From IMG/VR virus record IMGVR_UViG_3300025383_001098: a stretch of DNA of 64,000 bases; one strand, 5' to 3'. The notes under the pieces are model-generated. The model saw only the letters and a program-made list of their open reading frames with translations. It searched no databases and was not told where the DNA came from. A program made the translations under genes and the position numbers. Positions within the stretch are counted from its first letter, which is position 1, and each line of letters opens with the position of its first letter. This document shows, piece by piece, positions 1 to 64,000 of the stretch. This DNA is from a virus.

Positions 1-2
1 TT

Positions 3-422
3 GATGATGGAGTTAAGCCCAAGTATCATTCCAGCTATGAACCAAACTATGTGTTTAATGTGGATTGTCAACGACCCGACAGTCGGTTTGTTATTGTATG
101 CGAAGGACCATTTGATGCTATGGCTATAGATGGCATTGCTATATTGAGCAATGAGTGTTCAGAAATACAAGCAGACATTGTGGACAGTTTGGCACGTGAA
201 GTTATTGTGGTCCCTGATGCTGATCGAGCAGGAACCCGACTTGTCGATGCCGCCTTAGAATACGGATGGGCAGTAAGCTATCCTGTGTGGCAATCGGACT
301 GTAAAGACATTGGATCGGCGGTAGAAAAATATGGCAAATTGTTTGTATTAAAAAGTATATTGGCAGCAAAAGAAACTGGCAGATTAAAAATTGAGTTAAA
401 GAAAAAGAAACTATATAATTAA
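3..422 (+). CDS. DNA primase, C-terminal TOPRIM domain (5'-truncated by window)
   Basis: Frame is open from the window start; TOPRIM motifs VCEGPFDA and VPDADRAG; lies directly upstream of the helicase. Confidence 0.85.
   Translation, partial: DDGVKPKYHSSYEPNYVFNVDCQRPDSRFVIVCEGPFDAMAIDGIAILSNECSEIQADIVDSLAREVIVVPDADRAGTRLVDAALEYGWAVSYPVWQSDCKDIGSAVEKYGKLFVLKSILAAKETGRLKIELKKKKLYN
391..419 (+). promoter_or_regulatory. sigma70-type promoter for the helicase (leaderless transcript)
   Basis: TTGAGT(391-396)-17 nt-TATAAT(414-419); ATG at 426 with no SD. Confidence 0.6.
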
Positions 423-425
423 ACT

Positions 426-1871
426 ATGTCAACAAAAGAATATTCAACAGAATTACAAAAACTATTTTTAGAAATGATGCTGACAGATGCACAAAGCTAT
501 GTGCGTGTACAGAACATTTATAATCCAGAAAACTTCGATCGTAGCCTAAGAGCTGTGGCCGATTTTCTTAAACAACACAGCAATGATCACAAGACATTGC
601 CTACTTATGAACAAATTCGTGCAGTAACAGGAGTAGAACTCAAACCAGTTCCGGAAACAGTTGAAGGACATCACGATTGGTTTATGCAGGAGTTTGAATC
701 GTTTACTCGGCGTATGGAATTGGAACGTGCTATCCTAAAGTCAGCAGACTTGTTGGAAAAGGGTGACTATGATCCTGTAGAAAAAATTATCAAAGATGCA
801 GTACAGATTAGTTTAACCAAAGACCTGGGCACAGACTATTTTGCTGATCCCAAAACACGTATCGACAAGTATTACAATTCAGGTGGCCAAGTATCAACAG
901 GTTGGCCTACTATGGACAAAATCTTGTATGGCGGTATGAGTCGCGGAGAACTTAATATTTTTGCCGGCGGATCGGGTTCAGGTAAATCGTTGGTTATGAT
1001 GAACATAGCTTTGTCGTGGTTACAACAAGGACTATCGGGAGTATATATTAGTTTAGAATTGAGCGAAGAATTATGTGCTCTAAGAACAGATGCTATGTTA
1101 ACAGGTATGGGCACAAAAGAGATTCGCAAGGACATTGATACTACAGAACTCAAAGTCAAGATGGTGGGTAAAAAAGCCGGTAAGTATCGAATCAAGGCAC
1201 TACCAGCACAGAGTAACGTAAATGATATTCGTAGTTTTATTAAAGAGTATCAAATACAAACTAATAACAAAGTAGATTTTGTTATGGTTGACTACTTAGA
1301 CTTGGTTATGCCAGTGAGTGTAAAAGTTAATCCCAATGATCAGTTTATCAAAGACAAGTATGTAGCAGAGGAACTGCGTAACTTATCGCAAGAGCTTAAT
1401 GTATTGTTAGTAACAGCATCGCAGTTGAATCGTTCAGCTGTTGAAGAAATTGAATTTGACCATAGTCATATTGCTGGTGGTATCTCTAAGATTAATACAG
1501 CAGATAACGTGTTTGGTATCTTTACAAGCCGTGCTATGAAAGAACGTGGGCGTTATCAAATTCAGTGTATGAAGTCACGTAGCTCTACAGGTGTAGGACA
1601 AAAGATTGACTTAGAGTACAACATTGAAACTATGCGTATTACTGATCCAGGACCAGAAGCACAACAGGACTTTATTACTCAAGGTGGTCCTCCACGTGTT
1701 GCCAACAATATTATGAATCAGATTAAAACTACAACTACAGTAGCACCATGGGAAAGCAAGGCAAAAGACGGGTTTGACGTAGAAAAAGACGCAGGCCCAC
1801 CTCCGAGTGCTACAGTAGACAGTAGCAAACTAAAGAGTATGCTGGCCGGACTAAAAGCCAAATCAGAATAA
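426..1871 (+). CDS. DnaB/T4 gp41-like replicative DNA helicase
   Basis: Walker A GGSGSGKS, YISLELSEE, Walker B VMVDYLDL, TASQLNR. Confidence 0.95.
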   Translation: MSTKEYSTELQKLFLEMMLTDAQSYVRVQNIYNPENFDRSLRAVADFLKQHSNDHKTLPTYEQIRAVTGVELKPVPETVEGHHDWFMQEFESFTRRMELERAILKSADLLEKGDYDPVEKIIKDAVQISLTKDLGTDYFADPKTRIDKYYNSGGQVSTGWPTMDKILYGGMSRGELNIFAGGSGSGKSLVMMNIALSWLQQGLSGVYISLELSEELCALRTDAMLTGMGTKEIRKDIDTTELKVKMVGKKAGKYRIKALPAQSNVNDIRSFIKEYQIQTNNKVDFVMVDYLDLVMPVSVKVNPNDQFIKDKYVAEELRNLSQELNVLLVTASQLNRSAVEEIEFDHSHIAGGISKINTADNVFGIFTSRAMKERGRYQIQCMKSRSSTGVGQKIDLEYNIETMRITDPGPEAQQDFITQGGPPRVANNIMNQIKTTTTVAPWESKAKDGFDVEKDAGPPPSATVDSSKLKSMLAGLKAKSE

Positions 1872-1904
1872 CTCCACATAAATATAACTAAATTGGAGTA
1901 GATC

Positions 1905-2159
1905 TTGCAAAAACGTACTCGTAGTATATTAGACGAGCTTGATAGCTTATTAGTACACAAAGACCGCGAAAACCTCGTGGAAAGTCGTGCTAATAACGTA
2001 ATTTCAAGTGCTATTAATCTAATGAATTACATTAAAGAAAACTACGACCCTGCTGTAGCAGATGAGCTTGAACGTCGTTTATTAAACAGTATTCGCTCGC
2101 AAGACCCCAATAAATTCATACGCGGAGTCCGCAAGTTGCGAGGAAATAATGAAGATTAA
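1905..2159 (+). CDS. conserved phage hypothetical protein
   Basis: TTG start with GGAG SD; late promoter-like TAAATA at 1879-1884. Confidence 0.7.
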   Translation: MQKRTRSILDELDSLLVHKDRENLVESRANNVISSAINLMNYIKENYDPAVADELERRLLNSIRSQDPNKFIRGVRKLRGNNED

Positions 2160-4668
2160 TGATATTTTAGTTCTTGACGAAAGTCAATTGGATGAGTACG
2201 GTAATGCACCAAACGACAGCACAGATCCAAGAGTTGCTGGTGGTGTGCCAAACGCAGTAGGTAATTTAAAAGCACGTCGTTTAGCACGTAACGCACCAGC
2301 TAAACCTGCACAAGATACACAAGCACCCGGCGCTGATCAGCAGGCCAACACAACACAAACTAACCCAACAAATACACAGAGTAATGGCCAAGCAGGTACT
2401 ACAGGTCAAACTGGAGGTACTCCTGGCTCTACAGCACAAACCGGAGGTACTCCTGGTACTCCTGGCACAAAAGGGAATCCATTTGCACAAGGTTTCTTTG
2501 GTGGATTAGGTTGGGATCGCACAGCTAAAGCATTTGCTGGTACTCCCGGCACTCCTGGTACTCCTGGCGCCGCAACACAAACTGGCGGAACTACCGGTGC
2601 CGGCACTACAGCACAAACTGGTGCTGGTAAAGAACAACCAGCTGCTGGTCAACCATCTGCACAAGATGCTACAGCCGGTCAGGGTCAACAGCAACAGGCC
2701 GGTGGTCAACAGGCCGCGGTAGATGCTAACAAAGATCCACAGTACAAAATTTTTAAAGATCCTGCTGCGTTTAAAGCAGAGTGGGACAAATATGTAACTG
2801 CACATACAAAACCAGATAGCCCATATCAATTAATTTCTGATCCAGAAATGTTAACAGCGTTGAAAGATATGTGGATGAGATCCGGCGGTCTTAAAGTTGA
2901 GAGCAAGCAAAGTAAAAAAGCTCAACGCTTGATTGAACAACGTATCATGAAAGATCCAATCTACGAAAGTTTTAGTCGTATTGGTCGCATGATTACAGAA
3001 GCAGAATTAACACAAGATCAAATTAAACAAATTTTCCAGTCAGTGGCCGATGGTGCTGCTGCAGGTGGTAATGTACAAAATGCAGGTGATGAACCTGTAA
3101 GCAACCGTACCTTAGTCGGTAAAGGTGGCGATGTAGCTAAGAAAGTTGCACAAGCCTGGGACGATGTTAAAACTAAGATTAGTCAATCAGCACCAGTTGC
3201 TGGATTTGACCAAGCAGTTGACTCTATTCAAGGCAAACTATTAAATGCCGCCGGCGGTGAATCTGGTGCTGTTGGGCAAGCACTTGCTAAGTATCGTGAG
3301 TTTGGTAAACAACATCCAATCTTCCAGGGTGCTATCTATGCTGGCTTAATTGCATTAGCAGGTATCAGTGGTGCTGGTCTTGGCGGTGCTGCATTGTTGG
3401 CCGGTATTAAGACATTTGACAGATTACTACAGGGCGACAAAGCAAGCTCTGCATTGTGGAAAGGCTTCAAGACTGGCGCTCTTGCTTATGGTGCAAGTCA
3501 CTTATTGAATCAACCACAAACAACACAGACTACAACTACAACTGATACAGGACAAGTTAATATTGGTCCTGTGAATCCTGATCTCAACAATGCCATAGAC
3601 AACGGCGTTGTTACACCACCGGGTGTAGATGCTACCACTATTGATCCGACTAATCCCGATGCATGGATTGACGGAACACAAGCCAATGGCACAGATCTAA
3701 TTCCATACACAGTACAACAAGGTGAAACACTAAGCCAGATTGCACAGAGCAATGGTATTAGTGTCAAGGATATCATGGATAATAATCCAATGATTACCAA
3801 CCCAAATAACTTGCCAACTGGTATTGAATTACATCTTCCGCAAAATGTAGAAAATTATAACGTATACGACCAAGGTGTTGGTACAGCAGCAGATACAGCC
3901 GCAAAGGTTGGTACCGGACAATATGCTCCAACCTGGGGCAACACAGGCACCAAGTCAACAGTAAACTCGTCATACATTCCAGTTGGAACAATGATCAGCG
4001 AATATGTTGACTACGAAGCAACTATGCGTATGCGTTTACTTGCTGAAAGTCGTGGAATGTCACAAAAAGGTTGCTACTTAACAGCATCAGGTGTTAAGGC
4101 AATCTTCGAAGGTGTTGTTGCCGAAGGCCCATGGGACGCTATTAAGAGCGGGGTTGGCAAAGTAGCTGGCGGAGTTGAGAAATTTGGCCAAGGCATTGCT
4201 AATGCGGCTAAAAAAGGCTGGGACTCTGCTGCCAACAAGATCACATACGATAAGTTAGATCTTAACTGGCGTAAGAACTACAAAGAGTTTGATCCAACTG
4301 GTGGACAAGGTCCAGTTGACAGCGAACAGGTTAAAGCATTCTTACGTAAGCAAGGTGTTACCGACGTGCTGATTAATAAAGTATTTGGCGACTTAGGTTT
4401 AGACGCACCAGCACAATCTGCACAGCCTGCTCAAGAACCAGCACAACCACAAGGCTTTGGTGGCGGAGCAGAATTTACAGCATTGTTTAAAAAGTTTAAT
4501 GATGCTGGCGGCAACTTAGCGCCACAGGTACGTGGTGTGTTAAAAGATATTTTATTAACAGCTATGCGTACAGTTGAAAGTATTCAACGTCAACGTATGT
4601 ATAAACCTCCTGTATTGTCTGAAGTTAAGACAGACTTCAGTGCTGCATTGTTAAAGTCGTTGAGATAA
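2149..4668 (+). CDS. large putative internal virion/ejection protein with LysM domain and glycine-rich hydrophobic hairpin
   Basis: LysM YTVQQGETLSQIAQSNGISVKDIMDNNP; GAIYAGLIALAGISGAGLGGAALLAG; G/T/P/Q low-complexity linkers; N-terminal MKINDIL..LDE leader. Confidence 0.7.
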   Translation: MKINDILVLDESQLDEYGNAPNDSTDPRVAGGVPNAVGNLKARRLARNAPAKPAQDTQAPGADQQANTTQTNPTNTQSNGQAGTTGQTGGTPGSTAQTGGTPGTPGTKGNPFAQGFFGGLGWDRTAKAFAGTPGTPGTPGAATQTGGTTGAGTTAQTGAGKEQPAAGQPSAQDATAGQGQQQQAGGQQAAVDANKDPQYKIFKDPAAFKAEWDKYVTAHTKPDSPYQLISDPEMLTALKDMWMRSGGLKVESKQSKKAQRLIEQRIMKDPIYESFSRIGRMITEAELTQDQIKQIFQSVADGAAAGGNVQNAGDEPVSNRTLVGKGGDVAKKVAQAWDDVKTKISQSAPVAGFDQAVDSIQGKLLNAAGGESGAVGQALAKYREFGKQHPIFQGAIYAGLIALAGISGAGLGGAALLAGIKTFDRLLQGDKASSALWKGFKTGALAYGASHLLNQPQTTQTTTTTDTGQVNIGPVNPDLNNAIDNGVVTPPGVDATTIDPTNPDAWIDGTQANGTDLIPYTVQQGETLSQIAQSNGISVKDIMDNNPMITNPNNLPTGIELHLPQNVENYNVYDQGVGTAADTAAKVGTGQYAPTWGNTGTKSTVNSSYIPVGTMISEYVDYEATMRMRLLAESRGMSQKGCYLTASGVKAIFEGVVAEGPWDAIKSGVGKVAGGVEKFGQGIANAAKKGWDSAANKITYDKLDLNWRKNYKEFDPTGGQGPVDSEQVKAFLRKQGVTDVLINKVFGDLGLDAPAQSAQPAQEPAQPQGFGGGAEFTALFKKFNDAGGNLAPQVRGVLKDILLTAMRTVESIQRQRMYKPPVLSEVKTDFSAALLKSLR
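2395..2622 (+). repeat. imperfect coding repeats (GTPG / TAQTGG)
   Basis: Recurrent ggtactcctgg and acagcacaaacYgg units. Confidence 0.6.
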
Positions 4669-4669
4669 A

Positions 4670-5479
4670 ATGAAATTATATGAAGGCGGAGATGAAGCTA
4701 AAGGATTAGGCGGTAACGTATTTAAAGACGCTGCCGGTAATCCTTTAACCCGTCGTATCAACCGATTAGATGTTCCCTCTACTACTAAATTTTTAGAACA
4801 AATTACCGGCCTTGACCTAATGAACAATATGGTCGGCTCAACTGGCCAAAAAGAAACATCTGGCGACTTAGACTACGCCATCGATGCTACCATTATCAGT
4901 AAAGACGCACTACAAGGTGTGTTATATCAATACTGCCTATCCAAAGGTGTCCCAGAAAACGAAATCATGAATCAAGGTCGCAAGTACAAAGGCGGCTATA
5001 TTGATAAGACTGGCATCGAAGTACATTTCCGCACTCCTATTAACGGTGATCCAAAGAATGGCTATGTACAAAGTGACTTTAACTTCGTAGACAAAATGGC
5101 CTGGACTAAATTTATGCTATCTGCTATGCCACCTGATAGTCAGTTCAAAGGAGTTGATCGTGCTGTGTTGTTTAACAGTATCGGTAAAGTATTAGGAGTA
5201 AAGGTTACAGTTAATAGTGGCGTACATGACAGACTAAGCAATGAATTAGTTACCGACGATCCGGCTATGATGGCCAAGATGTTTGTACCCAATGGCACAA
5301 TAAAAGATATGGCCAGCGTAGAAAGTATCGTTAATGCACTACGCAATGATACACAACGTGATGCTAAATTAAAAGATTTTACTGACTATCTAACTAAATC
5401 AGGACGTCAGCTACCTAAATTAGAATCCAGTGTACATCCAACAGAGTGGTTTAAACACTTAAACGATAAATTAAAATGA
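4670..5479 (+). CDS. Pol-beta superfamily nucleotidyltransferase-like protein
   Basis: hGS-x7-GDLD motif (VGSTGQKETSGDLDYAID) and a downstream third Asp (VQSDFNF). Confidence 0.65.
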   Translation: MKLYEGGDEAKGLGGNVFKDAAGNPLTRRINRLDVPSTTKFLEQITGLDLMNNMVGSTGQKETSGDLDYAIDATIISKDALQGVLYQYCLSKGVPENEIMNQGRKYKGGYIDKTGIEVHFRTPINGDPKNGYVQSDFNFVDKMAWTKFMLSAMPPDSQFKGVDRAVLFNSIGKVLGVKVTVNSGVHDRLSNELVTDDPAMMAKMFVPNGTIKDMASVESIVNALRNDTQRDAKLKDFTDYLTKSGRQLPKLESSVHPTEWFKHLNDKLK

Positions 5480-6576
5480 TTTTATTAGAATTTGTACAAT
5501 ATCTAACAGAAGGTGCTCGTACACCACATCCAGAGGATTTTATCTTCAGTGGTAGTAAAGCGGCCTTGGATGCTATCACAGGTATGGTAGGTGCTGTACA
5601 AAAGCCTGAAACTGTAAGCATCAAATGGGACGGAAGCCCTGCTATTATATTTGGTCGACGTACAGCTGACGGTAAGTTTACAATGAACTATAAAGAGTAC
5701 ATTGGCGAAGCCGGTGGCCAAGTTACAAGTGCAGAAGAGCTACTACAGTTTTACGCCAAGAACGGCAAGAACATGGAAGTAGGACAAAAATTAGCCAAGG
5801 TGTTTAATGCTGTGGGCAGTATATGTCCTCCAAACTTCAAGGGATTTGTACAGGGCGATTTGATGTGGACTGATAAACCATTAATACCGGTAGACGGTAA
5901 GTTTATTTTTAAACCTAATCCTCACGGTGTCACTTATAATGTTGCTACCAATACACCAATTGGCGAAGAAATTGCAGGTCGTCCAGTAGGTATTGCTGTA
6001 CACAGTTACGGCAATGAAGTTGAAAAGTCTAAAGAGTCTCCATTGGTAGGTCGTCAAAGTTTACAGGGCTTAGGCGGTCTATCTGGAACCAACGAATATA
6101 TTACCGTATTTACAGGCAACATGGGTACTAAGTTTAATATGAAAGAACCCACTACATTAAAAAATAATGCTAAACGTGCGGTTAACGAATTTAGTGCCGC
6201 AGGCGGCGATGCTTTTTTATCCAGTTTAACACAGGCATCCAAGGATAGGCTACAGCAGTATTACAATAGAAAAGCCACTGGACAACCTGTAGACGGCACA
6301 TGGTTACAGACTAAACTGACTAAACCACAGTTTGAAATAGTCAATGCTGAAGAAAATAAACCCGTTTTAGTAGCATTAGACAAAGTCTACAGCACAATTA
6401 GTCTATTAAAATTAGCTATATTAGATCAACTTGAGCCCCAAGTTAAGGGTGTAGAGCAGTTTGTGGGCGATGTTCCTAAAGGCGAAGGATTTAACATAGA
6501 CACCCCAAGTGGCTTTATAAAGCTGGTAAATCGTGGGGTTTTTAGTACTGCAAATTTTGCAGGAAGAGCACAATAA
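5476..6576 (+). CDS. RNA-ligase/capping-type covalent nucleotidyltransferase-like protein (DUF6267-like)
   Basis: Motif I KWDGS, motif III-like VQGDL, motifs IV/V GEGFNI...FIKLVNR. Confidence 0.6.
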   Translation: MILLEFVQYLTEGARTPHPEDFIFSGSKAALDAITGMVGAVQKPETVSIKWDGSPAIIFGRRTADGKFTMNYKEYIGEAGGQVTSAEELLQFYAKNGKNMEVGQKLAKVFNAVGSICPPNFKGFVQGDLMWTDKPLIPVDGKFIFKPNPHGVTYNVATNTPIGEEIAGRPVGIAVHSYGNEVEKSKESPLVGRQSLQGLGGLSGTNEYITVFTGNMGTKFNMKEPTTLKNNAKRAVNEFSAAGGDAFLSSLTQASKDRLQQYYNRKATGQPVDGTWLQTKLTKPQFEIVNAEENKPVLVALDKVYSTISLLKLAILDQLEPQVKGVEQFVGDVPKGEGFNIDTPSGFIKLVNRGVFSTANFAGRAQ

Positions 6577-6587
6577 TTTTTATTTTG

Positions 6588-6595
6588 TATAAATA
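6588..6595 (+). promoter_or_regulatory. T4-type late promoter
   Basis: Exact TATAAATA upstream of a gene with a strong SD. Confidence 0.7.
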
Positions 6596-6642
6596 AATGC
6601 ATGTAGTCCTTTAAGGGCTCATTATATTAAGGAGAATTAAAA

Positions 6643-7047
6643 ATGGCAACATTTACAAGAGTTAACGGCGACGCAGCCGGTGTAGTACAAGTTGATGCAG
6701 GTCGTGCATTTGCTAACGGCGCAATCATCAATACAGGTATCGCAGCACCTTTGTCAGTTCTAAAGATTGTTACTCCAACAGGTAACTTGGCAGCAGAATT
6801 AAACACAGGCGGTGCAGTTGAGTCTATCCTACGTGTTATCGAAGGTAATGCTTCAGTATTAGCATACCAAGTTGACAGCACACCACAAATCAGCGTTCTA
6901 TTAGAGCGTAGTGGTTGGGTTAGCGACGCAGCAGTTGCAGCAGCTATTACAGCAGCTTCTACATCAAGCAACATCGGTGGTTACGGTAACGTTTGGGTAG
7001 CTGGTGGTGGCTTCACAGTTTCCAGCTCAGCTGGTTTCAAACTATAA
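6643..7047 (+). CDS. putative highly expressed virion structural protein
   Basis: Late promoter, TAAGGAG SD, strongly biased codons, A/G/V/S-rich, own terminator. Confidence 0.6.
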   Translation: MATFTRVNGDAAGVVQVDAGRAFANGAIINTGIAAPLSVLKIVTPTGNLAAELNTGGAVESILRVIEGNASVLAYQVDSTPQISVLLERSGWVSDAAVAAAITAASTSSNIGGYGNVWVAGGGFTVSSSAGFKL

Positions 7048-7065
7048 TAGTTAACCAACTATAAC

Positions 7066-7096
7066 AAAAGAGCACATCTTTATGATGTGCTTTTTT
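7066..7096 (+). terminator. intrinsic terminator
   Basis: AGCACATC-loop-GATGTGCT followed by T-run. Confidence 0.8.
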
Positions 7097-7113
7097 GTGG
7101 CATAAGTATTTGC

Positions 7114-7554
7114 ATGGACACCACGCATTTACATTTTTTCACTGGATTTACATTAGTTGATATCACAGCCACAGGTGAACTACGTAGCACGGCAGAACAA
7201 ACTCGCGACCAGCAACGTAATTGGGAAACCGTATTACAAACAATCGGCCTTGGTGCACAACCCTATGACGTTATACCTCCTACGGTAAAAACTGTAAACT
7301 TAGATTATTTAGAGTTTGGAGAAATGTATTCAGGCGAACACAATGTATGGATGTGGGCATTTGCTGTTGAACACGCAGATGTATTCACAGTCAATAATAA
7401 TCAAGTTGCCGGGCTTGAACAATGTTTTGAACAGGTACCTGTTATTTGTGGATTAACAGAAACAGCACGTTTTATGTTGCCTATTTTTTATCCCCACGGC
7501 GGAATTAAGAACATATACTTTAAATCTGGCTTAAAAAACATAAATAACTATTGA
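7114..7554 (+). CDS. conserved phage hypothetical protein
   Basis: Start moved to ATG 7114 because the upstream codons lie inside the terminator; TAAGTA 5 nt upstream. Confidence 0.7.
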   Translation: MDTTHLHFFTGFTLVDITATGELRSTAEQTRDQQRNWETVLQTIGLGAQPYDVIPPTVKTVNLDYLEFGEMYSGEHNVWMWAFAVEHADVFTVNNNQVAGLEQCFEQVPVICGLTETARFMLPIFYPHGGIKNIYFKSGLKNINNY

Positions 7555-7633
7555 TGCTACGGCACCATTAAGGCTCATTATTAAGGCACATTTAGGCAAA
7601 ACAAACGCATCGCTAACTAACAGCGAGAGATAG

Positions 7634-7891
7634 ATGGCCACTACTGATATTGAAAAACAGAGTCTTGAGGCACACGTAGAATTATGTGCGGAGAGATATT
7701 CCAACTTGGAAAACAAATTATCCAACCTTGAAACTCGTATGGATAAAATGGAAACCCACCTGGTTGACATTAAAGACAGCTTGTCAAAAAATTCATCTGG
7801 TCAACTTAGAATTATAATCACTATTGGTACTACTATTTTTGGTGTTTTAGTTGCCGGTACTATTACTCTGTTAGCTTCGCATCTCAAATAA
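7634..7891 (+). CDS. small coiled-coil protein with C-terminal TM helix (XhlA/holin-like architecture)
   Basis: Heptads LENKLSNLETRMDKME, then hydrophobic IIITIGTTIFGVLVAGTITLL. Confidence 0.6.
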   Translation: MATTDIEKQSLEAHVELCAERYSNLENKLSNLETRMDKMETHLVDIKDSLSKNSSGQLRIIITIGTTIFGVLVAGTITLLASHLK

Positions 7892-7894
7892 TCT

Positions 7895-8101
7895 ATGCGT
7901 ATCGTAGAACTCTTAAATAACATTACACTACCTATTACCAATGAGGAAGCTGAAGTATTGGACATGTTGCAAAACAAGTCAATACTAAAATCTGAATTAG
8001 ACGAGCATCAACAACGTCTTGCTAACAGTTTGGTTAATAAGGACGTATTATTGAGAATTCAAGAAAATGGACGCATCACATATCGAAGAAAAATTCGATA
8101 A
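7895..8101 (+). CDS. hypothetical protein
   Basis: Operon-packed ORF; MRIVELL leader. Confidence 0.65.
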   Translation: MRIVELLNNITLPITNEEAEVLDMLQNKSILKSELDEHQQRLANSLVNKDVLLRIQENGRITYRRKIR

Positions 8102-8600
8102 ACCTACAAAACAAGAATTTAACCAAATAGTTGCGGCCACCACCCAATATATTTCGGCATGGACTCAACGCGAATTTAATCGCATAAGCACAAATAAACA
8201 GGTACCGTTGATATGGCCCTTGCCCCAGGGCGGATATGTAATAGGTAGTAAGCGTATAGTTCCTAACCGAGGCTATTGGCAACTACAAACATACGACCAC
8301 GAATTTATACATGATTTTGATGGCAAGCAAAGTGCTATTTTTTATTGCTTGTGCGATCATATTAAAAATTATCATTTAGCAACAATGATACGCAATGCCG
8401 ACAGCGAAGTTAAGCGTCTTAAAAATGACGTAATACACTATAGCAACAGCTTGGAACGTGCTTTAAAACATAAAGATAGTTTTGGGATAAGTAATTGGAG
8501 TGCCAGATTAGATGATGCAAAACTGCGATTAGATTTTGCTCAAAAAGAATTACAGAAATCTATTAAATCGGCTAAATACTTAAAAGTTTGGGATAATTGA
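8067..8600 (+). CDS. hypothetical protein
   Basis: Operon-packed 177-aa ORF with C-terminal coiled coil. Confidence 0.7.
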   Translation: MDASHIEEKFDKPTKQEFNQIVAATTQYISAWTQREFNRISTNKQVPLIWPLPQGGYVIGSKRIVPNRGYWQLQTYDHEFIHDFDGKQSAIFYCLCDHIKNYHLATMIRNADSEVKRLKNDVIHYSNSLERALKHKDSFGISNWSARLDDAKLRLDFAQKELQKSIKSAKYLKVWDN

Positions 8601-8603
8601 ACC

Positions 8604-9296
8604 ATGAGATTAACAGAAATCGGCCTACAGCCAAAAGCTAAAAAAATTAACCAAGTAGTTGAAAGTCGCTTCGGCTTTAAAATCGACTACGATAATTTAA
8701 CCTTTCCTAAGGCGTACAAATTAGCTACTGCTATTACAGAAAGTTTAGACAAAGTAAAACGCACACACGGCGTTCATACTGCTGAAAAGAACCCTCAATA
8801 CATGGAAATGTTTATGGTTCGCGAAAGTCTAAATCGTTGGATGGTAGAGAACAGAGATATTCTTATTCGCGAAAGCGAAATGGCTAAAGCAGAAGCTACA
8901 TTAGCTGCTAAAGACATGGTTGACTCAATTCAAGACATGTTAGAAAAAATTGGTAAAATGCAGAATGAACAACTGCCTGCATTATTAGACACAATCCGTG
9001 ACCAAATCGGCGAACAACAAGCTGAAACATTTAAGGGCACAGTTACTCCATTGCTACAAAACTTATGGCAGACTTTAAGTACTGGTCGTGAACAGGCTGA
9101 CGGTGCTGCTCGTGCGTTAACTGGCGAATCTACACCAGACATGGGCATGGGTGGTATGGATGCTGGTATGGGTGCTCCTGCTCCAGACATGTCCCCAGAA
9201 TTGGGTGCCGAAGCTCCTGCTCCAGAGGGCGACGAGTTTGCCGCAACTGATGCTGCTGCAGGTGGCGAAGAAGAATTAGGTAGAGAGCGTCGTTAA
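8604..9296 (+). CDS. putative head core/scaffold-type helical protein
   Basis: MRLTEI leader, internal I/L-x-E sites, acidic Gly/Pro tail; TAAATA upstream. Confidence 0.5.
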   Translation: MRLTEIGLQPKAKKINQVVESRFGFKIDYDNLTFPKAYKLATAITESLDKVKRTHGVHTAEKNPQYMEMFMVRESLNRWMVENRDILIRESEMAKAEATLAAKDMVDSIQDMLEKIGKMQNEQLPALLDTIRDQIGEQQAETFKGTVTPLLQNLWQTLSTGREQADGAARALTGESTPDMGMGGMDAGMGAPAPDMSPELGAEAPAPEGDEFAATDAAAGGEEELGRERR

Positions 9297-9721
9297 TGAG
9301 ATTTACTGAATTTCGTCGCCGTTTAAATGAGGATGGCGACCTCTCTGATTTTATCGAAGACGATGCCGATCATGCGGCCAATGACGCATTGATTAACACT
9401 CTAAGAGAAATTCAGTATAGTTCAGATCACGCTCAAGTTCCAAAAATTTCAGTTGAAGCATTAATTAATTTAGTTCGTCAACAACCTGGTGCCGAAGCAT
9501 TTAACTTAGATACATTAGTTAATGCACGTAAGAATAATGATACAGTAAAGAACATTGTTACTGACATTAAAGATGACGACCAAGGCACCAAATATGTTTT
9601 CATTAATCCAGCCGAACCTGCAATGACAGGTGGAGTAGGTGGTGAAGGCGAAGTGGGTCAAACACAACCCGAAAAAACGGTTTCCGCAATGGCCAACCGT
9701 GCATTATCCAATCGTAGCTAA
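9296..9721 (+). CDS. putative internal head protein
   Basis: Leader MRFTEFRRRLNE resembles the T4 capsid-targeting sequence. Confidence 0.5.
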   Translation: MRFTEFRRRLNEDGDLSDFIEDDADHAANDALINTLREIQYSSDHAQVPKISVEALINLVRQQPGAEAFNLDTLVNARKNNDTVKNIVTDIKDDDQGTKYVFINPAEPAMTGGVGGEGEVGQTQPEKTVSAMANRALSNRS

Positions 9722-9732
9722 ACTCAAAATCA

Positions 9733-9761
9733 TTGACTTTTCAAAATAAATACTGTATAGT
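9733..9761 (+). promoter_or_regulatory. sigma70-type promoter
   Basis: TTGACT-17-TATAGT, with a nested TAAATA. Confidence 0.65.
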
Positions 9762-9828
9762 CAGTATTGTCAACTTTCTGTGTGGGTAAGGCGTTATAAT
9801 AATATAACCCTTAATAAGGAGAAGTAAA

Positions 9829-10140
9829 ATGAAAAAGATCATTGTAGCCGGTTTATTAGCACTATCATTTATTAACATAGCTCACGCTGAACGTTGGGCA
9901 CACGGTGGTGGTCGTTATTACTATCATCCTGGTTATGGTTGGGTGGTACCAGCATTAGTTGGTGGCGCTATCGTATACGAAGCTACTCGTCCTCCGGTTG
10001 TTATCCAACAACAGCCAATTTACATTCAGCAACAAATGCCACCTGCTGCACCTGTGTATCCAGCACCGGCCGGTTATCATTGGGAAGCCATGTTAGACGG
10101 TAATTGTAATTGTTATAAAACAGTATTGATTCCTAATTAA
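9829..10140 (+). CDS. exported Pro/Gln-rich small protein
   Basis: Signal peptide ending AHA; GGAIV hydrophobic segment; PPVVIQQQP; TAAGGAG SD. Confidence 0.7.
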   Translation: MKKIIVAGLLALSFINIAHAERWAHGGGRYYYHPGYGWVVPALVGGAIVYEATRPPVVIQQQPIYIQQQMPPAAPVYPAPAGYHWEAMLDGNCNCYKTVLIPN

Positions 10141-10320
10141 ATGAGAAAAATTTGTTTTGTTCTTATGATGATAATTGCCAGCACCGGAATGGCTGCTGGC
10201 CTACAACAGTTGTTTGATAGTTTAAAAAAACCTCCAACTACACAACCCGCTCCGCAACCACCGCAACCACCGCAACCACCTAAACCTCAACAACCGACTA
10301 AAAATGGCCTACAGCGATAA
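10141..10320 (+). CDS. small exported Pro-rich protein (59 aa, not in ORF track)
   Basis: MRKICFVLMMIIASTGMAAG...PQPPQPPQPP; ccgcaacca x3 at 10252-10278. Confidence 0.5.
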   Translation: MRKICFVLMMIIASTGMAAGLQQLFDSLKKPPTTQPAPQPPQPPQPPKPQQPTKNGLQR

Positions 10321-10684
10321 AGTAATCGATCACTACGAAAATCCACGTAACGTGGGTAAATTAGAAATGGACGACACAGTGGGAACAGGTGTAGTCGGTG
10401 CTCCTGCCTGTGGCGATGTTATGCGCCTACAGATCAAAGTAAATGAACAAGGTATAATCGAAGATGCAAAATTCAAAACATACGGTTGCGGATCAGCAAT
10501 CGCTTCCAGCTCACTGGTCACAGAATGGGTCAAAGGAAAAACTCTTGACGAGGCGGGCAGTATTAAAAACAGCGACATCGCCGAGGAGTTGGCTCTTCCA
10601 CCTGTTAAAATCCATTGCTCAATCCTCGCAGAAGATGCAATAAAGGCGGCTATCAATGATTACCGTAACAAACACAGCAAGTAA
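10304..10684 (+). CDS. iscU: Fe-S cluster scaffold IscU
   Basis: YSDKVIDHYENPRNVG, GAPACGDVM, GCGSAIASSS, LPPVKIHCS. Confidence 0.97.
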   Translation: MAYSDKVIDHYENPRNVGKLEMDDTVGTGVVGAPACGDVMRLQIKVNEQGIIEDAKFKTYGCGSAIASSSLVTEWVKGKTLDEAGSIKNSDIAEELALPPVKIHCSILAEDAIKAAINDYRNKHSK

Positions 10685-10976
10685 AAAAATACAAACTAAT
10701 CTGTCAAAACGTGGCAAGGGCATAGGTATCAAGGTGGGCGTAAGAACTACCGGGTGTAGCGGCCTTGCTTATGTATTAGAATATGTAGATGAAACTTGGG
10801 CAGGCTCCACCAGCTTCCCGCAAGATGGATTTAGCGTTATAGTAGACAACAGAGATTTGCCTATAGTAGACGAAATAGAAATAGACTACGTTAGACAAGG
10901 TTTAAACGAAGGTTTTGAATTTCGTAATCCCAGAGAAAAAGATCGCTGTGGTTGCGGAGAAAGTTTCAGAATTTAA
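10656..10976 (+). CDS. iscA: Fe-S A-type carrier IscA
   Basis: TTGCSGLAY and C-terminal CGCGESF. Confidence 0.95.
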   Translation: MITVTNTASKKIQTNLSKRGKGIGIKVGVRTTGCSGLAYVLEYVDETWAGSTSFPQDGFSVIVDNRDLPIVDEIEIDYVRQGLNEGFEFRNPREKDRCGCGESFRI

Positions 10977-11608
10977 TGAATCGTAAACTTGTTGTATTTG
11001 GAGATAGTTGGACCTGGGGAACAGGTCTTCAACCCAACGAACCAACATATGGAAAATTGATTGCTGACTATAGAAATATAGAATTTCAAAATTACTCTGT
11101 GCAAGGCACAGCAGCAGAGCACATGGTTCTTCAATTACAAGATTTATTAAGCAATATCGATCCTACGTTTAATTACACAGCTTTATTTTCTTTTACCGTA
11201 CTATCACGTCTGATGTATTATGCTGGCAAACAACCCGATACGGCCTATGTTATGTGGGATGGCACCAAAGACGATGTATCTGCAAGCTATTTTAAAAATA
11301 TACATTCAACTCTATTAGATCATTTTAAATTTTATACAACAGTATTGGCTTTGCAAAGTCTATGTCGACAGTACAAAATACAAGACTATTATGCTCTAAG
11401 TTTTTCAAAGGTCGATTGGGACCTTTTAAATTTTATAGGTGTTGATAGAAGTAAATTTTATAATCAAGGCACCTCAAATTTTTTAGATATCCTGGGATCT
11501 AAATATCCTGGAGATAATAAAATATATTTTGAAGGAACAGATGGCGGACACCCTAACGCACTGGGGCATCAAGTAATAGCTCAACATTTACAAGAGTGGA
11601 TAAATTGA
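10976..11608 (+). CDS. SGNH/GDSL-fold protein (esterase/acyltransferase-like)
   Basis: VFGDSWTWG block I and DGGHPNALGH block V; ATG overlaps the iscA stop. Confidence 0.75.
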   Translation: MNRKLVVFGDSWTWGTGLQPNEPTYGKLIADYRNIEFQNYSVQGTAAEHMVLQLQDLLSNIDPTFNYTALFSFTVLSRLMYYAGKQPDTAYVMWDGTKDDVSASYFKNIHSTLLDHFKFYTTVLALQSLCRQYKIQDYYALSFSKVDWDLLNFIGVDRSKFYNQGTSNFLDILGSKYPGDNKIYFEGTDGGHPNALGHQVIAQHLQEWIN

Positions 11609-12321
11609 AATTATTTGCCAACGGATGTAGTTTTACCTGGGGCGGTGAACTGTATAAATCGTTATACGACACCAATGGGCAACTGCTTGACTATACGAAC
11701 CCCGATCCTATAAACAAAGAAAGGCTGACTCGAGTTTGGCCTTTTCATTTGGCCGAACGGTTAGGAGCAGACTCGTGTGTTAATCTCAGTATGGGCTGTG
11801 GATCAAATGATCGCATAGTAAGAACAACTATTGATTTTTTTACACAAGAATCTGAGAAAGATTGGACTGCTGTAATACAGTGGGCACATCCACATAGATT
11901 TGAGTACTGGGAAGAAGAAACACAGGCCTGGACGCTTATTATACCGCAATGCGGAACATTAGGTAAGAATGTCAACGGAGATGTTTTTGATCGGGTCAGT
12001 AAGTTTAAAGATCAAGTATACCGCAATTACACAGATTATACCTACGCACAAAAATACTGGACTCAAGTAGTTAGTCTTGCTAATTTTTTTATAGCCAACA
12101 ATATAAAATATTATTTTGTTAATCTAATGCCTAACAGTTATTACAATCTATTAGATTTACATCAACAACAATACCTGGAAAATAAAATAAATTGGATTGG
12201 TCAAGGGCCGAGGCACGATTTGGTTAACATGTTTGACTCCCGCTTTGACACAGCACACCCAACAGAATCGGGGCATAAACAAATAGCCGATTATTTCTAT
12301 CATCAGATAACTCAATGCTAA
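11596..12321 (+). CDS. SGNH-fold protein (tandem paralogue)
   Basis: ANGCSFTWG, NLSMGCGSN, DTAHPTESGH. Confidence 0.7.
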   Translation: MDKLKLFANGCSFTWGGELYKSLYDTNGQLLDYTNPDPINKERLTRVWPFHLAERLGADSCVNLSMGCGSNDRIVRTTIDFFTQESEKDWTAVIQWAHPHRFEYWEEETQAWTLIIPQCGTLGKNVNGDVFDRVSKFKDQVYRNYTDYTYAQKYWTQVVSLANFFIANNIKYYFVNLMPNSYYNLLDLHQQQYLENKINWIGQGPRHDLVNMFDSRFDTAHPTESGHKQIADYFYHQITQC

Positions 12322-13421
12322 CGGTATTTACAGATAGTCGAGTACTTGATCTACAATGGCTACCTGCAATCAAGTTTAACGAACCTTATACAGTTTGTCA
12401 CAGTCTAACGGACTATATCAATGCCCCCGGTCGCAAAATAGCATTTACAATGTACATGATGGGACAAGATTACCACAGTCCTGTTAACTCGTTTGAAAGT
12501 TTTGTTAATCAACTAAGTCAAAATAGCGAAGCGGTATTTTGTTTTGACAGAGAAATGTCACTGCATTATTTTGATAAGTGGAATCAATGCACAGGAAAAA
12601 ATGTTTATTGGCTAACTCCTGCATTTATTAACGAGCAACATCCAGTAAAAGATCGTGTAATTTTTTGGGGGGATTGGTTTGAAACATCAACTGCTCTCTA
12701 TAAAGCCTTGCCTGATGTTTTGTCTACTGTAGATCCGTATAAAACAAAATCAAAATATTTTGATGCCTTATTAGGATTAAAGAAACCCAACAGAACATTT
12801 GTTTATGAAAATGTAAACAAACATAATTTAACCGATCAAATCATAATGACCTACAATGTTGATCGTAGAGTACAACCCGAGACCGGTCGGTATGATTACA
12901 CTGACGAGTTTTATGCTAAAGATTATTTTATCTGGGAGCCAGGAACCAAAGTTGCTGATCCAATAAAGGAAACAGCAAATTATGTTCAGTATCAAGGTCA
13001 GACTACGAGATTAAGTCAAATTATTCCTGTACAAGTTTATAATGATACGGCCTACAGCATAGTGGCCGAAACAGACTTTAGAAACGAACACAGTTTCTAT
13101 ACAGAAAAAACAGCCAAAGCTCTAATGGCACGTAGACTATTTGTGGCATTCAGCGGTCGTGGATTCTTGAGCAATTTACAATCTTTAGGGTTTAAAACTT
13201 TTGGTGATATAATTGATGAAAGTTACGACAACACGCCGCCGGCAGAGGAACGATGGGCTCAAGCGTTCGAACAAGTTCGGTACTTATGTGGTTGCGATCA
13301 ACAGGAAACTTATGCTAAAATAAAACCCATTGCCGAGCATAATTATAATTTAATAATGAATCAAAATTGGAACCAGCTCGCCGCAGATAAAATTACGAAT
13401 ATAATAAACCATGCTCATTGA
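12315..13421 (+). CDS. putative glycosyltransferase (GT10-like motif), paralogue 1
   Basis: FDALLG..K..R, YSIVAET...FYTEKTAK, LGFKTFGDIIDESYD. Confidence 0.55.
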   Translation: MLTVFTDSRVLDLQWLPAIKFNEPYTVCHSLTDYINAPGRKIAFTMYMMGQDYHSPVNSFESFVNQLSQNSEAVFCFDREMSLHYFDKWNQCTGKNVYWLTPAFINEQHPVKDRVIFWGDWFETSTALYKALPDVLSTVDPYKTKSKYFDALLGLKKPNRTFVYENVNKHNLTDQIIMTYNVDRRVQPETGRYDYTDEFYAKDYFIWEPGTKVADPIKETANYVQYQGQTTRLSQIIPVQVYNDTAYSIVAETDFRNEHSFYTEKTAKALMARRLFVAFSGRGFLSNLQSLGFKTFGDIIDESYDNTPPAEERWAQAFEQVRYLCGCDQQETYAKIKPIAEHNYNLIMNQNWNQLAADKITNIINHAH

Positions 13422-14121
13422 TCGTTACAATTACAAACCTATTGACCGTACTACCATTAATGGAAAAAGACATTATTGTTTACCCGATGGATCAGCGGTG
13501 CCCAGCGTTACAACAATCTTAGATCGAACAAAACCACAAGAAAAACGCGAAGCACTTGAGCGATGGAAAAAATCTGTAGGAGCCGAACGTGCTCAACAAA
13601 TTACTACAGAAGCCGCTAATCGCGGAACACGTATGCACAGTTACTTAGAACACTATGTTAAAACTGGCGACATGAAAGAACTTCCTACTAACCCATTTGC
13701 ACAGCCGTCGTGGTTTATGGCCGCACAGGTTATCTTAGAAGGATTCGCCAATATCAATGAAGTCTGGGGAGTCGAAGTTCCTGTTTATTATAGTGGGTTA
13801 TATGCCGGTACTACAGACTCTGTGGGAGTGCATTCAGGTAAACCCAGTATCATGGATTATAAGCAAACTAATAAATTAAAAAAACGTGAATATATTGACG
13901 ATTACTTTATACAATTGGCGGCCTATGCACAGGCGCATAATAATATGCACGGAACTGACATCAAAAGAGGGGTAATTCTTATGTGTCAGCAGCCGAAAGA
14001 GCTCAGTCCTGGCGTTTTTGACACCCCTGTTTATCAAGAGTTTATACTTGAAGGCGCAGAATTTGACCACTATAACAACGAGTGGAACAAGAGAGTTGAG
14101 CTATACTATCTCACAAACTAA
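13411..14121 (+). CDS. PD-(D/E)XK exonuclease (MGME1/Cas4-like phage exonuclease)
   Basis: PSVTTIL, RGTRMH, E..V, YAGTTD, IMDYKQT, QLAAYA. Confidence 0.9.
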   Translation: MLIDRYNYKPIDRTTINGKRHYCLPDGSAVPSVTTILDRTKPQEKREALERWKKSVGAERAQQITTEAANRGTRMHSYLEHYVKTGDMKELPTNPFAQPSWFMAAQVILEGFANINEVWGVEVPVYYSGLYAGTTDSVGVHSGKPSIMDYKQTNKLKKREYIDDYFIQLAAYAQAHNNMHGTDIKRGVILMCQQPKELSPGVFDTPVYQEFILEGAEFDHYNNEWNKRVELYYLTN

Positions 14122-14151
14122 ATACAGTATACACGTTGGGATCAGTTAAGT

Positions 14152-14712
14152 ATGGCAATAGTACAAATTTCAAGAATTCAGCAAAGACGCGGGCTTAATC
14201 AGGACCTGCCGCAGTTGGCCAGCGCCGAGTTGGCCTGGAGTGTTGATACACGCCAACTTTACATTGGTAATGGTACTTTGGCAGAAGGTGCACCTACTGA
14301 AGGTGTGACTGAAATTTTAACTGAATATTCTATTATTAATTTCACTGATCAGTTTACCAGTGATTTTGCCAATCTTCAGGCCAATGTGGCTACAATTTAC
14401 GCAGAAGTAACAGCCGCAGGTGGTATCAAATCAAACGTAGTTTTAGCAGCCAACACCGCAGGTATATTTTCTACAATCACAGCTAACAATGCCACGGTTA
14501 ACTATACCTTATATCAAGGTACAACACAAAGAACTGGAACTATTAAATTAAGTCGCTTTGCCACCGGATCATCGTTGGCATTTGAAGAAGACTATAACCA
14601 GACAGCAGGAACTGATATATTCTTTACCGCGAACGCTAACACAACACAAGCCAATTTAAATTACACAACAACGTCCCAGACAACAGTAGTATATTCAATT
14701 ACAAACGTATAA
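14152..14712 (+). CDS. virion tail/fibre-associated protein (Mtd N-terminal-like domain)
   Basis: RIQQRRG..LPQLASAELAWSVDTRQLYIGNG; TAAATA upstream. Confidence 0.65.
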   Translation: MAIVQISRIQQRRGLNQDLPQLASAELAWSVDTRQLYIGNGTLAEGAPTEGVTEILTEYSIINFTDQFTSDFANLQANVATIYAEVTAAGGIKSNVVLAANTAGIFSTITANNATVNYTLYQGTTQRTGTIKLSRFATGSSLAFEEDYNQTAGTDIFFTANANTTQANLNYTTTSQTTVVYSITNV

Positions 14713-14723
14713 TATAAAAACAC

Positions 14724-15173
14724 ATGTGGAAACTTGAACCAGACGAGAGGATATCTCGTTGGCGTGACTTTCGAAAATCGCTCGACCAACTCAGTTTAGA
14801 ACAAGCACTCAACGAAGTTGCCAATTTTTGGCAAAGCTGTCCTCACTCACCTTACTATTTGGATCCATTAGACACCAACACCTGGCCCTCTCCTTGGGAG
14901 TTAATTGCCGAAAATTATTATTGTGATCTTGCAAAAGCCTGCGGTATGCTGTATACTATATACTTTACTGAACATGGAAAAGAGTTGGATGCCGAAATAC
15001 GAGTATATTATGATCCCGAAACTCGGTACACCTATAATTTAGCCGTTCTGTCACAGGGAAAATATATGCTTAATTTCATTGATGGCTCGGTCGTAAATAC
15101 TCTATCAATAAATAAAAACTTACAGTTAAAACATAGTTACAGTAGCAAAGATTTAAAATTACAAGAATATTAG
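14724..15173 (+). CDS. hypothetical protein, possibly transglutaminase-like fold
   Basis: WPSPWELI...YCDLAKA resembles BTLCP-type proteins. Confidence 0.5.
   Translation: MWKLEPDERISRWRDFRKSLDQLSLEQALNEVANFWQSCPHSPYYLDPLDTNTWPSPWELIAENYYCDLAKACGMLYTIYFTEHGKELDAEIRVYYDPETRYTYNLAVLSQGKYMLNFIDGSVVNTLSINKNLQLKHSYSSKDLKLQEY
14929..14957 (+). promoter_or_regulatory. intragenic sigma70-type promoter likely driving nrdAB
   Basis: TTGCAA-17-TATACT about 225 nt upstream of nrdA. Confidence 0.4.
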
Positions 15174-15181
15174 AGGGATCG

Positions 15182-17485
15182 ATGACGCAAATTCAAGTTA
15201 CAAAGAGAGAAGGACATAAAGAAGTCCTCGATTTAGAAAAACTACACAAGGTAGTTTTTTGGGCCACACAGGGTATTACTGGTGTCAGTGCCAGCGAAGT
15301 GGAAATAAAAAGTCACATACAGTTTTACAACGGAATCAAAACGGCCGACATTCAAGAAACATTGATCAAAAGTGCTGCAGATTTAATTTCAGAAGAAACA
15401 CCAAATTATCAATACGTAGCAGGTCGTTTAATTAACTACCATCTGCGTAAACAAGTTTATCATGATTATCAACCATGGCCTTTGCTACAGTTAGTTAAAC
15501 GTAATGTAGCCAATGGATTTTATGACCGTGGATTGTTGGAAGCCTACTCCGAAGACGAGTGGGATCAATTAGATCATAAGATTGATCACAGCCGAGATGA
15601 GAACTTTACCTATGTTGCCATGGAACAATGGCGCGGTAAGTATCTTGTACAAAACCGTGTTAGCGGAGAAATCTATGAAACACCGCAAATAGCCTATATG
15701 CTTATTGCGGCAACACTATTTCAATCATATCCAAAAGACACAAGATTAAAATGGATATCAGATTATTATGATGCAATTAGTCTTGGAGACATTAGCCTTC
15801 CTACCCCTGTCATGGCTGGTGTACGCACTCCTCAGAAACAATTCAGTTCCTGCGTTCTCATTGAAACAGATGACAGTCTTGACAGTATTAACGCTACTGC
15901 TTCTTCTATTGTCAAGTACGTATCACAAAAAGCCGGCATCGGTATCGGTGCAGGCCGCATCCGTGCATTGGGATCACCGATCCGTTCAGGCGATGCTTAC
16001 CACACAGGTGTAATCCCGTTCTACAAGCTATTCCAAAGTGCCACACGTTCATGTAGTCAAGGTGGTGTACGTAATGGTGCCGCAACACTTTATTATCCTA
16101 TCTGGCATTTAGAAATTGAAGACCTTATTGTGTTGAAGAACAACAAAGGTACCGAGGATAATCGTGTACGTCACATGGATTATGGAGTACAATTCAATAA
16201 GTTAATGTATGAAAGATTAATCACAGGTGGCGATATTACCTGTTTTAGTCCTCACGATGTGCCTGAAATGTTTGATGCTTTCTTTGCAGATCAAGACAAG
16301 TTCAAAGAGTTATATGAACGTGCCGAACGCAATACCAAGTTGCGTAAAAAGACCTTCAAAGCCGCAGAATTGTTTAGTCGCTTTATGCAAGAACGCAAAG
16401 ATACAGGACGTATCTATTTGCAAAACGTGGACCATGCCAATACGCACAGTCCATTTGATGAAAGTGTAGCACCCGTAAAGATGTCAAACCTTTGTTGTGA
16501 AATTGATTTACCAACAGTTCCACTCAATGATGTCAACGACGAAGATGGTAGGATCGCACTATGTACTTTAAGTGCGATCAATTGGGGCAATGTAAAAAGC
16601 CCACATGACTTCCAGAGACCCTGTGAACTGGCAGTACGTGGATTAGATGCTTTATTAAGCTATCAAGGTTATCCAATTAAGGCCGCTGAGTTAGCCACTA
16701 AAGAATTTCGTCCATTGGGAGTAGGCATCATTAACTTTGCGTATTTCTTGGCAAAGAATGATGTTAGTTATTCAGATCCACAAGCATTAGCATTAGTCGA
16801 CGAGTTTGCTGAAGCCTGGAGTTATTACTTGCTCAAAGCTTCAGCAGATCTCGCTGTTGAACAAGGCGCCTGTGGTCGTTGGCAAGATCTTAAATCAGCA
16901 CGTGGTATCTTACCAATTGATACACGTAAGGCAGAGATTGATGAATTAGTTCCTCATCAAGAGCGTATGCCTTGGGCAGAGTTACGTGAACAAACCAAAG
17001 CCACTGGTCAGCGTAATGCTACCCTAATGGCTCTGATGCCAGCAGAAACTTCAGCGCAGATTGCTAACGCAACAAACGGCATTGAGCCCCCACGTAATTA
17101 TGTTAGTATTAAACAAAGTAAGCATGGTGTTCTTAAACAAGTAGTTCCTGAATATCGCCGCCTTAAAAACAAATACGAACTATTGTGGGATCAAAAATCA
17201 CCAGAGGGTTACCTAAAACTCTGTGCCGTCCTACAAAAATACATTGATCAAGGCATCAGTGTTAATACTTCTTACAATCCACGTTTTTATGCGGATGAAA
17301 AAATTCCAATGAGCGATATGCTCAAAGATGTTATACAGTTTTATAAGTATGGTGGTAAACAGTTGTACTATTTTAACACCAACGATGGTCAAGGTGAAAT
17401 CGATATAGAAAAATTGTCTGCTCAACAAACTGAACCAGAACAAACAACAGTAGATGATGCTGATTGTGATAGTTGCGTAATTTAA
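15182..17485 (+). CDS. nrdA: class Ia ribonucleotide reductase alpha subunit
   Basis: ATP cone VTKREG, QFSSCVLI, SNLCCEI, MPAETSAQ, LYY, C-terminal CDSC. Confidence 0.98.
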   Translation: MTQIQVTKREGHKEVLDLEKLHKVVFWATQGITGVSASEVEIKSHIQFYNGIKTADIQETLIKSAADLISEETPNYQYVAGRLINYHLRKQVYHDYQPWPLLQLVKRNVANGFYDRGLLEAYSEDEWDQLDHKIDHSRDENFTYVAMEQWRGKYLVQNRVSGEIYETPQIAYMLIAATLFQSYPKDTRLKWISDYYDAISLGDISLPTPVMAGVRTPQKQFSSCVLIETDDSLDSINATASSIVKYVSQKAGIGIGAGRIRALGSPIRSGDAYHTGVIPFYKLFQSATRSCSQGGVRNGAATLYYPIWHLEIEDLIVLKNNKGTEDNRVRHMDYGVQFNKLMYERLITGGDITCFSPHDVPEMFDAFFADQDKFKELYERAERNTKLRKKTFKAAELFSRFMQERKDTGRIYLQNVDHANTHSPFDESVAPVKMSNLCCEIDLPTVPLNDVNDEDGRIALCTLSAINWGNVKSPHDFQRPCELAVRGLDALLSYQGYPIKAAELATKEFRPLGVGIINFAYFLAKNDVSYSDPQALALVDEFAEAWSYYLLKASADLAVEQGACGRWQDLKSARGILPIDTRKAEIDELVPHQERMPWAELREQTKATGQRNATLMALMPAETSAQIANATNGIEPPRNYVSIKQSKHGVLKQVVPEYRRLKNKYELLWDQKSPEGYLKLCAVLQKYIDQGISVNTSYNPRFYADEKIPMSDMLKDVIQFYKYGGKQLYYFNTNDGQGEIDIEKLSAQQTEPEQTTVDDADCDSCVI

Positions 17486-17495
17486 GGAAAGTAAA

Positions 17496-18623
17496 ATGAG
17501 CGTATTCAATATTCGTAAAACCGATCACACCCAGTCTTTAGCATTTTTAGACACAAACGGAACCCCCGCTATTCAACGTTATGACGTACTAAAGTATCGT
17601 CAATTTGACAAGTTGACAGACAAACAGTTGGGATTCTTTTGGCGTCCAGAGGAAGTAGATGTACTTCGTGATGCTAAAGATTTTAAAGAATTAACTGACT
17701 TTGAAAAGCATATCTTTACCAGTAACTTAAAGCGTCAAATCCTATTAGACTCTGTGCAAGGTCGTAGTCCTAACTTGGCTTTCTTGCCTCTTGCTACGAT
17801 TCCCGAATTAGAAACATGGATTGAGACTTGGGCCTTTAACGAAACGATTCATTCTCGTAGTTATACACATATTATCCGTAACGTATACAGTAACCCCAGC
17901 GAAGTATTTGACGAACTAATGGACTTAGATGAAATCGTTGCCTGTGCCGGAGATATCAGCAAGTATTACGATTCATTGATTGAGGGCGCAGGTTGGTTCC
18001 GTATGTTGGGGTATGGTACCCACTCAGTCAACGGCAAAGAAATTGTAGTTGATCCTTATCAACTTAAACGTAAGTTGTGGTTATGCTTGAATAGTGTAAA
18101 CGCATTAGAAGGCATTCGTTTTTATGTTAGCTTTGCTTGCTCATGGGCATTTGCAGAGTTGAAAAAGATGGAAGGTAATGCTAAAATTATTAAACTAATT
18201 GCACGTGACGAAAACGTACACTTAGGATCTACACAGACCCTGCTCAAATTACTTCCGCAAGACGATCCAGACTATGTTACAATCAAGGCCGAAACCAAGG
18301 TTGAGTGTGAACAGATGTTCCTGGCAGCTGCGGCACAAGAAAAAGCCTGGGCCAAGTATTTGTTCAAAGATGGATCAATGATTGGTCTTAACGAAGTATT
18401 GTTAAGTCAATATATTGATTGGCTAACCTGTAAACGTATGACAGCAGTAGGATTAGACTGCGGTATGAAACCCGGTGCAAGCAATCCGTTACCATGGACA
18501 CAAAAATGGATCGCCGGGGCAGATGTACAAGTAGCACCACAAGAAACAGAAATTACCACTTATGTAATTGGTGGTACAAAACAAGACGTTGACCAAGATA
18601 CATTTAAAGGATTTAGTTTATGA
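17496..18623 (+). CDS. nrdB: class Ia ribonucleotide reductase beta subunit
   Basis: FFWRPEEVD, ETIHSRSY, LEGIRFYVSF, RDENVH, VAPQETEITTY. Confidence 0.98.
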   Translation: MSVFNIRKTDHTQSLAFLDTNGTPAIQRYDVLKYRQFDKLTDKQLGFFWRPEEVDVLRDAKDFKELTDFEKHIFTSNLKRQILLDSVQGRSPNLAFLPLATIPELETWIETWAFNETIHSRSYTHIIRNVYSNPSEVFDELMDLDEIVACAGDISKYYDSLIEGAGWFRMLGYGTHSVNGKEIVVDPYQLKRKLWLCLNSVNALEGIRFYVSFACSWAFAELKKMEGNAKIIKLIARDENVHLGSTQTLLKLLPQDDPDYVTIKAETKVECEQMFLAAAAQEKAWAKYLFKDGSMIGLNEVLLSQYIDWLTCKRMTAVGLDCGMKPGASNPLPWTQKWIAGADVQVAPQETEITTYVIGGTKQDVDQDTFKGFSL

Positions 18624-18865
18624 TTACAGTATATTCAAAAAACAACTGCCCTTTTTGCGTTCAAGCAAAAAGCCTACTACAATTAAAAGGCGTTGAATTT
18701 GAAGAAGTAAAAATTGACGAAAGCTCAGAAGCACGTGAATTTGTTGTAGGTGAAGGACATAGAACTGTGCCGCAGATCTATAAAGATGGTAAACTATTAG
18801 TCGAAGGTGGCTTTCAAGGTCTCAAACGACAGTCAGAAGAATTTTTCGAACAACTAAAAGGTTAA
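18620..18865 (+). CDS. glutaredoxin
   Basis: CPFC, TVPQI, GGF. Confidence 0.95.
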   Translation: MITVYSKNNCPFCVQAKSLLQLKGVEFEEVKIDESSEAREFVVGEGHRTVPQIYKDGKLLVEGGFQGLKRQSEEFFEQLKG

Positions 18866-18866
18866 T

Positions 18867-19178
18867 ATGTTAATTTCAAAATCAAAAATCTCCGACGGAG
18901 ACATTGCATCATTCAAGTTAAACAACGGGGACGAGCTCGTTGCTAAAATTGTAAGCCAAACAGACACTACTTATACACTGAGTAAACCATGTACAGTAGT
19001 TCCTGGACAAAAAGGTATTGGACTTATGCAGAGTATGTTTAGTATCGATCCAGATGGCGAAGTTGAACTAAGTAAACAACATATAATGATCACAGCGCCG
19101 ACTATTAAGCCAATGCAAGATCACTATATACAAGTAACTACAGGAATCCAAACTGCACCCAGTGGGATCATAACATAA
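18867..19178 (+). CDS. conserved T4-like small beta protein (Sm-like)
   Basis: FKLNNGDELVAKIV pattern. Confidence 0.6.
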   Translation: MLISKSKISDGDIASFKLNNGDELVAKIVSQTDTTYTLSKPCTVVPGQKGIGLMQSMFSIDPDGEVELSKQHIMITAPTIKPMQDHYIQVTTGIQTAPSGIIT

Positions 19179-19474
19179 TGCCAGAAGCTGCCAGAATCAA
19201 TGATGTAGACAATAGCGACGGACACCTCGAAAGTGCTGGAGCAACAACGGTTAAAATAAACGGACAATTGGCAGCATTAGTTGGCACAGTGGATCGTAGT
19301 CATGCCCCTTATCCAAGACGACATTCAAATCCACATCCACCACATCAAGCGGCCACTATCAGTCAAGGCAGTAGCACGGTTAGAATTGAAGGCAAATTTG
19401 CTGCACGTAAGGGCGATCCTTTGACCTGCAACCATGTGGTTAATCAAGGCAGTCCCGACGTTAATATCGGATAA
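19178..19474 (+). CDS. PAAR-repeat spike tip protein
   Basis: PEAARIND, VKINGQLAA, VRIEGKFAARKGD, CNH..QGSPDV. Confidence 0.9.
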   Translation: MPEAARINDVDNSDGHLESAGATTVKINGQLAALVGTVDRSHAPYPRRHSNPHPPHQAATISQGSSTVRIEGKFAARKGDPLTCNHVVNQGSPDVNIG

Positions 19475-19529
19475 AAATAATAGTAGTAGTTTATTTTTGC
19501 CTTAAATACACAATAAGGCAAAATTTCAA

Positions 19530-21131
19530 ATGGCACTTACTCCAACAACACTAATAGCAATAGCCGGACTTAGCCAAGGAACCGGACTTGCAATCAATTC
19601 AAATATGACTTCGGCTATGAGCCAAGTTGTTAATAGTTCTATAGTTACAACTATTGCTAATCTTCGTGTAGCACCAAACATTGGAAACGTCGTTGGCTTG
19701 ACCGACACTATTAATAGTTTACCATATTTTATTAATAACTCTGCGTCAGTGGTGTCCACGGTTACTACACATGCCCAAGGAATCCTCCCAGAGACATCGG
19801 TGCTGGGTCTTAAAGATTTTATTTTGTTGTTTAATAGTGTTGCCAGCTTTGTTGCTACAAACGCCGAAGTAGCGTCAGCATTGGCTGAATACAAAAATGA
19901 AACATTTGGTAACTTAGGCATTGGTGTAACAAATTACAATCAGGTTATTACCAGCGGAGTTCCAAACAATTTAATTGCTGTTGGTCCATATCTAAAAAAC
20001 TTTGGCATACTTTACGACTTTACAGATCTAACTACCGTAGGTACTCCGCAGAGCCTTGTAATGGGACTACAAGCTGCCGGGTTTGGGGATACCTTGGGAA
20101 TTAATCGTACCATTGTGTCATCTGGATACGATCCAACGATGGTAAAGAATATCCCTTCTTCGGTATTAACCGCAATATTAACAAATGTCAGCGGAAGTAA
20201 TTTAATCAACGCCGTCGCTTTATCACACTCAACACCAGTTAAGACTGTAAACAATGCTGCTGAACTATTATTAATAGAAACATTTATACCACAAGATGTT
20301 GTTGAAACTTTAGGGCTATCGGCTGTTGGGTCAGACGGACTTAAACAGTTGGCCAACAAATTATTAAATTTAGGAGTCCAGGGTGACAACTATAAGTTAG
20401 GCAATTTTTTAGCCAACGTTGAAAATCCTTCGTTGACACATCTTGGTACACTGACTTCGGTAATTCCAGCTACGGTGGCTTCAACAATAGGATCAACAAT
20501 TGGAACCGGAGTAGGCCCGTTTGGCAATCCTCTCATACAAGATCTCATTGGTACTGTAGCAGGACTTGGGCACAATGACAATTTTACCACAGTAGTTAAC
20601 AGTATCAACACGATCCAGGGTAATACGCTGGGTGCTTATTTAATTGCCAATGCCGCAACATTATCATCGGCGATTGCAGCAGCCACAGACCCAGGATCAG
20701 ACCCAGCAACACTTGCTGCCAACATAGCATTTTTTAATTCTGTACAAAACTTTAATTTGGCCATTGCAGGTACATCACCATTTGCAACCGCAACCACCAA
20801 TGCCAACCAATCATTAACAAAATCATTAAGTCAGGTAGCCACAGAAAATTCAAATCTATCAAGAGCCAGTATCAGTCTTTACAGTGGCACAACAACCGAC
20901 GGAGTTGGATCTTCGGACTTTATGTCATTTGGTCGCAGGTTACATGACTTTGGTGTCGACGGATCTCAATTAGGTTACAACATTATATTAGAAAATATTG
21001 TAACAGATGATCAAGCCGGTGACGCCATTCGCGCCTGTTTAGCCGAGGGCAGAAATCTTGCCAACAGCCAAAAAAATGGTAAAACCACTCCACACGTGGC
21101 TAACTATTATCAATCTTTAAAAACAGTTTAG
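19530..21131 (+). CDS. putative virion (baseplate/tail) protein
   Basis: Follows PAAR; late promoter; T/S/N/G-rich; C-terminal AIRACLAEGRN. Confidence 0.55.
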   Translation: MALTPTTLIAIAGLSQGTGLAINSNMTSAMSQVVNSSIVTTIANLRVAPNIGNVVGLTDTINSLPYFINNSASVVSTVTTHAQGILPETSVLGLKDFILLFNSVASFVATNAEVASALAEYKNETFGNLGIGVTNYNQVITSGVPNNLIAVGPYLKNFGILYDFTDLTTVGTPQSLVMGLQAAGFGDTLGINRTIVSSGYDPTMVKNIPSSVLTAILTNVSGSNLINAVALSHSTPVKTVNNAAELLLIETFIPQDVVETLGLSAVGSDGLKQLANKLLNLGVQGDNYKLGNFLANVENPSLTHLGTLTSVIPATVASTIGSTIGTGVGPFGNPLIQDLIGTVAGLGHNDNFTTVVNSINTIQGNTLGAYLIANAATLSSAIAAATDPGSDPATLAANIAFFNSVQNFNLAIAGTSPFATATTNANQSLTKSLSQVATENSNLSRASISLYSGTTTDGVGSSDFMSFGRRLHDFGVDGSQLGYNIILENIVTDDQAGDAIRACLAEGRNLANSQKNGKTTPHVANYYQSLKTV

Positions 21132-21154
21132 AGCAAATATAACCCTATTTAATC

Positions 21155-21183
21155 TTGATTTTTCTGGATAAAATATGTATAAT
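21155..21183 (+). promoter_or_regulatory. sigma70-type promoter
   Basis: TTGATT-17-TATAAT. Confidence 0.55.
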
Positions 21184-21281
21184 AGTATCATATAAACAGT
21201 TATAGCAGTCTATATCTCAAAATCTACATGGTTATATAAACTTAGCACCTTAAAAAAGTGCGACAACCAAAGGAGGACAGT

Positions 21282-21995
21282 ATGAGAACGATATTTTTAT
21301 CTATCGTAGCAATATTAGCCCTGACCGTAATGGCACCCGGTCATGCAGAAGAAGTACAACAAAACTTTATTACAAAAGTTGACGCAGTAGAATCGCAATC
21401 AATGTATGAGCGATTAGCAACAGGAACAAGGGATAAGTTAGATTCCTTAGTTCAAATTATTACAACACCTTGGATCGATTTTTCAGTATCCAGCAAAGAC
21501 GAAGATTGCCTGGCACGGAACATATTCTATGAAGCCGGCAGTGAAAGCGAAGAAGGCAAAGCCGCTGTCGCAATCGTCACAATCAATCGTGTTAAAGACG
21601 GACGTTTTGACAAGTCAATTTGCGGAGTTGTCAACCAACGCACAGTATTTGTTCGTCAACGTGAACTACAGAAAACAGAAATGGTAGCTGCTGGTTTTTT
21701 TGGCCGTCCAGAACCTGTAGTAAAAAAAGAAATAGTTATGCAATCTATCCCTGTTTGTCAATTTAGTTGGGTCTGCGCTTTTATGCGTAAACCCGGTAAA
21801 GAAGATGAACGTTGGCAAGAAAGTCAACGCATAGCACATGAAGTGTTAAACGAAGGCTATGCAGAATACCGCATGAAGTTTGCTGACGCACTATACTTTC
21901 ATGCCGCGGGTATACGTCCCAGCTGGGCACAAAGCAAGAAGTTTGTTGCTCGGGTAGGCGGACATAAATTTTACTCAGACCCATCAAAGATCTAA
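21282..21995 (+). CDS. SleB/Hydrolase_2 cell-wall hydrolase with signal peptide
   Basis: CLARNIFYEAGSE, VAIVTINRV, ICGVV, CQFSW, ALYFHA, GGHKFY; AGGAGG SD before ATG 21282. Confidence 0.9.
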   Translation: MRTIFLSIVAILALTVMAPGHAEEVQQNFITKVDAVESQSMYERLATGTRDKLDSLVQIITTPWIDFSVSSKDEDCLARNIFYEAGSESEEGKAAVAIVTINRVKDGRFDKSICGVVNQRTVFVRQRELQKTEMVAAGFFGRPEPVVKKEIVMQSIPVCQFSWVCAFMRKPGKEDERWQESQRIAHEVLNEGYAEYRMKFADALYFHAAGIRPSWAQSKKFVARVGGHKFYSDPSKI

Positions 21996-22649
21996 ATGTT
22001 TTTTCCAGCCCTTGAGCGTTTACGGAGTATTGCTGTTAGACACAGTGGTAAACGGTATACGCCCGAGGGTTTAACACATTTAATCCGTATGCAGTTTCGT
22101 GATCCTAACTTGGTCTTTAACACCGAGCGAGACAGTCGTGTGGAACCAGGTAACTTTTGGATCAAGGGTGAGTATCGTCCTGCCGACGACGAAAATAACG
22201 ATCCCTGTATCTATATCACTTTAACTTATCCTAAAAAAGAACGAGTTAGTTATATTGATAAAACTGACTGGCATAATATGGGTTTTCATATAGCAGATGT
22301 CTTGACACACGAGTACCTTCACCAGTATTATTGTAGACGTAGAGGATACCGACATGGTCGTGGCTATCGTTCAAAAACTACATTACGATATTCGGAAACA
22401 ATGCAAGATTATCTCGGATGTGAAGATGAAATTTTAGCACATGGTTTTAATGTAGCAAGCGAAATGGTAGTGTACAATCGACCAATGGAACGTACAGCAA
22501 CATATCGAAACTATAAGAAACATTTTAAACGAGATCTTAAAGTATTACTACAATTAAAAAAACAAGCGAATAAGTATATTAAACAACTGGAGCATTCAAA
22601 TGACAAAACCAGCAGCAACTCAAGAACAAGTAGTAGAAGATGTGTATGA
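21996..22649 (+). CDS. putative zincin metallopeptidase
   Basis: THEYLHQ plus a downstream EDEILAH. Confidence 0.55.
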   Translation: MFFPALERLRSIAVRHSGKRYTPEGLTHLIRMQFRDPNLVFNTERDSRVEPGNFWIKGEYRPADDENNDPCIYITLTYPKKERVSYIDKTDWHNMGFHIADVLTHEYLHQYYCRRRGYRHGRGYRSKTTLRYSETMQDYLGCEDEILAHGFNVASEMVVYNRPMERTATYRNYKKHFKRDLKVLLQLKKQANKYIKQLEHSNDKTSSNSRTSSRRCV

Positions 22650-22821
22650 TACAGAAATCAGCGACGAGGACTATGGTTTTGTACTTGGCCCAGACGGCGA
22701 GTTAAAATCAGTATTTTTACCAGATTCAATGCCGTTTAAAACTCCTAAAAAAGTACAGCGTATTTTAAAGATGTTTGGGATTATGGACCCGCATCAATTA
22801 GACGACGGTACGCTACACTAA
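22600..22821 (+). CDS. hypothetical acidic protein
   Basis: GGAG SD; operon-packed. Confidence 0.6.
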   Translation: MTKPAATQEQVVEDVYDTEISDEDYGFVLGPDGELKSVFLPDSMPFKTPKKVQRILKMFGIMDPHQLDDGTLH

Positions 22822-22843
22822 TCTGTTGCGAAAATACAACACC

Positions 22844-22871
22844 AAAAACCCCCAAAATTAGGGGGTTTTTT
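22844..22871 (+). terminator. intrinsic (probably bidirectional) terminator
   Basis: AAAAACCCCC-loop-GGGGGTTTTTT. Confidence 0.8.
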
Positions 22872-22887
22872 ACGCCTAAAATTTCGG

Positions 22888-22916
22888 TTGACCCAAAATT
22901 CGCTCTCCTATATAAT
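22888..22916 (+). promoter_or_regulatory. strong early sigma70-type promoter
   Basis: TTGACC-17-TATAAT ahead of a cluster of small genes. Confidence 0.8.
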
Positions 22917-22946
22917 GTATGTATAGTGATTAATAAGGAGCAAAAA

Positions 22947-23210
22947 ATGGTTGGATTAACAATAGTTGAAGGTGATACAATTCGTGCATACGACTTCAAG
23001 CCAATGTTAGGTCGTGAAGACTGTTTTATCGAAGGTCGTGTAGTTGATGCCCACAATACTGAATTGGGGTATCAAGCCTACAAAATTGTAGTTACCAAAG
23101 ACTCCTGGTCAGACAGTGAAGACAAGGGTCGTGTTGGTATCGAAATGTTTGTGCCTTGGCGTGTCGATTTTAGCGAGTTCCAAGGTCGTGTAATGAATTT
23201 GTCAAGATAA
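22947..23210 (+). CDS. early hypothetical protein
   Basis: TAAGGAG SD before ATG 22947. Confidence 0.7.
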   Translation: MVGLTIVEGDTIRAYDFKPMLGREDCFIEGRVVDAHNTELGYQAYKIVVTKDSWSDSEDKGRVGIEMFVPWRVDFSEFQGRVMNLSR

Positions 23211-23219
23211 GGAGTAATT

Positions 23220-23471
23220 ATGTTGGTAGAAGATAAATTTTGCTTTATTGAGTTTAACGGCGTCAAATACGATAGCCGTCACGGTGGTCCGTTTGATCGT
23301 GGATCTGCTGACTCGTGGTATAGTCGTCCACGTGATCCACACTTCTACTTAGGCGACAGTTATAGTAGTCGAGAAGTTGGTCGTGATTTGATGACTAAAG
23401 ATCAAATCGATGCTTACCTTGCTGGTTACGACTACAACGAACAGCACGGTGGTAAAAAGGACTGGGATTAA
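23220..23471 (+). CDS. early hypothetical protein
   Basis: TAAGGAG SD; HGGPFDRGSADSWY motif. Confidence 0.75.
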   Translation: MLVEDKFCFIEFNGVKYDSRHGGPFDRGSADSWYSRPRDPHFYLGDSYSSREVGRDLMTKDQIDAYLAGYDYNEQHGGKKDWD

Positions 23472-23803
23472 TGAGTAATGTATTTTTGCTCAGTTGGGAC
23501 TGCAATGGTGTTGAAGCAGTTATTGACATGTCTAACTACGAAAAAGAAACCGTGTGGGCAGTTTTACAAGAAGTTGACCCACCGGCAAGACTTGGTAGCA
23601 TAGTTCAACATTTGATTCTTCGTGCTCGTGCCAATCCACAGCGTCATTATGAAATTTATACCATGCAGGTTGAATCGGGTATTACCGAAGAAGATGTTCG
23701 CGAAATGTTTGACAACGATCCACAGGGTTCGGCGGATTTAATACGCGAACGTGGAAATCGAATTTACAGCGATAGAATTACAGAACCAGCAAAGATAGTA
23801 TAA
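23471..23803 (+). CDS. early hypothetical protein
   Basis: Translationally coupled ORF. Confidence 0.7.
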   Translation: MSNVFLLSWDCNGVEAVIDMSNYEKETVWAVLQEVDPPARLGSIVQHLILRARANPQRHYEIYTMQVESGITEEDVREMFDNDPQGSADLIRERGNRIYSDRITEPAKIV

Positions 23804-24081
23804 TGTACACTTATCATCCTAAAAATACCAACGTATCAGATGCCCTGAAAGTAGAAGCATTTATCGGTGGATATTCCGAGTTATACAATGCTGTCAGTGT
23901 CAACCCCAATCTGCGTATGATACCCATTGAGTATGTTGACGGAGTTAGAGCAGGCCTAAAACAATTGGGCTATCAAGTGCGTATTCGTTATCGCGGCCCA
24001 CACGCCCAACAACGTGATACACATAAATCAGATGCCCGTGCTTTTACAGTTTATTTCAAGGAACAAAATGGAAAAAAATAA
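23803..24081 (+). CDS. early hypothetical protein
   Basis: Translationally coupled ORF; RIRYRGP motif. Confidence 0.7.
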   Translation: MYTYHPKNTNVSDALKVEAFIGGYSELYNAVSVNPNLRMIPIEYVDGVRAGLKQLGYQVRIRYRGPHAQQRDTHKSDARAFTVYFKEQNGKK

Positions 24082-24250
24082 CAGAATTAACGTATTGCGT
24101 TATACACTTACTCGGGACCAAATTGGTACTTTTGTCAATGGTCTACACGAAATACAGGCTGATATGATTGAAGCTACTGTAGCCGCAAAAGAAGCTCGCG
24201 GTTTTCCCGAAGCAAACGAAGTTATTCGACATATTATGGGACTAAAATAA
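24068..24250 (+). CDS. early hypothetical protein
   Basis: AAGGA SD before ATG 24068. Confidence 0.55.
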   Translation: MEKNNRINVLRYTLTRDQIGTFVNGLHEIQADMIEATVAAKEARGFPEANEVIRHIMGLK

Positions 24251-24429
24251 TGGCTTTTGAAACTTGGCTAACTGAAGAAGATACAGAACGTCTATGGGCG
24301 GTAGTTGAAGGCAATTTACCTGACTATGCGGCTACTACAGCAGAACTTGAAGAATTTGAACGATTGGTTACTCATGCTGCTATGATTAAAATAGCCGGGG
24401 AAAACTATCAAGCCCAGACTATACACTAA
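24250..24429 (+). CDS. small acidic hypothetical protein (59 aa, not in ORF track)
   Basis: MAFETWLTEEDTERLW...QTIH; TAATG coupling. Confidence 0.55.
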   Translation: MAFETWLTEEDTERLWAVVEGNLPDYAATTAELEEFERLVTHAAMIKIAGENYQAQTIH

Positions 24430-24450
24430 TTAAAATTTACCTACAATATC

Positions 24451-24479
24451 AAGCCCGCCCAGTGCGGGCTTTTCCTTTT
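24451..24479 (+). terminator. intrinsic terminator
   Basis: AAGCCCGC-ccagt-GCGGGCTT followed by T-rich tail. Confidence 0.8.
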
Positions 24480-24497
24480 GTGTATAAATACTACATT

Positions 24498-24728
24498 ATG
24501 TCAGCTAACGGAATCAGTCATCTAAGTACCAAACAAGCACGTCAAGCCGCCAAATTGGCCTTGGCCGCTACTAATAGAGCCGCATCTGCTGCCCGTGCTG
24601 GTAGTACACCAGTGGCAGATGATAGATATACAGCAGACACCACAGAATTGCCCACAACATATACCGGTAATGCTGTGACCAAACAAAATCATGTAGGGGG
24701 TCTTGTAAAAGGCCGCCCTTGGAAGTAA
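24498..24728 (+). CDS. small basic late protein
   Basis: TATAAATA (24483-24490) 7 nt before ATG; ends GLVKGRPW. Confidence 0.65.
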   Translation: MSANGISHLSTKQARQAAKLALAATNRAASAARAGSTPVADDRYTADTTELPTTYTGNAVTKQNHVGGLVKGRPWK

Positions 24729-24748
24729 ATATATAAACAGGACATATT

Positions 24749-25096
24749 ATGAACGCAAGTGAAATTCTACGCAAATTGGCAGATGTAATCGACAGCCAAG
24801 AAACAGGCAGTTCTAAACTTGTTGCTCAACAAGTTCCACATCAAGATCAATCGGCACAATTACATGCTGTTGAAATTGACAACCATGACCATACTGAATC
24901 AAATCTAATGGTTCCACCACTGCAACAAAAACTTGAACTGATGAAAAAGCTGGCTGGCGAAGATGAAAGTTGCAAAGAGTGCGGTTGCGAACCATGCGAG
25001 TGCGAGCCAGACGAACTATCAATCATGCGTCAAAACGCAGGAATTGCTCCAGCCATTATCGCTATAGCTGACGAAGACGAACCTTTTGAAGGGTAA
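24749..25096 (+). CDS. hypothetical acidic protein with Cys cluster
   Basis: MVPPLQQKLELMKK; CKECGCEPCECE. Confidence 0.65.
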   Translation: MNASEILRKLADVIDSQETGSSKLVAQQVPHQDQSAQLHAVEIDNHDHTESNLMVPPLQQKLELMKKLAGEDESCKECGCEPCECEPDELSIMRQNAGIAPAIIAIADEDEPFEG

Positions 25097-25103
25097 GTCT
25101 TAG

Positions 25104-28100
25104 ATGGCAATTCAAAAACTATTCACCAGTTTAAGCAAAGCCGGAAACACCAATGCCTACGTGGGCGAAAAAGGTCGTATCTGGTACGATTCCGTCAAAG
25201 GATTCCGTATCAGCGACGGAGTTACACCAGGCGGACAAGCTGCCGCGGTAGCAGTGACCAATGCCAACATTGGTGACCTTGTGATTACTGGTGCCACAAT
25301 CAGCACATCCAACACCAATGAAGATCTAAATCTTGATACCAACGGCACAGGTAACGTAAACATTCTTGGTGCATTCAACGCATTGACCACTTCAGGTCGT
25401 ACCATTATTGAAACCTTACAAAATGGTACACTAAACTTTTATGTGCCCAACATCAGTTATGACAGCGCCATTGACATTATTGGATCGGCCGATGGAGCGA
25501 TAGTTGCTCCGCAAAATACCGGTGTGTTGTTGCACCTGACCGGACAGGACAGCCTGCCGGCTCGTATCTACAATGACTCGGTCAACAGCTATGCCGCATT
25601 CATTGGTCGTCGTTACAATGGCACAGCTGACGCACCCACACAAGTACTAAGCGGCAATATTATTGCTCGTTACGGTGCCACACCCTACAGCAACACCGGT
25701 TGGCCCTCAATCTCTACTGCCCGCATGGACTTTGTGGCCCTGGAAGATCAAACAGCTACCACGCTGGGTACCAGCATACAATTTTATACCACGCCTGTGG
25801 GTAGTGCCAGTTCGGTGCCCAGTATGACTGTTGCATCCACTGGTATCAGCAATGCCGCCAACGTGGTTCCCATTTCAGATCAGGCCTACAATTTAGGTAC
25901 TGCTACTCTTCGTTGGAAAAATGTCTATGCTGGACAAGGTGGCCTGTGGCTGGCCGATTCGGTAACCAACGCCGAAGTGCAGTTGGGCGTTAACAACGGA
26001 ACCTTATATATCAACGGTGTACAAAACTTGGCCGTGGGCAATTTGGTTATCCTGAACACCACTCTAACATCCATAACACCCAGCACAGACATACAAATTG
26101 GCAACACCGGCGACACTGGCAACTTGGTGATTGGTCGTACTGTACAAATCCGTACACAGAACTTGAACACCGAAGCCGCACTATTAATCAATGGTAGTTT
26201 AAGTAATATAGTTCCAACTGAATACAACAACACCTTGTTCCACACAGTGGCAGTTCCGGGCTACAACGGCATACATCTCAATGACACATTTGGCACCGGC
26301 GTATTTTCTACATACGAAGGCCGTCATGCTCGTGGTACTATACAAAACCCCAGTGCCACACAGTCCGGCGATGTCTTGTTGCGTGTGGCCGGCGCCGGCT
26401 ACGGCACCAACACCTTTGACACCAGTTTTGGCACACAGGGTGGCAGTCGTATTGACTTCCGTGCCACCGAAAACTACACCAACTCAGCCAAGGGTTCGGA
26501 CATACACTTCTGGACCACACAGCCCGGCACAACCAACACAGTGAATTCAGGTAGCATCGACTATCGGGGATTCTTTGGCAACAGTTTTACCTTTACCACT
26601 GACAATTCTGTACAGACCACAGCTGGTATTCCCTTAACACAAAAAGGGTCTGGCCTGGGTGTTGCCACCCTGGACTCAAACGGATACCTGACGGCCGCAC
26701 AGATTCCACCCAGTCTCTTGGGTGGTGTTGTTTATCAAGGCTCCTGGGACGCCAGTACCAACACACCAAGTCTGGCCAATGGTTCAGGTACTACCGGCTA
26801 CGAATACTCAATCGGAGTTACAGGTACACAGAATCTGGGCGGCGGCAATCAAACCTATGTTCAAGGTGGTTTTGTTATCTACAACGGTTCAGTATGGAGC
26901 TATGTTCCACCCACAGGCCTGTTTACCAGCCTGACAGCCAGCACACACCTATCAGTAAACCAACCCACCGGTGCTATCACTATAAGTGTAGATGCTACCA
27001 GCGCCAATACAGCCAGTACCATTGTGAGTCGCGATGCGTCGGGCAATTTCAATGCCAACACCATCACAGCCACATTGGTGGGTGCTGCCACTTCAGCAGG
27101 CACAGCCGCAACAGTGACCAATGCCATACAATCAGCCATCACCAGCGTGGGCACATTGACCAGTTTGGGTGTCACTGGCAATGTCACAGCTGGCAACGTT
27201 TCGGCTGGCACCGGAACCATCTCGGCCGCAACCGGACAGTTTACCAACATCAACAACTCATTGCAAACTATCACGGCCAATGTAGGTGCATTTGAGACTT
27301 ATGCCAATGCTACATTTGCTACAGCATCTACAGTACAAACATTATCAGCCAATGTAGGTGCATTTGAGACGTTCAGCAATGCCAATACCGCAGGCCTATA
27401 CAATAGTATTTTGGGCGCCAATGCGGCAATAGTCACTGCCAACTCAGCAGTAGTAAGTTATGTCAACGCATTGAATTCGGCCATGGCGGCAAATGTGGCT
27501 GGTGCCAATGCCGCAATAGTTACAGCCAATACTGCAATGAAGGGGTATGTGGATGCTGTCTCTACTGCATGGACTGCCAACGCAGGCACACAACAAACAC
27601 AGATCAACGCAATCAACAGCAACGTAACAGCGGCCAATGCGGCCATTGCCACACTACAAACTCAAGTGTATACCAACGCCAACGTTGCGGCCTACTTGCC
27701 CACATATACCGGTAACTTACAGGCCGGCAATGCCACCATAATCAATACCTTGACTGCCAATACTGTGATCACTGGTTCAGGTGGTATCAGAAGCATAGCA
27801 GGTGGAACTCCTACTGTTACCATAAACTTCATCACCGACAAGATCATACATGTTTATCAACCTGCTGGTACAGTTACTATGCAATATGGTACCTTGACGG
27901 CAGGGGCCAGTGTTACCGTCCTGATCAATTTTGCCGCACAGCACAACATAGTAACTGGCGTAAGTGCCAGCAACAACATCAACCTGGCTGGCAAAATCAA
28001 TATTGGTGGTGTTGGTAATGCACCAGCGGCAACTGCACAGACCTTGGTCAAATTGGTTTACACTTCGGTAGACGGTACTGCTGGTAATACCTACTGTGCT

Positions 28101-28115
28101 GTACAGTACACCTAA
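25104..28115 (+). CDS. tail fibre / receptor-binding protein
   Basis: N-terminal YVGEKGRIWYD..FRISDGVTPGG, GVATLDSNG, YQGSWDASTNTP, A/N-rich coiled coil; T/G/N/A-rich. Confidence 0.85.
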   Translation: MAIQKLFTSLSKAGNTNAYVGEKGRIWYDSVKGFRISDGVTPGGQAAAVAVTNANIGDLVITGATISTSNTNEDLNLDTNGTGNVNILGAFNALTTSGRTIIETLQNGTLNFYVPNISYDSAIDIIGSADGAIVAPQNTGVLLHLTGQDSLPARIYNDSVNSYAAFIGRRYNGTADAPTQVLSGNIIARYGATPYSNTGWPSISTARMDFVALEDQTATTLGTSIQFYTTPVGSASSVPSMTVASTGISNAANVVPISDQAYNLGTATLRWKNVYAGQGGLWLADSVTNAEVQLGVNNGTLYINGVQNLAVGNLVILNTTLTSITPSTDIQIGNTGDTGNLVIGRTVQIRTQNLNTEAALLINGSLSNIVPTEYNNTLFHTVAVPGYNGIHLNDTFGTGVFSTYEGRHARGTIQNPSATQSGDVLLRVAGAGYGTNTFDTSFGTQGGSRIDFRATENYTNSAKGSDIHFWTTQPGTTNTVNSGSIDYRGFFGNSFTFTTDNSVQTTAGIPLTQKGSGLGVATLDSNGYLTAAQIPPSLLGGVVYQGSWDASTNTPSLANGSGTTGYEYSIGVTGTQNLGGGNQTYVQGGFVIYNGSVWSYVPPTGLFTSLTASTHLSVNQPTGAITISVDATSANTASTIVSRDASGNFNANTITATLVGAATSAGTAATVTNAIQSAITSVGTLTSLGVTGNVTAGNVSAGTGTISAATGQFTNINNSLQTITANVGAFETYANATFATASTVQTLSANVGAFETFSNANTAGLYNSILGANAAIVTANSAVVSYVNALNSAMAANVAGANAAIVTANTAMKGYVDAVSTAWTANAGTQQTQINAINSNVTAANAAIATLQTQVYTNANVAAYLPTYTGNLQAGNATIINTLTANTVITGSGGIRSIAGGTPTVTINFITDKIIHVYQPAGTVTMQYGTLTAGASVTVLINFAAQHNIVTGVSASNNINLAGKINIGGVGNAPAATAQTLVKLVYTSVDGTAGNTYCAVQYT
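27276..27370 (+). repeat. 23-bp exact direct repeat inside the fibre gene
   Basis: GCCAATGTAGGTGCATTTGAGAC at 27276-27298 and 27348-27370 (72 bp period). Confidence 0.85.
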
Positions 28116-28124
28116 CCAAAATCA

Positions 28125-28153
28125 TTGACATTAACCAAAAATCATAGTATTAT
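28125..28153 (+). promoter_or_regulatory. sigma70-type promoter
   Basis: TTGACA-17-TATTAT; TAAATA at 28171-28176 follows. Confidence 0.55.
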
Positions 28154-28183
28154 TACGCTATAACTCTCAATAAATATTAAACT

Positions 28184-29875
28184 ATGATACTTGGAATCGC
28201 CACTCTTGTTATTGCTTTACTAATCAGTTCTGTTTCAGCCTGGTATTCAATTCTGGGTCTTACCGCTATCTTTGCCGGTGCTACTGTGCCAGCAATTATC
28301 ATGGGCGGTGCCCTGGAATCCGGCAAGGTCATGGTAGCCATTTGGTTACACCAAAATTGGAAACGTGATCGCTTGTTGAAATTCTACTTGGTACCGGCTT
28401 TGGTATTCTTAATGCTACTGACATCAGTTGGTGTATTTGGATTCCTATCAAAAGCACACTTGGACCAAAGCGTTCCGTCGGGTGATATTCAAGCACAAGT
28501 ACAACTATTTGATGAAAAGATTCAAACTCAACGTGATAATATTGCCGCTGCACGTCGAGCATTACAACAAATGGATGCGGCTGTAGACCAAATAATGGGT
28601 CGCTCAACCGATGAGCAAGGTGCAGACAAGGCCGCTAACCTACGCCGAAGTCAAGCACGTGAACGCACACAATTACAAAACGATATTAGTCGAGCACAAA
28701 AAGAAATTGCTACCTTACAGGAACAACGTGCTCCTGTTGCCAGTCAATATCGTAAAGTAGAAGCCGAAGTTGGCCCTATCAAATATGTTGCGGCTCTGTT
28801 TAGTTCGGGTGCGCCAGACCAAGACATGCTGGAACGTGCTGTACGTTGGGTCATTATCCTAATTGTCATAGTATTCGATCCTTTGGCTATTATTCTTATT
28901 ATCGCTGGTATTAGCCAGCTGGGATGGTATCGTCAAAAGAGTGGCAGTTCCACTGGCTATGTGCCGGATGAATCTGGTAAAACCATTGACGAACAAATTG
29001 AAGAAATAGAACCAGAACCCAGCCAGACTAAGACCGTGCCGGACACAGTAACTGAAGAAGAGGAAGAAGCGTGGAAACAACTTGAAGCACAGCAACCAAT
29101 GGTAGTTGTTCCATCATCGTCTCCAATTACAAGTTATACTGTGACCACTACCTACAGTGATCCCGAGCCTGAAGTGGACGTTGAGGAAGCCAATCGTTTA
29201 GCACAAGAAGCCATGGTTGATAGAGAACCAGAGTATACTATAGTAGGCGATGCCGATGAAGAAGATCATTCCGCGGTAGATGCAGAATTGGCACAGGCCA
29301 GACAGGAAGCTGAACTGTTAGCACAGTATGTCGCAGAACGTGAAGCAGAACTACAGGCCGAAATTGAAAAACTACGAGCACAAGTATTGGCCAATGTTCC
29401 ACATCCGACTAATACTGACAATCCAGTAGACTTCCCTGCCGTGGAGGAACCAGTAATAGAACCAGAGCCAGAGCCAGAGCCTATAATTGAAACTCCTGCA
29501 GATAATGGTCCCAACTTTGAAGCAGTAAGAATGCCTGGCAGTCAAGAATGGGTACAAACTGGACCCAAGTTTGAAGAACCCAAAGCAGAACAGTTGACAA
29601 GACCAATTCGCAGTGACTTTGGGTCAAGTTTTCCAAATGATCCCGAGCGTGGCGACATGTTCTTGCGTACTGATTTCAAACCCAGCAGATTGTTTAAATG
29701 GAATGATGTTAAATGGATCGAAGTTAATAAAGCCACTACGGATGTTTACAACTATAATGATGCTTACATACAATTTTTAGCAGATAAACTAAGTACAGGC
29801 GAATATTCAGCCGATGATTTAACGGAAAACGAATTACAACAAGTTCAACGTGCTATAGGCGGTTATCGTGTCTGA
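28184..29875 (+). CDS. multi-pass membrane protein with long coiled coil and acidic tail
   Basis: Three N-terminal TM segments, coiled coil, EAEVGPIKYVA, fourth TM (VFDPLAI), E/P-rich tail. Confidence 0.75.
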   Translation: MILGIATLVIALLISSVSAWYSILGLTAIFAGATVPAIIMGGALESGKVMVAIWLHQNWKRDRLLKFYLVPALVFLMLLTSVGVFGFLSKAHLDQSVPSGDIQAQVQLFDEKIQTQRDNIAAARRALQQMDAAVDQIMGRSTDEQGADKAANLRRSQARERTQLQNDISRAQKEIATLQEQRAPVASQYRKVEAEVGPIKYVAALFSSGAPDQDMLERAVRWVIILIVIVFDPLAIILIIAGISQLGWYRQKSGSSTGYVPDESGKTIDEQIEEIEPEPSQTKTVPDTVTEEEEEAWKQLEAQQPMVVVPSSSPITSYTVTTTYSDPEPEVDVEEANRLAQEAMVDREPEYTIVGDADEEDHSAVDAELAQARQEAELLAQYVAEREAELQAEIEKLRAQVLANVPHPTNTDNPVDFPAVEEPVIEPEPEPEPIIETPADNGPNFEAVRMPGSQEWVQTGPKFEEPKAEQLTRPIRSDFGSSFPNDPERGDMFLRTDFKPSRLFKWNDVKWIEVNKATTDVYNYNDAYIQFLADKLSTGEYSADDLTENELQQVQRAIGGYRV

Positions 29876-30140
29876 TTACACAAATCTTATTACACCCCCG
29901 GATTTTGTTGAAGACGCCAAGCATACTGTATTATTGCTAAATCCCAAGCAAGAAGAAGTACAAGAGTTGGCAGAATGGTGCCAACAAGCAGAGCAGTATT
30001 TTAACATATACATTTACAACGAAACTATGGGACGTCCAGATTGGGCTAAAACAGCGGCAGGACTTGCTGATGCTATTATTGATTGTGCTACTGGGTCTCC
30101 TTTAAAATATTTTACAAAGTTAGACAAATTAGTTAAATAA
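29868..30140 (+). CDS. hypothetical protein
   Basis: Operon-packed ORF, GTG start. Confidence 0.6.
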   Translation: MSDYTNLITPPDFVEDAKHTVLLLNPKQEEVQELAEWCQQAEQYFNIYIYNETMGRPDWAKTAAGLADAIIDCATGSPLKYFTKLDKLVK

Positions 30141-30144
30141 CACT

Positions 30145-30393
30145 ATGGCCTTCGAAAAACCCAAATTCAATAAAATCATCGGAAATACTGTAGTAGTTGG
30201 TATGGACGGAAATGTAGAAAAAGCTCTACGCAAATTCAAAAAGAAAGTCTTAGAATCTGGCTTGCTTAACGAGTTGCGTGAACGTGAAACCTACACCAAG
30301 CCTACTACCAAACGCAAACAAGCCAAAGCCGCTGCCAAGCGTCGCTGGCAGAAAAAACTGCGTGACCAACAGTTGCCCAAAAAACTTTATTAA
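30145..30393 (+). CDS. rpsU: ribosomal protein bS21
   Basis: VEKALRKFKKKV..GLLNELRERETYTKPTTKRK..KAAAKRR. Confidence 0.92.
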   Translation: MAFEKPKFNKIIGNTVVVGMDGNVEKALRKFKKKVLESGLLNELRERETYTKPTTKRKQAKAAAKRRWQKKLRDQQLPKKLY

Positions 30394-30585
30394 ATGAAAA
30401 TAATAGACATTTATAATTTGTCAGAATTTGACAAATATAAAATATTATTTGAATATCTTAAAGAAAAAGAAATAAGAGAAAATAACAAAACTGTCAGGTT
30501 GGCCTGGGAACAGTATAAAACTTTGGTAAATTTAACTGATCCTGGAGTTCCTCCGGAACCAATCGATGAAACACAGTTTGGTTAA
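30394..30585 (+). CDS. hypothetical protein
   Basis: Directly follows rpsU; AWEQYKTLVNL motif. Confidence 0.5.
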   Translation: MKIIDIYNLSEFDKYKILFEYLKEKEIRENNKTVRLAWEQYKTLVNLTDPGVPPEPIDETQFG

Positions 30586-30588
30586 TTG

Positions 30589-30619
30589 TTGACAAATTAA
30601 GAATTTTCCTGTATAAATA
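30589..30619 (+). promoter_or_regulatory. composite sigma70/late promoter of hsp20
   Basis: TTGACA-17-TATAAA overlapping TATAAATA (30612-30619). Confidence 0.65.
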
Positions 30620-30623
30620 TATT

Positions 30624-30690
30624 TGTAGTGCCGATAGTCGGGCTACACATTTAAAGTCATTACTTGCTTAAAAAGGAGAAAACAAATGAC
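30624..30690 (+). promoter_or_regulatory. ROSE-like RNA thermometer leader
   Basis: 5' hairpin, then CUU(G)CUU pairing with the AAGGAG SD and GUCAUU pairing with AAUGAC over the start codon. Confidence 0.65.
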
Positions 30691-31144
30691 ACAATTACAA
30701 ATCCACACCCTTGACTTACCTAACTTTGTGAATCAAATTCACCGTCAGACCATTGGCTTTGATCGCATTTTTGACGAGCTAAATCGCAATTTTGTAAACA
30801 GCCGTGGCGACAATGGTAACTACCCTCCATACAATATCAGTAAATTAGATGATACTCACTATGTTGTAGAAGTTGCTGTTGCTGGCTTTAAAGAGTCAGA
30901 ACTTGACGTAGAACTCAAGGACAATGTTTTAACTGTTAAAGGTGAACAAGAAAAGAAAGAAGTAGAGATTGAATACTTACACAAAGGTATCAGTGCTCGT
31001 AACTTTGTTCGCACTTTCACTTTGGCCGATGATGTAGAAGTACGTGCGGCTACAGTTCAAAACGGTATTTTGGCAATCGCTTTGGAACATGTAATTCCAG
31101 AAGAAAAACAGCCAAAAAAGATTGCTATTACTTTCAAGAAGTAG
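30686..31144 (+). CDS. small heat-shock protein (Hsp20/IbpA-like)
   Basis: IGFDRIF, YPPYNI, EVAVAGF, YLHKGISARNF, NGILAI, PEEKQPKKI. Confidence 0.95.
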   Translation: MTQLQIHTLDLPNFVNQIHRQTIGFDRIFDELNRNFVNSRGDNGNYPPYNISKLDDTHYVVEVAVAGFKESELDVELKDNVLTVKGEQEKKEVEIEYLHKGISARNFVRTFTLADDVEVRAATVQNGILAIALEHVIPEEKQPKKIAITFKK

Positions 31145-31157
31145 TATAATCTACACA

Positions 31158-31185
31158 CAAGGGCAGAATCACCTGCCCTTGTTTT
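31158..31185 (+). terminator. stem-loop after hsp20 (terminator or 5' stabiliser)
   Basis: CAAGGGCAG-loop-CTGCCCTTG-TTTT; a TTGCTA-17-TATAAT promoter (31122-31150) lies just upstream. Confidence 0.6.
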
Positions 31186-31200
31186 ATAAATATTAATACT

Positions 31201-31515
31201 ATGGCAGACACTAAAACTCAAATTGAGATTCGTCCAAGCATTGCTCCTAAATCTGGACTTAAAGAACCTTCAAATTTTAATGTAATCTATATCAATGATG
31301 AAGTTACTACACAGGAATTTGTCATTGAAAGTCTTACATCTATTTTTAACTATGCCAGAGAATCTGCCGAAACACTGACTCTACGAGTACACGAAGAAGG
31401 GTCAGCTGTAGTAGCAACATTACCGTATGAAATGGCCGAGCAAAAAGGTATTGAAGTTACACTACTTGCTCGTAATCATGGATTTCCATTACAAGTTAAA
31501 ATAGAATCTGAATGA
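31201..31515 (+). CDS. clpS: ClpS N-end-rule adaptor
   Basis: FNVIYINDEVTTQEFV, VHEEGSAVV, EMAEQK, GFPLQVKIE. Confidence 0.9.
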   Translation: MADTKTQIEIRPSIAPKSGLKEPSNFNVIYINDEVTTQEFVIESLTSIFNYARESAETLTLRVHEEGSAVVATLPYEMAEQKGIEVTLLARNHGFPLQVKIESE

Positions 31516-31988
31516 TATTCAATCACATCCGTAAACTCAAAGACGATGGTAAGCGTATTGGCATTACCTTCTCCACATTCGACATGCTACACGCAGGACA
31601 TATTGCCATGCTTGCTGAAGCAAAAAATCATTGCGATTATTTAATTGCCGGCCTACAAACCGATCCTACTATTGATCGTCCCGATACTAAAAACAAACCT
31701 GTACAAAGTATTGTTGAACGTCAGATCCAATTAGCGGCTTGCCGTTATGTAGACGAAGTAGTAGTTTATCAAACCGAACAGGACTTAGTAGACTTGTTAC
31801 TAATCCTACCAATTGATGTTCGGGTACTTGGTGTTGAATATGAGCAATCAGAATACACCGGCAAGCGTGAAGGATTTATGCGTGGCATTGAATGTATCTT
31901 TAATCGCAGAGATCACTCATTCTCCAGCTCGGGCTTGCGTAGTCGTGTAGTAGAAGCAGAATCACTAAAAATTCTCAAGAAAAAATAA
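31512..31988 (+). CDS. TagD-like cytidylyltransferase
   Basis: TFDMLHAGH, GLQTD, ER....ACRYVDEV, SSSGLR. Confidence 0.9.
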   Translation: MIFNHIRKLKDDGKRIGITFSTFDMLHAGHIAMLAEAKNHCDYLIAGLQTDPTIDRPDTKNKPVQSIVERQIQLAACRYVDEVVVYQTEQDLVDLLLILPIDVRVLGVEYEQSEYTGKREGFMRGIECIFNRRDHSFSSSGLRSRVVEAESLKILKKK

Positions 31989-33037
31989 TGTTGTTAGTCT
32001 ATTCTGACTGGAAGGCATATCGCCAAGGCTGTATGTTCCTTGAAGGTTTGGGCATACCATATAGACTAACTGTTAATCTTGACGAATATCTATCCACTCC
32101 GGCCGACATTAAATTGGCCATTTCTAACAGTAGATTTGGTAAATTTTTTAGTACAATACACTACCAAGAATTTGTTAATACTGTAAACAATATCGCCGCC
32201 CAAAGTGATGCTGTTGTTTTAATCGAAAGCGAACTGCATCAAGAATCTTGTTTTTATTCACGGTGTAGATCAAATGTTCATTGGGTTATTCCCGGTATTG
32301 TAAATACCAAACTTGACAATCAATTTTTCAGCGGCGCCTGGTTAGAAAGAACCAGAGACTTGTACAGACAACTGCCCGACAAATTAAGTCAACTCGATCC
32401 TTTGTCTGTTAAACCAAAATACTTTGATGCTTTATTGGGAATGGTAAAACCGCATAGAACCTTTGTTTTTAATTCTGTTGGCGAACATAGACTCGCAGAC
32501 AAAATTATAGAGACTTATAGTGCAGCAAAACAAGATTTTTTGTACGAATCTGGCACGGTTCGTGCTGATAATAACCCCGATACTACACAGAATATTGTCT
32601 ACGAAGGCATAGACACAACCATAAGCCAGGTTATTCCCATTGGTATCTATAACCAAACAGCCTATACCATTGTAACCGAAACTGACACGGATAATGAATT
32701 TAGTTTTTTTACCGAAAAAATAGCCAAACCATTAATAGCACGTAGGCTATTTGTAGTATTTTCGGGACAGCATTATCTACAAAATTTACGCAGTTTAGGT
32801 TTTAAAACATTTGATGGTATTATCGATGAAACCTATGACACTATTGAAAATGCGGAACATCGTTTTATATCTGCTTTTCAACAGGTAAAACGATTGTGTG
32901 AAATGAACCAGTCTGAAGTACTTGCCCAAATCAACGAAATAGTAAATCACAATCATCAGATGATTATGAACGGCGAGTGGGGCAATATGGTACGACAGTA
33001 TCCTGCTGATGTTGTCAAAAACTTGACAAATAAATAA
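31988..33037 (+). CDS. putative glycosyltransferase (GT10-like motif), paralogue 2
   Basis: FDALLGMVKPHR, YTIVTET...FFTEKIAKP, LGFKTFDGIIDETYD. Confidence 0.55.
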   Translation: MLLVYSDWKAYRQGCMFLEGLGIPYRLTVNLDEYLSTPADIKLAISNSRFGKFFSTIHYQEFVNTVNNIAAQSDAVVLIESELHQESCFYSRCRSNVHWVIPGIVNTKLDNQFFSGAWLERTRDLYRQLPDKLSQLDPLSVKPKYFDALLGMVKPHRTFVFNSVGEHRLADKIIETYSAAKQDFLYESGTVRADNNPDTTQNIVYEGIDTTISQVIPIGIYNQTAYTIVTETDTDNEFSFFTEKIAKPLIARRLFVVFSGQHYLQNLRSLGFKTFDGIIDETYDTIENAEHRFISAFQQVKRLCEMNQSEVLAQINEIVNHNHQMIMNGEWGNMVRQYPADVVKNLTNK

Positions 33038-33051
33038 AAACCCATTATAAT
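33023..33051 (+). promoter_or_regulatory. consensus sigma70 promoter (leaderless transcript)
   Basis: TTGACA-17-TATAAT; ATG 33058 is 6 nt downstream. Confidence 0.8.
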
Positions 33052-33057
33052 ACAAGC

Positions 33058-33591
33058 ATGGATATAATGCTTGATTTAGAATCGTTAGGAACACGCCCAG
33101 ATTGTGTAATATTAACTTTGGGTGCTGTTAAATTTGATCCCTTTGAATTAGGGAAAGAACCGGGCCCGGGGCTATATCTACGAATAGACGTAGATGAACA
33201 AACCGCGATTGGGCGTAATATCCAAGACGACACTTTAAACTGGTGGATGAATCAAGCCGAGGATGTACGCGAAGAAGCCTTTGGTACAGAAGATCGTGTT
33301 AGTTTATCTACTATGTATCAAGAACTTAATCGCTTTTTAGTAGGTGCCAATAATATCTGGGCGCAAGGTCCAGTATTTGATATTGCTATTTTAGAAAACA
33401 TTTATCGTCAACAGGGCTGGCCAACCCCATGGCAGTTCTGGCAGATACGTGACTCACGTACACTATTTGGTGTACACGGAGATCCACGTGAAAAAGGCAA
33501 AGCTGGATTACATAATGCTTTAGAAGATTGTGTTAGCCAAGCAGTTGCAGTTCAAAAAGTCTATAATAAACTGGGTTTAACTAAAACCTAA
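33058..33591 (+). CDS. DEDDh 3'-5' exonuclease (DexA/RNase AS-like)
   Basis: MLDLESLG, WAQGPVFD, RDSRT, HNALEDC. Confidence 0.9.
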   Translation: MDIMLDLESLGTRPDCVILTLGAVKFDPFELGKEPGPGLYLRIDVDEQTAIGRNIQDDTLNWWMNQAEDVREEAFGTEDRVSLSTMYQELNRFLVGANNIWAQGPVFDIAILENIYRQQGWPTPWQFWQIRDSRTLFGVHGDPREKGKAGLHNALEDCVSQAVAVQKVYNKLGLTKT

Positions 33592-33701
33592 CTCTAAGAG
33601 AAAACACACACTTAAATTTCTTTCGGATCCTGTTAAATACTAATAGGAGCTGGAATCTACACGATTCTGCTACCAATAATAATAATTAAAAAAGGTAGAA
33701 G

Positions 33702-34184
33702 ATGCGTTGTTTCAACAAGATTATTCTAATCATAATCGCCGGGTGGGCAAGTAGTACCTACGCCACTCCGATAAACGACTTTCAATTTAAAAGCCCAAGT
33801 TTAAACGGATCTGGATATGGCGCTTTCCAACTTGGCTTGGAAAACGAGCAATATACACGTCAGCAAGCCGTTGCGGCACAACTCAAAGCCGATGCTGTAG
33901 CAGCAGCTGCGGCAGCACAAAACACTCCCTTACAACAATTTCTAACTAACTTAGAGTCGCGTATCTACGCACAAATATCTCAAAACGTAGCTACAAGTAT
34001 GTTCAGTACCCCGGGACAAGTTCAGCCCGGTAGCATTGCCTTTGGCGCTGGAAATATAACTTGGGGACAGATTATCATGCCCGGCGGAGGCCAGGGAATA
34101 CAATTACACGTGTTTGATGGTATGAATATGACTACTATCAACGTGCCAATGGGCCAATTTACACCAGGCGGGGGCGGGCAATAA
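33702..34184 (+). CDS. csgF: curli assembly protein CsgF-like
   Basis: Signal peptide; FQFKSPSLNGSG (cf. CsgF F.F.NP.FGG); FLTNLESRIYAQIS; directly upstream of csgG. Confidence 0.8.
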   Translation: MRCFNKIILIIIAGWASSTYATPINDFQFKSPSLNGSGYGAFQLGLENEQYTRQQAVAAQLKADAVAAAAAAQNTPLQQFLTNLESRIYAQISQNVATSMFSTPGQVQPGSIAFGAGNITWGQIIMPGGGQGIQLHVFDGMNMTTINVPMGQFTPGGGGQ

Positions 34185-35488
34185 TGAAACGCTTATTAAT
34201 TTTATCCGCCTTGGTTGCTCTATTGTCTGGTTGTGCTGTTAGCCAGAAAGTGGGCCTCCTGGAAGAAAAACCAAAACTAATGAAACAGGAAATGGTCAAA
34301 GAACTTGATTCTGTTCCTCCTCCTCGTAACGGTAGATTAACTGTGGCGGTGTATAGTTTTGCTGATAAAACAGGACAACGTAAAGCAACCCCGGGAGTGG
34401 CAAGTTTTTCAACAGCAGTTACACAAGGTGGTGACGCATTGTTGATACGTGCTTTACAAGATGTTGGACGTGGCACTTGGTTTGACGTAGTTGAGCGCGG
34501 CGGATTAGATAATTTAACCAAAGAACGACTAATCATTACACAGATGCGACAGGCCTACGAAGGCAACAACGCACAAAAATTAATGCCTTTACAATTTGCC
34601 GGTATCTTAATTGAAGGCGGAATCATTGGATATGATTCAGGATTAGAATCTGGTGGTACAGGTTATAACTTCTTGGGCATTGGTCCCACAACACAATACA
34701 GCAAAGATGTAATCACAATCAGCCTACGTGCTGTAAGTGTAAACACAGGTAAGATATTAGCCACAGTAGCAGTTACAAAAACAGTTTATTCTACAGCAGA
34801 TGCTATTGCTATCTTTAAGAGTGTAGATCCAGGCGGAAGTATAAATGATTTAGTTAAACAAATTGGTGCGCCAAACACAGGAAGTCAAAGTTCTGTTGCT
34901 GCCATATTTCAATTTGAATCTGGTCTAACAGTCAACGAAGCAACTACTATTGCACTTAAGGCCGCTGTTGAAAGTAGTGTAGTTGAATTAATTAAAGAAG
35001 GCGAGCGTAAAGGGATATGGGAATATAAGTTTCCAATGACCCCAGACAAATCATGGTGGGATCTCAGCCGAGACGAAACAAAACCAGTGGCGGAAGTTAA
35101 AAAAGAAGAACCAAAAACACAGCCAGTGGTAGAAGTTAAAAAAGAAGAGCCAACAGTTGCACCAATTGGTCTAAAGAAAACAACCTTGGCTGATGCTACC
35201 AGAGTCTACTCTACCAAGTCAAATTTAAATGGGCCAAGTTACGGACCATATTTAATATATCCTAAGGATACAGTAGTACAGGTAGCACCAACAGAGTTTA
35301 ATGATGTTGTAGAAATAACAACCCCTAACGGTAAACGCGGTTATGTTAAATCTGCACAAATTAAAGAAGAAGTAGTTGTGCCAAAAACATCACCTAAATT
35401 GACTACGGAAGCAGTAATTCCGTTGAGTCAATCAAATAAGGCAGATGTTCCGGCAGATGTATCAGCAAAAGAAGGAGTATTAAAATAG
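34184..35488 (+). CDS. csgG: curli secretion channel CsgG lipoprotein with C-terminal extension
   Basis: Lipobox LLSGC; VAVYSFADKTGQRK, FSTAVTQG, WFDVVERGGLDNLTKER, IEGGIIGYD, LRAVSVNTG. Confidence 0.93.
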   Translation: MKRLLILSALVALLSGCAVSQKVGLLEEKPKLMKQEMVKELDSVPPPRNGRLTVAVYSFADKTGQRKATPGVASFSTAVTQGGDALLIRALQDVGRGTWFDVVERGGLDNLTKERLIITQMRQAYEGNNAQKLMPLQFAGILIEGGIIGYDSGLESGGTGYNFLGIGPTTQYSKDVITISLRAVSVNTGKILATVAVTKTVYSTADAIAIFKSVDPGGSINDLVKQIGAPNTGSQSSVAAIFQFESGLTVNEATTIALKAAVESSVVELIKEGERKGIWEYKFPMTPDKSWWDLSRDETKPVAEVKKEEPKTQPVVEVKKEEPTVAPIGLKKTTLADATRVYSTKSNLNGPSYGPYLIYPKDTVVQVAPTEFNDVVEITTPNGKRGYVKSAQIKEEVVVPKTSPKLTTEAVIPLSQSNKADVPADVSAKEGVLK

Positions 35489-35551
35489 GAGCAATACCGA
35501 TGGAGTAGTAGGAGCCATAGGACAAGGCCATAGGCCAAAGGAAAAAAGAAA

Positions 35552-36478
35552 ATGAAATATAGACTGGCAAGAATAATAACAATAATGCTTGGTCTTGTGT
35601 GTACAGGTGTTTATGCTGCTGATAACAGCATTTACATTAATCAAACAGGTAGCAATTCGACAATTAACATGACCCAGAATGGTGCGAGTAACGTTGTCGA
35701 GGGCATTCAGACAACCGGCTCGGGCCCAACCACGCCCGCAGTAATTACAGGTAATAATAACACAGTCAACGTAAGTCAAGTTGGTTCTGGCAATACTCTA
35801 CAGTTAGGTGTACAAACTGGTATAGCCAATAGTGGACAAAATACGGGTTCGGGATCAGGTAATAACTTTACCTACAACGTGACCGGTGACAATGCCACAG
35901 CCGTTATTAATAGTAATAATACAGGCACAGCAGGAGCGAGCTTGAGTAATAATGTTACTGTGAACCAAAGCGGTGATAATTCCAACTTGAATGTTAACCT
36001 ATTAGGGTCAAATAATAACTTTACAGCAACAACCAGCGGTGGTGCAAGCAATAGTGTAGTAGCTACTATCAAAGGCACCGGTACTAATGATACTATTAGT
36101 ATGACTGGCGGAGCAAGTAATAGTATGACTTTGAATCAAGGTGTAAACACTAACGTGGTAACAGGTACAAATGTAAACGTATCAAGTGTTGGTAGTAATA
36201 ACACTTATACATTAAACCAAGATGGTGGTACTAATGGTAACTCAATTACCATTGGTGGATATAATGCCACTGGTACAAACGTAAGTGGATCAGCAGTTGG
36301 CAATGGTAATACCTATACCGTGACACAGTCAGGTAGTTATGATAATACCTTGGTACTTGGTGTAACTGGTGGTAGCAATACCTTCGGCATTACACAAACA
36401 GCAACAGGCGGTAATAATGTAACTAACATTCAATCGAATGGTAGTAGCAACTCATGGACAATACACCAAACACGCTAA
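35552..36478 (+). CDS. curlin-repeat (CsgA/CsgB-like) protein
   Basis: Signal peptide, then many N-x-[ILV]-x-[ILV]-x-Q-x-G-x-x-N repeats; N/G/T/S-rich. Confidence 0.8.
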   Translation: MKYRLARIITIMLGLVCTGVYAADNSIYINQTGSNSTINMTQNGASNVVEGIQTTGSGPTTPAVITGNNNTVNVSQVGSGNTLQLGVQTGIANSGQNTGSGSGNNFTYNVTGDNATAVINSNNTGTAGASLSNNVTVNQSGDNSNLNVNLLGSNNNFTATTSGGASNSVVATIKGTGTNDTISMTGGASNSMTLNQGVNTNVVTGTNVNVSSVGSNNTYTLNQDGGTNGNSITIGGYNATGTNVSGSAVGNGNTYTVTQSGSYDNTLVLGVTGGSNTFGITQTATGGNNVTNIQSNGSSNSWTIHQTR

Positions 36479-36479
36479 T

Positions 36480-36650
36480 ATGGATAGACGTTTTTTGGAA
36501 ATAATGTATCAACAGTGGAGTCAGGGCATGACAGACTATGCTCACCGCTGGATAGATTTTGTGGAAATGGCTGCAAAGGTTAATGGAACCACAGCCGATC
36601 AAATAATGAAAGAGTTACAGAAATGCCATTGGTTTATAAAGGGAGACTGA
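36480..36650 (+). CDS. small hypothetical protein
   Basis: ATG 1 nt after the curlin stop; MDRRFLEIMYQQW. Confidence 0.45.
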   Translation: MDRRFLEIMYQQWSQGMTDYAHRWIDFVEMAAKVNGTTADQIMKELQKCHWFIKGD

Positions 36651-37780
36651 TATGGACGGGACTACTATGCGTACTCTTAGGGAGTATATCCACGAACTCC
36701 GACGCCGCGATCGGGACCATAACGGAACAGGTCAATACCCCTCCTTCGATACAACGGTCGAAGACGACTCTAACTGGGACCAAGGGGACCGGGGTGGAGA
36801 TGCAGGACAGCATCAACACAACAAAGGGTAAGGTTGGTATTGTATTTGCTGATGATACTAAGGTACAGGTAAATGAAAATTCTAAGCTGGTCATTGATGA
36901 GTTCGTATATGATCCAAAAAATAAAGACGCTGGTAAGCTGGCTCTTAACATGGCTTCTGGGACTGTTAGATATGCTTCTGGGGCAATCGCCCACAACAAT
37001 CCTAATAAGGTCGCTATCAATACTCCTACTGCTACTGTGGCTGTTAGAGGCACTGATTTTACTGCCACGGTCGACGAATTAGGCGAATCAACTGTAATTT
37101 TATTACCATCATGTCCACGCAAAGACATGATGCCGGACGAAATAGAACGCCTGTGCAAGACTGGAAAGATAGATGTCATCAACGATGCCGGCACAGTCAC
37201 CCTGGACCAACCATTCCAAGGCACCAAGGTAACAGCACGTAACGTACCTCCAACTCGTCCTGCTGTACTACGCCTAAATGAAGATGGCATCAGCAACATC
37301 TTGATCCTTGCACCTCCCCAGGAAATCAAAAACGCTCTACGCCAACGTGAAGAAGAAAAGCAAATGGCGGTGTCAGCACTCAGCCAAAACTTCCTACAGG
37401 GTGTTGACCTTGGTAGCGTACTTGCTGCACAAAACGCTACCTTTATGAGTAACGCATTACAACGTAACTTCTTAGATCAAGACTTTTTAGCAAACATATT
37501 AACATTATTGAATGAACAGTTGGCACAGGAATTTGGTAACTTATTAGCACCAAAGACCAATGGTATATTGCCAGACTACAAAGCCAGCACTGGTGTGGTA
37601 GCTACAGTTGATCCTATTAATGTTACATTATGTCGAACAGATTCTGGTAATAATACAAGTTGTATTATGACGCCACATGGACAGAATTCAACTGTTACAC
37701 AAACACAAAGCGAAAACGTTGCCATTAAAAATCGTATTAATCAAGGTGGCAACACTATTATAAACATAAAGCAGAACTAA
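36623..37780 (+). CDS. exported FecR-domain protein with curlin-like C-terminus
   Basis: DSINTTKGKVGIVFADDTKVQVNENSKLVID, INTPTATVAVRGTDF; ends NSTVTQTQ...NQGGNTIINIKQN. Confidence 0.85.
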   Translation: MPLVYKGRLIWTGLLCVLLGSISTNSDAAIGTITEQVNTPPSIQRSKTTLTGTKGTGVEMQDSINTTKGKVGIVFADDTKVQVNENSKLVIDEFVYDPKNKDAGKLALNMASGTVRYASGAIAHNNPNKVAINTPTATVAVRGTDFTATVDELGESTVILLPSCPRKDMMPDEIERLCKTGKIDVINDAGTVTLDQPFQGTKVTARNVPPTRPAVLRLNEDGISNILILAPPQEIKNALRQREEEKQMAVSALSQNFLQGVDLGSVLAAQNATFMSNALQRNFLDQDFLANILTLLNEQLAQEFGNLLAPKTNGILPDYKASTGVVATVDPINVTLCRTDSGNNTSCIMTPHGQNSTVTQTQSENVAIKNRINQGGNTIINIKQN

Positions 37781-39255
37781 TGAAACGCATATTAATTATA
37801 TTCTTTCTGCTAATCACAATTGGTCTTGGTGTTCACAGTCAAGACGTAGATGCCAGCGGAGTAGCCGGATGGAACTATACCACCTACTATGGTGGCGGAG
37901 CAAGTCCAAGTATTACCAACAGAACTGTAGATACTACAGGTGTAACCACATCAATCAACTACAACTGGGGCGGCGGATTAGTATTAGATAGTGGTTTATA
38001 TGACGGAGTTATCATACACTTTCAAGGATACTTGCGAGCACCTATCACAGGTACCTATCAATTTGGAGTGGCCAGCGATGATGGCAATCAGCTGACTATC
38101 AACAATACTGTGATAACAGCCTGTTGGTGCGAACAAGGTACTACATTTAGATCGGGCAGTATCTATCTCACAGCCGGACAAATAGTACCAGCGGATATTT
38201 GGTATTATGAAAACGGTGGAGGTGCCGCTGTACAGTTTTATTGGTATACCAATGGATCGTGGCAAATAGTACCTACATCAATGATGGCCACGTCAGCCAG
38301 CTACTGGGGACCAAGTATAACTGGCACAGGCACCGGAACAGTTACTACAACAAGTACAAGTGGATCAATCACATCAACATATAGCCAACCAGTGACCATT
38401 ACGTATTACAGTGACGGAACACAAACTACTGCCAACAACGGAGTAGCCACATTGATCAGTACCACTGATACTGGTGGGTCGTTGACTATCACCGCTACAC
38501 AACAACAAATGGTCAACACCGTTGCGTCAAGAATGCCCGGCTTAGGTGATAACAGCATCTACATAACGCAGACTGGTAATAGCGATACAATTAACATTAC
38601 ACAAAAAGGCGCCGGAAATAAAATAGATGGTGCCACAAGTACAGCCAATGGGCCAGGGTACACTACAGCCGCTCCTATTACTGGAGGCGGGAATCACATT
38701 ACGGTGCGGCAACAATCAAACAACAATTTGATTGATCTTGCGGCTTTAGGTGGTAATAATACCCTTAATTTAAATCAAGGTACAGATGCTAACGGAAACT
38801 CAACTGGCTTAGACACCGGCGGACACTATCAATTTGACTATGTTAATGGTGCAGGTAACACGCTGACTGTAGTACAAGAAAACACCGGCCTTAATGCTGG
38901 ACAATTTAGTAGCGTGGCCATAGTTGGAAACTTAAACACCGTAGGGATTACACAAACTGGCACAGCTCGTAATCAGTTGTTTGCTACAGTATCAGGCAAT
39001 AGTAACTCAATAACTACAAGCCAAACAGGAACCAGTGCAGGTTATATTAACATTAATGCAACTGGTAATGGTAACTCTGCGGTAGTGAATCAATCAAACA
39101 CTGGAGCCAGTGGCACTAATAATGCTTCGATAACATTAATCAATAATGGATCTCCGGCCAGTGTAAATTTAACACAAACTGGTGGACAGAATTATTCAGT
39201 AACACAATCATGCGCCACTGCCTGTGGAACTGTAACAGTAAGACAAGGAAATTAA
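37780..39255 (+). CDS. PA14-domain + curlin-repeat protein
   Basis: PA14 INYNWGGG, FQGYLRAPITGTYQFGVASDDG, WYYENGGGA; then repeats NSIYITQTGNSDTINITQKG etc. Confidence 0.85.
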   Translation: MKRILIIFFLLITIGLGVHSQDVDASGVAGWNYTTYYGGGASPSITNRTVDTTGVTTSINYNWGGGLVLDSGLYDGVIIHFQGYLRAPITGTYQFGVASDDGNQLTINNTVITACWCEQGTTFRSGSIYLTAGQIVPADIWYYENGGGAAVQFYWYTNGSWQIVPTSMMATSASYWGPSITGTGTGTVTTTSTSGSITSTYSQPVTITYYSDGTQTTANNGVATLISTTDTGGSLTITATQQQMVNTVASRMPGLGDNSIYITQTGNSDTINITQKGAGNKIDGATSTANGPGYTTAAPITGGGNHITVRQQSNNNLIDLAALGGNNTLNLNQGTDANGNSTGLDTGGHYQFDYVNGAGNTLTVVQENTGLNAGQFSSVAIVGNLNTVGITQTGTARNQLFATVSGNSNSITTSQTGTSAGYININATGNGNSAVVNQSNTGASGTNNASITLINNGSPASVNLTQTGGQNYSVTQSCATACGTVTVRQGN

Positions 39256-39260
39256 TTAAT

Positions 39261-39449
39261 ATGATATCATTTAAAATGAGTAAATGGGTACGCTTAGATG
39301 AAGCAGATGACATTAGTCTATACGTACAAAAAATTGGTGGCTACTACGAAGTACACAGACATGACATTGAATTCTATGTACCAGTTGAATACAGAGATTT
39401 TATGTTAATTAAATATCCGTTGTTAGACGAGGTGGCTTATGTTTATTAA
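39261..39449 (+). CDS. small hypothetical protein
   Basis: AAGGA SD; IEFYVP motif. Confidence 0.55.
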   Translation: MISFKMSKWVRLDEADDISLYVQKIGGYYEVHRHDIEFYVPVEYRDFMLIKYPLLDEVAYVY

Positions 39450-39633
39450 ACTATTGGTACAAATTGCTGGCGGACTATTTGGATTCTTTGTTGCCTATCT
39501 AATGTATCGTATTGTCGAACGACCATACGAACGTAGCACAGAGGAAGCTCGAATCAAGTACGAAGCAGAGATGGCAGAAATACGCCGACGGAAAGAACAA
39601 CTGCATCGCAATAAAAAGTCAATTTTTAATTGA
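39439..39633 (+). CDS. small single-TM protein
   Basis: GAGGTG SD; hydrophobic N-terminus. Confidence 0.55.
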   Translation: MFIKLLVQIAGGLFGFFVAYLMYRIVERPYERSTEEARIKYEAEMAEIRRRKEQLHRNKKSIFN

Positions 39634-39642
39634 TAAATAAAA

Positions 39643-39709
39643 GTGCGGGCACAAGATAAGGTGTCGCTGGAATCCGTAACCAGTGCTAAAGGACCGAAAG
39701 GTCCTTTTT
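39643..39709 (+). ncRNA. candidate small structured RNA
   Basis: Lies between TAAATA (39634-39639) and a GAAA-loop terminator; two short stems and a possible UGCGGG/UCCGUA pseudoknot; no ORF. Confidence 0.35.
39688..39709 (+). terminator. intrinsic terminator
   Basis: AAAGGACC-GAAA-GGTCCTTTTT. Confidence 0.85.
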
Positions 39710-39728
39710 CTTTGTCACAATTTTCTGG

Positions 39729-39757
39729 TTGACACGTAATAAATACTATGTTACAGT
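39729..39757 (+). promoter_or_regulatory. sigma70-type promoter
   Basis: TTGACA-17-TACAGT with TGn extension. Confidence 0.55.
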
Positions 39758-39787
39758 TATATTACAGTAACCGGAAAGGAGTAAGCT

Positions 39788-39946
39788 ATGAAACAAAGCA
39801 AATTAGTGCGTAAAGTGTATCAGGCTTGCTTCGACCACGATGCCGAGAAACAGCTGGAACTTCGCAAGAAGGAATACGCTAAAATCTTGAAACACAAGGC
39901 CGAAGGCAAACCATTTGACACAAAATGGACAGTAGTACAGATTTAA
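39788..39946 (+). CDS. small basic protein (52 aa, not in ORF track)
   Basis: AAGGAG SD; [18 protein letters not shown]... Confidence 0.65.
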
Positions 39947-39958
39947 CAAAATTGTAAT
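39941..39958 (+). promoter_or_regulatory. Pho-box-like direct repeat
   Basis: ATTTAAC-AAAA-TTGTAAT (11-nt period) upstream of the plcP-like gene. Confidence 0.4.
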
Positions 39959-39991
39959 ACTTCAACTACCCATTGGGCGGTAAATACGTAT

Positions 39992-40768
39992 ATGGAACGT
40001 ACTTACCGCTCAATTTTTGTATCCGACATACACTTTGGCACCAGAGACTGTAAGGCCGACGAACTCAATAATTTTCTTAAACACAACACTTGTGAGACTC
40101 TTTACTTAGTAGGCGACATCATTGACGCTTGGAAGATTCAACAAAACAAGTGGCGGTGGAAACAGAGCCATACCAATGCTATCAGACGTATATTAGGTCA
40201 CGCCAAACGTGGAACTCGAGTAGTGTATATAGCTGGCAACCATGACGAATTCCTTCGTCCACTGATACCATATGGTATGGGATTTGGTCGCGTGGAAATA
40301 GTAAATCAAACAGAACACACAGGCGTAGATGGTCGGACATACTTAGTTACACACGGAGATTTGTTTGACGGCATTACACGATTAGCACCGTGGCTAAGTT
40401 TCTTAGGTGATAAATTATATGATTTTGTGCTTGATCTTAATAGTCGTTTTAATTGGCTACGACATCGTCTGGGCTTTGGTTATTGGAGTCTGTCTAAGTT
40501 TCTTAAACATAGGGTCAAAAAGGCCGCCGACTTCATGTTCCAGTTCGAACGAAACTTAGCTGCTTATTGTAAGAAGCGTGGGTTTGATGGTGTTATATGT
40601 GGACATATACATCACGCTGAAATCAAAGAAATTGATGGTGTTGCGTATATGAATGACGGAGATTGGGTCGAGTCAATGACAGCCTTAGTTGAACATCATG
40701 ATGGCCGGTGGGAGATAGTAACCTGGACTCGAGCAAATGACCAAGACAATATTAGTAATAACAGATAA
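39992..40768 (+). CDS. plcP: PlcP-type phospholipase C (LpxH-like metallophosphoesterase)
   Basis: YRSIFVSDIHFGTRDC, LYLVGDIID, GNHDEFLR, HGDLFD, YWSLS, CGHIH, NDGDWVES; paired with GT4. Confidence 0.8.
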   Translation: MERTYRSIFVSDIHFGTRDCKADELNNFLKHNTCETLYLVGDIIDAWKIQQNKWRWKQSHTNAIRRILGHAKRGTRVVYIAGNHDEFLRPLIPYGMGFGRVEIVNQTEHTGVDGRTYLVTHGDLFDGITRLAPWLSFLGDKLYDFVLDLNSRFNWLRHRLGFGYWSLSKFLKHRVKKAADFMFQFERNLAAYCKKRGFDGVICGHIHHAEIKEIDGVAYMNDGDWVESMTALVEHHDGRWEIVTWTRANDQDNISNNR

Positions 40769-41735
40769 TGTTCCAGACCAAATCAATGGAGTGGTCACAA
40801 CTTTCAAGAACTTGGAAGATTGTGCTCGCAGTGACGGGTATCGTGTTGTTTATTGTGATCCCGGGCAGTTCCCTAATTTTGCTTGCCCTGGCTATCCTGA
40901 AGTTCGCCTCTGTTGGCCGCACGGTATCAGTAAAAAAATTAAAGCGATACAGCCAGATTTTATACACATCGCTACGGAAGGGCCTGTAGGCCTATTTGCA
41001 AGGTGGTGGTGTGAGCGCAATCATATTCCTTATAATACTTCTTATCATACTGATTTCCCCGAGTTCTTAAAGACAATGTATGGGGTACCTAAGTCGTTGA
41101 CCTATTGGTACTTGCGTTGGTTTCATAAGAACAGTCATCGAGTATTAGTTACTACAAAGACCATAGAAGCGGATTTAGCCTCGCACGGTTTTACAAATAT
41201 GGTTATATGGACTCGTGGTGTTCGCAGAGACATAGAGCCCAGCGTTCCTTGGTGCGAAAATCGTTCAAAACCAATGTTACTTAATGTAGGTCGTGTCAGC
41301 GCCGAAAAAGGTCTATCAAATTTAGTAGAATTTGACCCAACCGAATATACCGTGGTTGTTGTAGGTGAAGGTCCATATATGAGTCGTGCCAGAGAGCTAC
41401 TACCTGATGCCAAATTTGTAGGATATAAATCTGGGCAAGAATTGGTAGATTATTACAATCAAGCAGATGTATTTGTTTTCCCCAGCCAAGCAGATACGTT
41501 TGGATTAGTTATTATAGAAGCAATGGCACAGGGTTGTCCTGTAGCAGCATTTCCTGTACAAGGTCCTATAGATATCATAGAACAAGGTGTAAATGGTTAC
41601 ATGGATTGGGATTTGGAATTGGCAGTTAAACAATGTTTGACATTAGATAGAGATCAAGTTAAAATATCAAGTGAGCGTTGGACTTGGTCCGAATGCTGGC
41701 GTATATTTCGAGAAAATTTAGCAGAAATCAAGTAG
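40737..41735 (+). CDS. GT4 glycosyltransferase (Agt-like glycolipid synthase)
   Basis: ITDNVPDQINGVVTT, IHIATEGPVG, TSYHTDFPE, VGRVSAEK, FPSQADTFGLVIIEAMA. Confidence 0.9.
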   Translation: MTKTILVITDNVPDQINGVVTTFKNLEDCARSDGYRVVYCDPGQFPNFACPGYPEVRLCWPHGISKKIKAIQPDFIHIATEGPVGLFARWWCERNHIPYNTSYHTDFPEFLKTMYGVPKSLTYWYLRWFHKNSHRVLVTTKTIEADLASHGFTNMVIWTRGVRRDIEPSVPWCENRSKPMLLNVGRVSAEKGLSNLVEFDPTEYTVVVVGEGPYMSRARELLPDAKFVGYKSGQELVDYYNQADVFVFPSQADTFGLVIIEAMAQGCPVAAFPVQGPIDIIEQGVNGYMDWDLELAVKQCLTLDRDQVKISSERWTWSECWRIFRENLAEIK

Positions 41736-41749
41736 TAAAAGGAAGTAAC

Positions 41750-41902
41750 ATGTTTGTATTAGAATACCTGGCGATAGGTTTTATAACAGTCTTTGGGTGG
41801 AATTCAGGACAGGCAGTTTGGGATAAGTATGTAGACATACCCCAGGCAGAACAGTCTCAAAAGTCAACCGGTAGTAAGAATGACACAAGAAGCAAAATCT
41901 AA
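41750..41902 (+). CDS. small membrane protein
   Basis: AAGGA SD before ATG 41750. Confidence 0.5.
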   Translation: MFVLEYLAIGFITVFGWNSGQAVWDKYVDIPQAEQSQKSTGSKNDTRSKI

Positions 41903-42002
41903 AACGTGGTTAGACAAGTTTGAAAGAGTAGTAGATAACATACTGCGTATACTATGGTTGATATTATTAATTGGATGGATAGTTAATAATCATCAATTAT
42001 GA
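41880..42002 (+). CDS. small membrane protein (40 aa, not in ORF track)
   Basis: MTQEAKSKTWLDKFERVVDNILRILWLILLIGWIV; ATGA overlap with the next gene. Confidence 0.45.
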   Translation: MTQEAKSKTWLDKFERVVDNILRILWLILLIGWIVNNHQL

Positions 42003-42646
42003 AAACCATTGCCTTATTCATAGCCGATCCCAAATGCTCAGTACAAAGTGCAAACGGTATCATGCAAGCACTGGGAAATAATTTCCGTTACAAGATATTC
42101 AGTAAAAATGCCTTAGAGGACAGTTTCTTTGATTCTGTTGATCTAATTGTGGTACCCGGCGGCTTTGGCGATGCTGATAGTTTTGATACCCTGTTCAAAT
42201 ATAATAAAACCCGTGTTAAAGAATTTATAAAAAGTGGTGGCCAGTACCTGGGAATTTGTATGGGTGCGTATTGGGCAGGCCAACATTACTTTGATATATT
42301 AGACCAAGTGGATGTTGTGCAGTACATAACACACCCCAGTACTTGTACACGTAGGCCACACGCTAAAAATATTGCCACTGAGTGGTACGGTGGGCACTAT
42401 CAAGACATGTTCTTTTACGATGGGCCTACCTTTGTCGGGCCAGGCAATTATCGTACTATAGCCACATACGCCACAACTGGGTTGCCCATGGCCATACAGC
42501 AAGGCAACATAGCGTTAATTGGGTGCCATCCCGAAAGCGAGCAATTTTGGTATGACAATTATAGCTGGATGAAAGGCAAATACCATAACGGCCAACATCA
42601 CGAAATATTAAAGGACTTTGTAGAAGAACTCATAATAAATACTTGA
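41999..42646 (+). CDS. BPL-N / class I glutamine-amidotransferase-like protein
   Basis: VPGG, YLGICMGAY, FYDGP, GCHPE (Cys-His-Glu triad). Confidence 0.8.
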   Translation: MKTIALFIADPKCSVQSANGIMQALGNNFRYKIFSKNALEDSFFDSVDLIVVPGGFGDADSFDTLFKYNKTRVKEFIKSGGQYLGICMGAYWAGQHYFDILDQVDVVQYITHPSTCTRRPHAKNIATEWYGGHYQDMFFYDGPTFVGPGNYRTIATYATTGLPMAIQQGNIALIGCHPESEQFWYDNYSWMKGKYHNGQHHEILKDFVEELIINT

Positions 42647-44697
42647 TGTTCAAAAAAATATTAACCAGTCCATGGACGGCATTATTAACATTAGCACTTG
42701 TTCTAAGTATAAGAATTGCAGATCCTACATTTATAGAAAGCGTAAGACTACGTTATTTTGATACTTTAGTAACAAGTCGAGCACCAGAAACAATTGGTGT
42801 AAGTGTAGTAAACATTGATGAAAAAGCCCTGGAAAAATATGGGCAATTCCCTTTTTCAAGAGACATATATGGAAAAATTATTAGCGATTTGTACCGTCGC
42901 AATGCGGGCCTTGTTGTATTTAATATTCTCACTCCTGATCGTGATCGCCTTGGTCGAGATGCGGATTATATAGCCTCACTACGCCAATACCCAACGATCC
43001 TGCCCAGTGTAGGTAGCACACAAACTCGTAACACGCCGAGAGCACCGGGATCAGTAGTAATTGGTCCATACGGCTTAGATACATTTGTAACATACCCTGG
43101 ACTTATTGCCAACATACCCGGTGTTGAATCGGCAGCTGCAGGTGTTGGTATTACTAACACACTTCCTGAAGTTGATGGAGTCGTACGTCGTATGCCGTTG
43201 GTGGTTGCCTATAATGGCAAACTATATCCAAGCCTGGCAATGGAAACACTTCGTGTTGCTGGTGCAGACTCAACTGTACAGATCAAGGTAAATGAGAATG
43301 GCGTTGAGAAAATGCGTATTCCCAAGTTTGGTCCTGTTACTACAGATAGTTTATCACGAATCTGGATTGACTGGTCATTGGTTCCAGAACATTATAGTTT
43401 AACTGATTTACCTCAAGATTTTGATGGTGATATAGTTATTGTTGGAGTATCAGCGCAGGGACTTGCTAATCCTGTTGCTACAAGTCGAGGCGAAATATTG
43501 CCACAAGATTTACAAGCAAGTGTACTGGGTACTGTAATTGCCAATCGAGATCGACCTGTTATTACCAGACCTGATTGGGCCGAAGGCGGAGAAGTAATTC
43601 TGTTAGCTGTTATTGGTGTTCTATTAATCTTTTTGTCAAGGTGGACTTATGTTGGACTTCTTAGTGCAGTTGTTATTATTGGTGGTAGTATTCCCCTTTC
43701 TAATTATTTGTATTCGGCTAATGCTTGGCTTGTCGACATTACTGGTTTGGTTGGTGGGCTTGTTCTTGTTGCTCTCCATGTTTACGGGGTCAAATTTGTA
43801 AGTGAGTTCTTACAAAAGCAAGCAATTAAGAAACAGTTTGCTGGCTATTGCAGTAAAGAAGTAGTAGAGATGCTACAAAAAGATCCAGACCTAATCAAGC
43901 GTGGTGTACGTAAAGACGTGTCAGTTATGTTCTCAGACTTGCGTGGGTTTACACCTATTGGTGAACACTATGGTGATGATGTTGCTGGCTTAGGCAAGTA
44001 CATGAACGGCTACATGGATGCTATCAGTCAACCTATGTTAGACAACAAAGGTATGATTATTAAGTATGTAGGTGACGCATCGATGCACATACACGGTGCT
44101 CCTATTGAAGACCCTAACCATGCTCATACTATCGTTAAAGTTGGTTTAGAGATGTTAGATGCGGTAGACGAGTATACCAAGATTATGGAAGCACAGGGCC
44201 TGCCTCCTGCCGCAATGGGTTGGGGCTGTAACTCAGGTATTGGCTTTATTGGTGAGATGGGGTCAACTGACCGTCACAGCTATGACATCTTAGGCGACAT
44301 GGTAAGCACAGCCGCACGTTTAGAAGCTCGTTGTAAGGCTTATGGTGTGCTATGTATCATCGGTGCTGAAACTTACAATCGTACTAAAGACGACTTTTTC
44401 TACTTGTTGTTAGATAACTTACAGCCTAAAGGTAAAACTGTAGCTGACTTGATTTATACAGCACTACGTACACGTGGTGTTGATTACACAAAAGATCGAG
44501 AGCAACACGAAGCGATGCATGCCTTATATCGAGCTAAAAAGTTTGATGAAGCAGCCGCAATGTGTAAAAAGTTAGTGGGAAATTTTGGTGGGCAAATGGA
44601 TAAGTATTACAAGATCTGGATCGAACGTTGTGAGTTTATGAAACAACAAGATTTACCAGACAATTGGAATGGCGAATTCATAGCTCACGAAAAATGA
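42646..44697 (+). CDS. CHASE2-domain membrane adenylate/guanylate cyclase (class III)
   Basis: TM; CHASE2 (VVNIDEKALEKYGQFPFSR, DGVVRRMPL); 3 TM; cyclase MFSDLRGFT, IKYVGDA, YDILGDMVSTAARLE. Confidence 0.93.
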   Translation: MFKKILTSPWTALLTLALVLSIRIADPTFIESVRLRYFDTLVTSRAPETIGVSVVNIDEKALEKYGQFPFSRDIYGKIISDLYRRNAGLVVFNILTPDRDRLGRDADYIASLRQYPTILPSVGSTQTRNTPRAPGSVVIGPYGLDTFVTYPGLIANIPGVESAAAGVGITNTLPEVDGVVRRMPLVVAYNGKLYPSLAMETLRVAGADSTVQIKVNENGVEKMRIPKFGPVTTDSLSRIWIDWSLVPEHYSLTDLPQDFDGDIVIVGVSAQGLANPVATSRGEILPQDLQASVLGTVIANRDRPVITRPDWAEGGEVILLAVIGVLLIFLSRWTYVGLLSAVVIIGGSIPLSNYLYSANAWLVDITGLVGGLVLVALHVYGVKFVSEFLQKQAIKKQFAGYCSKEVVEMLQKDPDLIKRGVRKDVSVMFSDLRGFTPIGEHYGDDVAGLGKYMNGYMDAISQPMLDNKGMIIKYVGDASMHIHGAPIEDPNHAHTIVKVGLEMLDAVDEYTKIMEAQGLPPAAMGWGCNSGIGFIGEMGSTDRHSYDILGDMVSTAARLEARCKAYGVLCIIGAETYNRTKDDFFYLLLDNLQPKGKTVADLIYTALRTRGVDYTKDREQHEAMHALYRAKKFDEAAAMCKKLVGNFGGQMDKYYKIWIERCEFMKQQDLPDNWNGEFIAHEK

Positions 44698-44861
44698 TCA
44701 TTGATAAGTTAATTGACACGTATGTATGGTGGTTTTTGCAGATATATTTTTTGCCATATCGTTTGCCCGAGTACGGCACAGAAGTAGACAAGTGGGTTAG
44801 TACGTTCAGTCTAAACGGTGTCAAGAGCTCGAACCTTTGCAAGCCCGAAGCGTCTAAGTAG
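44694..44861 (+). CDS. possible small membrane peptide
   Basis: ATGA overlap with the cyclase stop; YVWWFLQIYFLPY; overlaps the desaturase 3' end. Confidence 0.3.
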   Translation: MIIDKLIDTYVWWFLQIYFLPYRLPEYGTEVDKWVSTFSLNGVKSSNLCKPEASK

Positions 44862-45524
44862 TTGTATATACGTCCAACCTAAATCCCACTCCCACGGTTT
44901 CATTGATAATTTAGCACTGGCAGGATCTGCATGGTGATTGTTGTGTAGTTCTTCGCCGCCAATAAAGAATGCCCAGGGTACAATGTTAGTTGAGTAGTCA
45001 TTGGTCTTAGTATTGCGATAACCCCACCAATGCCCGAAGCCGTTAATAACACCTGCGGCCCATAAGGGAATCCAAATCATTTGCCATAGCCAAGGCAACC
45101 AACCCCAAGCCCAGCCAAATATAGCAGAATTAATAAAAAACATTAACACAATGCCTGCAAAGTTAAATGGTGTGTAGATATGCTTTTCAACCCAATCATC
45201 GGGTGTACCTACTCCGTACTGTTCAACCATTTGACGATCTTTAGCGGCATCGGCATAGTAAAATGCACCACCTAAGAATATTTGCCAGATACCGTATACA
45301 CGTGGGCTATGAGGATCACCTTCTCCGTCGGTAAATCTGTGATGTTTACGATGTATAGCCACCCATTGCTTGGTAACCATACCAGTTGTTAACCACAACC
45401 AAAAACGCATAAAGTGTTCTATATAAGGATGAAATGTAACTGAACGATGTGCTTGACTACGATGTAAGTAAAGGGTAACGCAGGCAATGGTGATGTGAGT
45501 CATCACCAGGATGTATATTAACAT
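44811..45524 (-). CDS. membrane acyl-CoA/fatty acid desaturase (DesA/delta9-like)
   Basis: His boxes HRSQAH, HRKHH, HNNHH; GDPHSP; GHWWGYRN. Confidence 0.93.
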   Translation of the reverse strand: MLIYILVMTHITIACVTLYLHRSQAHRSVTFHPYIEHFMRFWLWLTTGMVTKQWVAIHRKHHRFTDGEGDPHSPRVYGIWQIFLGGAFYYADAAKDRQMVEQYGVGTPDDWVEKHIYTPFNFAGIVLMFFINSAIFGWAWGWLPWLWQMIWIPLWAAGVINGFGHWWGYRNTKTNDYSTNIVPWAFFIGGEELHNNHHADPASAKLSMKPWEWDLGWTYIQLLRRFGLAKVRALDTV

Positions 45525-45530
45525 TGCGAA

Positions 45531-45749
45531 TTAAGCGTAGCTGTCTGATTGAGCAACTACGATAGGTTCTGGATTAACAGATTGTACAGAGTGTACTAAT
45601 TGATTATGTTCGTTATAGATTTTAGCGGCATGGTGATCGCCATTGTTAACGAATTCCATTGCTTCGGCTAAACTATCAAATGCTGCAGCAATAGTGTCTA
45701 ACTGACCATTAACCCATTTATGTAATTTTACTCTATGTTTTTTAGACAT
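45531..45749 (-). CDS. hypothetical protein
   Basis: AAGGA SD before the ATG of MSKKHRVK. Confidence 0.6.
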   Translation of the reverse strand: MSKKHRVKLHKWVNGQLDTIAAAFDSLAEAMEFVNNGDHHAAKIYNEHNQLVHSVQSVNPEPIVVAQSDSYA

Positions 45750-45762
45750 GATTATTATCCTT

Positions 45763-46815
45763 TTAAGTAAAGTATTTAGCCCAAGTTTTGCGTGTTGCAT
45801 CGGTGTAAGCTGTTAAACTCCATTGATTGGATTTGACATTTATACGGGGCCAATTATAGGATAATTCTAATTTTCGAGCAATATCTGCACTACTATTAGG
45901 ATCTGCACAGAACCCATGTACTGCCCAGGGAATTTCTTCTGCTGTGCCAATAAGCGGAACACCTTGACTAATAATGTCAGCACCTACAATATTAAATGTC
46001 TCACTAAAACTTACCTGCATGCCTATGTCCATTTGTCCGCATAATTCTAAGAACTGCTCACGTGGAGTCCACTGATGATTAACAAGTTCGTGTCCATGAT
46101 CTGAAATCTGCTGGAATAGGCCTTTTAGATTGTTTAATGCTGGACCGCCTTGCATTTCAATGCGTCCTGCGTTAACGTGAAATCGTAATCGTTTACCAAT
46201 TTTCTCAGCAAATTCCATAGCACCAAATGCCTGTAGTAAATGATTTTTAAGTGGGCGTACTGCACCAAAGCAACCAATATCTACCCAATCTTTATTGCGG
46301 TTGAATTTTTTTGTTTTATATTCTTGTGGATAAAAGTTAGGAAGATATATTACACGCTCTTCGGTTGTTTTATCATCCCACTGATTTAAGTGTTGTAAGT
46401 ATAACCGTGTCTCACGTAACATACGTGGTGCATTACAGGCAATAACAATGTTGTCAAAACGACTATAATCGCCCAACCAATCCATTGCGTTACCTTCACC
46501 GGCCATGAATGGCATTTCTGAGTGTAGGCGAATAATCCAGGTTACTCCAGGATGTAATCGTTGTAATACTGTAAATTTACTTGGAACTACCCAAAGTGCC
46601 TCAATGATACAATGTGTGGGCTTATGAGCAGTTACTAAACGGTCGATGCAATTATTATCAATGGCAACTTCTAAAACGCTGTCAATATTTGATTCTGTTA
46701 ACATATTGTTAACAAAGCTGGCAGAATTAAATAGGCCTGTTGATAAGCCTATGTGAGAATGCAAGACTGCTTGATAGTCTTCTCGACGTTTTAGAATGAA
46801 TAATACTTTGGACAC
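45763..46815 (-). CDS. putative GT-B glycosyltransferase
   Basis: IGCFGAVRPLKN and SETFNIVGADII (GT4-like E-x7-E/D). Confidence 0.65.
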   Translation of the reverse strand: MSKVLFILKRREDYQAVLHSHIGLSTGLFNSASFVNNMLTESNIDSVLEVAIDNNCIDRLVTAHKPTHCIIEALWVVPSKFTVLQRLHPGVTWIIRLHSEMPFMAGEGNAMDWLGDYSRFDNIVIACNAPRMLRETRLYLQHLNQWDDKTTEERVIYLPNFYPQEYKTKKFNRNKDWVDIGCFGAVRPLKNHLLQAFGAMEFAEKIGKRLRFHVNAGRIEMQGGPALNNLKGLFQQISDHGHELVNHQWTPREQFLELCGQMDIGMQVSFSETFNIVGADIISQGVPLIGTAEEIPWAVHGFCADPNSSADIARKLELSYNWPRINVKSNQWSLTAYTDATRKTWAKYFT

Positions 46816-46868
46816 AGGTCACCTTATTGATTTAACACATCTATTTATCAAAAAGTGATTTTTAAAAT

Positions 46869-46886
46869 ATTACAATTAGATTAACC
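46869..46886 (-). promoter_or_regulatory. Pho-box-like direct repeat
   Basis: Minus strand GGTTAAT-CTAA-TTGTAAT upstream of the GT-desaturase operon. Confidence 0.35.
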
Positions 46887-47210
46887 AGTGCCGCCTGATG
46901 CTTCTTGTTCGTCTGAAGTTGTAGTTTTGTCTACTTTGTTGATCTGTTTCTCGGCTTCAACACGTTCGTGTTCGATAGTTTTACCACGTAGATGTAAAAC
47001 TGTGTTGACCTTTTGATTTAAACGGATAAGATCGTTATCCAACATGCGGATACGATCAATAAGAGCAATAAGAACTGTATTGGCGTCAGAGATAACTGGC
47101 TTAACTTCTGTCGTGGCCCACTTCCAAACATAGTGGATAATGTAGCCCATGCCAACTGCCATAACAATCGGAAAGCCATACTTATTAACTAACTCTGCTA
47201 TATCGCCCAT
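46881..47210 (-). CDS. small membrane protein, holin-like (TM + coiled coil)
   Basis: KYGFPIVMAVGMGYII; LIDRIRMLDNDLIRL. Confidence 0.65.
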   Translation of the reverse strand: MGDIAELVNKYGFPIVMAVGMGYIIHYVWKWATTEVKPVISDANTVLIALIDRIRMLDNDLIRLNQKVNTVLHLRGKTIEHERVEAEKQINKVDKTTTSDEQEASGGTG

Positions 47211-47219
47211 AATTTATCC

Positions 47220-47810
47220 TTAGAACCAAAGCAATACACCTTGGCTACTTAATAGTACGCCAAGACCTGCTACTAAAAAGCTGGACCAGAACAGGCTCAT
47301 GCTAACAGCTAAGATACTTGCTGATAACAATACGATTGCCATTTGATATGCAGTTGACGCATAACCAATCCAAGGGCTACGCTTCTTAGCTTCGTCACGA
47401 TCGTGTTCTAACTTTTGTGCCTTGGCTAATAATTCTTTCTTGCCTTCGCCAGACTTAGGGTCACTTTCGTAACGTTCGATCTTGGCTGTCATTTCTGCTA
47501 CACGAGCCCGGTCGCCAGCTTTCTGTGCATCATACAATGATTGCTCTGCCAGCGATTGCTTAATCGACTTGGCCTGATAGAAACTGTAAACGTCGTTGGC
47601 TTTGATTGTATTGTTTAATACTGTAGAACTTAGAGAGCCGCCGTACCAAGCATTAACCGCAAGTAATAACGCAAACACGTTAATAACCATACCTGCTTTG
47701 TCTTTGATCTTTGCTTCACGTTCTGAACGTGAGCCCACCGGAGGCTTAGGTGCGTCGGGATCTTTTGGTGTTTTATTGATTAAGTTTAACACTGAGTCTA
47801 ATAATGCCAT
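47220..47810 (-). CDS. DUF4337-like membrane protein
   Basis: TM, YSFYQAKSIKQ, coiled coil, QMAIVLLSASIL, TM. Confidence 0.7.
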   Translation of the reverse strand: MALLDSVLNLINKTPKDPDAPKPPVGSRSEREAKIKDKAGMVINVFALLLAVNAWYGGSLSSTVLNNTIKANDVYSFYQAKSIKQSLAEQSLYDAQKAGDRARVAEMTAKIERYESDPKSGEGKKELLAKAQKLEHDRDEAKKRSPWIGYASTAYQMAIVLLSASILAVSMSLFWSSFLVAGLGVLLSSQGVLLWF

Positions 47811-47935
47811 TATAATATTACTCCTATAATAATTCCTATTGTAAACGCTATAAGCGCATACTTAATTAAGTCTTTGTCTGTCCAAATTTGTTGATCTAAG
47901 GGATATTTCCCTGGGTTCCATTTTAAATTACTCAT
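47810..47935 (-). CDS. small membrane peptide (41 aa, not in ORF track)
   Basis: MSNLKWNPGKYPLDQQIWTDKDLIKYALIAFTIGIIIGVIL; coupled at both ends. Confidence 0.5.
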   Translation of the reverse strand: MSNLKWNPGKYPLDQQIWTDKDLIKYALIAFTIGIIIGVIL

Positions 47936-48116
47936 TGCCAAATCCTCTTGCAAATTTTTCAATTGGGTCTATTTTTTTAAGTAATCTTGTTCCGCTTTCG
48001 GTAATTACTAATTTAAACATATCCCCTTCTTTCCATCCCAGATTATTAACAGGAAGTTCGTCGTCTAATTTAAGATAGTTAGGGCATAAATCCCACTCGT
48101 AATCTAAATGCAACAT
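47928..48116 (-). CDS. AbrB/MazE-like small protein
   Basis: LKLDDELP..LGWKEGDMFKL swapped-hairpin pattern. Confidence 0.5.
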   Translation of the reverse strand: MLHLDYEWDLCPNYLKLDDELPVNNLGWKEGDMFKLVITESGTRLLKKIDPIEKFARGFGNE

Positions 48117-48397
48117 TAATCTCTCCTTGCGTCGTTTTTGCCATCGGCACGACTAATACGTTCTACGTCTGGACGTAAACCAAGTGCGTTTGATACAACG
48201 GTATCGATACGGATTACATCATGGTTCATGGTTTTTACACGATTATCAAGTGCTGTGATAATACCGGCCATGCCTTTAATACTGCCCAGCACTCCGCCTA
48301 ATAGTAGTTTAATGGTAAGAAATATAAAGTATCCGCCTGCGAGTGCAGCGGCAACTGGCATACCAAGATCACCAATGATTTTGAAAATATCGCCCAT
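48116..48397 (-). CDS. small membrane protein, holin-like; paralogue of 46881-47210
   Basis: DLGMPVAAALAGGYFIF; LDNRVKTMNHDVIRID; AAGGAG SD. Confidence 0.65.
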   Translation of the reverse strand: MGDIFKIIGDLGMPVAAALAGGYFIFLTIKLLLGGVLGSIKGMAGIITALDNRVKTMNHDVIRIDTVVSNALGLRPDVERISRADGKNDARRD

Positions 48398-48435
48398 AAA
48401 AGCTCCTTGAAAATTCTTATTATTGTTTCAAGTAT

Positions 48436-49683
48436 TTATTGGGCAAGACGCTTTTTTACTTCCTCAAAGTGTGTGGGTGGCAGGTCAACTCGTTGATGAT
48501 GTCTACTGTGATTTCCAGGTATACGGCCGTGGTTAATTCTGTTTAATATACCCTCAAAATTATCAACTAATTCGTTAACAATAAGATCCTTAAATTTGCC
48601 ATAGAAATGTTGATGATTGTATTCTAAAATCTCTTTCATTTCAGAATGCATTTGTTTTAAAGCATCGGGCGACAACTCACATAAGCGTTGAATTTCTGCT
48701 GTAATTTTTTCTATGCGTATATAATGATCTGTTTCTTCGTCGTAACTTTCGTCAATCCACTGATCAAATGTACGAAACCCGTAGCTCTTTAAATAGGCAA
48801 GATTACCCGGAGCCGCCGCAAGTATAAAAGGACGACGTGCAACAATGGGCTTAAAAACTTTTTCAGTTAAATGTAACTTGGGCAAGAAATAAACAGTTTC
48901 AGTAACCACGTGCCAAAGTACGCTGGTTAACTCGTTAATGTCAACATTGGCACTCATTGAACCTGTAGGAGTATCGGTGTCAATTATTAGTGGACCGCTT
49001 AGTTGACTTAATGCTGATGTAATTTTTGCTCTTGCACGATCGTCCAGTGGCGTTGCTGGATCTTCAACAGAATCTTGCCACGTACCTAAATTATCGCTTA
49101 GGAACAGGCTAACCCGCCCATGTTTGATTAAATCTTGATTAATTAGATTGCTGACAAGATGTAAGCGATAGGAACGATATTTTGATATTAAATGATTGTA
49201 ACATATAAATACTTTATCAAATTGATCAAAGACCGTTGGGTTTACATATTGAAAATCTCTATACCAATCTAAAGCTGCAAACCCGTGAAAGAAATAATAC
49301 CAATTATAGTAATTATTTGATCGAATATACTCATCTAATAAGTCAGATTTTTCACTATTAGCCAATATCATAAATGCCCTGGGCCCAGTATAATCATCAA
49401 TAAAGGTAATTAGTTTATTATCTTTAGCAACTGCTTTAGTATACTCATAAAATGGTTCTTGATCAAAGAAATAGCAATGTAGAAGACTTTGTCTTATCAA
49501 TGGTATAGTGTGAAATGCAAATACTTCAGTTGATGAATTTTGTTTACCAACAGGATCGTTTGTATAAATTAATGTACTATCGTAAGTGCCAAAAGGATGA
49601 AATGCTACCGAACTTGCATTAAGAGGTAGCGGATCAATTAAATTATTGTGTATAATGTCGTAAAATCTATCTAAGGAAAACAT
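48436..49683 (-). CDS. putative glycosyltransferase (GT10-like motif), paralogue 3
   Basis: HVVTETV...HLTEKVFKPI, YGFRTFDQWIDESYD. Confidence 0.55.
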   Translation of the reverse strand: MFSLDRFYDIIHNNLIDPLPLNASSVAFHPFGTYDSTLIYTNDPVGKQNSSTEVFAFHTIPLIRQSLLHCYFFDQEPFYEYTKAVAKDNKLITFIDDYTGPRAFMILANSEKSDLLDEYIRSNNYYNWYYFFHGFAALDWYRDFQYVNPTVFDQFDKVFICYNHLISKYRSYRLHLVSNLINQDLIKHGRVSLFLSDNLGTWQDSVEDPATPLDDRARAKITSALSQLSGPLIIDTDTPTGSMSANVDINELTSVLWHVVTETVYFLPKLHLTEKVFKPIVARRPFILAAAPGNLAYLKSYGFRTFDQWIDESYDEETDHYIRIEKITAEIQRLCELSPDALKQMHSEMKEILEYNHQHFYGKFKDLIVNELVDNFEGILNRINHGRIPGNHSRHHQRVDLPPTHFEEVKKRLAQ

Positions 49684-49686
49684 CGA

Positions 49687-50907
49687 ATGAACGTAGGCTT
49701 TATTGGAATTGGTAAATTAGGAATGGCTTGTGCTGAAACTATGGCAAGCAAACATAATGTAACTGGTTATGATATTTACCCTAAAACAAGTGACAAGATT
49801 AAAATTGCTACCACTTTAGAAGAAGCTGTAACAGGAAAAGAATTAATTTTTATTGCTGTAGAAACACCACACGATCCCATTTATGGCGGCGAACAACCAA
49901 TTACTCATTTAAAAAATAAAGACTTTGACTATACTGTAGTAAATCAAGTATTAGCAGATGTAAATCAATATGTAAATAAAGACCAACTTGTAGTATTAAT
50001 CTCCACAGTTCTCCCTGGCACTACACGGCGTGAATTGAAGACACACATTACCAACGCTCGTTTCATTTACAATCCTTACCTCATCGCAATGGGATCAGTT
50101 GAATGGGACATGGTTAACCCAGAGATGGTTATCATTGGTACAGAAGATGGTAGCGAAACAGGCGATGCGAAATTGCTGACCGACTTCTATAAAACATTAA
50201 TGGAAAACAATCCACGTTACGTAGTGGGCACGTGGGACGAAGCGGAATGTATTAAAGTATTTTACAACACATTTATTTCAGCAAAGATAGGTCTCGTTAA
50301 TATGATACAGGATGTTGCTGTTCGGCAAGGCAACATCAATGTAGACGTAGTAACCTCAGCATTAGCACAGAGCACAATGCGTATTATGGGACCAAAGTAT
50401 ATGACAGCAGGAATGGGAGATGCAGGGCCATGTCATCCTCGTGATAACATTGCCTTGCGTTACCTTGCAGAAAACTTAGATTTGGGTTATGACATCTTTG
50501 ATACTATCATGAAAGCACGTGAAATTCAAGCAAAGAACATGGCACGTTTTATCTACGACAACAGAGAAGGTATGCCAGTGTATATTCATGGCAAAGCCTA
50601 CAAGCCCGATGTAGCATACTTAGAAGGTAGCTACAGTTTGTTAGTAGGCTACTACCTAAAGGAAATGGGCATTGATCCCGTCTACATTGATCCTTTAACA
50701 GAAGAATCAAATCCAAGGACTATTAAAGGTTGTGTGTTATTGGCACATAATAAAAAAGTTACCTATGGATATGCGGGAGTTAGTGAAACACAAGAATTAT
50801 ATTGTACATTAGAACCTTATAGTATTGTAATAGACCCGTGGAGAACTTACACAACACCTAACCAATATATAAAAGTAATCCATTATGGCAACACGCGAGT
50901 ACAATAA
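49687..50907 (+). CDS. ugd: UDP-glucose/GDP-mannose dehydrogenase family protein
   Basis: GIGKLG, STVLPGTT, AECIKVFYNTF, GDAGPCHPRD, GKAYKPD. Confidence 0.88.
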   Translation: MNVGFIGIGKLGMACAETMASKHNVTGYDIYPKTSDKIKIATTLEEAVTGKELIFIAVETPHDPIYGGEQPITHLKNKDFDYTVVNQVLADVNQYVNKDQLVVLISTVLPGTTRRELKTHITNARFIYNPYLIAMGSVEWDMVNPEMVIIGTEDGSETGDAKLLTDFYKTLMENNPRYVVGTWDEAECIKVFYNTFISAKIGLVNMIQDVAVRQGNINVDVVTSALAQSTMRIMGPKYMTAGMGDAGPCHPRDNIALRYLAENLDLGYDIFDTIMKAREIQAKNMARFIYDNREGMPVYIHGKAYKPDVAYLEGSYSLLVGYYLKEMGIDPVYIDPLTEESNPRTIKGCVLLAHNKKVTYGYAGVSETQELYCTLEPYSIVIDPWRTYTTPNQYIKVIHYGNTRVQ

Positions 50908-51403
50908 ATTTTTCATTACTCCTTTCTGGACCGACAGTTACAAAACACTTGATTACACACGTGAGGATTTTAATGATCCCGAATCTGTAGCTCGTTGGTT
51001 AGCCGAAGGATATGAAAATAATTTTGTTGGGGATATGTGCGATATGCGTAGTCCACAACCAGTCTGGAATGACCGTGTCATTCGTACATTTCAACGTTTT
51101 GGGTGGAAGGACATTGGCACCAGCTACTATCGTATGATGCCGGGCACCGTGCTACCCACACACTCAGATCTTTATAAAAAGTATATAGATCTTTTCAATC
51201 TGCAGGGGCTTGAAACTACAATTAGACGTGCTATTATATTTTTAGAAGACTGGGCTCCGGGACATTTAAGCGAAGTTGCTGGAGATGTACTAACAGAATG
51301 GCAAGCTGGCACAGTAATTGAATGGCCCTACAATACTCCTCACATGGCTGGTAATCGAGGTACAGTTCCCAGATATACTCTACAGGTCACAGGACACTTA
51401 TGA
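50885..51403 (+). CDS. 2OG-Fe(II) oxygenase-like (AspH-type cupin)
   Basis: MPGTVLPTHSD ... PHMAGNRG..PRYTLQVTG. Confidence 0.75.
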   Translation: MATREYNKFFITPFWTDSYKTLDYTREDFNDPESVARWLAEGYENNFVGDMCDMRSPQPVWNDRVIRTFQRFGWKDIGTSYYRMMPGTVLPTHSDLYKKYIDLFNLQGLETTIRRAIIFLEDWAPGHLSEVAGDVLTEWQAGTVIEWPYNTPHMAGNRGTVPRYTLQVTGHL

Positions 51404-52314
51404 TCAGCACCTATAATGAGTGGGATCCTCTAAAACGTGTAGTAGTAGGCATAGCCGATTATGCAAATTGGCCAACCAACGATCCAGTATTTGCTCTGGA
51501 AAGTGAAAAAACACTTTGGAAAGAAACTCCAGTTCCCAGCGGCCCGGTGCCACAGCATATTATCGATGAAGCCAATATAGATTTAAACATTTTAGCATCG
51601 ACTCTGGAAAGAATGAACATTGATGTTTGGCGCCCTGGTGTGATGAATTTCCAAGAAATTGGCGGTATGTATAACTATTGCCCACGCGATAGACTGTTAA
51701 TCTATGGAGATACAGTAGTAGATACTGCTATGATGTATCCTTGTAGAAATGTTGAAAGCGAAGCATTGTTTCACGTTACAAGTGTTGCTCGAGATGTAAT
51801 TTACATGCCCAGGAACGAAGGCATGATTCTTGATGCAGCTAACGTATGTAGACTAAATGATACTTGGCTATATCTTGAATCACCATCGGGTAACCGCCAG
51901 GCTTATAATTGGCTACGTGAACAATTCCCCGATGTTAAAATAGAATTATGTAATTTTTACAGTGGTGTACACATTGACAGTACCATAGTTCCTTTACGCG
52001 AAGGATTAGTCATGTTAAACGCCAGCAGGGTCAATGACAGTAATTGCCCCCGGGTGTTTAAATCCTGGGAGAAGATCTATGTTGAAGATGTAGTTCCCCA
52101 GAATTTTTATCAATATCCCTATGCAAGTAAATGGATTGCAATGAACATGTTGGTTGTAGATCCTAATACTGTTATTGTAGATGCTGCACAATCTGCTCTT
52201 ATAAAACTGTTACTCAAACACAAATTTGAAGTAATTCCTCTCAGTCTCAGACACAGTAGAACCTTAGGTGGCGGTTTCCATTGTGTGACATTAGATTTAG
52301 AACGCCGAATTTAA
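51400..52314 (+). CDS. amidinotransferase (glycine/inosamine-phosphate type)
   Basis: YNEWDPLKRVVVG, YCPRD, DAAN, HIDST, GGGFHCVTLDL. Confidence 0.9.
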   Translation: MISTYNEWDPLKRVVVGIADYANWPTNDPVFALESEKTLWKETPVPSGPVPQHIIDEANIDLNILASTLERMNIDVWRPGVMNFQEIGGMYNYCPRDRLLIYGDTVVDTAMMYPCRNVESEALFHVTSVARDVIYMPRNEGMILDAANVCRLNDTWLYLESPSGNRQAYNWLREQFPDVKIELCNFYSGVHIDSTIVPLREGLVMLNASRVNDSNCPRVFKSWEKIYVEDVVPQNFYQYPYASKWIAMNMLVVDPNTVIVDAAQSALIKLLLKHKFEVIPLSLRHSRTLGGGFHCVTLDLERRI

Positions 52315-52346
52315 TAAATATTTTACAATTAAATAGGGTTTATTGA

Positions 52347-53084
52347 ATGCCGACGTTTTCTAAGATATCTGATGCTAATCTATTAGCTTTTAAAAACAAT
52401 TCTCGACAAGCAGAAGTCGTAGCAAAAAAACAAGAAATACTTGACAGTATCTCTGCCTCTCATAATATAACTCCGACATCAGCATTATTTGTTGGATTTA
52501 GCAGTTTTGTACTTGCTGATTTTGCTGAAAAAATTTATATAACCAAAATTGGCACAGATGTGCAAGATTACTTAAAAAGTCAGAACATTGACTTTGAATA
52601 CATTTCTGACGCCGATTTAGAAAAATACCATAAAGCATTTCAAGTAGTTGTTGCTGTTGATGAATACTTTACCTATGCCACGGATGATCAGGATCAAAAA
52701 GATACTGTGGCAGAAATTTGTGACCTCGCCCAGGATCTTGTCATAACTACATTAAGAGACTATAAAAATCAAGACTACAAAGATCGAGAATTTAGCCAAC
52801 CAAGTTTGGTTAGAAACGATAAAGATAGTTTGATATTTTTGGAAAGTCATGTGTGGAATCCAAAAGATCGCGCTCAGTGGGACAGCATAATTTATGCTAT
52901 ATCACAGGCCACTAACGGTTTAACTACATTTGGTAAGTTTGATAGACATACTATGTATTTTAAACAGTTGGCTAATTTCAGTGCTACAGCAGGCGCCACA
53001 GACTTTTTAGTTCATAAAAACTTAATGTATAAGGGACTGGTCAAGAAAAATTACGAACACGTAATTACTATTAAATTCGATTAA
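52347..53084 (+). CDS. hypothetical protein, possibly degenerate SAM-methyltransferase fold
   Basis: ALFVGF motif-I-like strand; FQVVVAVDEYFTY; ITTLRDY. Confidence 0.4.
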   Translation: MPTFSKISDANLLAFKNNSRQAEVVAKKQEILDSISASHNITPTSALFVGFSSFVLADFAEKIYITKIGTDVQDYLKSQNIDFEYISDADLEKYHKAFQVVVAVDEYFTYATDDQDQKDTVAEICDLAQDLVITTLRDYKNQDYKDREFSQPSLVRNDKDSLIFLESHVWNPKDRAQWDSIIYAISQATNGLTTFGKFDRHTMYFKQLANFSATAGATDFLVHKNLMYKGLVKKNYEHVITIKFD

Positions 53085-53095
53085 AATGGTATTCA

Positions 53096-54328
53096 ATGGC
53101 ACTCAATGAAAGTTTTGGAAACTTAGTAGACGACATAACAAAACAGATTTTAGAACAAGTACAGAGTCAGGTACAAGGTTCGATCTCTGATGTTATCACA
53201 CGTCGTATAAATGAGTTACTTACCCCAGAGGTAATTAACACAATCATTACCTCGCAGGTTACTCAACAGATTACAAATTTTCAGCCAGACTTAACTCAAT
53301 TTGAACAAAGAATCATTGAAGCTGGCGATAGAATTATCAACACAATTAATACAGATTCGACCAACAAGATTAATGAACTTATTGTTAATAAAATCAACGG
53401 TATTAATTTAGAAGAGTTGGCAAGAACTTTTTTAGATAACAATTTAAATTCTACAGGAAAACATTTAGCATTAGTAGACAATGCTATTCCCGGCCGGGCA
53501 ATTAACACAGCAACATTAAAAATCACCGGAGACAATATTGATGGTGGCACGGTTGCTAACTTTGCCAGTACCGGCATTGATGATAAAGCAACTACTTGTC
53601 AGCTAACAATAATGGATGCTGGTACAGTATTTGAAAATACATTATATGCTCCACGAGTTGAAATCAAAGGCAACGCTCTCATTGATGGCGATTTAATTAT
53701 CACTGGTGAAATTCCTAAGAGTAGTCAAACTTATCAAAATATTATTGCTGACGTTAGTACTATTGCTGAAGCCACTCACGATCGTATACTAACAAGATTA
53801 CAAACAGAAAGTTTAGATGTTGCTCGTTTAACTCTGGGCCAAGTTCCAGTAATTGAAGGAAATACTCTGTCTGGCGTGATCCTTAACAGCAGACTTCAAA
53901 CAGTCGGTCAATTAAAAGATTTACAGACACAAGGTGAAACTTTACTAAGCGAAACGTTATATACATCAAATCGTCGTGTTGGGGTTAACACCATGGATCC
54001 TACAACTGCCTTGAGTATTTGGGATGAAGAAATTGAAATAGGCATTGGCAAACAAAGTTCAAATACAGCACAGCTCGGAACCCCAAGAGAGCAGAGTCTG
54101 GTGTTAAGTAGTAACAAACAAAAAAACATTACACTGACCGCAGACGGAACCGCCGTAATACCAAAACTACAAATTGGTAATATGGCATTTTCCAGTGCAG
54201 CAACTCCTCCCAGTTATAATGCTCCTAAGGGCACAGTGGTCTTTAATGAAAATCCAAGCCTTGGTGGTCCATTAGGATGGGTATCACTTGGTGATGCACG
54301 TTGGGCTAATTTTGGTATTATAGATTAA
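53096..54328 (+). CDS. putative tail fibre/spike-related protein
   Basis: Helical N-terminus; VGVNTMDP repeat; C-terminal KGTVVFNENP..GGPLGWV....W..FG. Confidence 0.6.
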   Translation: MALNESFGNLVDDITKQILEQVQSQVQGSISDVITRRINELLTPEVINTIITSQVTQQITNFQPDLTQFEQRIIEAGDRIINTINTDSTNKINELIVNKINGINLEELARTFLDNNLNSTGKHLALVDNAIPGRAINTATLKITGDNIDGGTVANFASTGIDDKATTCQLTIMDAGTVFENTLYAPRVEIKGNALIDGDLIITGEIPKSSQTYQNIIADVSTIAEATHDRILTRLQTESLDVARLTLGQVPVIEGNTLSGVILNSRLQTVGQLKDLQTQGETLLSETLYTSNRRVGVNTMDPTTALSIWDEEIEIGIGKQSSNTAQLGTPREQSLVLSSNKQKNITLTADGTAVIPKLQIGNMAFSSAATPPSYNAPKGTVVFNENPSLGGPLGWVSLGDARWANFGIID

Positions 54329-54331
54329 TCA

Positions 54332-55642
54332 ATGTTAAAAGATTCTTTTTGTTCCAGTCCCTGGTTCCACCTCCGCCTTACTTACGATGGTAGTTTTGAA
54401 GAATGCCGCTGGTATAAAAAACAAGATGCCGCATCAGTCAACTTAGCATCAACCTCTATAATGGAATTTTACAATCATGATCGTATGCGTCAGTTGCGTA
54501 CAGACTTGCTTGATGGTAAAAAGCCTGCTGGGTGTTCTACTTGCTACTACGAAGATAGTTTTAACAAACTAAGTGGCCGTCGTAGACAGCTATTAAAAAG
54601 CGGAATTACTGATAAAGATTTTGCTCTTACCGCTCGTAGTAGTCCGCACTATGATAAATTTGTTGATACTTACGACAATGATGGTATTGGTTATTATTAT
54701 CCAACTGATTTACAAATAGATCTTGGCAACACCTGTAATAGTGCCTGCATCATGTGCGATCCGTTTGCCAGCAGTCGCCTACAGCAAGAATACAAAAAAT
54801 TACATCGTATTAATAGTCAATTATTTGTTGAGCCAACTGACTATAAATCTTGGACACAAGATCCTGCAATATTAGAAAAATTTGTCAATGAGCTAACAGC
54901 CATTCCGGACATTAAGTACATACATTTTTTAGGAGGCGAGACTCTATATGATCCTGCATTCTATATAATCTGTGAGCGTCTAATTGAAGTTGGCCTGTCC
55001 AAGGAAATTATTGTTGGAACAACTACCAACGGAACAATATATGATGATCGGTTGGAATATCTAATAAAACAATTCAAAGAGTTTCACTTGGGTATCAGCA
55101 TAGAATCTGTTACAGCGTTAAATGATTACATTAGATATCCGGGGAAGATAGACAATATATTAGCCAATACAGACAAGTTTTTGGAACTAAGAAACAACTC
55201 AAGTCTTTACGTTTCTCTAAGAATAACACCAAACATTTTTACTATCAACGAAATAGATCAATTGTTTGAGTACATGATTGAAAAAAATGTCATTGCTGAA
55301 AGTTGTAATATATTATTTAAGCCCGAGTCATTGCGTATAGAGCTACTGCCAGACAATATACGTATGTCGATTACAACTAAATTAAAAAATTTAATTGAAA
55401 AATATAATTTATCCAAAACAGATCAGGTCAATGTTCGTCGTAGAGATCTGATACCCGATGTTATTGCCAATGTTGTATTAGATTATTATAATTTTATCAC
55501 TACCTACACAGTTCCTGATAATGCAGAAGAACTTAGATATCAATTAGTAGATTTTTTAAAAGCATTTGAACTTAGTAGAAACAACTCGATATTAGATTAT
55601 GCACCCGACTATGAACAATTTCTCCGACATTACGGATATTAA
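54332..55642 (+). CDS. radical SAM protein with N-terminal SPASM/twitch-like Cys motifs
   Basis: CNSACIMC, FLGGE, TTNGT; N-terminal CSSPW..C..CSTC. Confidence 0.9.
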   Translation: MLKDSFCSSPWFHLRLTYDGSFEECRWYKKQDAASVNLASTSIMEFYNHDRMRQLRTDLLDGKKPAGCSTCYYEDSFNKLSGRRRQLLKSGITDKDFALTARSSPHYDKFVDTYDNDGIGYYYPTDLQIDLGNTCNSACIMCDPFASSRLQQEYKKLHRINSQLFVEPTDYKSWTQDPAILEKFVNELTAIPDIKYIHFLGGETLYDPAFYIICERLIEVGLSKEIIVGTTTNGTIYDDRLEYLIKQFKEFHLGISIESVTALNDYIRYPGKIDNILANTDKFLELRNNSSLYVSLRITPNIFTINEIDQLFEYMIEKNVIAESCNILFKPESLRIELLPDNIRMSITTKLKNLIEKYNLSKTDQVNVRRRDLIPDVIANVVLDYYNFITTYTVPDNAEELRYQLVDFLKAFELSRNNSILDYAPDYEQFLRHYGY

Positions 55643-55982
55643 TCCCGACCAACAATTACGTGTTCGTCTGGACATAGTTACTCACGGATCTGTACACTAT
55701 AGGCTCCGTCTCAATGGGCATTTAATTTTAGACAATACTGCAGAATTGTATTTGAATTTGTTTGCACCAATACACTTACAATGTACAATTATAGATGCTG
55801 TTGGGGATTCGGCATTAGAAATCAAAAATTTATCTGTAAATAACTTAGAAGTTCTGCCACGTTATATGCATTGGGCCTCAGAACCCACTTTATGGTTAAC
55901 CAAAAATGAGTGGCTGTTCAGTGTTCGAGAACCATTTTATCCTTGGTATCACAAAATTTCTGGACAAGGTTTTATCGCTTGA
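55599..55982 (+). CDS. hypothetical protein
   Basis: Operon-packed; PFYPWYH C-terminus; true start may be 55611. Confidence 0.6.
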   Translation: MHPTMNNFSDITDINPDQQLRVRLDIVTHGSVHYRLRLNGHLILDNTAELYLNLFAPIHLQCTIIDAVGDSALEIKNLSVNNLEVLPRYMHWASEPTLWLTKNEWLFSVREPFYPWYHKISGQGFIA

Positions 55983-56007
55983 CCATAAAATAATATACTG
56001 CTATAAT
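55979..56007 (+). promoter_or_regulatory. sigma70 promoter for uvsE (leaderless transcript)
   Basis: TTGACC-17-TATAAT with TGn; ATG 56014 is 6 nt downstream. Confidence 0.75.
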
Positions 56008-56013
56008 AGCGGT

Positions 56014-57084
56014 ATGACTACATTTACTACTCCACGTATCGGCTTTGCCTGCAAATGGATTGATCGTCCAGACCAAACCGAAGGCATCAAATCTACCGAC
56101 CCCGCTCGTAAATACAATACAGGTACCACTACTGTGGCCTGGTTAAACCGTCAGACACGGGCGATAGCGGAGCAGAAGTTATGGGATTTAATGGTACAAA
56201 ACATCGAGGCAACAAGACTCTTAGTGGAGCGAGTCAGTGAACTCCCAGAGTCTCTACGCATGGTGCGTCTTAGCAGTGATATTCTTCCTTGCTATACCCA
56301 TGGGGACTTTTCTGGTTATTGGATGGAACCTTCTGTTGTTTCATACGCCGAAACCCACTTTAAGAGAGTGGGAGATATTGCTCGGGCTAACGGCGTTCGC
56401 CTTAGTTTCCACCCTGGGCAGTTTACTGTTCTTGCATCAAGTAATCCTGGGATAGTCAATCGTTCAATAGAGGAGTTTGAATATCATGCAACTATGGCAC
56501 GTTGGATGGGTTTCGGAGCCCAATTCCAAGATTGTAAGATTAACGTACACATCTCAGGCCGTGAAGGGCCTGAAGGCATTAGACGTGCCTACAACCGATT
56601 GTCACCTGAAGCTCGTAACTGCATTACCATCGAAAACGAAGAAAACGCCTGGGGGTTAAATGATTGTCTTACCATTTCTGATCTTGTACCTATTGTGCTC
56701 GATATTCATCATCACTGGATACGTGAGGGAGAATACATCCTACCTGGAGACGACCGTGTTAAACGAGTTATTGATAGTTGGCGTGGTGTTCGTCCTACTT
56801 GCCATTATAGCGTTAGTCGCGAAGACGTACTTGTTGGACATGATACATCCAGGTTACCTGAGCATAAGGCACTTCTGGTAGAAGGTTACAAGAAACAGAG
56901 CCTACGTGCTCACAGTGACTTTTATTGGAATCGTGCAGTTAACGAGTGGGCAATGAGTTTTAATCAAGACTTTGATATCATGTGCGAAAGCAAAGGTAAG
57001 AATTTAGCCAGCTTTGCTTTTGCTAAAAGTAAGACGCAAACGCAGGACGAAAATACTGATCGTACCATGCTGTTGACAGCATAA
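56014..57084 (+). CDS. uvsE: UV-damage endonuclease
   Basis: RIGFACK, RLSSDILP, RLSFHPGQF, IENEE, LDIHHH, HYS, RAHSD, MCESKGKN. Confidence 0.93.
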   Translation: MTTFTTPRIGFACKWIDRPDQTEGIKSTDPARKYNTGTTTVAWLNRQTRAIAEQKLWDLMVQNIEATRLLVERVSELPESLRMVRLSSDILPCYTHGDFSGYWMEPSVVSYAETHFKRVGDIARANGVRLSFHPGQFTVLASSNPGIVNRSIEEFEYHATMARWMGFGAQFQDCKINVHISGREGPEGIRRAYNRLSPEARNCITIENEENAWGLNDCLTISDLVPIVLDIHHHWIREGEYILPGDDRVKRVIDSWRGVRPTCHYSVSREDVLVGHDTSRLPEHKALLVEGYKKQSLRAHSDFYWNRAVNEWAMSFNQDFDIMCESKGKNLASFAFAKSKTQTQDENTDRTMLLTA

Positions 57085-58087
57085 GATTTCGATTATGCTC
57101 AACAATTGGTTTCACCTTTTCCAAAATCTCCGCCTGTGGTTGTTGCTCCAACAATTTCACTTGGTCCATAGCCAGGCTACACCGTTTTTCAAAGTCAGAC
57201 ATACTGTCATAACTTTCGTCAATGATGCCGTCAAAGGTTTTAAAGCCTAAATTGCGTAGATTTTGTAACGCACCTTGTCCGCTTAGACAAACAAATAATC
57301 TACTGCCCAGAATGGGTTTGACTGTTTTTTCTGTATAGAAACTATAATGGTTGCTATGATTAGTTTCTGCTATTAAAGTGTAGGCAGTTTGATTGTACAC
57401 GCTTAGTGGTATGATTTGACTTATGCTCATGCGATAGCCATAGTACTTGAATTGTTCAACGGTCCACTCAACCGGTCGATCTCTCTCAAGTCCTTCATCT
57501 TCCCAGACCCACTTATCGGGATCGTCGAAGTTGTTATTGTTAATCTGACCAAGATAACGTACAATATTTTTGGCAGGGTCTAATCTCGCAAATGCAAAAT
57601 CTCTGTGATTTTTCTTTCGACCAAGTAATGCGTCAAAGAAGTAGGGTTTAACGGCATAAGGATTGAGAACATCGAGTGTTTCTGGACGCACAAAACGATA
57701 AAAGTGTACTGTGGTAGTAAACCAATCATAGAATTTATGCACAGGACTGTGATCTAAATCAAAATTAAAATCGCCGCAGATAAAATAACTTACTCGAGGA
57801 TGGTCGTGCCGTTGGACTATTTCAATAGTCCGATCGTGCAATTCACTCATGAGAATAAGAACATGGTCCGCAAACCCTGTTAAATCTGTAATTTCATTAT
57901 CAAATTCAGACCTAATGGGATAGGGCATTTGTAAGCAGGCAATTTTGTATGCGTGTTTACTGTTTCGAAAAGGTTCTAAATTATTGTAGACCGTGAATCC
58001 CGAAAGGCCACATCTTGTGAAATGGAAATGAAAAAGGGCGTTTGTATTTTCAGGTACAAACACCCCTACATCAGTTTTTTGCATCAA
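57023..58087 (-). CDS. putative glycosyltransferase (GT10-like motif), paralogue 4
   Basis: FDALLGRKKNHR, YTLIAET...FYTEKTVKP, LGFKTFDGIIDESYD. Confidence 0.55.
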   Translation of the reverse strand: MMQKTDVGVFVPENTNALFHFHFTRCGLSGFTVYNNLEPFRNSKHAYKIACLQMPYPIRSEFDNEITDLTGFADHVLILMSELHDRTIEIVQRHDHPRVSYFICGDFNFDLDHSPVHKFYDWFTTTVHFYRFVRPETLDVLNPYAVKPYFFDALLGRKKNHRDFAFARLDPAKNIVRYLGQINNNNFDDPDKWVWEDEGLERDRPVEWTVEQFKYYGYRMSISQIIPLSVYNQTAYTLIAETNHSNHYSFYTEKTVKPILGSRLFVCLSGQGALQNLRNLGFKTFDGIIDESYDSMSDFEKRCSLAMDQVKLLEQQPQAEILEKVKPIVEHNRNLMLSTAWYDQYFRPAFASYF

Positions 58088-58333
58088 TTACTTAGTGGCT
58101 TTTTTTGCCTTGGTAGATGCTTTTTTAGCGGCTGGTTTTTTAGCAGCTTGTGTTGTGGCTTTTTTAACTGTTGGTTTTTTAGCAACCTTAGCTACTTCAG
58201 CTACTGCAACCTTGACTTCAGCAACTTCTTCTTTAACGGCTTCAACTACTGTTTCTTTTTTGCTGAATGCTTTGATTAAAGTCCAAGCAACTACGGCTAC
58301 AAGTGCAATACCTACGATTAATGTAAAATCCAT
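58088..58333 (-). CDS. membrane-anchored Lys/Ala-rich (histone H1-like tail) protein
   Basis: AGGAG SD; N-terminal TM; AAKKPAAKKASTKAKK. Confidence 0.7.
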   Translation of the reverse strand: MDFTLIVGIALVAVVAWTLIKAFSKKETVVEAVKEEVAEVKVAVAEVAKVAKKPTVKKATTQAAKKPAAKKASTKAKKATK

Positions 58334-58406
58334 TTTAACTCTCCTGTTTGAATAGATAATATTATTTAGTGATGGCTCGACCCTGAAAACTTTTTCTCCG
58401 AAAAGG

Positions 58407-58435
58407 TTGCAAAATGTTGCGTTGCACAATATAAT
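58407..58435 (+). promoter_or_regulatory. sigma70 promoter with PhaR-type box in the spacer
   Basis: TTGCAA-17-TATAAT; TGCGTTGCACAA at 58418-58429. Confidence 0.6.
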
Positions 58436-58455
58436 CATAAATAAATGTAGCAGTA

Positions 58456-58520
58456 CGTAAGATGCTGAATAGTTCGGGTCTTGCGATAACATTTCGCTTA
58501 ATAAAGGAAAATAAAATGTT
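58456..58520 (+). promoter_or_regulatory. ROSE-like structured leader
   Basis: Hairpin GTAAGA-TGCTGAA-TAG-TTCGGG-TCTTGC, then UUC(G)CUU/AAGGAA and AACAUU/AAUGUU pairing. Confidence 0.55.
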
Positions 58521-58755
58521 CAATTTTAAATCAGTAGTAGACCAAGTAGCAACAGCAACAAAAACACCTTTGACCTACGTTGAAGACAAGAATTTGCGTT
58601 CCAGCTTAGAAGCCGTAGTTGATGCTCAAGCTAAATTTGTAAAAACATTATTTGACACTAACTTAGATTTGTCTAAGCAAGTAGTTGAAAAGGCTAAAGA
58701 ATATGATTATTCTAAGCCATTTGCTGAATTAGCATCAGAGTTATTAGCTAAGTAA
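58516..58755 (+). CDS. phasin-like small helical protein
   Basis: 79 aa amphipathic helix, VVDAQAKFVKTLFDTNLDL; strong codon bias; TGC-N3-GCA operator upstream. Confidence 0.55.
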   Translation: MFNFKSVVDQVATATKTPLTYVEDKNLRSSLEAVVDAQAKFVKTLFDTNLDLSKQVVEKAKEYDYSKPFAELASELLAK

Positions 58756-58772
58756 TCTTAGTTTTAACTATC

Positions 58773-58800
58773 AAAGGGCCTTAATGGCCCTTTCTTTTTT
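58773..58800 (+). terminator. intrinsic terminator
   Basis: AAAGGGCC-ttaat-GGCCCTTT-T run. Confidence 0.85.
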
Positions 58801-58855
58801 GCCTTAATTGAATAAATACTATAAATAACTGTATGCCCCATAGGAGACAAATTTC

Positions 58856-59188
58856 ATGGCAATCCAAAAGACAATAGTATACTCATGCCCAACCGGTGAT
58901 TTTGCAGATAGCAAAGCCGCAATGGACGCATTCCATGCAGCAAGTTGCAGAGGTGATGCAGATGCAATCGCCGCATCTCGTGCAATTAGCCAAAGATATT
59001 TCACAACACCTGTAGTAATGACCTGGAGCGATTCTACAAAAACACTTACAATCGTTCAAGAGTTTGCCGATGAAGCTTCTGCAACAGCGTACTATGCAGA
59101 ATACTCAGCTCATTTAGCTTCGATTACAGGCGGTGGTGACATTACCGATAATAAATTTATCATTATTAGCCCTACACAACCGGTTTAA
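58856..59188 (+). CDS. late hypothetical protein
   Basis: TATAAATA and AGGAG upstream; own terminator. Confidence 0.7.
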   Translation: MAIQKTIVYSCPTGDFADSKAAMDAFHAASCRGDADAIAASRAISQRYFTTPVVMTWSDSTKTLTIVQEFADEASATAYYAEYSAHLASITGGGDITDNKFIIISPTQPV

Positions 59189-59216
59189 TACACCTGTTGT
59201 AAAAAGACAACATCAC

Positions 59217-59241
59217 AAAGCCCCATATTATGGGGCTTTTT
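59217..59241 (+). terminator. intrinsic terminator
   Basis: AAAGCCCCAT-loop-ATGGGGCTTTTT. Confidence 0.85.
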
Positions 59242-59248
59242 CTTTGAG

Positions 59249-59277
59249 TTGACCTATAATTCTGTTCCTGCTATACT
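59249..59277 (+). promoter_or_regulatory. early sigma70-type promoter
   Basis: TTGACC-17-TATACT with TGn. Confidence 0.75.
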
Positions 59278-59309
59278 TAATCTAAGTTAAACAAAGTAGG
59301 ATAACAAAA

Positions 59310-59717
59310 ATGAACTTAATATCTTTCACTACAGTAGAAGAAGGTAGTAGCAGTATCAATATGGCTAACTACCGTTATTTGGGAGATAGAATCAATATAT
59401 TAGGCGCCAGACTTGATGCCGCAAGAGATGCACTGGCCAGGTCCGAAACCGCTTGGACCAAGCAATATTGGACACAGGTTATTGAACGTTTAACATTCCA
59501 ATGGCGCAATTTGCCTGCACTACACGACGGAAATGCACAGGTTAGTTTAACCCCACGCTGGACTGTTGACTATAATTTTTACGAACGAGATGACGGTGTT
59601 GGACATACCGACTGGGTGGATCGATTTATTGGTTCAGCGTCTTGGGGTCTTGAAACTCGAATGAACGAAAGTTGGAATCGAGCCCGCGAAGCACGTTTGG
59701 CCCGAGCACAATATTAA
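59310..59717 (+). CDS. early hypothetical protein
   Basis: AGGA SD; first gene after the promoter. Confidence 0.65.
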   Translation: MNLISFTTVEEGSSSINMANYRYLGDRINILGARLDAARDALARSETAWTKQYWTQVIERLTFQWRNLPALHDGNAQVSLTPRWTVDYNFYERDDGVGHTDWVDRFIGSASWGLETRMNESWNRAREARLARAQY

Positions 59718-59741
59718 TTTTTTAACCTGTAAGGAGAAGTC

Positions 59742-59894
59742 ATGAGTCGTTTAGAAGCAATGGCCACAGAGGCTGTATTTCAACTGCAATTTAATACCCG
59801 CGATGCTGTTCGTTATGTTCAACGTAATGCTCAAGTTGACTATACCACTGCCCAACAGGCCATTAAACAAGTTGTAACATTCCACCGCCGCTGA
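59742..59894 (+). CDS. small hypothetical protein (50 aa, not in ORF track)
   Basis: TAAGGAG SD; MSRLEAMATEAVFQLQ. Confidence 0.65.
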   Translation: MSRLEAMATEAVFQLQFNTRDAVRYVQRNAQVDYTTAQQAIKQVVTFHRR

Positions 59895-59895
59895 T

Positions 59896-60150
59896 ATGCT
59901 CTGCGCCATAATTGGATTTTTAACTTCGCCGGCGGTTTGTGCAATGCCAGAAATGCTAACATCGCCCAGACCCCCGTATGAAGTTACATTTACTATGTAT
60001 GGTCCTGATCCCGACTGTTACAATCGAGATCGGCATATCAGATATCTAACCAAATTGAAAAACCAACCTGTACAGGGCGATGACGACAAAGAAAGTTATG
60101 ATAGTGCCATCGATCAATATGTACGCAGACTACAATACTATTGCCGATGA
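59896..60150 (+). CDS. small exported Cys-containing protein
   Basis: Hydrophobic N-terminus; DCYNRDRHIRYL. Confidence 0.55.
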   Translation: MLCAIIGFLTSPAVCAMPEMLTSPRPPYEVTFTMYGPDPDCYNRDRHIRYLTKLKNQPVQGDDDKESYDSAIDQYVRRLQYYCR

Positions 60151-60536
60151 AAACTATTAAAGTTCTTGCTGTTATCTTGTTAGCCATGCCCGTGCTGTCG
60201 CAGGCCGAATTGTTACATAGCCCAAAAACAGAAGTCATGGATTTTCAAGATTTGAATTACTATAGAACCGACTGTAGTCACCGAACCGAGCAGTTGGCCT
60301 TTTTAAAAAACCAATTGGACAATGTACCATTTTGGGAGAAGCGAAGTAAAGCAGTTATTAATTACTATATTCGTTTTATCAAGGCCAGTTGTCCAGAGCC
60401 AGAACCGGCTAAATTTGCCAACTGTCTTTCGGTCCGAGAACAATTTGGAGAAAACTCCAGTCAAGCAACAGTATGTAGATCTCCAAATTTTAAAGGCCCT
60501 GTTATTAATCGTTGGGAAAATGAAATTGACAATTAA
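60147..60536 (+). CDS. exported protein, probable paralogue of the previous gene
   Basis: Signal peptide; DCSHRTEQLAFLKNQ. Confidence 0.6.
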   Translation: MKTIKVLAVILLAMPVLSQAELLHSPKTEVMDFQDLNYYRTDCSHRTEQLAFLKNQLDNVPFWEKRSKAVINYYIRFIKASCPEPEPAKFANCLSVREQFGENSSQATVCRSPNFKGPVINRWENEIDN

Positions 60537-60554
60537 TTCAGGTTGTGTTATAGT
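60526..60554 (+). promoter_or_regulatory. sigma70-type promoter
   Basis: TTGACA-17-TATAGT with TGn. Confidence 0.7.
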
Positions 60555-60587
60555 AGTAAGTATGTTAACCAAAGTAAGAGGTGTAAA

Positions 60588-61316
60588 ATGAAGAAGTTAG
60601 TGTTTGTAGTAGCAGTAACGTCCTTGTTAGCCGCTTGTGGCAGTACGCCCAAGTTATCGCAATCGGACGAACGTGATGTTAAACGCATGGAAGCCAGTTT
60701 TAAAACTATTCCAGATTGGTTTACTGACGTTCCTAAAAACGATGGCTCGGCTATCTATGCTGTGGGTGATGGTGTTAGTTCCAGTGCAAGTGGTGCCATT
60801 GGCAATGCTCGTGCCAATGCCTTTGAAGGCATTTGCCAAACAGCCGGGGGCAAGGTACGAAGCCAAACCAAAGTATTCCGTACAGACACAGAAAAAAATA
60901 GCAACAGCATTACCACAACCGCTATTCGTAACTTCTGCCCAGACGTTGATGTTACTGGTGCCGCAGTTGTTCGACAATCTGTAGTACAAGAAGGCTCCAG
61001 AATCCGTGCTTATGTTTTGGTACAGTTGCCATTGGGTGATAATAATGTTTTAGCTCGTACAAAACACCAAGACCGTATGGAGGAAAACCTTATTCAAAAC
61101 CGTGATCGCGAATTCCGCGAATTGGATAATTTAGTAGATCCAAAAACTCAAGCACAGCCAGTGCAAAAGGGACCAGAAGTAAGTGTGGTTAATCCCAACG
61201 GTACTACATCTACTTTGAATTTAATGCCTGTGGAAAACGAAGAGTATAAAGCTCGACGTGCAGAAGCACTTAAAAAGCCCGGTGCTGTAGTAGGACAAGT
61301 TACAGTCAATAACTAA
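60588..61316 (+). CDS. lipoprotein (LPP20-like)
   Basis: Lipobox LLAAC; IPDWF; IYAVGDG; GAGGTG SD. Confidence 0.75.
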   Translation: MKKLVFVVAVTSLLAACGSTPKLSQSDERDVKRMEASFKTIPDWFTDVPKNDGSAIYAVGDGVSSSASGAIGNARANAFEGICQTAGGKVRSQTKVFRTDTEKNSNSITTTAIRNFCPDVDVTGAAVVRQSVVQEGSRIRAYVLVQLPLGDNNVLARTKHQDRMEENLIQNRDREFRELDNLVDPKTQAQPVQKGPEVSVVNPNGTTSTLNLMPVENEEYKARRAEALKKPGAVVGQVTVNN

Positions 61317-61345
61317 GCCGTTAATGATTGAATAAAGTAGTAGTT

Positions 61346-61389
61346 AATGCTCTTGCGAGGTATATTATAAATACCTTAGCGAGGGCATT
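61346..61389 (+). promoter_or_regulatory. RBS-sequestering hairpin containing a late promoter
   Basis: Arms 61346-61363 and 61371-61389; TATAAATA at 61366-61373. Confidence 0.65.
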
Positions 61390-61392
61390 TTC

Positions 61393-61875
61393 ATGGCAAG
61401 ACACAATCCCATACGTTATATTATGGAAGCACCGCTTCCAAGCAAAACATACCAACGACGACTTCAATACCGCCCAAGTTACAAAGACATCAACTACGCA
61501 TACAACAAACTCAATTTTTATCTATTTGATAATCGTCTACGCAAACCATATATAGAACAAGGTACACGCAGACAGACCTGGGGCTATTGCCAGTGGGAAG
61601 ATGAACTACAAGATACAGGTAGTTATTGCCATATCAAATTAATGGATAAATGGTTTTGCCCGCAGTGGTTTTGGAATACTCTGGCACACGAAATGGTACA
61701 TCAATGGCAATGGGACATTGGCCGTTTTGAAGGCTACAGAGTAGATACATCAAGTGGTAGTCATGGCAGAAGTTTCTTCCTATGGCGCGATAGATTTGCC
61801 CATTATGGACTTAGTCTAAAAACAGCACATGGAATGAAGCGTTGGCTAAAACATCAAACTTTTTCTAAATGTTAA
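61393..61875 (+). CDS. SprT-like zinc metalloprotease
   Basis: LNFYLFDNRL, TLAHEMVHQWQ, HGRSF. Confidence 0.85.
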   Translation: MARHNPIRYIMEAPLPSKTYQRRLQYRPSYKDINYAYNKLNFYLFDNRLRKPYIEQGTRRQTWGYCQWEDELQDTGSYCHIKLMDKWFCPQWFWNTLAHEMVHQWQWDIGRFEGYRVDTSSGSHGRSFFLWRDRFAHYGLSLKTAHGMKRWLKHQTFSKC

Positions 61876-61971
61876 TCTCGTAATAAAACTTTAATATTTT
61901 GTATTGCATTGCATGATAAATATCTAAGTAGAAACACTAATATGGTTTTTACTTAGAATAGGAGTCACACA

Positions 61972-62139
61972 ATGACACAATTATTAGAAAAACTTACAGA
62001 GTTTTTTAGCGTAAACGAGCAATCACAATTAGAGCAATTTATCAATAGCAAACAGCCAACTAATGCAGCAGAAGTTGAGTACTGGACAAAACAGTACGAA
62101 AACAACAACGAAGGCCTGTACTGGAGCCGTGGACTATGA
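61972..62139 (+). CDS. small protein, DUF3563-like (55 aa, not in ORF track)
   Basis: AGGAG SD; LLEKLTEFFS...LEQFINSKQPTNAAEVEYW; TGCATTGCA box at 61905-61913. Confidence 0.6.
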   Translation: MTQLLEKLTEFFSVNEQSQLEQFINSKQPTNAAEVEYWTKQYENNNEGLYWSRGL

Positions 62140-62228
62140 AACAATTTTTAAATGACATTTACGAAGCTATCAAAGCAGTACAACAGGCACGTGCCGAAGC
62201 AATGGTTAAAGGCCAATACTGGTATTAA
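62136..62228 (+). CDS. 30-aa peptide (not in ORF track)
   Basis: ATGA coupling; MKQFLNDIYEAIKAVQQARAEAMVKGQYWY. Confidence 0.5.
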   Translation: MKQFLNDIYEAIKAVQQARAEAMVKGQYWY

Positions 62229-62229
62229 T

Positions 62230-62784
62230 ATGATAGTTACTCAATTCCTGCCATTTAAACAATTTCCTGACTATGGGACTTGGTTAAAAAGCCAGGATGC
62301 AGAAACACGCCAACTTTATTTTGGTATGGCAGCAACAGACTATGTAGTTGACAGTTTGGTCAGTAGAATTATCGCCGATCCTTCAGATCACTATATTTTA
62401 GTAGCACTTAAAAAAGATCAATGGGTCGGAACAATACATATTGCTGTAAACGGGTCAAGTGTTGAATTTGGCATTATTGTTGATCAACAGTATCGTGGAC
62501 AAGGCATTGGTAATCAATTAATTGAAGAAGCCATACTATGGGCTCGCAATCGTGGATATCAAGAGCTATTCATGCATTGTATCACATCAAATACCACCAT
62601 ACGACACCTGTGCAACAAACACGGACTACGGTCACGTAATATGTTAGGCGAAACAGAAGTCAACATGCCCTTAGATCTACCAAATTGGGTTACAATTAGC
62701 AAGGAAGTTGTTGCACGTCAACGCAGTTTCTTTCATTTATATCTGCAAAACACTACAAAATTCTACGAAGAAATATACGGCTAA
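62230..62784 (+). CDS. GNAT acetyltransferase
   Basis: VEFGIIVDQQYRGQGIGNQL, WARNRG, FMHCITSN. Confidence 0.9.
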   Translation: MIVTQFLPFKQFPDYGTWLKSQDAETRQLYFGMAATDYVVDSLVSRIIADPSDHYILVALKKDQWVGTIHIAVNGSSVEFGIIVDQQYRGQGIGNQLIEEAILWARNRGYQELFMHCITSNTTIRHLCNKHGLRSRNMLGETEVNMPLDLPNWVTISKEVVARQRSFFHLYLQNTTKFYEEIYG

Positions 62785-62813
62785 GCTAAGTTCATAGCAA
62801 TAAATATATTACT

Positions 62814-63773
62814 ATGAAATTTTTTGAAATAGCCAACGGCCTTGAAAGTCGTCCAATTGTCTATGTAGACATGGATGGTGTTTTAGCTGATTTCTTTGGT
62901 CCTATTGCTCAACATCACGGTGTAAAAACCTGGCGCGATGCACGTCGTCAACGTAGAGCTAACCAAAGCAAAATTGATAAAATTGCAAAAAAGCCAGGAT
63001 ATTTCCTACACCTAAAACCCTTGCCCAATGCCGGTCGATTAATACACGGTGTTCTTAAACTTGCAAATCGATACAGTATTTTAAGTAGTCCATTGTTAAG
63101 TGAAGTAGAACAAAGTAGCCGTGAAAAATCTGAGTGGTTACAAAAACATCTCAAAAGCAATCCACCACGTGCTGTATTATTTGATCATGAAAAGTTCAAA
63201 TATGCCAAGCAGGCCGATGGCACGCCTAACATTCTAATTGACGACTATGATACTAACATACACCTATGGGAAGCCAATGGTGGCATTGGAATTTTATACC
63301 GAGATGAAGATTGTGCAACTGCACTAAAACAATTACAGGCTGCACTACATGGCCGATTTACTCGTACGTTCAAAGAACCCCTGGCAGTTTTACAAAAAGA
63401 AATAGAACAGACCAACGAAGACTCTGACATTAAAGAACGTCTCTATACAAATCAACAGGTATTAAAATATGTAAAGGGTATTCATAAAGAATATCATTTA
63501 GATGATCCAATTTTAGATCACAAGACCTGGATATTAAAAATGGTTCCCACTGAAGAACTTAGTAGTCCAGAAAAATACGATCAAGATGATCGTTATCGCA
63601 GAGTTATTGATCTTGATTGGGATCATATCAAGAACATTACAAAACACGACATTTTTAACCGACCCGTTGTAGCCGATGATCAAGGCTGGGTGCTGGATGG
63701 AAATCACCGTGTTACAGCAGCCCGGGCAAAAGGTATAGAATCTATTCCGGCTTTTGTCCCCTACCATAAATAA
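62814..63773 (+). CDS. HAD 5'(3')-deoxyribonucleotidase fused to a ParB/Srx-like domain
   Basis: VYVDMDGVLADF, ILIDDY..N...W...GGIGI; C-terminal PVVAD...VLDGNHRVTAA. Confidence 0.85.
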   Translation: MKFFEIANGLESRPIVYVDMDGVLADFFGPIAQHHGVKTWRDARRQRRANQSKIDKIAKKPGYFLHLKPLPNAGRLIHGVLKLANRYSILSSPLLSEVEQSSREKSEWLQKHLKSNPPRAVLFDHEKFKYAKQADGTPNILIDDYDTNIHLWEANGGIGILYRDEDCATALKQLQAALHGRFTRTFKEPLAVLQKEIEQTNEDSDIKERLYTNQQVLKYVKGIHKEYHLDDPILDHKTWILKMVPTEELSSPEKYDQDDRYRRVIDLDWDHIKNITKHDIFNRPVVADDQGWVLDGNHRVTAARAKGIESIPAFVPYHK

Positions 63774-63793
63774 ATCATAACAGGAGATTTTCA

Positions 63794-64000
63794 ATGAAAA
63801 AATTAATCACGGTTGTTGCCCTGGCCCTTGTTGCTTTAACCAGCACTCAAGTGTTTGCATGGAATCAACGCCAGCCAAATCCAGTAGCACAATGCCAAGT
63901 ACACGCACCATATGGATTGCCAAATGTACAAGGTAATATCCAACCAATTTGCCGCGAAGCATATTTGGTAGGTTACGATGCTCCAGCAAAACTACCACGT
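63794..64000 (+). CDS. exported DNA/RNA non-specific endonuclease (NucA-like), 3'-truncated
   Basis: AGGAG SD; signal peptide; ICREAYLVGYDAPAKLP N-terminal motif; active site lies outside the window. Confidence 0.6.
   Translation, partial: MKKLITVVALALVALTSTQVFAWNQRQPNPVAQCQVHAPYGLPNVQGNIQPICREAYLVGYDAPAKLPR

Follow-up and report, generated by a model that had tools for sequence, protein, structure and literature searches.

A viral curli-type secretion module with a FecR-domain protein and a CHASE2 adenylate cyclase, interrupted by cargo genes, in an uncultured jumbo phage lineage

We analyzed a 64,000-nucleotide stretch of DNA (the window) from a 127-kb viral record, IMGVR_UViG_3300025383_001098. 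The locus belongs with the published viral type VIII secretion (T8SS, curli) modules that carry FecR and an adenylate cyclase (AC). The module is intact here, but it is interrupted by cargo genes between the fibre part and the cyclase. We consider it reasonably probable that this cargo-split module couples the state of the fibre or envelope, through FecR and CHASE2, to cAMP. The viral curli module itself is already known: the region was first noted in 2020 (PMC7029224), and the cluster of T8SS, FecR and AC was published for pelagiphages in 2022 (PMC9599517).

The record comes from IMG/VR and encodes a DnaB-like helicase, RNR and a tail protein; its CheckV completeness is 35%. A capsid gene of T4 type (Gp23) occurs in a 280-kb relative. 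The phage represents an uncultured jumbo T4-like lineage and probably comes from lakes, not from the sea. HSP20, ClpS, a cytidylyltransferase, an unknown gene and an exoribonuclease lie upstream of csgF. The module genes are as follows.

33702..34184, + strand: csgF, exported CsgF-family protein (Pfam PF10614, 38.9 bits, cut-off 25.8; signal peptide)
34184..35488, + strand: csgG, outer-membrane lipoprotein pore (Pfam PF03783, 142 bits)
35552..36478, + strand: curlin-repeat subunit 1, 308 aa, N/T/G/S-rich (family profile against CsgA; repeat motif)
36623..37780, + strand: exported FecR-domain protein (Pfam PF04773, 42.2 bits; signal peptide; AF2 model)
37780..39255, + strand: PA14 (lectin-type) head, T/S-rich linker and curlin-type beta-solenoid, residues 258-491 (Pfam PA14, 54.3 bits; GLEYA, 33.7 bits)
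42643..44697, + strand: TM-CHASE2-3TM-class III adenylate cyclase (Pfam CHASE2, 123.8 bits; Guanylate_cyc, 52.7 bits)

The original prediction had named these six genes, and Pfam, profile and model evidence found each of them where it had placed them. Its claim of export signals agreed with the Sec-type signals that we read from the sequence at the start of all five envelope proteins (CsgF, CsgG, curlin 1, FecR and PA14+curlin). It had also proposed a phage-borne pore with its own substrates, and the viral record indeed encodes CsgFG together with two curlins. In related viral contigs with enough DNA, FecR followed csgFG in 19/19 and the cyclase in 12/12, counts that span CsgG identities of 40-99% (cyclase loci down to 41%). 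Therefore, the six-gene linkage from csgF to the cyclase is not due to chance. Co-occurrence of the cyclase with the csg and FecR genes in related phages had been set in advance as a test, and the 12/12 count is its outcome.

Two cultured phages, Pelagibacter phage HTVC008M (KC465899) and Methylophilales phage Melnitz (MZ577098), carry the module in the identical order csgF-csgG-curlin-FecR-curlin-cyclase. The earlier view that marine myophages are known for CsgF and CsgG alone was thus incorrect, as both carry the same six genes and PMC9599517 describes the T8SS, FecR and AC cluster. Their proteins are homologous to those of the window (CsgG 38%, FecR 37-41% and cyclase 35-44% identity), and they lack CsgE as well. 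The differences are that the window has a jumbo T4-like carrier, three cargo genes ahead of the cyclase and a CsgG with a 150-aa C-terminal extension. No histidine kinase is located upstream in the window; that gene belongs to the podovirus version only, not to the myovirus version of HTVC008M and Melnitz.

The csgF stop overlaps the csgG start, and the two genes adjoined in 23/23 related viral loci. CsgG consists of a core (residues 1-285), a K/E/P-rich linker whose coding sequence contains a 39-nt tandem repeat (35076-35153), and then a C-terminal extension of about 90 aa that differs in length among relatives and has a weak SH3_2 match (E 0.042). Compared with E. coli CsgG (3x2r, E 1.9e-42), it retains the lipobox LSGC and the constriction-loop Phe, and the constriction loop is changed from N to S and from Y to T. 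A search of the 127-kb record, which covers about 35% of the genome, gave no CsgE (PF10627), and the E. coli control was positive; the original prediction had likewise seen none in the sequence. None of the annotated neighbours of the csg block is CsgD or CsgC/H.

Curlin 1 is built of repeated N-x-h-x-h-x-Q-x-G units. It had no Pfam match over the cut-off (Curlin_rpt 14.8 bits, sub-threshold), and its family profile matched the solved CsgA of Pontibacter korlensis (8c50) with E 6.6e-15 and E. coli CsgA (8enq) with E 0.021. By these matches it is a candidate major fibre subunit. The C-terminal half of the PA14+curlin protein cleared Curlin_rpt (22.0 bits, cut-off 20.7), and its predicted model (residues 257-491) matched 8c50 CsgA with Z 19.6. 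This protein is predicted to be the second fibre subunit. The curlin 2 heads are swappable and lectin-type, varying among phages between PA14 and F5/8 type C; HTVC008M curlin 2 likewise bears PA14. We infer that the phage curlins form fibres, and one may speculate that they carry the PA14 head at their tip.

In gene content, the system resembles bacterial curli (E. coli csgBAC/csgDEFG; P. korlensis CsgA 8c50): both encode the lipoprotein pore CsgG along with CsgF, and both have secreted beta-solenoid subunits made of curlin repeats, of which one is "plain" and the other accessory. It differs in being phage-encoded, in the lectin-type head on the second subunit, in the exported FecR inside the operon, and in that no CsgE or cNMP-binding regulator is encoded in the 127-kb record.

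In a rival reading that draws on published proposals (PMC9004378, PMC7029224, PMC9599517), CsgG and CsgF would act as a pore only, either a gated secretin/pinholin-like lysis timer, as proposed for Melnitz, or a cofactor uptake channel, and the repeat proteins would form no fibres. The missing CsgE gate and the altered constriction loop are consistent with this. So is the observation of Buchholz et al. (PMC9004378) that Melnitz-infected cells did not clump, which we also counted against our mechanism. However, the two exported substrates are always co-encoded and are CsgA-like by profile and structure, CsgF is always retained although its role is surface nucleation and not the pore, and the lectin-type heads make sense only outside the cell. 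We regard a pore without fibres as improbable. Even less credible is a role of the curlin-repeat proteins as decorations or fibres of the virion instead of products displayed by the cell. The block abuts tail/baseplate genes in HTVC008M and Melnitz, and beta-helical folds are common in phage tail spikes, many of which were among the structure matches of curlin 2. Yet these tail genes lie on the other strand, the neighbours in the window are metabolic or envelope genes, and all the curlin proteins have Sec signal peptides and lie beside an outer-membrane export pore.

In the AF2 model of the FecR protein, a FecR fold (about residues 30-215) was joined by a linker of low confidence (218-312) to a C-terminal beta domain of six strands (about 320-385). 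The N-domain matched the periplasmic signalling domain of PupR (CCSSD, 6ovk) with Z 15.6. The C-domain profile matched 160 clusters only, C-terminal in every case, and a FecR domain was present in 10/10 full-length proteins with this C-domain. The domain is private to phage-type FecRs, being absent from bacterial FecR neighbours of CHASE2. The FecR C-terminus ends in an h-x-h-x-Q motif common to both curlin subunits, a likeness confined to about 10 residues (hhalign probability 5%); its small extent was counted against the mechanism.

Papers on the pelagiphage module (PMC9599517, PMC7029224) name FecR an iron regulator and mention neither CHASE2, PA14 nor the FecR C-domain. We rejected an iron-regulator role: the FecR domain directly follows the signal peptide, with no cytoplasmic anti-sigma domain or TM anchor, and the 127-kb record encodes no ECF sigma factor (Sigma70_r2) or TonB-dependent receptor. 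The phage protein shares the periplasmic FecR fold of the anti-sigma factors FecR and PupR in FecIRA/PupIRB signalling, and unlike them it has only a signal peptide in front of that fold. In those systems the fold senses the state of an outer-membrane protein, which may serve as a working analogy for a trans-envelope relay.

FecR-CHASE2 adjacency was present in 28/69 bacterial FecR loci, in line with the bacterial neighbourhood that had been claimed. Among these loci, those of a Deltaproteobacteria MAG and a Spirochaetales MAG have a cyclase as output, and that of cultured Pelagibacter has a PP2C phosphatase. Known pairs are the Burkholderia BiofilmReg operon with a kinase output (PMC5192318), the Campylobacterota CHASE2 cyclase cluster (PMC9239204) and S. 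meliloti cyaD1-smc02177 (PMC5498481). Judged by these sequences, FecR-CHASE2 is a bacterial sensor pair employed with several output domains, which disfavours the published iron-regulator reading. Like the bacterial pairs, several of which have a cyclase output, the phage has an exported FecR-domain protein near a TM-CHASE2-3TM signalling protein. The bacterial partners lack the phage-type C-terminal domain and were never beside CsgG in the loci examined (0/69).

The phage cyclase, the only CHASE2 protein in the record, has one N-terminal TM, CHASE2, a hydrophobic block of about three TMs, a catalytic domain and a conserved C-terminal extension of about 100 aa, in agreement with the CHASE2-3TM class III architecture that the original prediction had named. 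In the alignment of phage homologues, D432, R434, K474, D478 and R559 were invariant and D548 was kept; the adenine-specifying Lys474/Asp548, both metal Asp and the transition-state Arg were conserved in 14 phage homologues. Five of the six class III residues are canonical (D432, D478, K474, D548 and R559). At the sixth position, the window and 11/13 aligned homologues have Ser in place of the transition-state Asn (L009 and L033 have Asn). With these adenylate-type residues, the enzyme is predicted to make cAMP. The replacement of the Asn in most phage cyclases and the finding that no cNMP-binding protein is encoded in the 127-kb record were counted against the mechanism. Divergence of the CHASE2 half follows CsgG and FecR (r ~0.6), whereas that of the catalytic half does not (r ~0.15); on sequence grounds, the cyclase is a domain mosaic. 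The correlation with CsgG could merely mirror recombination breakpoints and gene order.

In the window, the cyclase lies 4.9 kb downstream of FecR, whereas in the bacterial loci the two are immediately adjacent. The spacing from the PA14+curlin gene, given earlier as 3.4 kb, measured 3.39 kb and contains the following features.

39210..39449, + strand: small soluble conserved ORF, kept in L002-L007 and L011 between curlin 2 and the cyclase; its true start is probably an internal ATG
39439..39633, + strand: small single-pass membrane protein with an N-terminal hydrophobic helix; a homologue is directly upstream of the cyclase in L011
39688..39707, + strand: terminator-like hairpin (8-bp stem and T run; consensus match only) at the end of the csgF-to-small-ORF block
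39992..42646, + strand: cargo insertion of three genes (Pfam and NCBIfam)
39992-40768, + strand: LpxH-like Metallophos (Pfam/NCBIfam)
40737-41735, + strand: GT4 glycosyltransferase (Pfam/NCBIfam)
41999-42646, + strand: GATase1/BPL_N-like protein, overlapping the cyclase start (Pfam/NCBIfam)

In L009 and L017/18, curlin 2 is the sole gene between FecR and the cyclase, which starts right after it; in L011 and L020, the cyclase follows curlin 2 within ≤0.4 kb. Since the cyclase directly follows curlin 2 in several relatives, the Metallophos-GT4-GATase genes are an insertion. This cargo is missing from L009, L011, L017 and L021, other cargo replaces it in L004 and L007, and L020 has only the GATase homologue, downstream of the cyclase.

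These gap features bear on a possible but doubtful alternative, in which a variable "envelope island" holds two independent modules, one for curli-type adhesion or aggregation and one a FecR/CHASE2 cyclase sensing another periplasmic cue, with no information flow between them. In the window, cargo lies between the two parts, as do the terminator-like hairpin and promoter-like sites, bacterial FecR-CHASE2 pairs work without CsgG, the catalytic half of the cyclase is exchanged independently of the csg genes, and AC is optional in podovirus versions (PMC9599517). What argues against independence is the position of FecR. Its gene is embedded between the curlin genes in the window, HTVC008M and Melnitz, and its stop overlaps the start of the second, a translational coupling shared by all lineages, from pelagimyophages to jumbo phages. 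The private C-terminal domain of phage FecR and the persistence of the cyclase in all 12 loci, despite CsgG divergence, also oppose it.

In the mechanism that we prefer, CsgG and CsgF would assemble in the outer membrane of the infected Gram-negative cell, and the pore would export two phage-made curlin-type beta-solenoid subunits, one with a PA14 glycan-binding head. In the periplasm, the exported protein with the FecR fold would pair with the CHASE2 domain of the inner-membrane cyclase to make a sensor like the bacterial ones with kinase, phosphatase or cyclase outputs. Envelope or fibre state would thereby set cAMP synthesis in the infected cell. The FecR-CHASE2 contact, the fibre-FecR link and a downstream effect of cAMP are presumed, and a relay of fibre engagement via FecR to CHASE2 is conjecture. 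The location of the cyclase, 3.4 kb from the fibre genes and behind the hairpin and promoter-like sites, and the absence of AC from some podovirus versions (PMC9599517) were counted against the mechanism.

Beyond the published module, this analysis adds FecR-CHASE2 as a multi-output bacterial sensor pair, a private FecR C-domain, swappable curlin-2 heads and a mosaic cyclase. A more specific and rather unlikely version would make FecR a trans-envelope tether. Its C-domain would dock on CsgG/CsgF or the fibre base, its linker would span the periplasm or pore, and its FecR domain would gate the cyclase via CHASE2. Assembly of the fibre, or a load placed on it through its lectin-type head, would then yield cAMP that retunes the infected cell. 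Such a load would come from another cell, from a particle or from a superinfecting phage that touches the fibre. If the tether is true, CHASE2 domains as a class would for the first time have a ligand logic.

All genes that the original prediction named for the module were found in place by ORF listing, Pfam and profiles. They lie on the plus strand.

Genes of the module in the window
33702-34184, +, CsgF (ORF listing and Pfam)
34184-35488, +, CsgG (ORF listing and Pfam)
35552-36478, +, curlin 1, 308 aa (sub-threshold Curlin_rpt match, repeat unit and family profile)
36623-37780, +, exported FecR-domain protein (ORF listing and Pfam)
37780-39255, +, PA14-headed protein, curlin 2 (ORF listing and Pfam)
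42643-44697, +, CHASE2 and class III cyclase protein (ORF listing and Pfam)

The expected export signals were seen by eye as N-terminal signal peptides on all five envelope proteins, and the predicted lack of CsgE held for the whole 127-kb record, in which none was found. CsgG matched E. coli CsgG with an E value of 1.9e-42, and the lipobox and the constriction-loop Phe were retained. The protein has a 150-aa C-terminal extension (35051-35488) that is not present in E. coli or pelagiphage CsgG. A K/E/P-rich linker, encoded with a 39-nt tandem repeat (35076-35153), is followed there by a domain of about 90 aa with a weak SH3-like match (E 0.042). Among relatives, the extension ranged from 0 to 155 aa.

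Curlin 1 contains a repeated N-x-h-x-h-x-Q-x-G unit, and its Curlin_rpt match was below threshold. With its family profile, the E value was 6.6e-15 for Pontibacter korlensis CsgA (8c50, a solved structure) and 0.021 for that of E. coli. The C-terminal half of curlin 2 passed the Curlin_rpt cut-off and was modeled as a regular strand-turn-strand stack; the best structural match of the curlin-2 model was again CsgA 8c50 (Z 19.6, 198 residues, rmsd 8.5, VIA-align wide). Foldseek with the PA14-curlin model gave no significant PDB match, and the N-terminal half of that model had pLDDT below 50. The head of curlin 2 was PA14 in the window clade and in the cultured phage HTVC008M. In two related loci, L020 (13321-15003) and L021 (13374-15047), PA14 is replaced by F5/8 type C (discoidin, galactose-binding-like), and other copies had no recognizable head. 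The lectin-type heads on the second curlin subunit are interchangeable.

Viral contigs were scanned with CsgG, which gave 23 loci with 40-99% identity, followed by tblastn of the window proteins. FecR was present in all loci that reached far enough (19/19). Co-occurrence of the cyclase with the csg and FecR genes in related phages had been set beforehand as the point on which the original prediction could fail; the cyclase was present in 12 of the 12 loci reaching far enough, which favoured linkage. The csg-FecR-cyclase linkage is real.

The cyclase gene comes right after the second curlin gene in loci L009 and L017/18 and at most 0.4 kb after it in L011 and L020. The L011 interval holds only two small ORFs, homologues of window 39210-39449 and 39439-39633. 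Therefore, the Metallophos, GT4 and GATase genes of the window are an insertion into a cargo slot. The small TM gene and the cyclase flank this hotspot (39640-42646 in the window).

Contents of the cargo slot in the window and in related loci
Window, 39640-42646, LpxH-like Metallophos, GT4 and GATase-like
L004, 15400-20120, RimK-type ATP-grasp and Ig/Calx-beta protein
L007, 15199-17223, 674-aa autotransporter-beta-domain protein
L016, 13907-16819, RimK-type ATP-grasp

All cargo genes of the slot are envelope- or surface-related. The Metallophos protein was considered as a cAMP phosphodiesterase and rejected, its best matches being LpxH-type. The GATase1/BPL_N-like gene (41999-42646) overlaps the cyclase start; its L020 homologue (17221-17865, 58% identity) lies directly 3' of the cyclase. 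A terminator-like hairpin (39688-39707) ends the block from csgF to the small ORFs, and promoter-like sites were found upstream of the cargo genes and of the GATase-cyclase pair. Because of these features, which are consensus matches no commoner than in shuffled sequence, the csg-FecR and cyclase halves are probably separate transcripts in the window.

Both metal-binding Asp residues and the transition-state Arg were retained in 14 of 14 phage copies of the cyclase, as were the two residues that specify adenine, a Lys and an Asp (the latter Thr in two copies). The transition-state Asn was changed to Ser, except in the two copies with Thr at the adenine-specifying Asp site. Judged from these residues, the phage CHASE2 cyclase is a predicted adenylate cyclase and probably active. 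The cyclase gene is a domain mosaic. Identity of the window copy to L016 was 61% in the CHASE2 half and 97% in the catalytic half; for L011 it was 82% and 50%. The catalytic and C-terminal half was 96-97% identical to those of L016 and L020, whose CsgG proteins were only 47-59% identical. Over 91 pairs, divergence of the CHASE2 half tracked that of CsgG and FecR (r about 0.6), and that of the catalytic half did not (r about 0.15). The identity pattern suggested recombination within the gene. Gene order and recombination breakpoints could be an alternative source of the shared divergence of CHASE2, CsgG and FecR; the mosaic pattern also fits a periplasmic half bound to the csg/FecR genes. No cNMP-binding protein was encoded in the 127 kb.

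In the FecR protein, the signal peptide is followed at once by a FecR fold, which superposed on the PupR periplasmic domain 6ovk (Z 15.6, 136 residues, rmsd 2.5). A role as iron regulator was rejected, since the protein has no anti-sigma domain and neither an ECF sigma nor a TonB-dependent receptor is present in the record. The first half of the fold (residues 27-123, window 36623-37000) also superposed on 5ix9 (Z 7.3, 73/76 residues, rmsd 2.2), the retention domain by which the Marinomonas ice-binding RTX adhesin is anchored at the cell surface. This domain sits as a plug in an outer-membrane pore, on the periplasmic side. Given the middling score, the modeled likeness is only a lead. The Foldseek hit 5ix9 was rejected as a match of the C-terminal domain, as VIA aligned it to N-domain residues 27-123.

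The C-terminal domain of FecR was modeled with about 65 residues and six strands (pLDDT about 80). Its profile, searched against 1.84 billion representatives, matched only 160 clusters, nearly always at the extreme C-terminus, and a FecR domain was at the same place in 10 of 10 full-length carriers. Four multi-stretch matches were discarded as unrelated repetitive proteins. Bacterial CHASE2-linked FecRs did not have this domain, which is private to phage-type FecRs. The domain and both curlin families end in h-x-h-x-Q-x. The domain was not accepted as a curlin repeat (hhalign probability 5%, only the last 10 columns aligned); by profile comparison, the likeness appears to be this terminal motif of about 10 residues, with none detectable beyond it.

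A profile scan of bacterial genomes gave 69 loci; 28 had a CHASE2 protein no more than 10 kb from the FecR homologue, and none had CsgG nearby. Two MAGs, one of Deltaproteobacteria and one of Spirochaetales, had a cyclase as the CHASE2 output, immediately beside FecR; in cultured Pelagibacter, the output was a PP2C phosphatase, encoded in a tight operon. In Pelagibacter sp. HIMB1746 (L062, 6223-11314), this operon encodes the CHASE2-PP2C phosphatase (SpoIIE domain), an unknown protein of 538 aa and a protein with a FecR domain, and similar HIMB/SAG loci of SAR11 have the same arrangement. Thus, SAR11, the clade that hosts the marine versions, has a FecR-CHASE2 pair of its own. A kinase output is known in Burkholderia (PMC5192318) and a CHASE2 cyclase cluster in Campylobacterota (PMC9239204). 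FecR stays with CHASE2 while the output domain changes, and this is the classic sensor-pair signature. Rather than iron regulation, the best reading of the FecR/CHASE2 half is an envelope-sensor pair borrowed from bacteria. A complex prediction with the CHASE2 periplasmic domain (24-335) and the FecR N-domain (29-225), supplied as alignments, scored 0.00, without control runs, and gave no verdict.

A bacterial genome with the full cassette was sought and rejected: the only genome contigs with CsgG, FecR and cyclase were short, low-GC contigs binned in MAGs. These contigs (L028-L036) carry the full phage cassette under the labels Pelagibacter, Flavobacteriaceae, Luteolibacter, Rhodobacteraceae, Polynucleobacter, Legionellales and Pirellulales. 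L030, the one examined in depth, encodes a T4 clamp loader, a ligase and a nuclease; the clamp loader and ligase indicated a phage mis-binned in a MAG. The other cassette contigs are probably mis-binned phages too.

The window is part of an IMG/VR virus record of 127 kb (CheckV completeness 35%), which encodes a DnaB-like helicase, a ribonucleotide reductase and a tail protein. Gp23 and the T4 portal were not found in this fragment and were present only in a 280-kb relative with the same cassette. Because that relative has the T4-type Gp23 capsid gene, the lineage is a jumbo T4-like phage. The nearest MAG-binned fragments have lake-type names and a Polynucleobacter label. In megablast, the region had no match among GenBank phages. 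Upstream, the phage encodes an HSP20 small heat-shock protein and a ClpS adaptor (30686-31515), each preceded by a T4-late-type TATAAATA motif (30612 and 31185). Seven such motifs occur in the window, all on the plus strand and no more than in shuffles; none was found directly 5' of csgF. Downstream, the minus strand (44811-47810) carries genes for a fatty-acid desaturase, a DUF4337 protein and two unknown proteins, of which one (350 aa) is about 70% conserved in relatives. They are further membrane-related cargo adjoining the module.

The original prediction had assumed that only CsgF and CsgG were seen in marine myophages. This was out of date: the cultured Pelagibacter phage HTVC008M (KC465899) and Methylophilales phage Melnitz (MZ577098) have the same csgF-csgG-curlin-FecR-curlin-cyclase order, so annotated in GenBank. 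A pelagimyophage "curli operon" was reported with "sibling capture" as its proposed role (PMC7029224, 2020). The Melnitz CsgGF pore was modeled and a role in lysis timing suggested; clumping was not seen (PMC9004378, 2022). In podo- and myo-pelagiphages, a T8SS cluster without CsgE was described with FecR, histidine kinase and adenylate cyclase; its genes occurred at 65/65 GOV2.0 stations and transcripts were detected (PMC9599517, 2022). CHASE2 is not mentioned in the phage papers on the module. The module is already published and common, and the copy here alters nothing fundamental in the picture. The predicted genes and their linkage stood, and the interpretation was supported in part; the premise about earlier knowledge did not hold.

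The best-supported reading is a pore with two curlin-type subunits and FecR-CHASE2 control of cAMP in the infected cell. The CsgG/CsgF pore would export both subunits, one with a glycan-binding head, and cAMP synthesis would be set by the exported FecR-fold protein and the CHASE2 domain together. We infer that FecR may contact CHASE2, that the subunits may form a fibre with the PA14 head at its base or tip, and that the fibre may be coupled to FecR. Beyond the marine SAR11/OM43 phages, the module is also fixed in a giant T4-like phage lineage. This copy is no new discovery; it speaks for FecR/CHASE2 as a sensor pair and for swappable fibre heads, and the FecR-CHASE2 reading turns the function of the module into a testable question.

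Follow-up and report, generated by a model that had tools for sequence, protein, structure and literature searches.

The DNA analyzed here, hereafter the window, is a stretch of 64,000 nucleotides that corresponds to bases 52769-116768, minus strand, in a 127,215-bp IMG/VR virus record with a GC content of ~40%. Since this record is only 35% complete according to CheckV, its size implies that the virus is a jumbo phage. The stretch is present in public runs of freshwater and lake metagenomes, and a search of the isolated phages in INPHARED returned no match, neither for DNA nor for protein. For comparison, we assembled 15 related phage loci of ~6 kb each, resulting in a set of 16 loci with the window included. 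The following features, numbered by their position in the window, are considered below.

30620-31144, plus strand: phage hsp20 gene with its leader (gene at 30686-31144; HSP20 family PF00011, 80.6 bits)
57023-58087, minus strand: gene for a 354-residue protein, co-oriented with the tail gene that follows and without a link to PHA
58088-58333, minus strand: divergent gene for an 81-residue protein (the tail gene) with an N-terminal hydrophobic membrane helix and a Lys/Ala-rich tail; pI 10.1
58407-58412, plus strand: -35-like hexamer TTGCAA, read in the sequence, of which TTGCA is kept in most related loci
58414-58430, plus strand: candidate PhaR-type dyad operator ATGTTGCGTTGCACAAT, with the core TGC-N3-GCA at 58418-58426
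58430-58435, plus strand: -10-like hexamer TATAAT, which follows TTGCAA after a 17-nt spacer
58437-58443, plus strand: ATAAATA box, a candidate phage late-type promoter by its enrichment 5' of genes, present in all 16 loci
58456-58485, plus strand: leader hairpin 1, a predicted fold whose stem has a one-base bulge and whose loop is UAG
58492-58510, plus strand: leader hairpin 2, predicted and ROSE-like, with the ribosome-binding site AAG-GAAA paired to UUUC-G-CUU
58516-58755, plus strand: gene for a 79-residue three-helix protein of a phage-only family (the small gene), with the Shine-Dalgarno sequence AAGGA at 58504-58508
58773-58803, plus strand: intrinsic-terminator-like hairpin with a stem of 8 pairs, 5 of them G-C, followed by the T-run CTTTTTTGCC; hairpin and T-run are placed at 58773-58793
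61905-61922, plus strand: a second, weak TGC-N3-GCA box, TGCATTGCA, located 2 nt before an ATAAATA box and 5' of a gene for a 55-residue protein and a GNAT gene

The original prediction described a TTGCAA-17-TATAAT promoter with TGCGTTGCACAA in its spacer, and this arrangement was confirmed by direct reading of the sequence as well as by a promoter scan, in which 58407-58435 scored 10/12. The 12-mer TGCGTTGCACAA, located at 58418-58429, has zero mismatches to TGCRNYGCASMA, the PhaR consensus of Bradyrhizobium diazoefficiens (PMC6201568); the rhizobial consensus named when the site was first noticed is this published one. The motif of Herbaspirillum PhbF, TG[N]TGC[N]3GCAA (PMC3206438), is matched with one mismatch in the window and exactly in the related loci L004-6, L007, L008, and L010. 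When an extended dyad pattern was used, 58414-58430 was the sole match without mismatches in the window. The candidate operator overlaps the core promoter, as it lies inside the -35/-10 spacer and just before the ATAAATA box, at a distance of about 6-7 nt measured from the end of the 17-mer (58430) or 11 nt measured from the GCA arm. The dyad is placed so as to block either promoter, the sigma-70-like or the TAAATA one.

We then compared the site with chance expectation and with the promoters of true phasin genes. The 12-mer consensus was found once in the 64-kb window, against 0.80 expected, and at least one occurrence was present in 57 of 100 shuffles; the count is thus at chance level and by itself uninformative. 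The shorter pattern TGC-N3-GCA occurred 12 times, against 17.3 ± 4.6 expected from proper shuffles, and an apparent depletion of this pattern in the phage, seen with a rough shuffle, was dropped. What goes beyond chance is the place, the rank, and the conservation of the box. A set of 79 Burkholderiales phasin genes (relatives of Cupriavidus necator PhaP2) served as a positive control, to which five low-GC Burkholderiaceae genomes of 2.0 Mb contributed 12 further phasin genes. TGC-N3-GCA was present within 250 nt upstream in 64 of the 79 Burkholderiales genes, and the 12-mer consensus was fitted upstream in 54 of them, often as TGCRNYGCACAA, which is the 12-mer type of the window. These promoters usually carry two boxes at a distance of 55-59 bp, whereas the promoter in the window has a single box near the small gene and lacks the paired arrangement. 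A 17-nt weight matrix was built from 143 boxes upstream of true phasin genes of the Burkholderiales, and its flanks were conserved as WTGNTGCRNYGCANMAA although they had not been imposed. With this matrix, 58414-58430 obtained the best score (17.9 bits) of the ~254,000 positions on both strands of the 127-kb record, a value that corresponds to only the 13th percentile of true host sites.

The phasin promoters of the low-GC Burkholderiaceae contain elements that are nearly identical to those of the phages, matching them in 16/17 and 14/17 bases. Furthermore, true phasin promoters of this group include the 6-nt-spaced dyad TTGTTGCAATACAGCAA, which compares with TTGTTGCAGTACAGCAA in the related phage locus L002; the accepted TGC-N3-GCA rule may be too narrow for these bacteria. 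In L112, L114, and L115, phasin promoters of this group contained up to three boxes, with 6-nt-spaced forms such as TTGTTGCAATACAGCAA among them. A search for more boxes in the rest of the genome had been proposed; the record contains only one strong site, and two further boxes scored weakly (5.9 and 2.1 bits). The TGCATTGCA box listed above scored just 5.9 bits, and its reverse complement, TGCAATGCAATA, is identical to the promoter box of locus L008. The other weak box, TGCATCGCAATA at 39602-39613, lies in a 736-nt gap between genes and scored 2.1 bits, its 5' flank being off the motif; the low-GC Burkholderiaceae genome L116 has an identical box 5' of one of its phasin genes.

The homologous promoter site ranked first among ~12,000 positions per locus in 8 of the 15 related loci and second in a ninth. 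The TGC and GCA arms of the dyad are kept across loci, while its center changes (GTT, AAT, ACC, or GTC). A good promoter site was missing in 6 of the 16 loci, namely, L002 (where the site is at -37), L011, L012, L013, L014, and L015; the dyad spacing is 4 nt in five of these, and no clear dyad is present in L012. A 6-nt dyad spacing was observed in two loci. The dyad overlaps the -35 hexamer in several relatives and is separate from it in the window and in L004-L008. TATAAT is present in the window and in L002, L004-6, L008, L012, and L015, whereas the remaining loci have TATACT 3' of the TAAATA box. The sigma-70-like hexamers shift between loci around a core formed by the dyad and TAAATA, and the order is the same in all 16 loci: the dyad, 0-12 nt, TAAATA (TAAATT in L010), and the leader. 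The element common to all loci is the TAAATA box; the -35/-10 pair on which the original prediction was built may be real. In silico, there is good support for the operator reading, and host PhaR may bind the site; the first interpretation as a whole is partly supported.

The sequence TATAAATA is the box of T4-type late promoters. In the record, ATAAATA is found at -80 to -15 of 17 genes (1.3 expected) and TATAAATA at the same distance from 6 genes (0.4 expected). The TAAATA box thus appears, by its sequence and position, to be the phage's own late-type promoter. Like the T4-type boxes, (T)ATAAATA is enriched 15-80 nt 5' of phage genes, and it stands between the dyad and the leader in 16 loci; the difference is that here a sigma-70-like -35/-10 pair overlaps the box. 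The promoter of the small gene is composite, with the sigma-70-like pair overlapping the TAAATA core. Gene starts in the window that are preceded by ATAAATA include 6643, 30686, 39788, 58856, 61393, 61972, and 63794.

The 5' leader of the small gene is better conserved than the promoter spacer, and TCGCTTAA...AAGGA is kept in all loci. In an alignment fold of 13 sequences, 9 of the 14 consensus pairs showed compensatory changes, and the fold z-scores of the leader were modest (-1.6 to -2.8). The ribosome-binding site is predicted to be sequestered in an imperfect helix that has a bulged G, in a leader type that is linked to a small heat-shock gene: the hairpin at 30624-30647 in the leader of the phage hsp20 gene is nearly identical to hairpin 1 of the small gene. 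The hsp20 leader also contains the GCUUAA...AGGAG motif, so that a bulged hairpin with a UAG loop and a paired ribosome-binding site are common to both leaders (58452-58518 at the small gene). The hsp20 promoter, in turn, is TTGACA-17-TATAAATA and contains no dyad. The leader resembles ROSE-type thermometers in the pairing of its ribosome-binding site with a U-rich, UYGCU-like stretch that contains a bulged G, in the stable hairpin that precedes this helix, and in its presence on an hsp20 gene. It differs from them in being phage-borne and in its occurrence also on a gene that is not a heat-shock gene; its score against Rfam ROSE_3 (RF02523) was 23.9 bits, short of the 43 bits required for gathering, and melting is a prediction.

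Since the terminator-like hairpin follows directly after the small gene, the transcription unit is monocistronic, as had been proposed. The product had further been called amphipathic, which applies to a moderate degree: its best 18-residue hydrophobic moment was 0.49, a value attained by 11% of shuffles. We retrieved 137 close homologues with 57-84% identity, as well as 54 representative clusters of 63-108 residues. All of them are metagenomic, and many are located on contigs of 100-350 kb. A wider-alignment homologue search retrieved nothing further, and a pattern scan of the GTDB representatives revealed no relatives of the small protein. Scoring of 299 Burkholderiaceae genomes yielded matches only to a helical part of FtsH, which were discarded as spurious. 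The AlphaFold model (pLDDT of 90) contains helices at residues 4-21, 25-62, and 67-78, and the long helix shows a clear heptad pattern.

The small gene had initially been described as phasin-like. The window's 79-residue protein had no phasin match in Pfam, PHROGs, or NCBIfam, and what remains of this description is a set of soft leads. Phasin_2 (PF09361) was the only Pfam family matched recurrently by members of the family (4 of 29 and 5 of 45), every match being below the Pfam gathering cutoff of 24.9 bits. The best relative (P0044) reached 24.0 bits, and others scored 15-20 bits, with 15.3 bits for the copy in L010. These matches followed two registers rather than a single consistent one: in P0044 and P0107, residues 28-74 aligned with positions 22-68 of the Phasin_2 profile, and in P0038, P0171, and the L010 copy, residues 30-62 aligned with positions 55-87. 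The profile-profile comparison with phasins, for which HHpred had been proposed, was run as hhalign: the family alignment (A3) against the 79 Burkholderiales phasins gave a probability of 1.2% (P = 0.045), which is not significant, and the PhaP2 clade gave 0.4-1.0%. An hmmsearch against true phasins yielded scores of at most 11 bits, again not significant. Foldseek retrieved nothing below an E value of 1 from the PDB, and PDB sequence profiles and VIA-align (wide) retrieved designed or generic helical proteins only, with VIA-align Z scores of at most 7.1 and no phasin among the matches listed. The remaining leads are two structural neighbors in BFVD labeled Phasin (E values of 0.037 and 0.48) and the nearest named ESM Atlas clusters, which were Phasin_2 and PHB_acc, both below 0.9; in UniProt, the label Phasin is carried by A0A6J7WGJ6 and A0A6J5LP31. 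A likeness of the N terminus to the MFQNQLNDQIAQAQ phasins of low-GC Burkholderiaceae, noted by eye, did not score and was set aside.

In comparison with Phasin_2 proteins (PF09361/TIGR01841, e.g., C. necator PhaP2), the small protein is likewise all-helical, small, and acidic to neutral, with a heptad-patterned long helix, and the likeness extends to the subthreshold matches of its family members and to the two BFVD neighbors labeled Phasin. The differences are that at 79 residues it does not reach half the size of phasins from Burkholderiales (175-202 residues), that the cutoff was reached by no scanned member, that the matches fall into two registers, and that hhalign gave 1.2%; moreover, with 57-84% identity, the family is conserved to a much greater degree than is usual for phasins. 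Since the scores are subthreshold, the registers are two, and the comparison with real phasins is not significant, we regard the term phasin as a lead and not as a membership.

The divergent 81-residue protein had been likened to PhaF and PhaM because of its tail. The tail is real, with AKKP and AKKA occurring twice each at the C terminus, but the likeness to the Lys/Ala-rich DNA-binding tails of PhaF/PhaM is compositional only: the N terminus is a membrane helix and not a phasin or PhaM domain, no significant family match was obtained in Pfam, PHROGs, or NCBIfam, and the tail sequence drifts among relatives. The tail gene adjoins the small gene, with the divergent order kept and the 354-residue gene alongside, in 10 of the 15 related loci. 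The 354-residue protein, encoded beside the tail gene, shows 41-64% identity in 10 loci and a weak Exo_endo_phos match (E value of 0.0056). On inspection by eye, it also contains a TEK...DES-type stretch reminiscent of glycosyltransferases.

Family searches and the locus neighborhood revealed no PHA-related gene near the small gene. The original prediction had proposed a search for phaC; neither PhaC nor a PhaR DNA-binding domain was found in the phage record and five relatives, one of which is 100% complete (356.9 kb). Since PhaR is encoded neither by the phage nor by these relatives, any PhaR reading the site would be that of the host. A betaproteobacterial two-piece tmRNA (RF01850, 158.8 bits) is located outside the window at bases ~44979-45389 of the phage record (280-690 of L118), which suggests that the host is a betaproteobacterium, one that need not be Cupriavidus. 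The sampled Burkholderiaceae genomes contain PhaR and several phasins, and no RF01850-type tmRNA match above threshold was obtained in them. Polynucleobacter-like Burkholderiaceae (2.0 Mb, 42-47% GC) had been considered as hosts, as their phasin promoters resemble those of the phages, but these bacteria lack the phage's beta-type two-piece tmRNA, and this host claim was therefore dropped.

Of the first interpretation of the locus, the operator has stood, favored by its fit to the consensus, its matrix rank, and its conservation, whereas the phasin reading is a lead and the tail analogy is weak. Our main reading, to which we assign a probability of roughly 0.45, is that the small gene is under the control of host PhaR and a ROSE-like leader and that its product is a minimal-phasin-like granule or aggregate protein. 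In this reading, uncultured freshwater jumbo phages use the small gene to encode an abundant small protein with three helices, of the coiled-coil type, and control of the gene would take place at two levels, transcription and translation. For transcription, the 17-bp PhaR-type dyad, located within the -35/-10 spacer and upstream of the phage ATAAATA late-type box, would permit host PhaR to repress the promoter in PHB-poor cells, and granules would titrate PhaR off in PHB-rich cells. For translation, the ROSE-like leader in common with hsp20 would mask the ribosome-binding site and may respond to temperature. The product would most likely be a helical protein associated with granules or aggregates and acting as a minimal phasin, although phasin homology is not established. 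A fuller version of this reading, which we consider doubtful as a whole, holds that a phage late-type promoter is gated by host PhaR and translation by an hsp20-type thermometer, so that production of a minimal viral phasin would be confined to cells that are rich in PHB, and perhaps warm or stressed, whose granules it would coat or open as fuel for the infection.

Several other explanations have to be weighed. The dyad may be a real operator of another regulator, either a phage protein or another host factor, and the small protein may be unrelated to PHB, for example, a structural or chaperone-like protein of the late or stress phase. The dyad is conserved, but in some relatives its spacing is 4 or 6 nt, which would not be expected to work for a strict PhaR site; no rigorous phasin test of the small protein was significant, the neighborhood is devoid of PHA genes, and the leader in common with hsp20 points to stress control. 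On the other hand, agreement with the motif of true phasin promoters extends over the flanks as well as the core, 6-nt variants almost identical to that of the phage also occur in low-GC Burkholderiaceae phasin promoters, and the one strong site in the record is unlike what is expected for a phage-wide regulator. We consider this explanation somewhat unlikely. A related possibility is that the small protein is a stress-phase helper, co-regulated with hsp20 through the thermometer-like leader and acting on aggregates or membranes, to which a PhaR-type box was added or is incidental. The same hairpin and Shine-Dalgarno-masking helix on hsp20 and the small gene, the weak ROSE_3 match, and a leader conservation that exceeds that of the promoter spacer are in its favor; however, ROSE_3 scored far under the gathering score (23.9 versus 43), the fold z-scores are modest (-1.6 to -2.8), and the conserved dyad, which is missing from hsp20, is left unexplained, so that we judge it improbable.

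The box could finally be a by-product of a TTGCA-type -35 hexamer in an ordinary promoter, and the small protein an ordinary phage protein. The counts in the window are in line with this (one consensus match versus 0.8 expected; 12 TGC-N3-GCA versus 17 expected), and several relatives have the dyad overlapping a -35 hexamer that is conserved in any case. Nevertheless, chance is a very improbable explanation for a site that is the first of ~254,000 positions, falls inside a 30-bp promoter core, recurs at first or second rank in 9 of the 15 related loci, and stands apart from the -35 hexamer both in the window and in L004-L008.

The known system closest to the main reading, control by host PhaR, is the PhaR/PhbF/AniA-phaP repression circuit of PHB-storing proteobacteria, as described for B. 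diazoefficiens (PMC6201568) and for Herbaspirillum seropedicae PhbF (PMC3206438); PhaR of Ralstonia eutropha belongs to the same circuit type (PMC3206438, PMC3570403). The locus shares with it a flanked TGC-N3-GCA dyad over the core promoter of a gene for a small helical protein, and the phage 12-mer is one base away from the phaP4 site TGCGCTGCACAA of B. diazoefficiens (PMC6201568). In contrast to this circuit, the phage gene is viral and the phage encodes no PhaR, its promoter has one box where two, separated by 55-59 bp, are usual, the dyad is located just 5' of a late-type TAAATA promoter, and the product, of ~79 residues, is below the phasin family thresholds; PhaR binding at the phage promoter is predicted.

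What is new at this locus is the dyad-TAAATA arrangement in 16 of 16 loci, together with a ROSE-like leader that masks the ribosome-binding site and is common with hsp20. A search of the full-text literature retrieved no published account of a virus gene wired to a host carbon-store sensor with a second, RNA-level switch. If host PhaR truly controls the promoter, the small gene would be such a case, a virus gene wired to the bacterial sensor of stored carbon and equipped with an additional switch at the RNA level. Given the spread of the family in lakes, the effect could then matter for the death of, and carbon release from, PHB-storing freshwater bacteria.

The small-protein family is widespread across lake metagenomes and also occurs in metatranscriptome libraries from lakes. 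In four of these RNA libraries, contigs were found over the small gene (at 58472-58776 and 58492-58846) as well as over the tail gene, a coverage to which DNA carry-over may contribute. The segments 57800-58070 and 58340-58471 were uncovered by these contigs, gaps that are no guide to transcript ends. A relative whose protein starts with MFTFDTVVD was present in three runs (X16, X21, and X23) and matches the window in no more than the start codon and the final 35 nt of the leader (58486-58520); its contig in X16 had the highest depth (20.8) among the RNA-library contigs compared.
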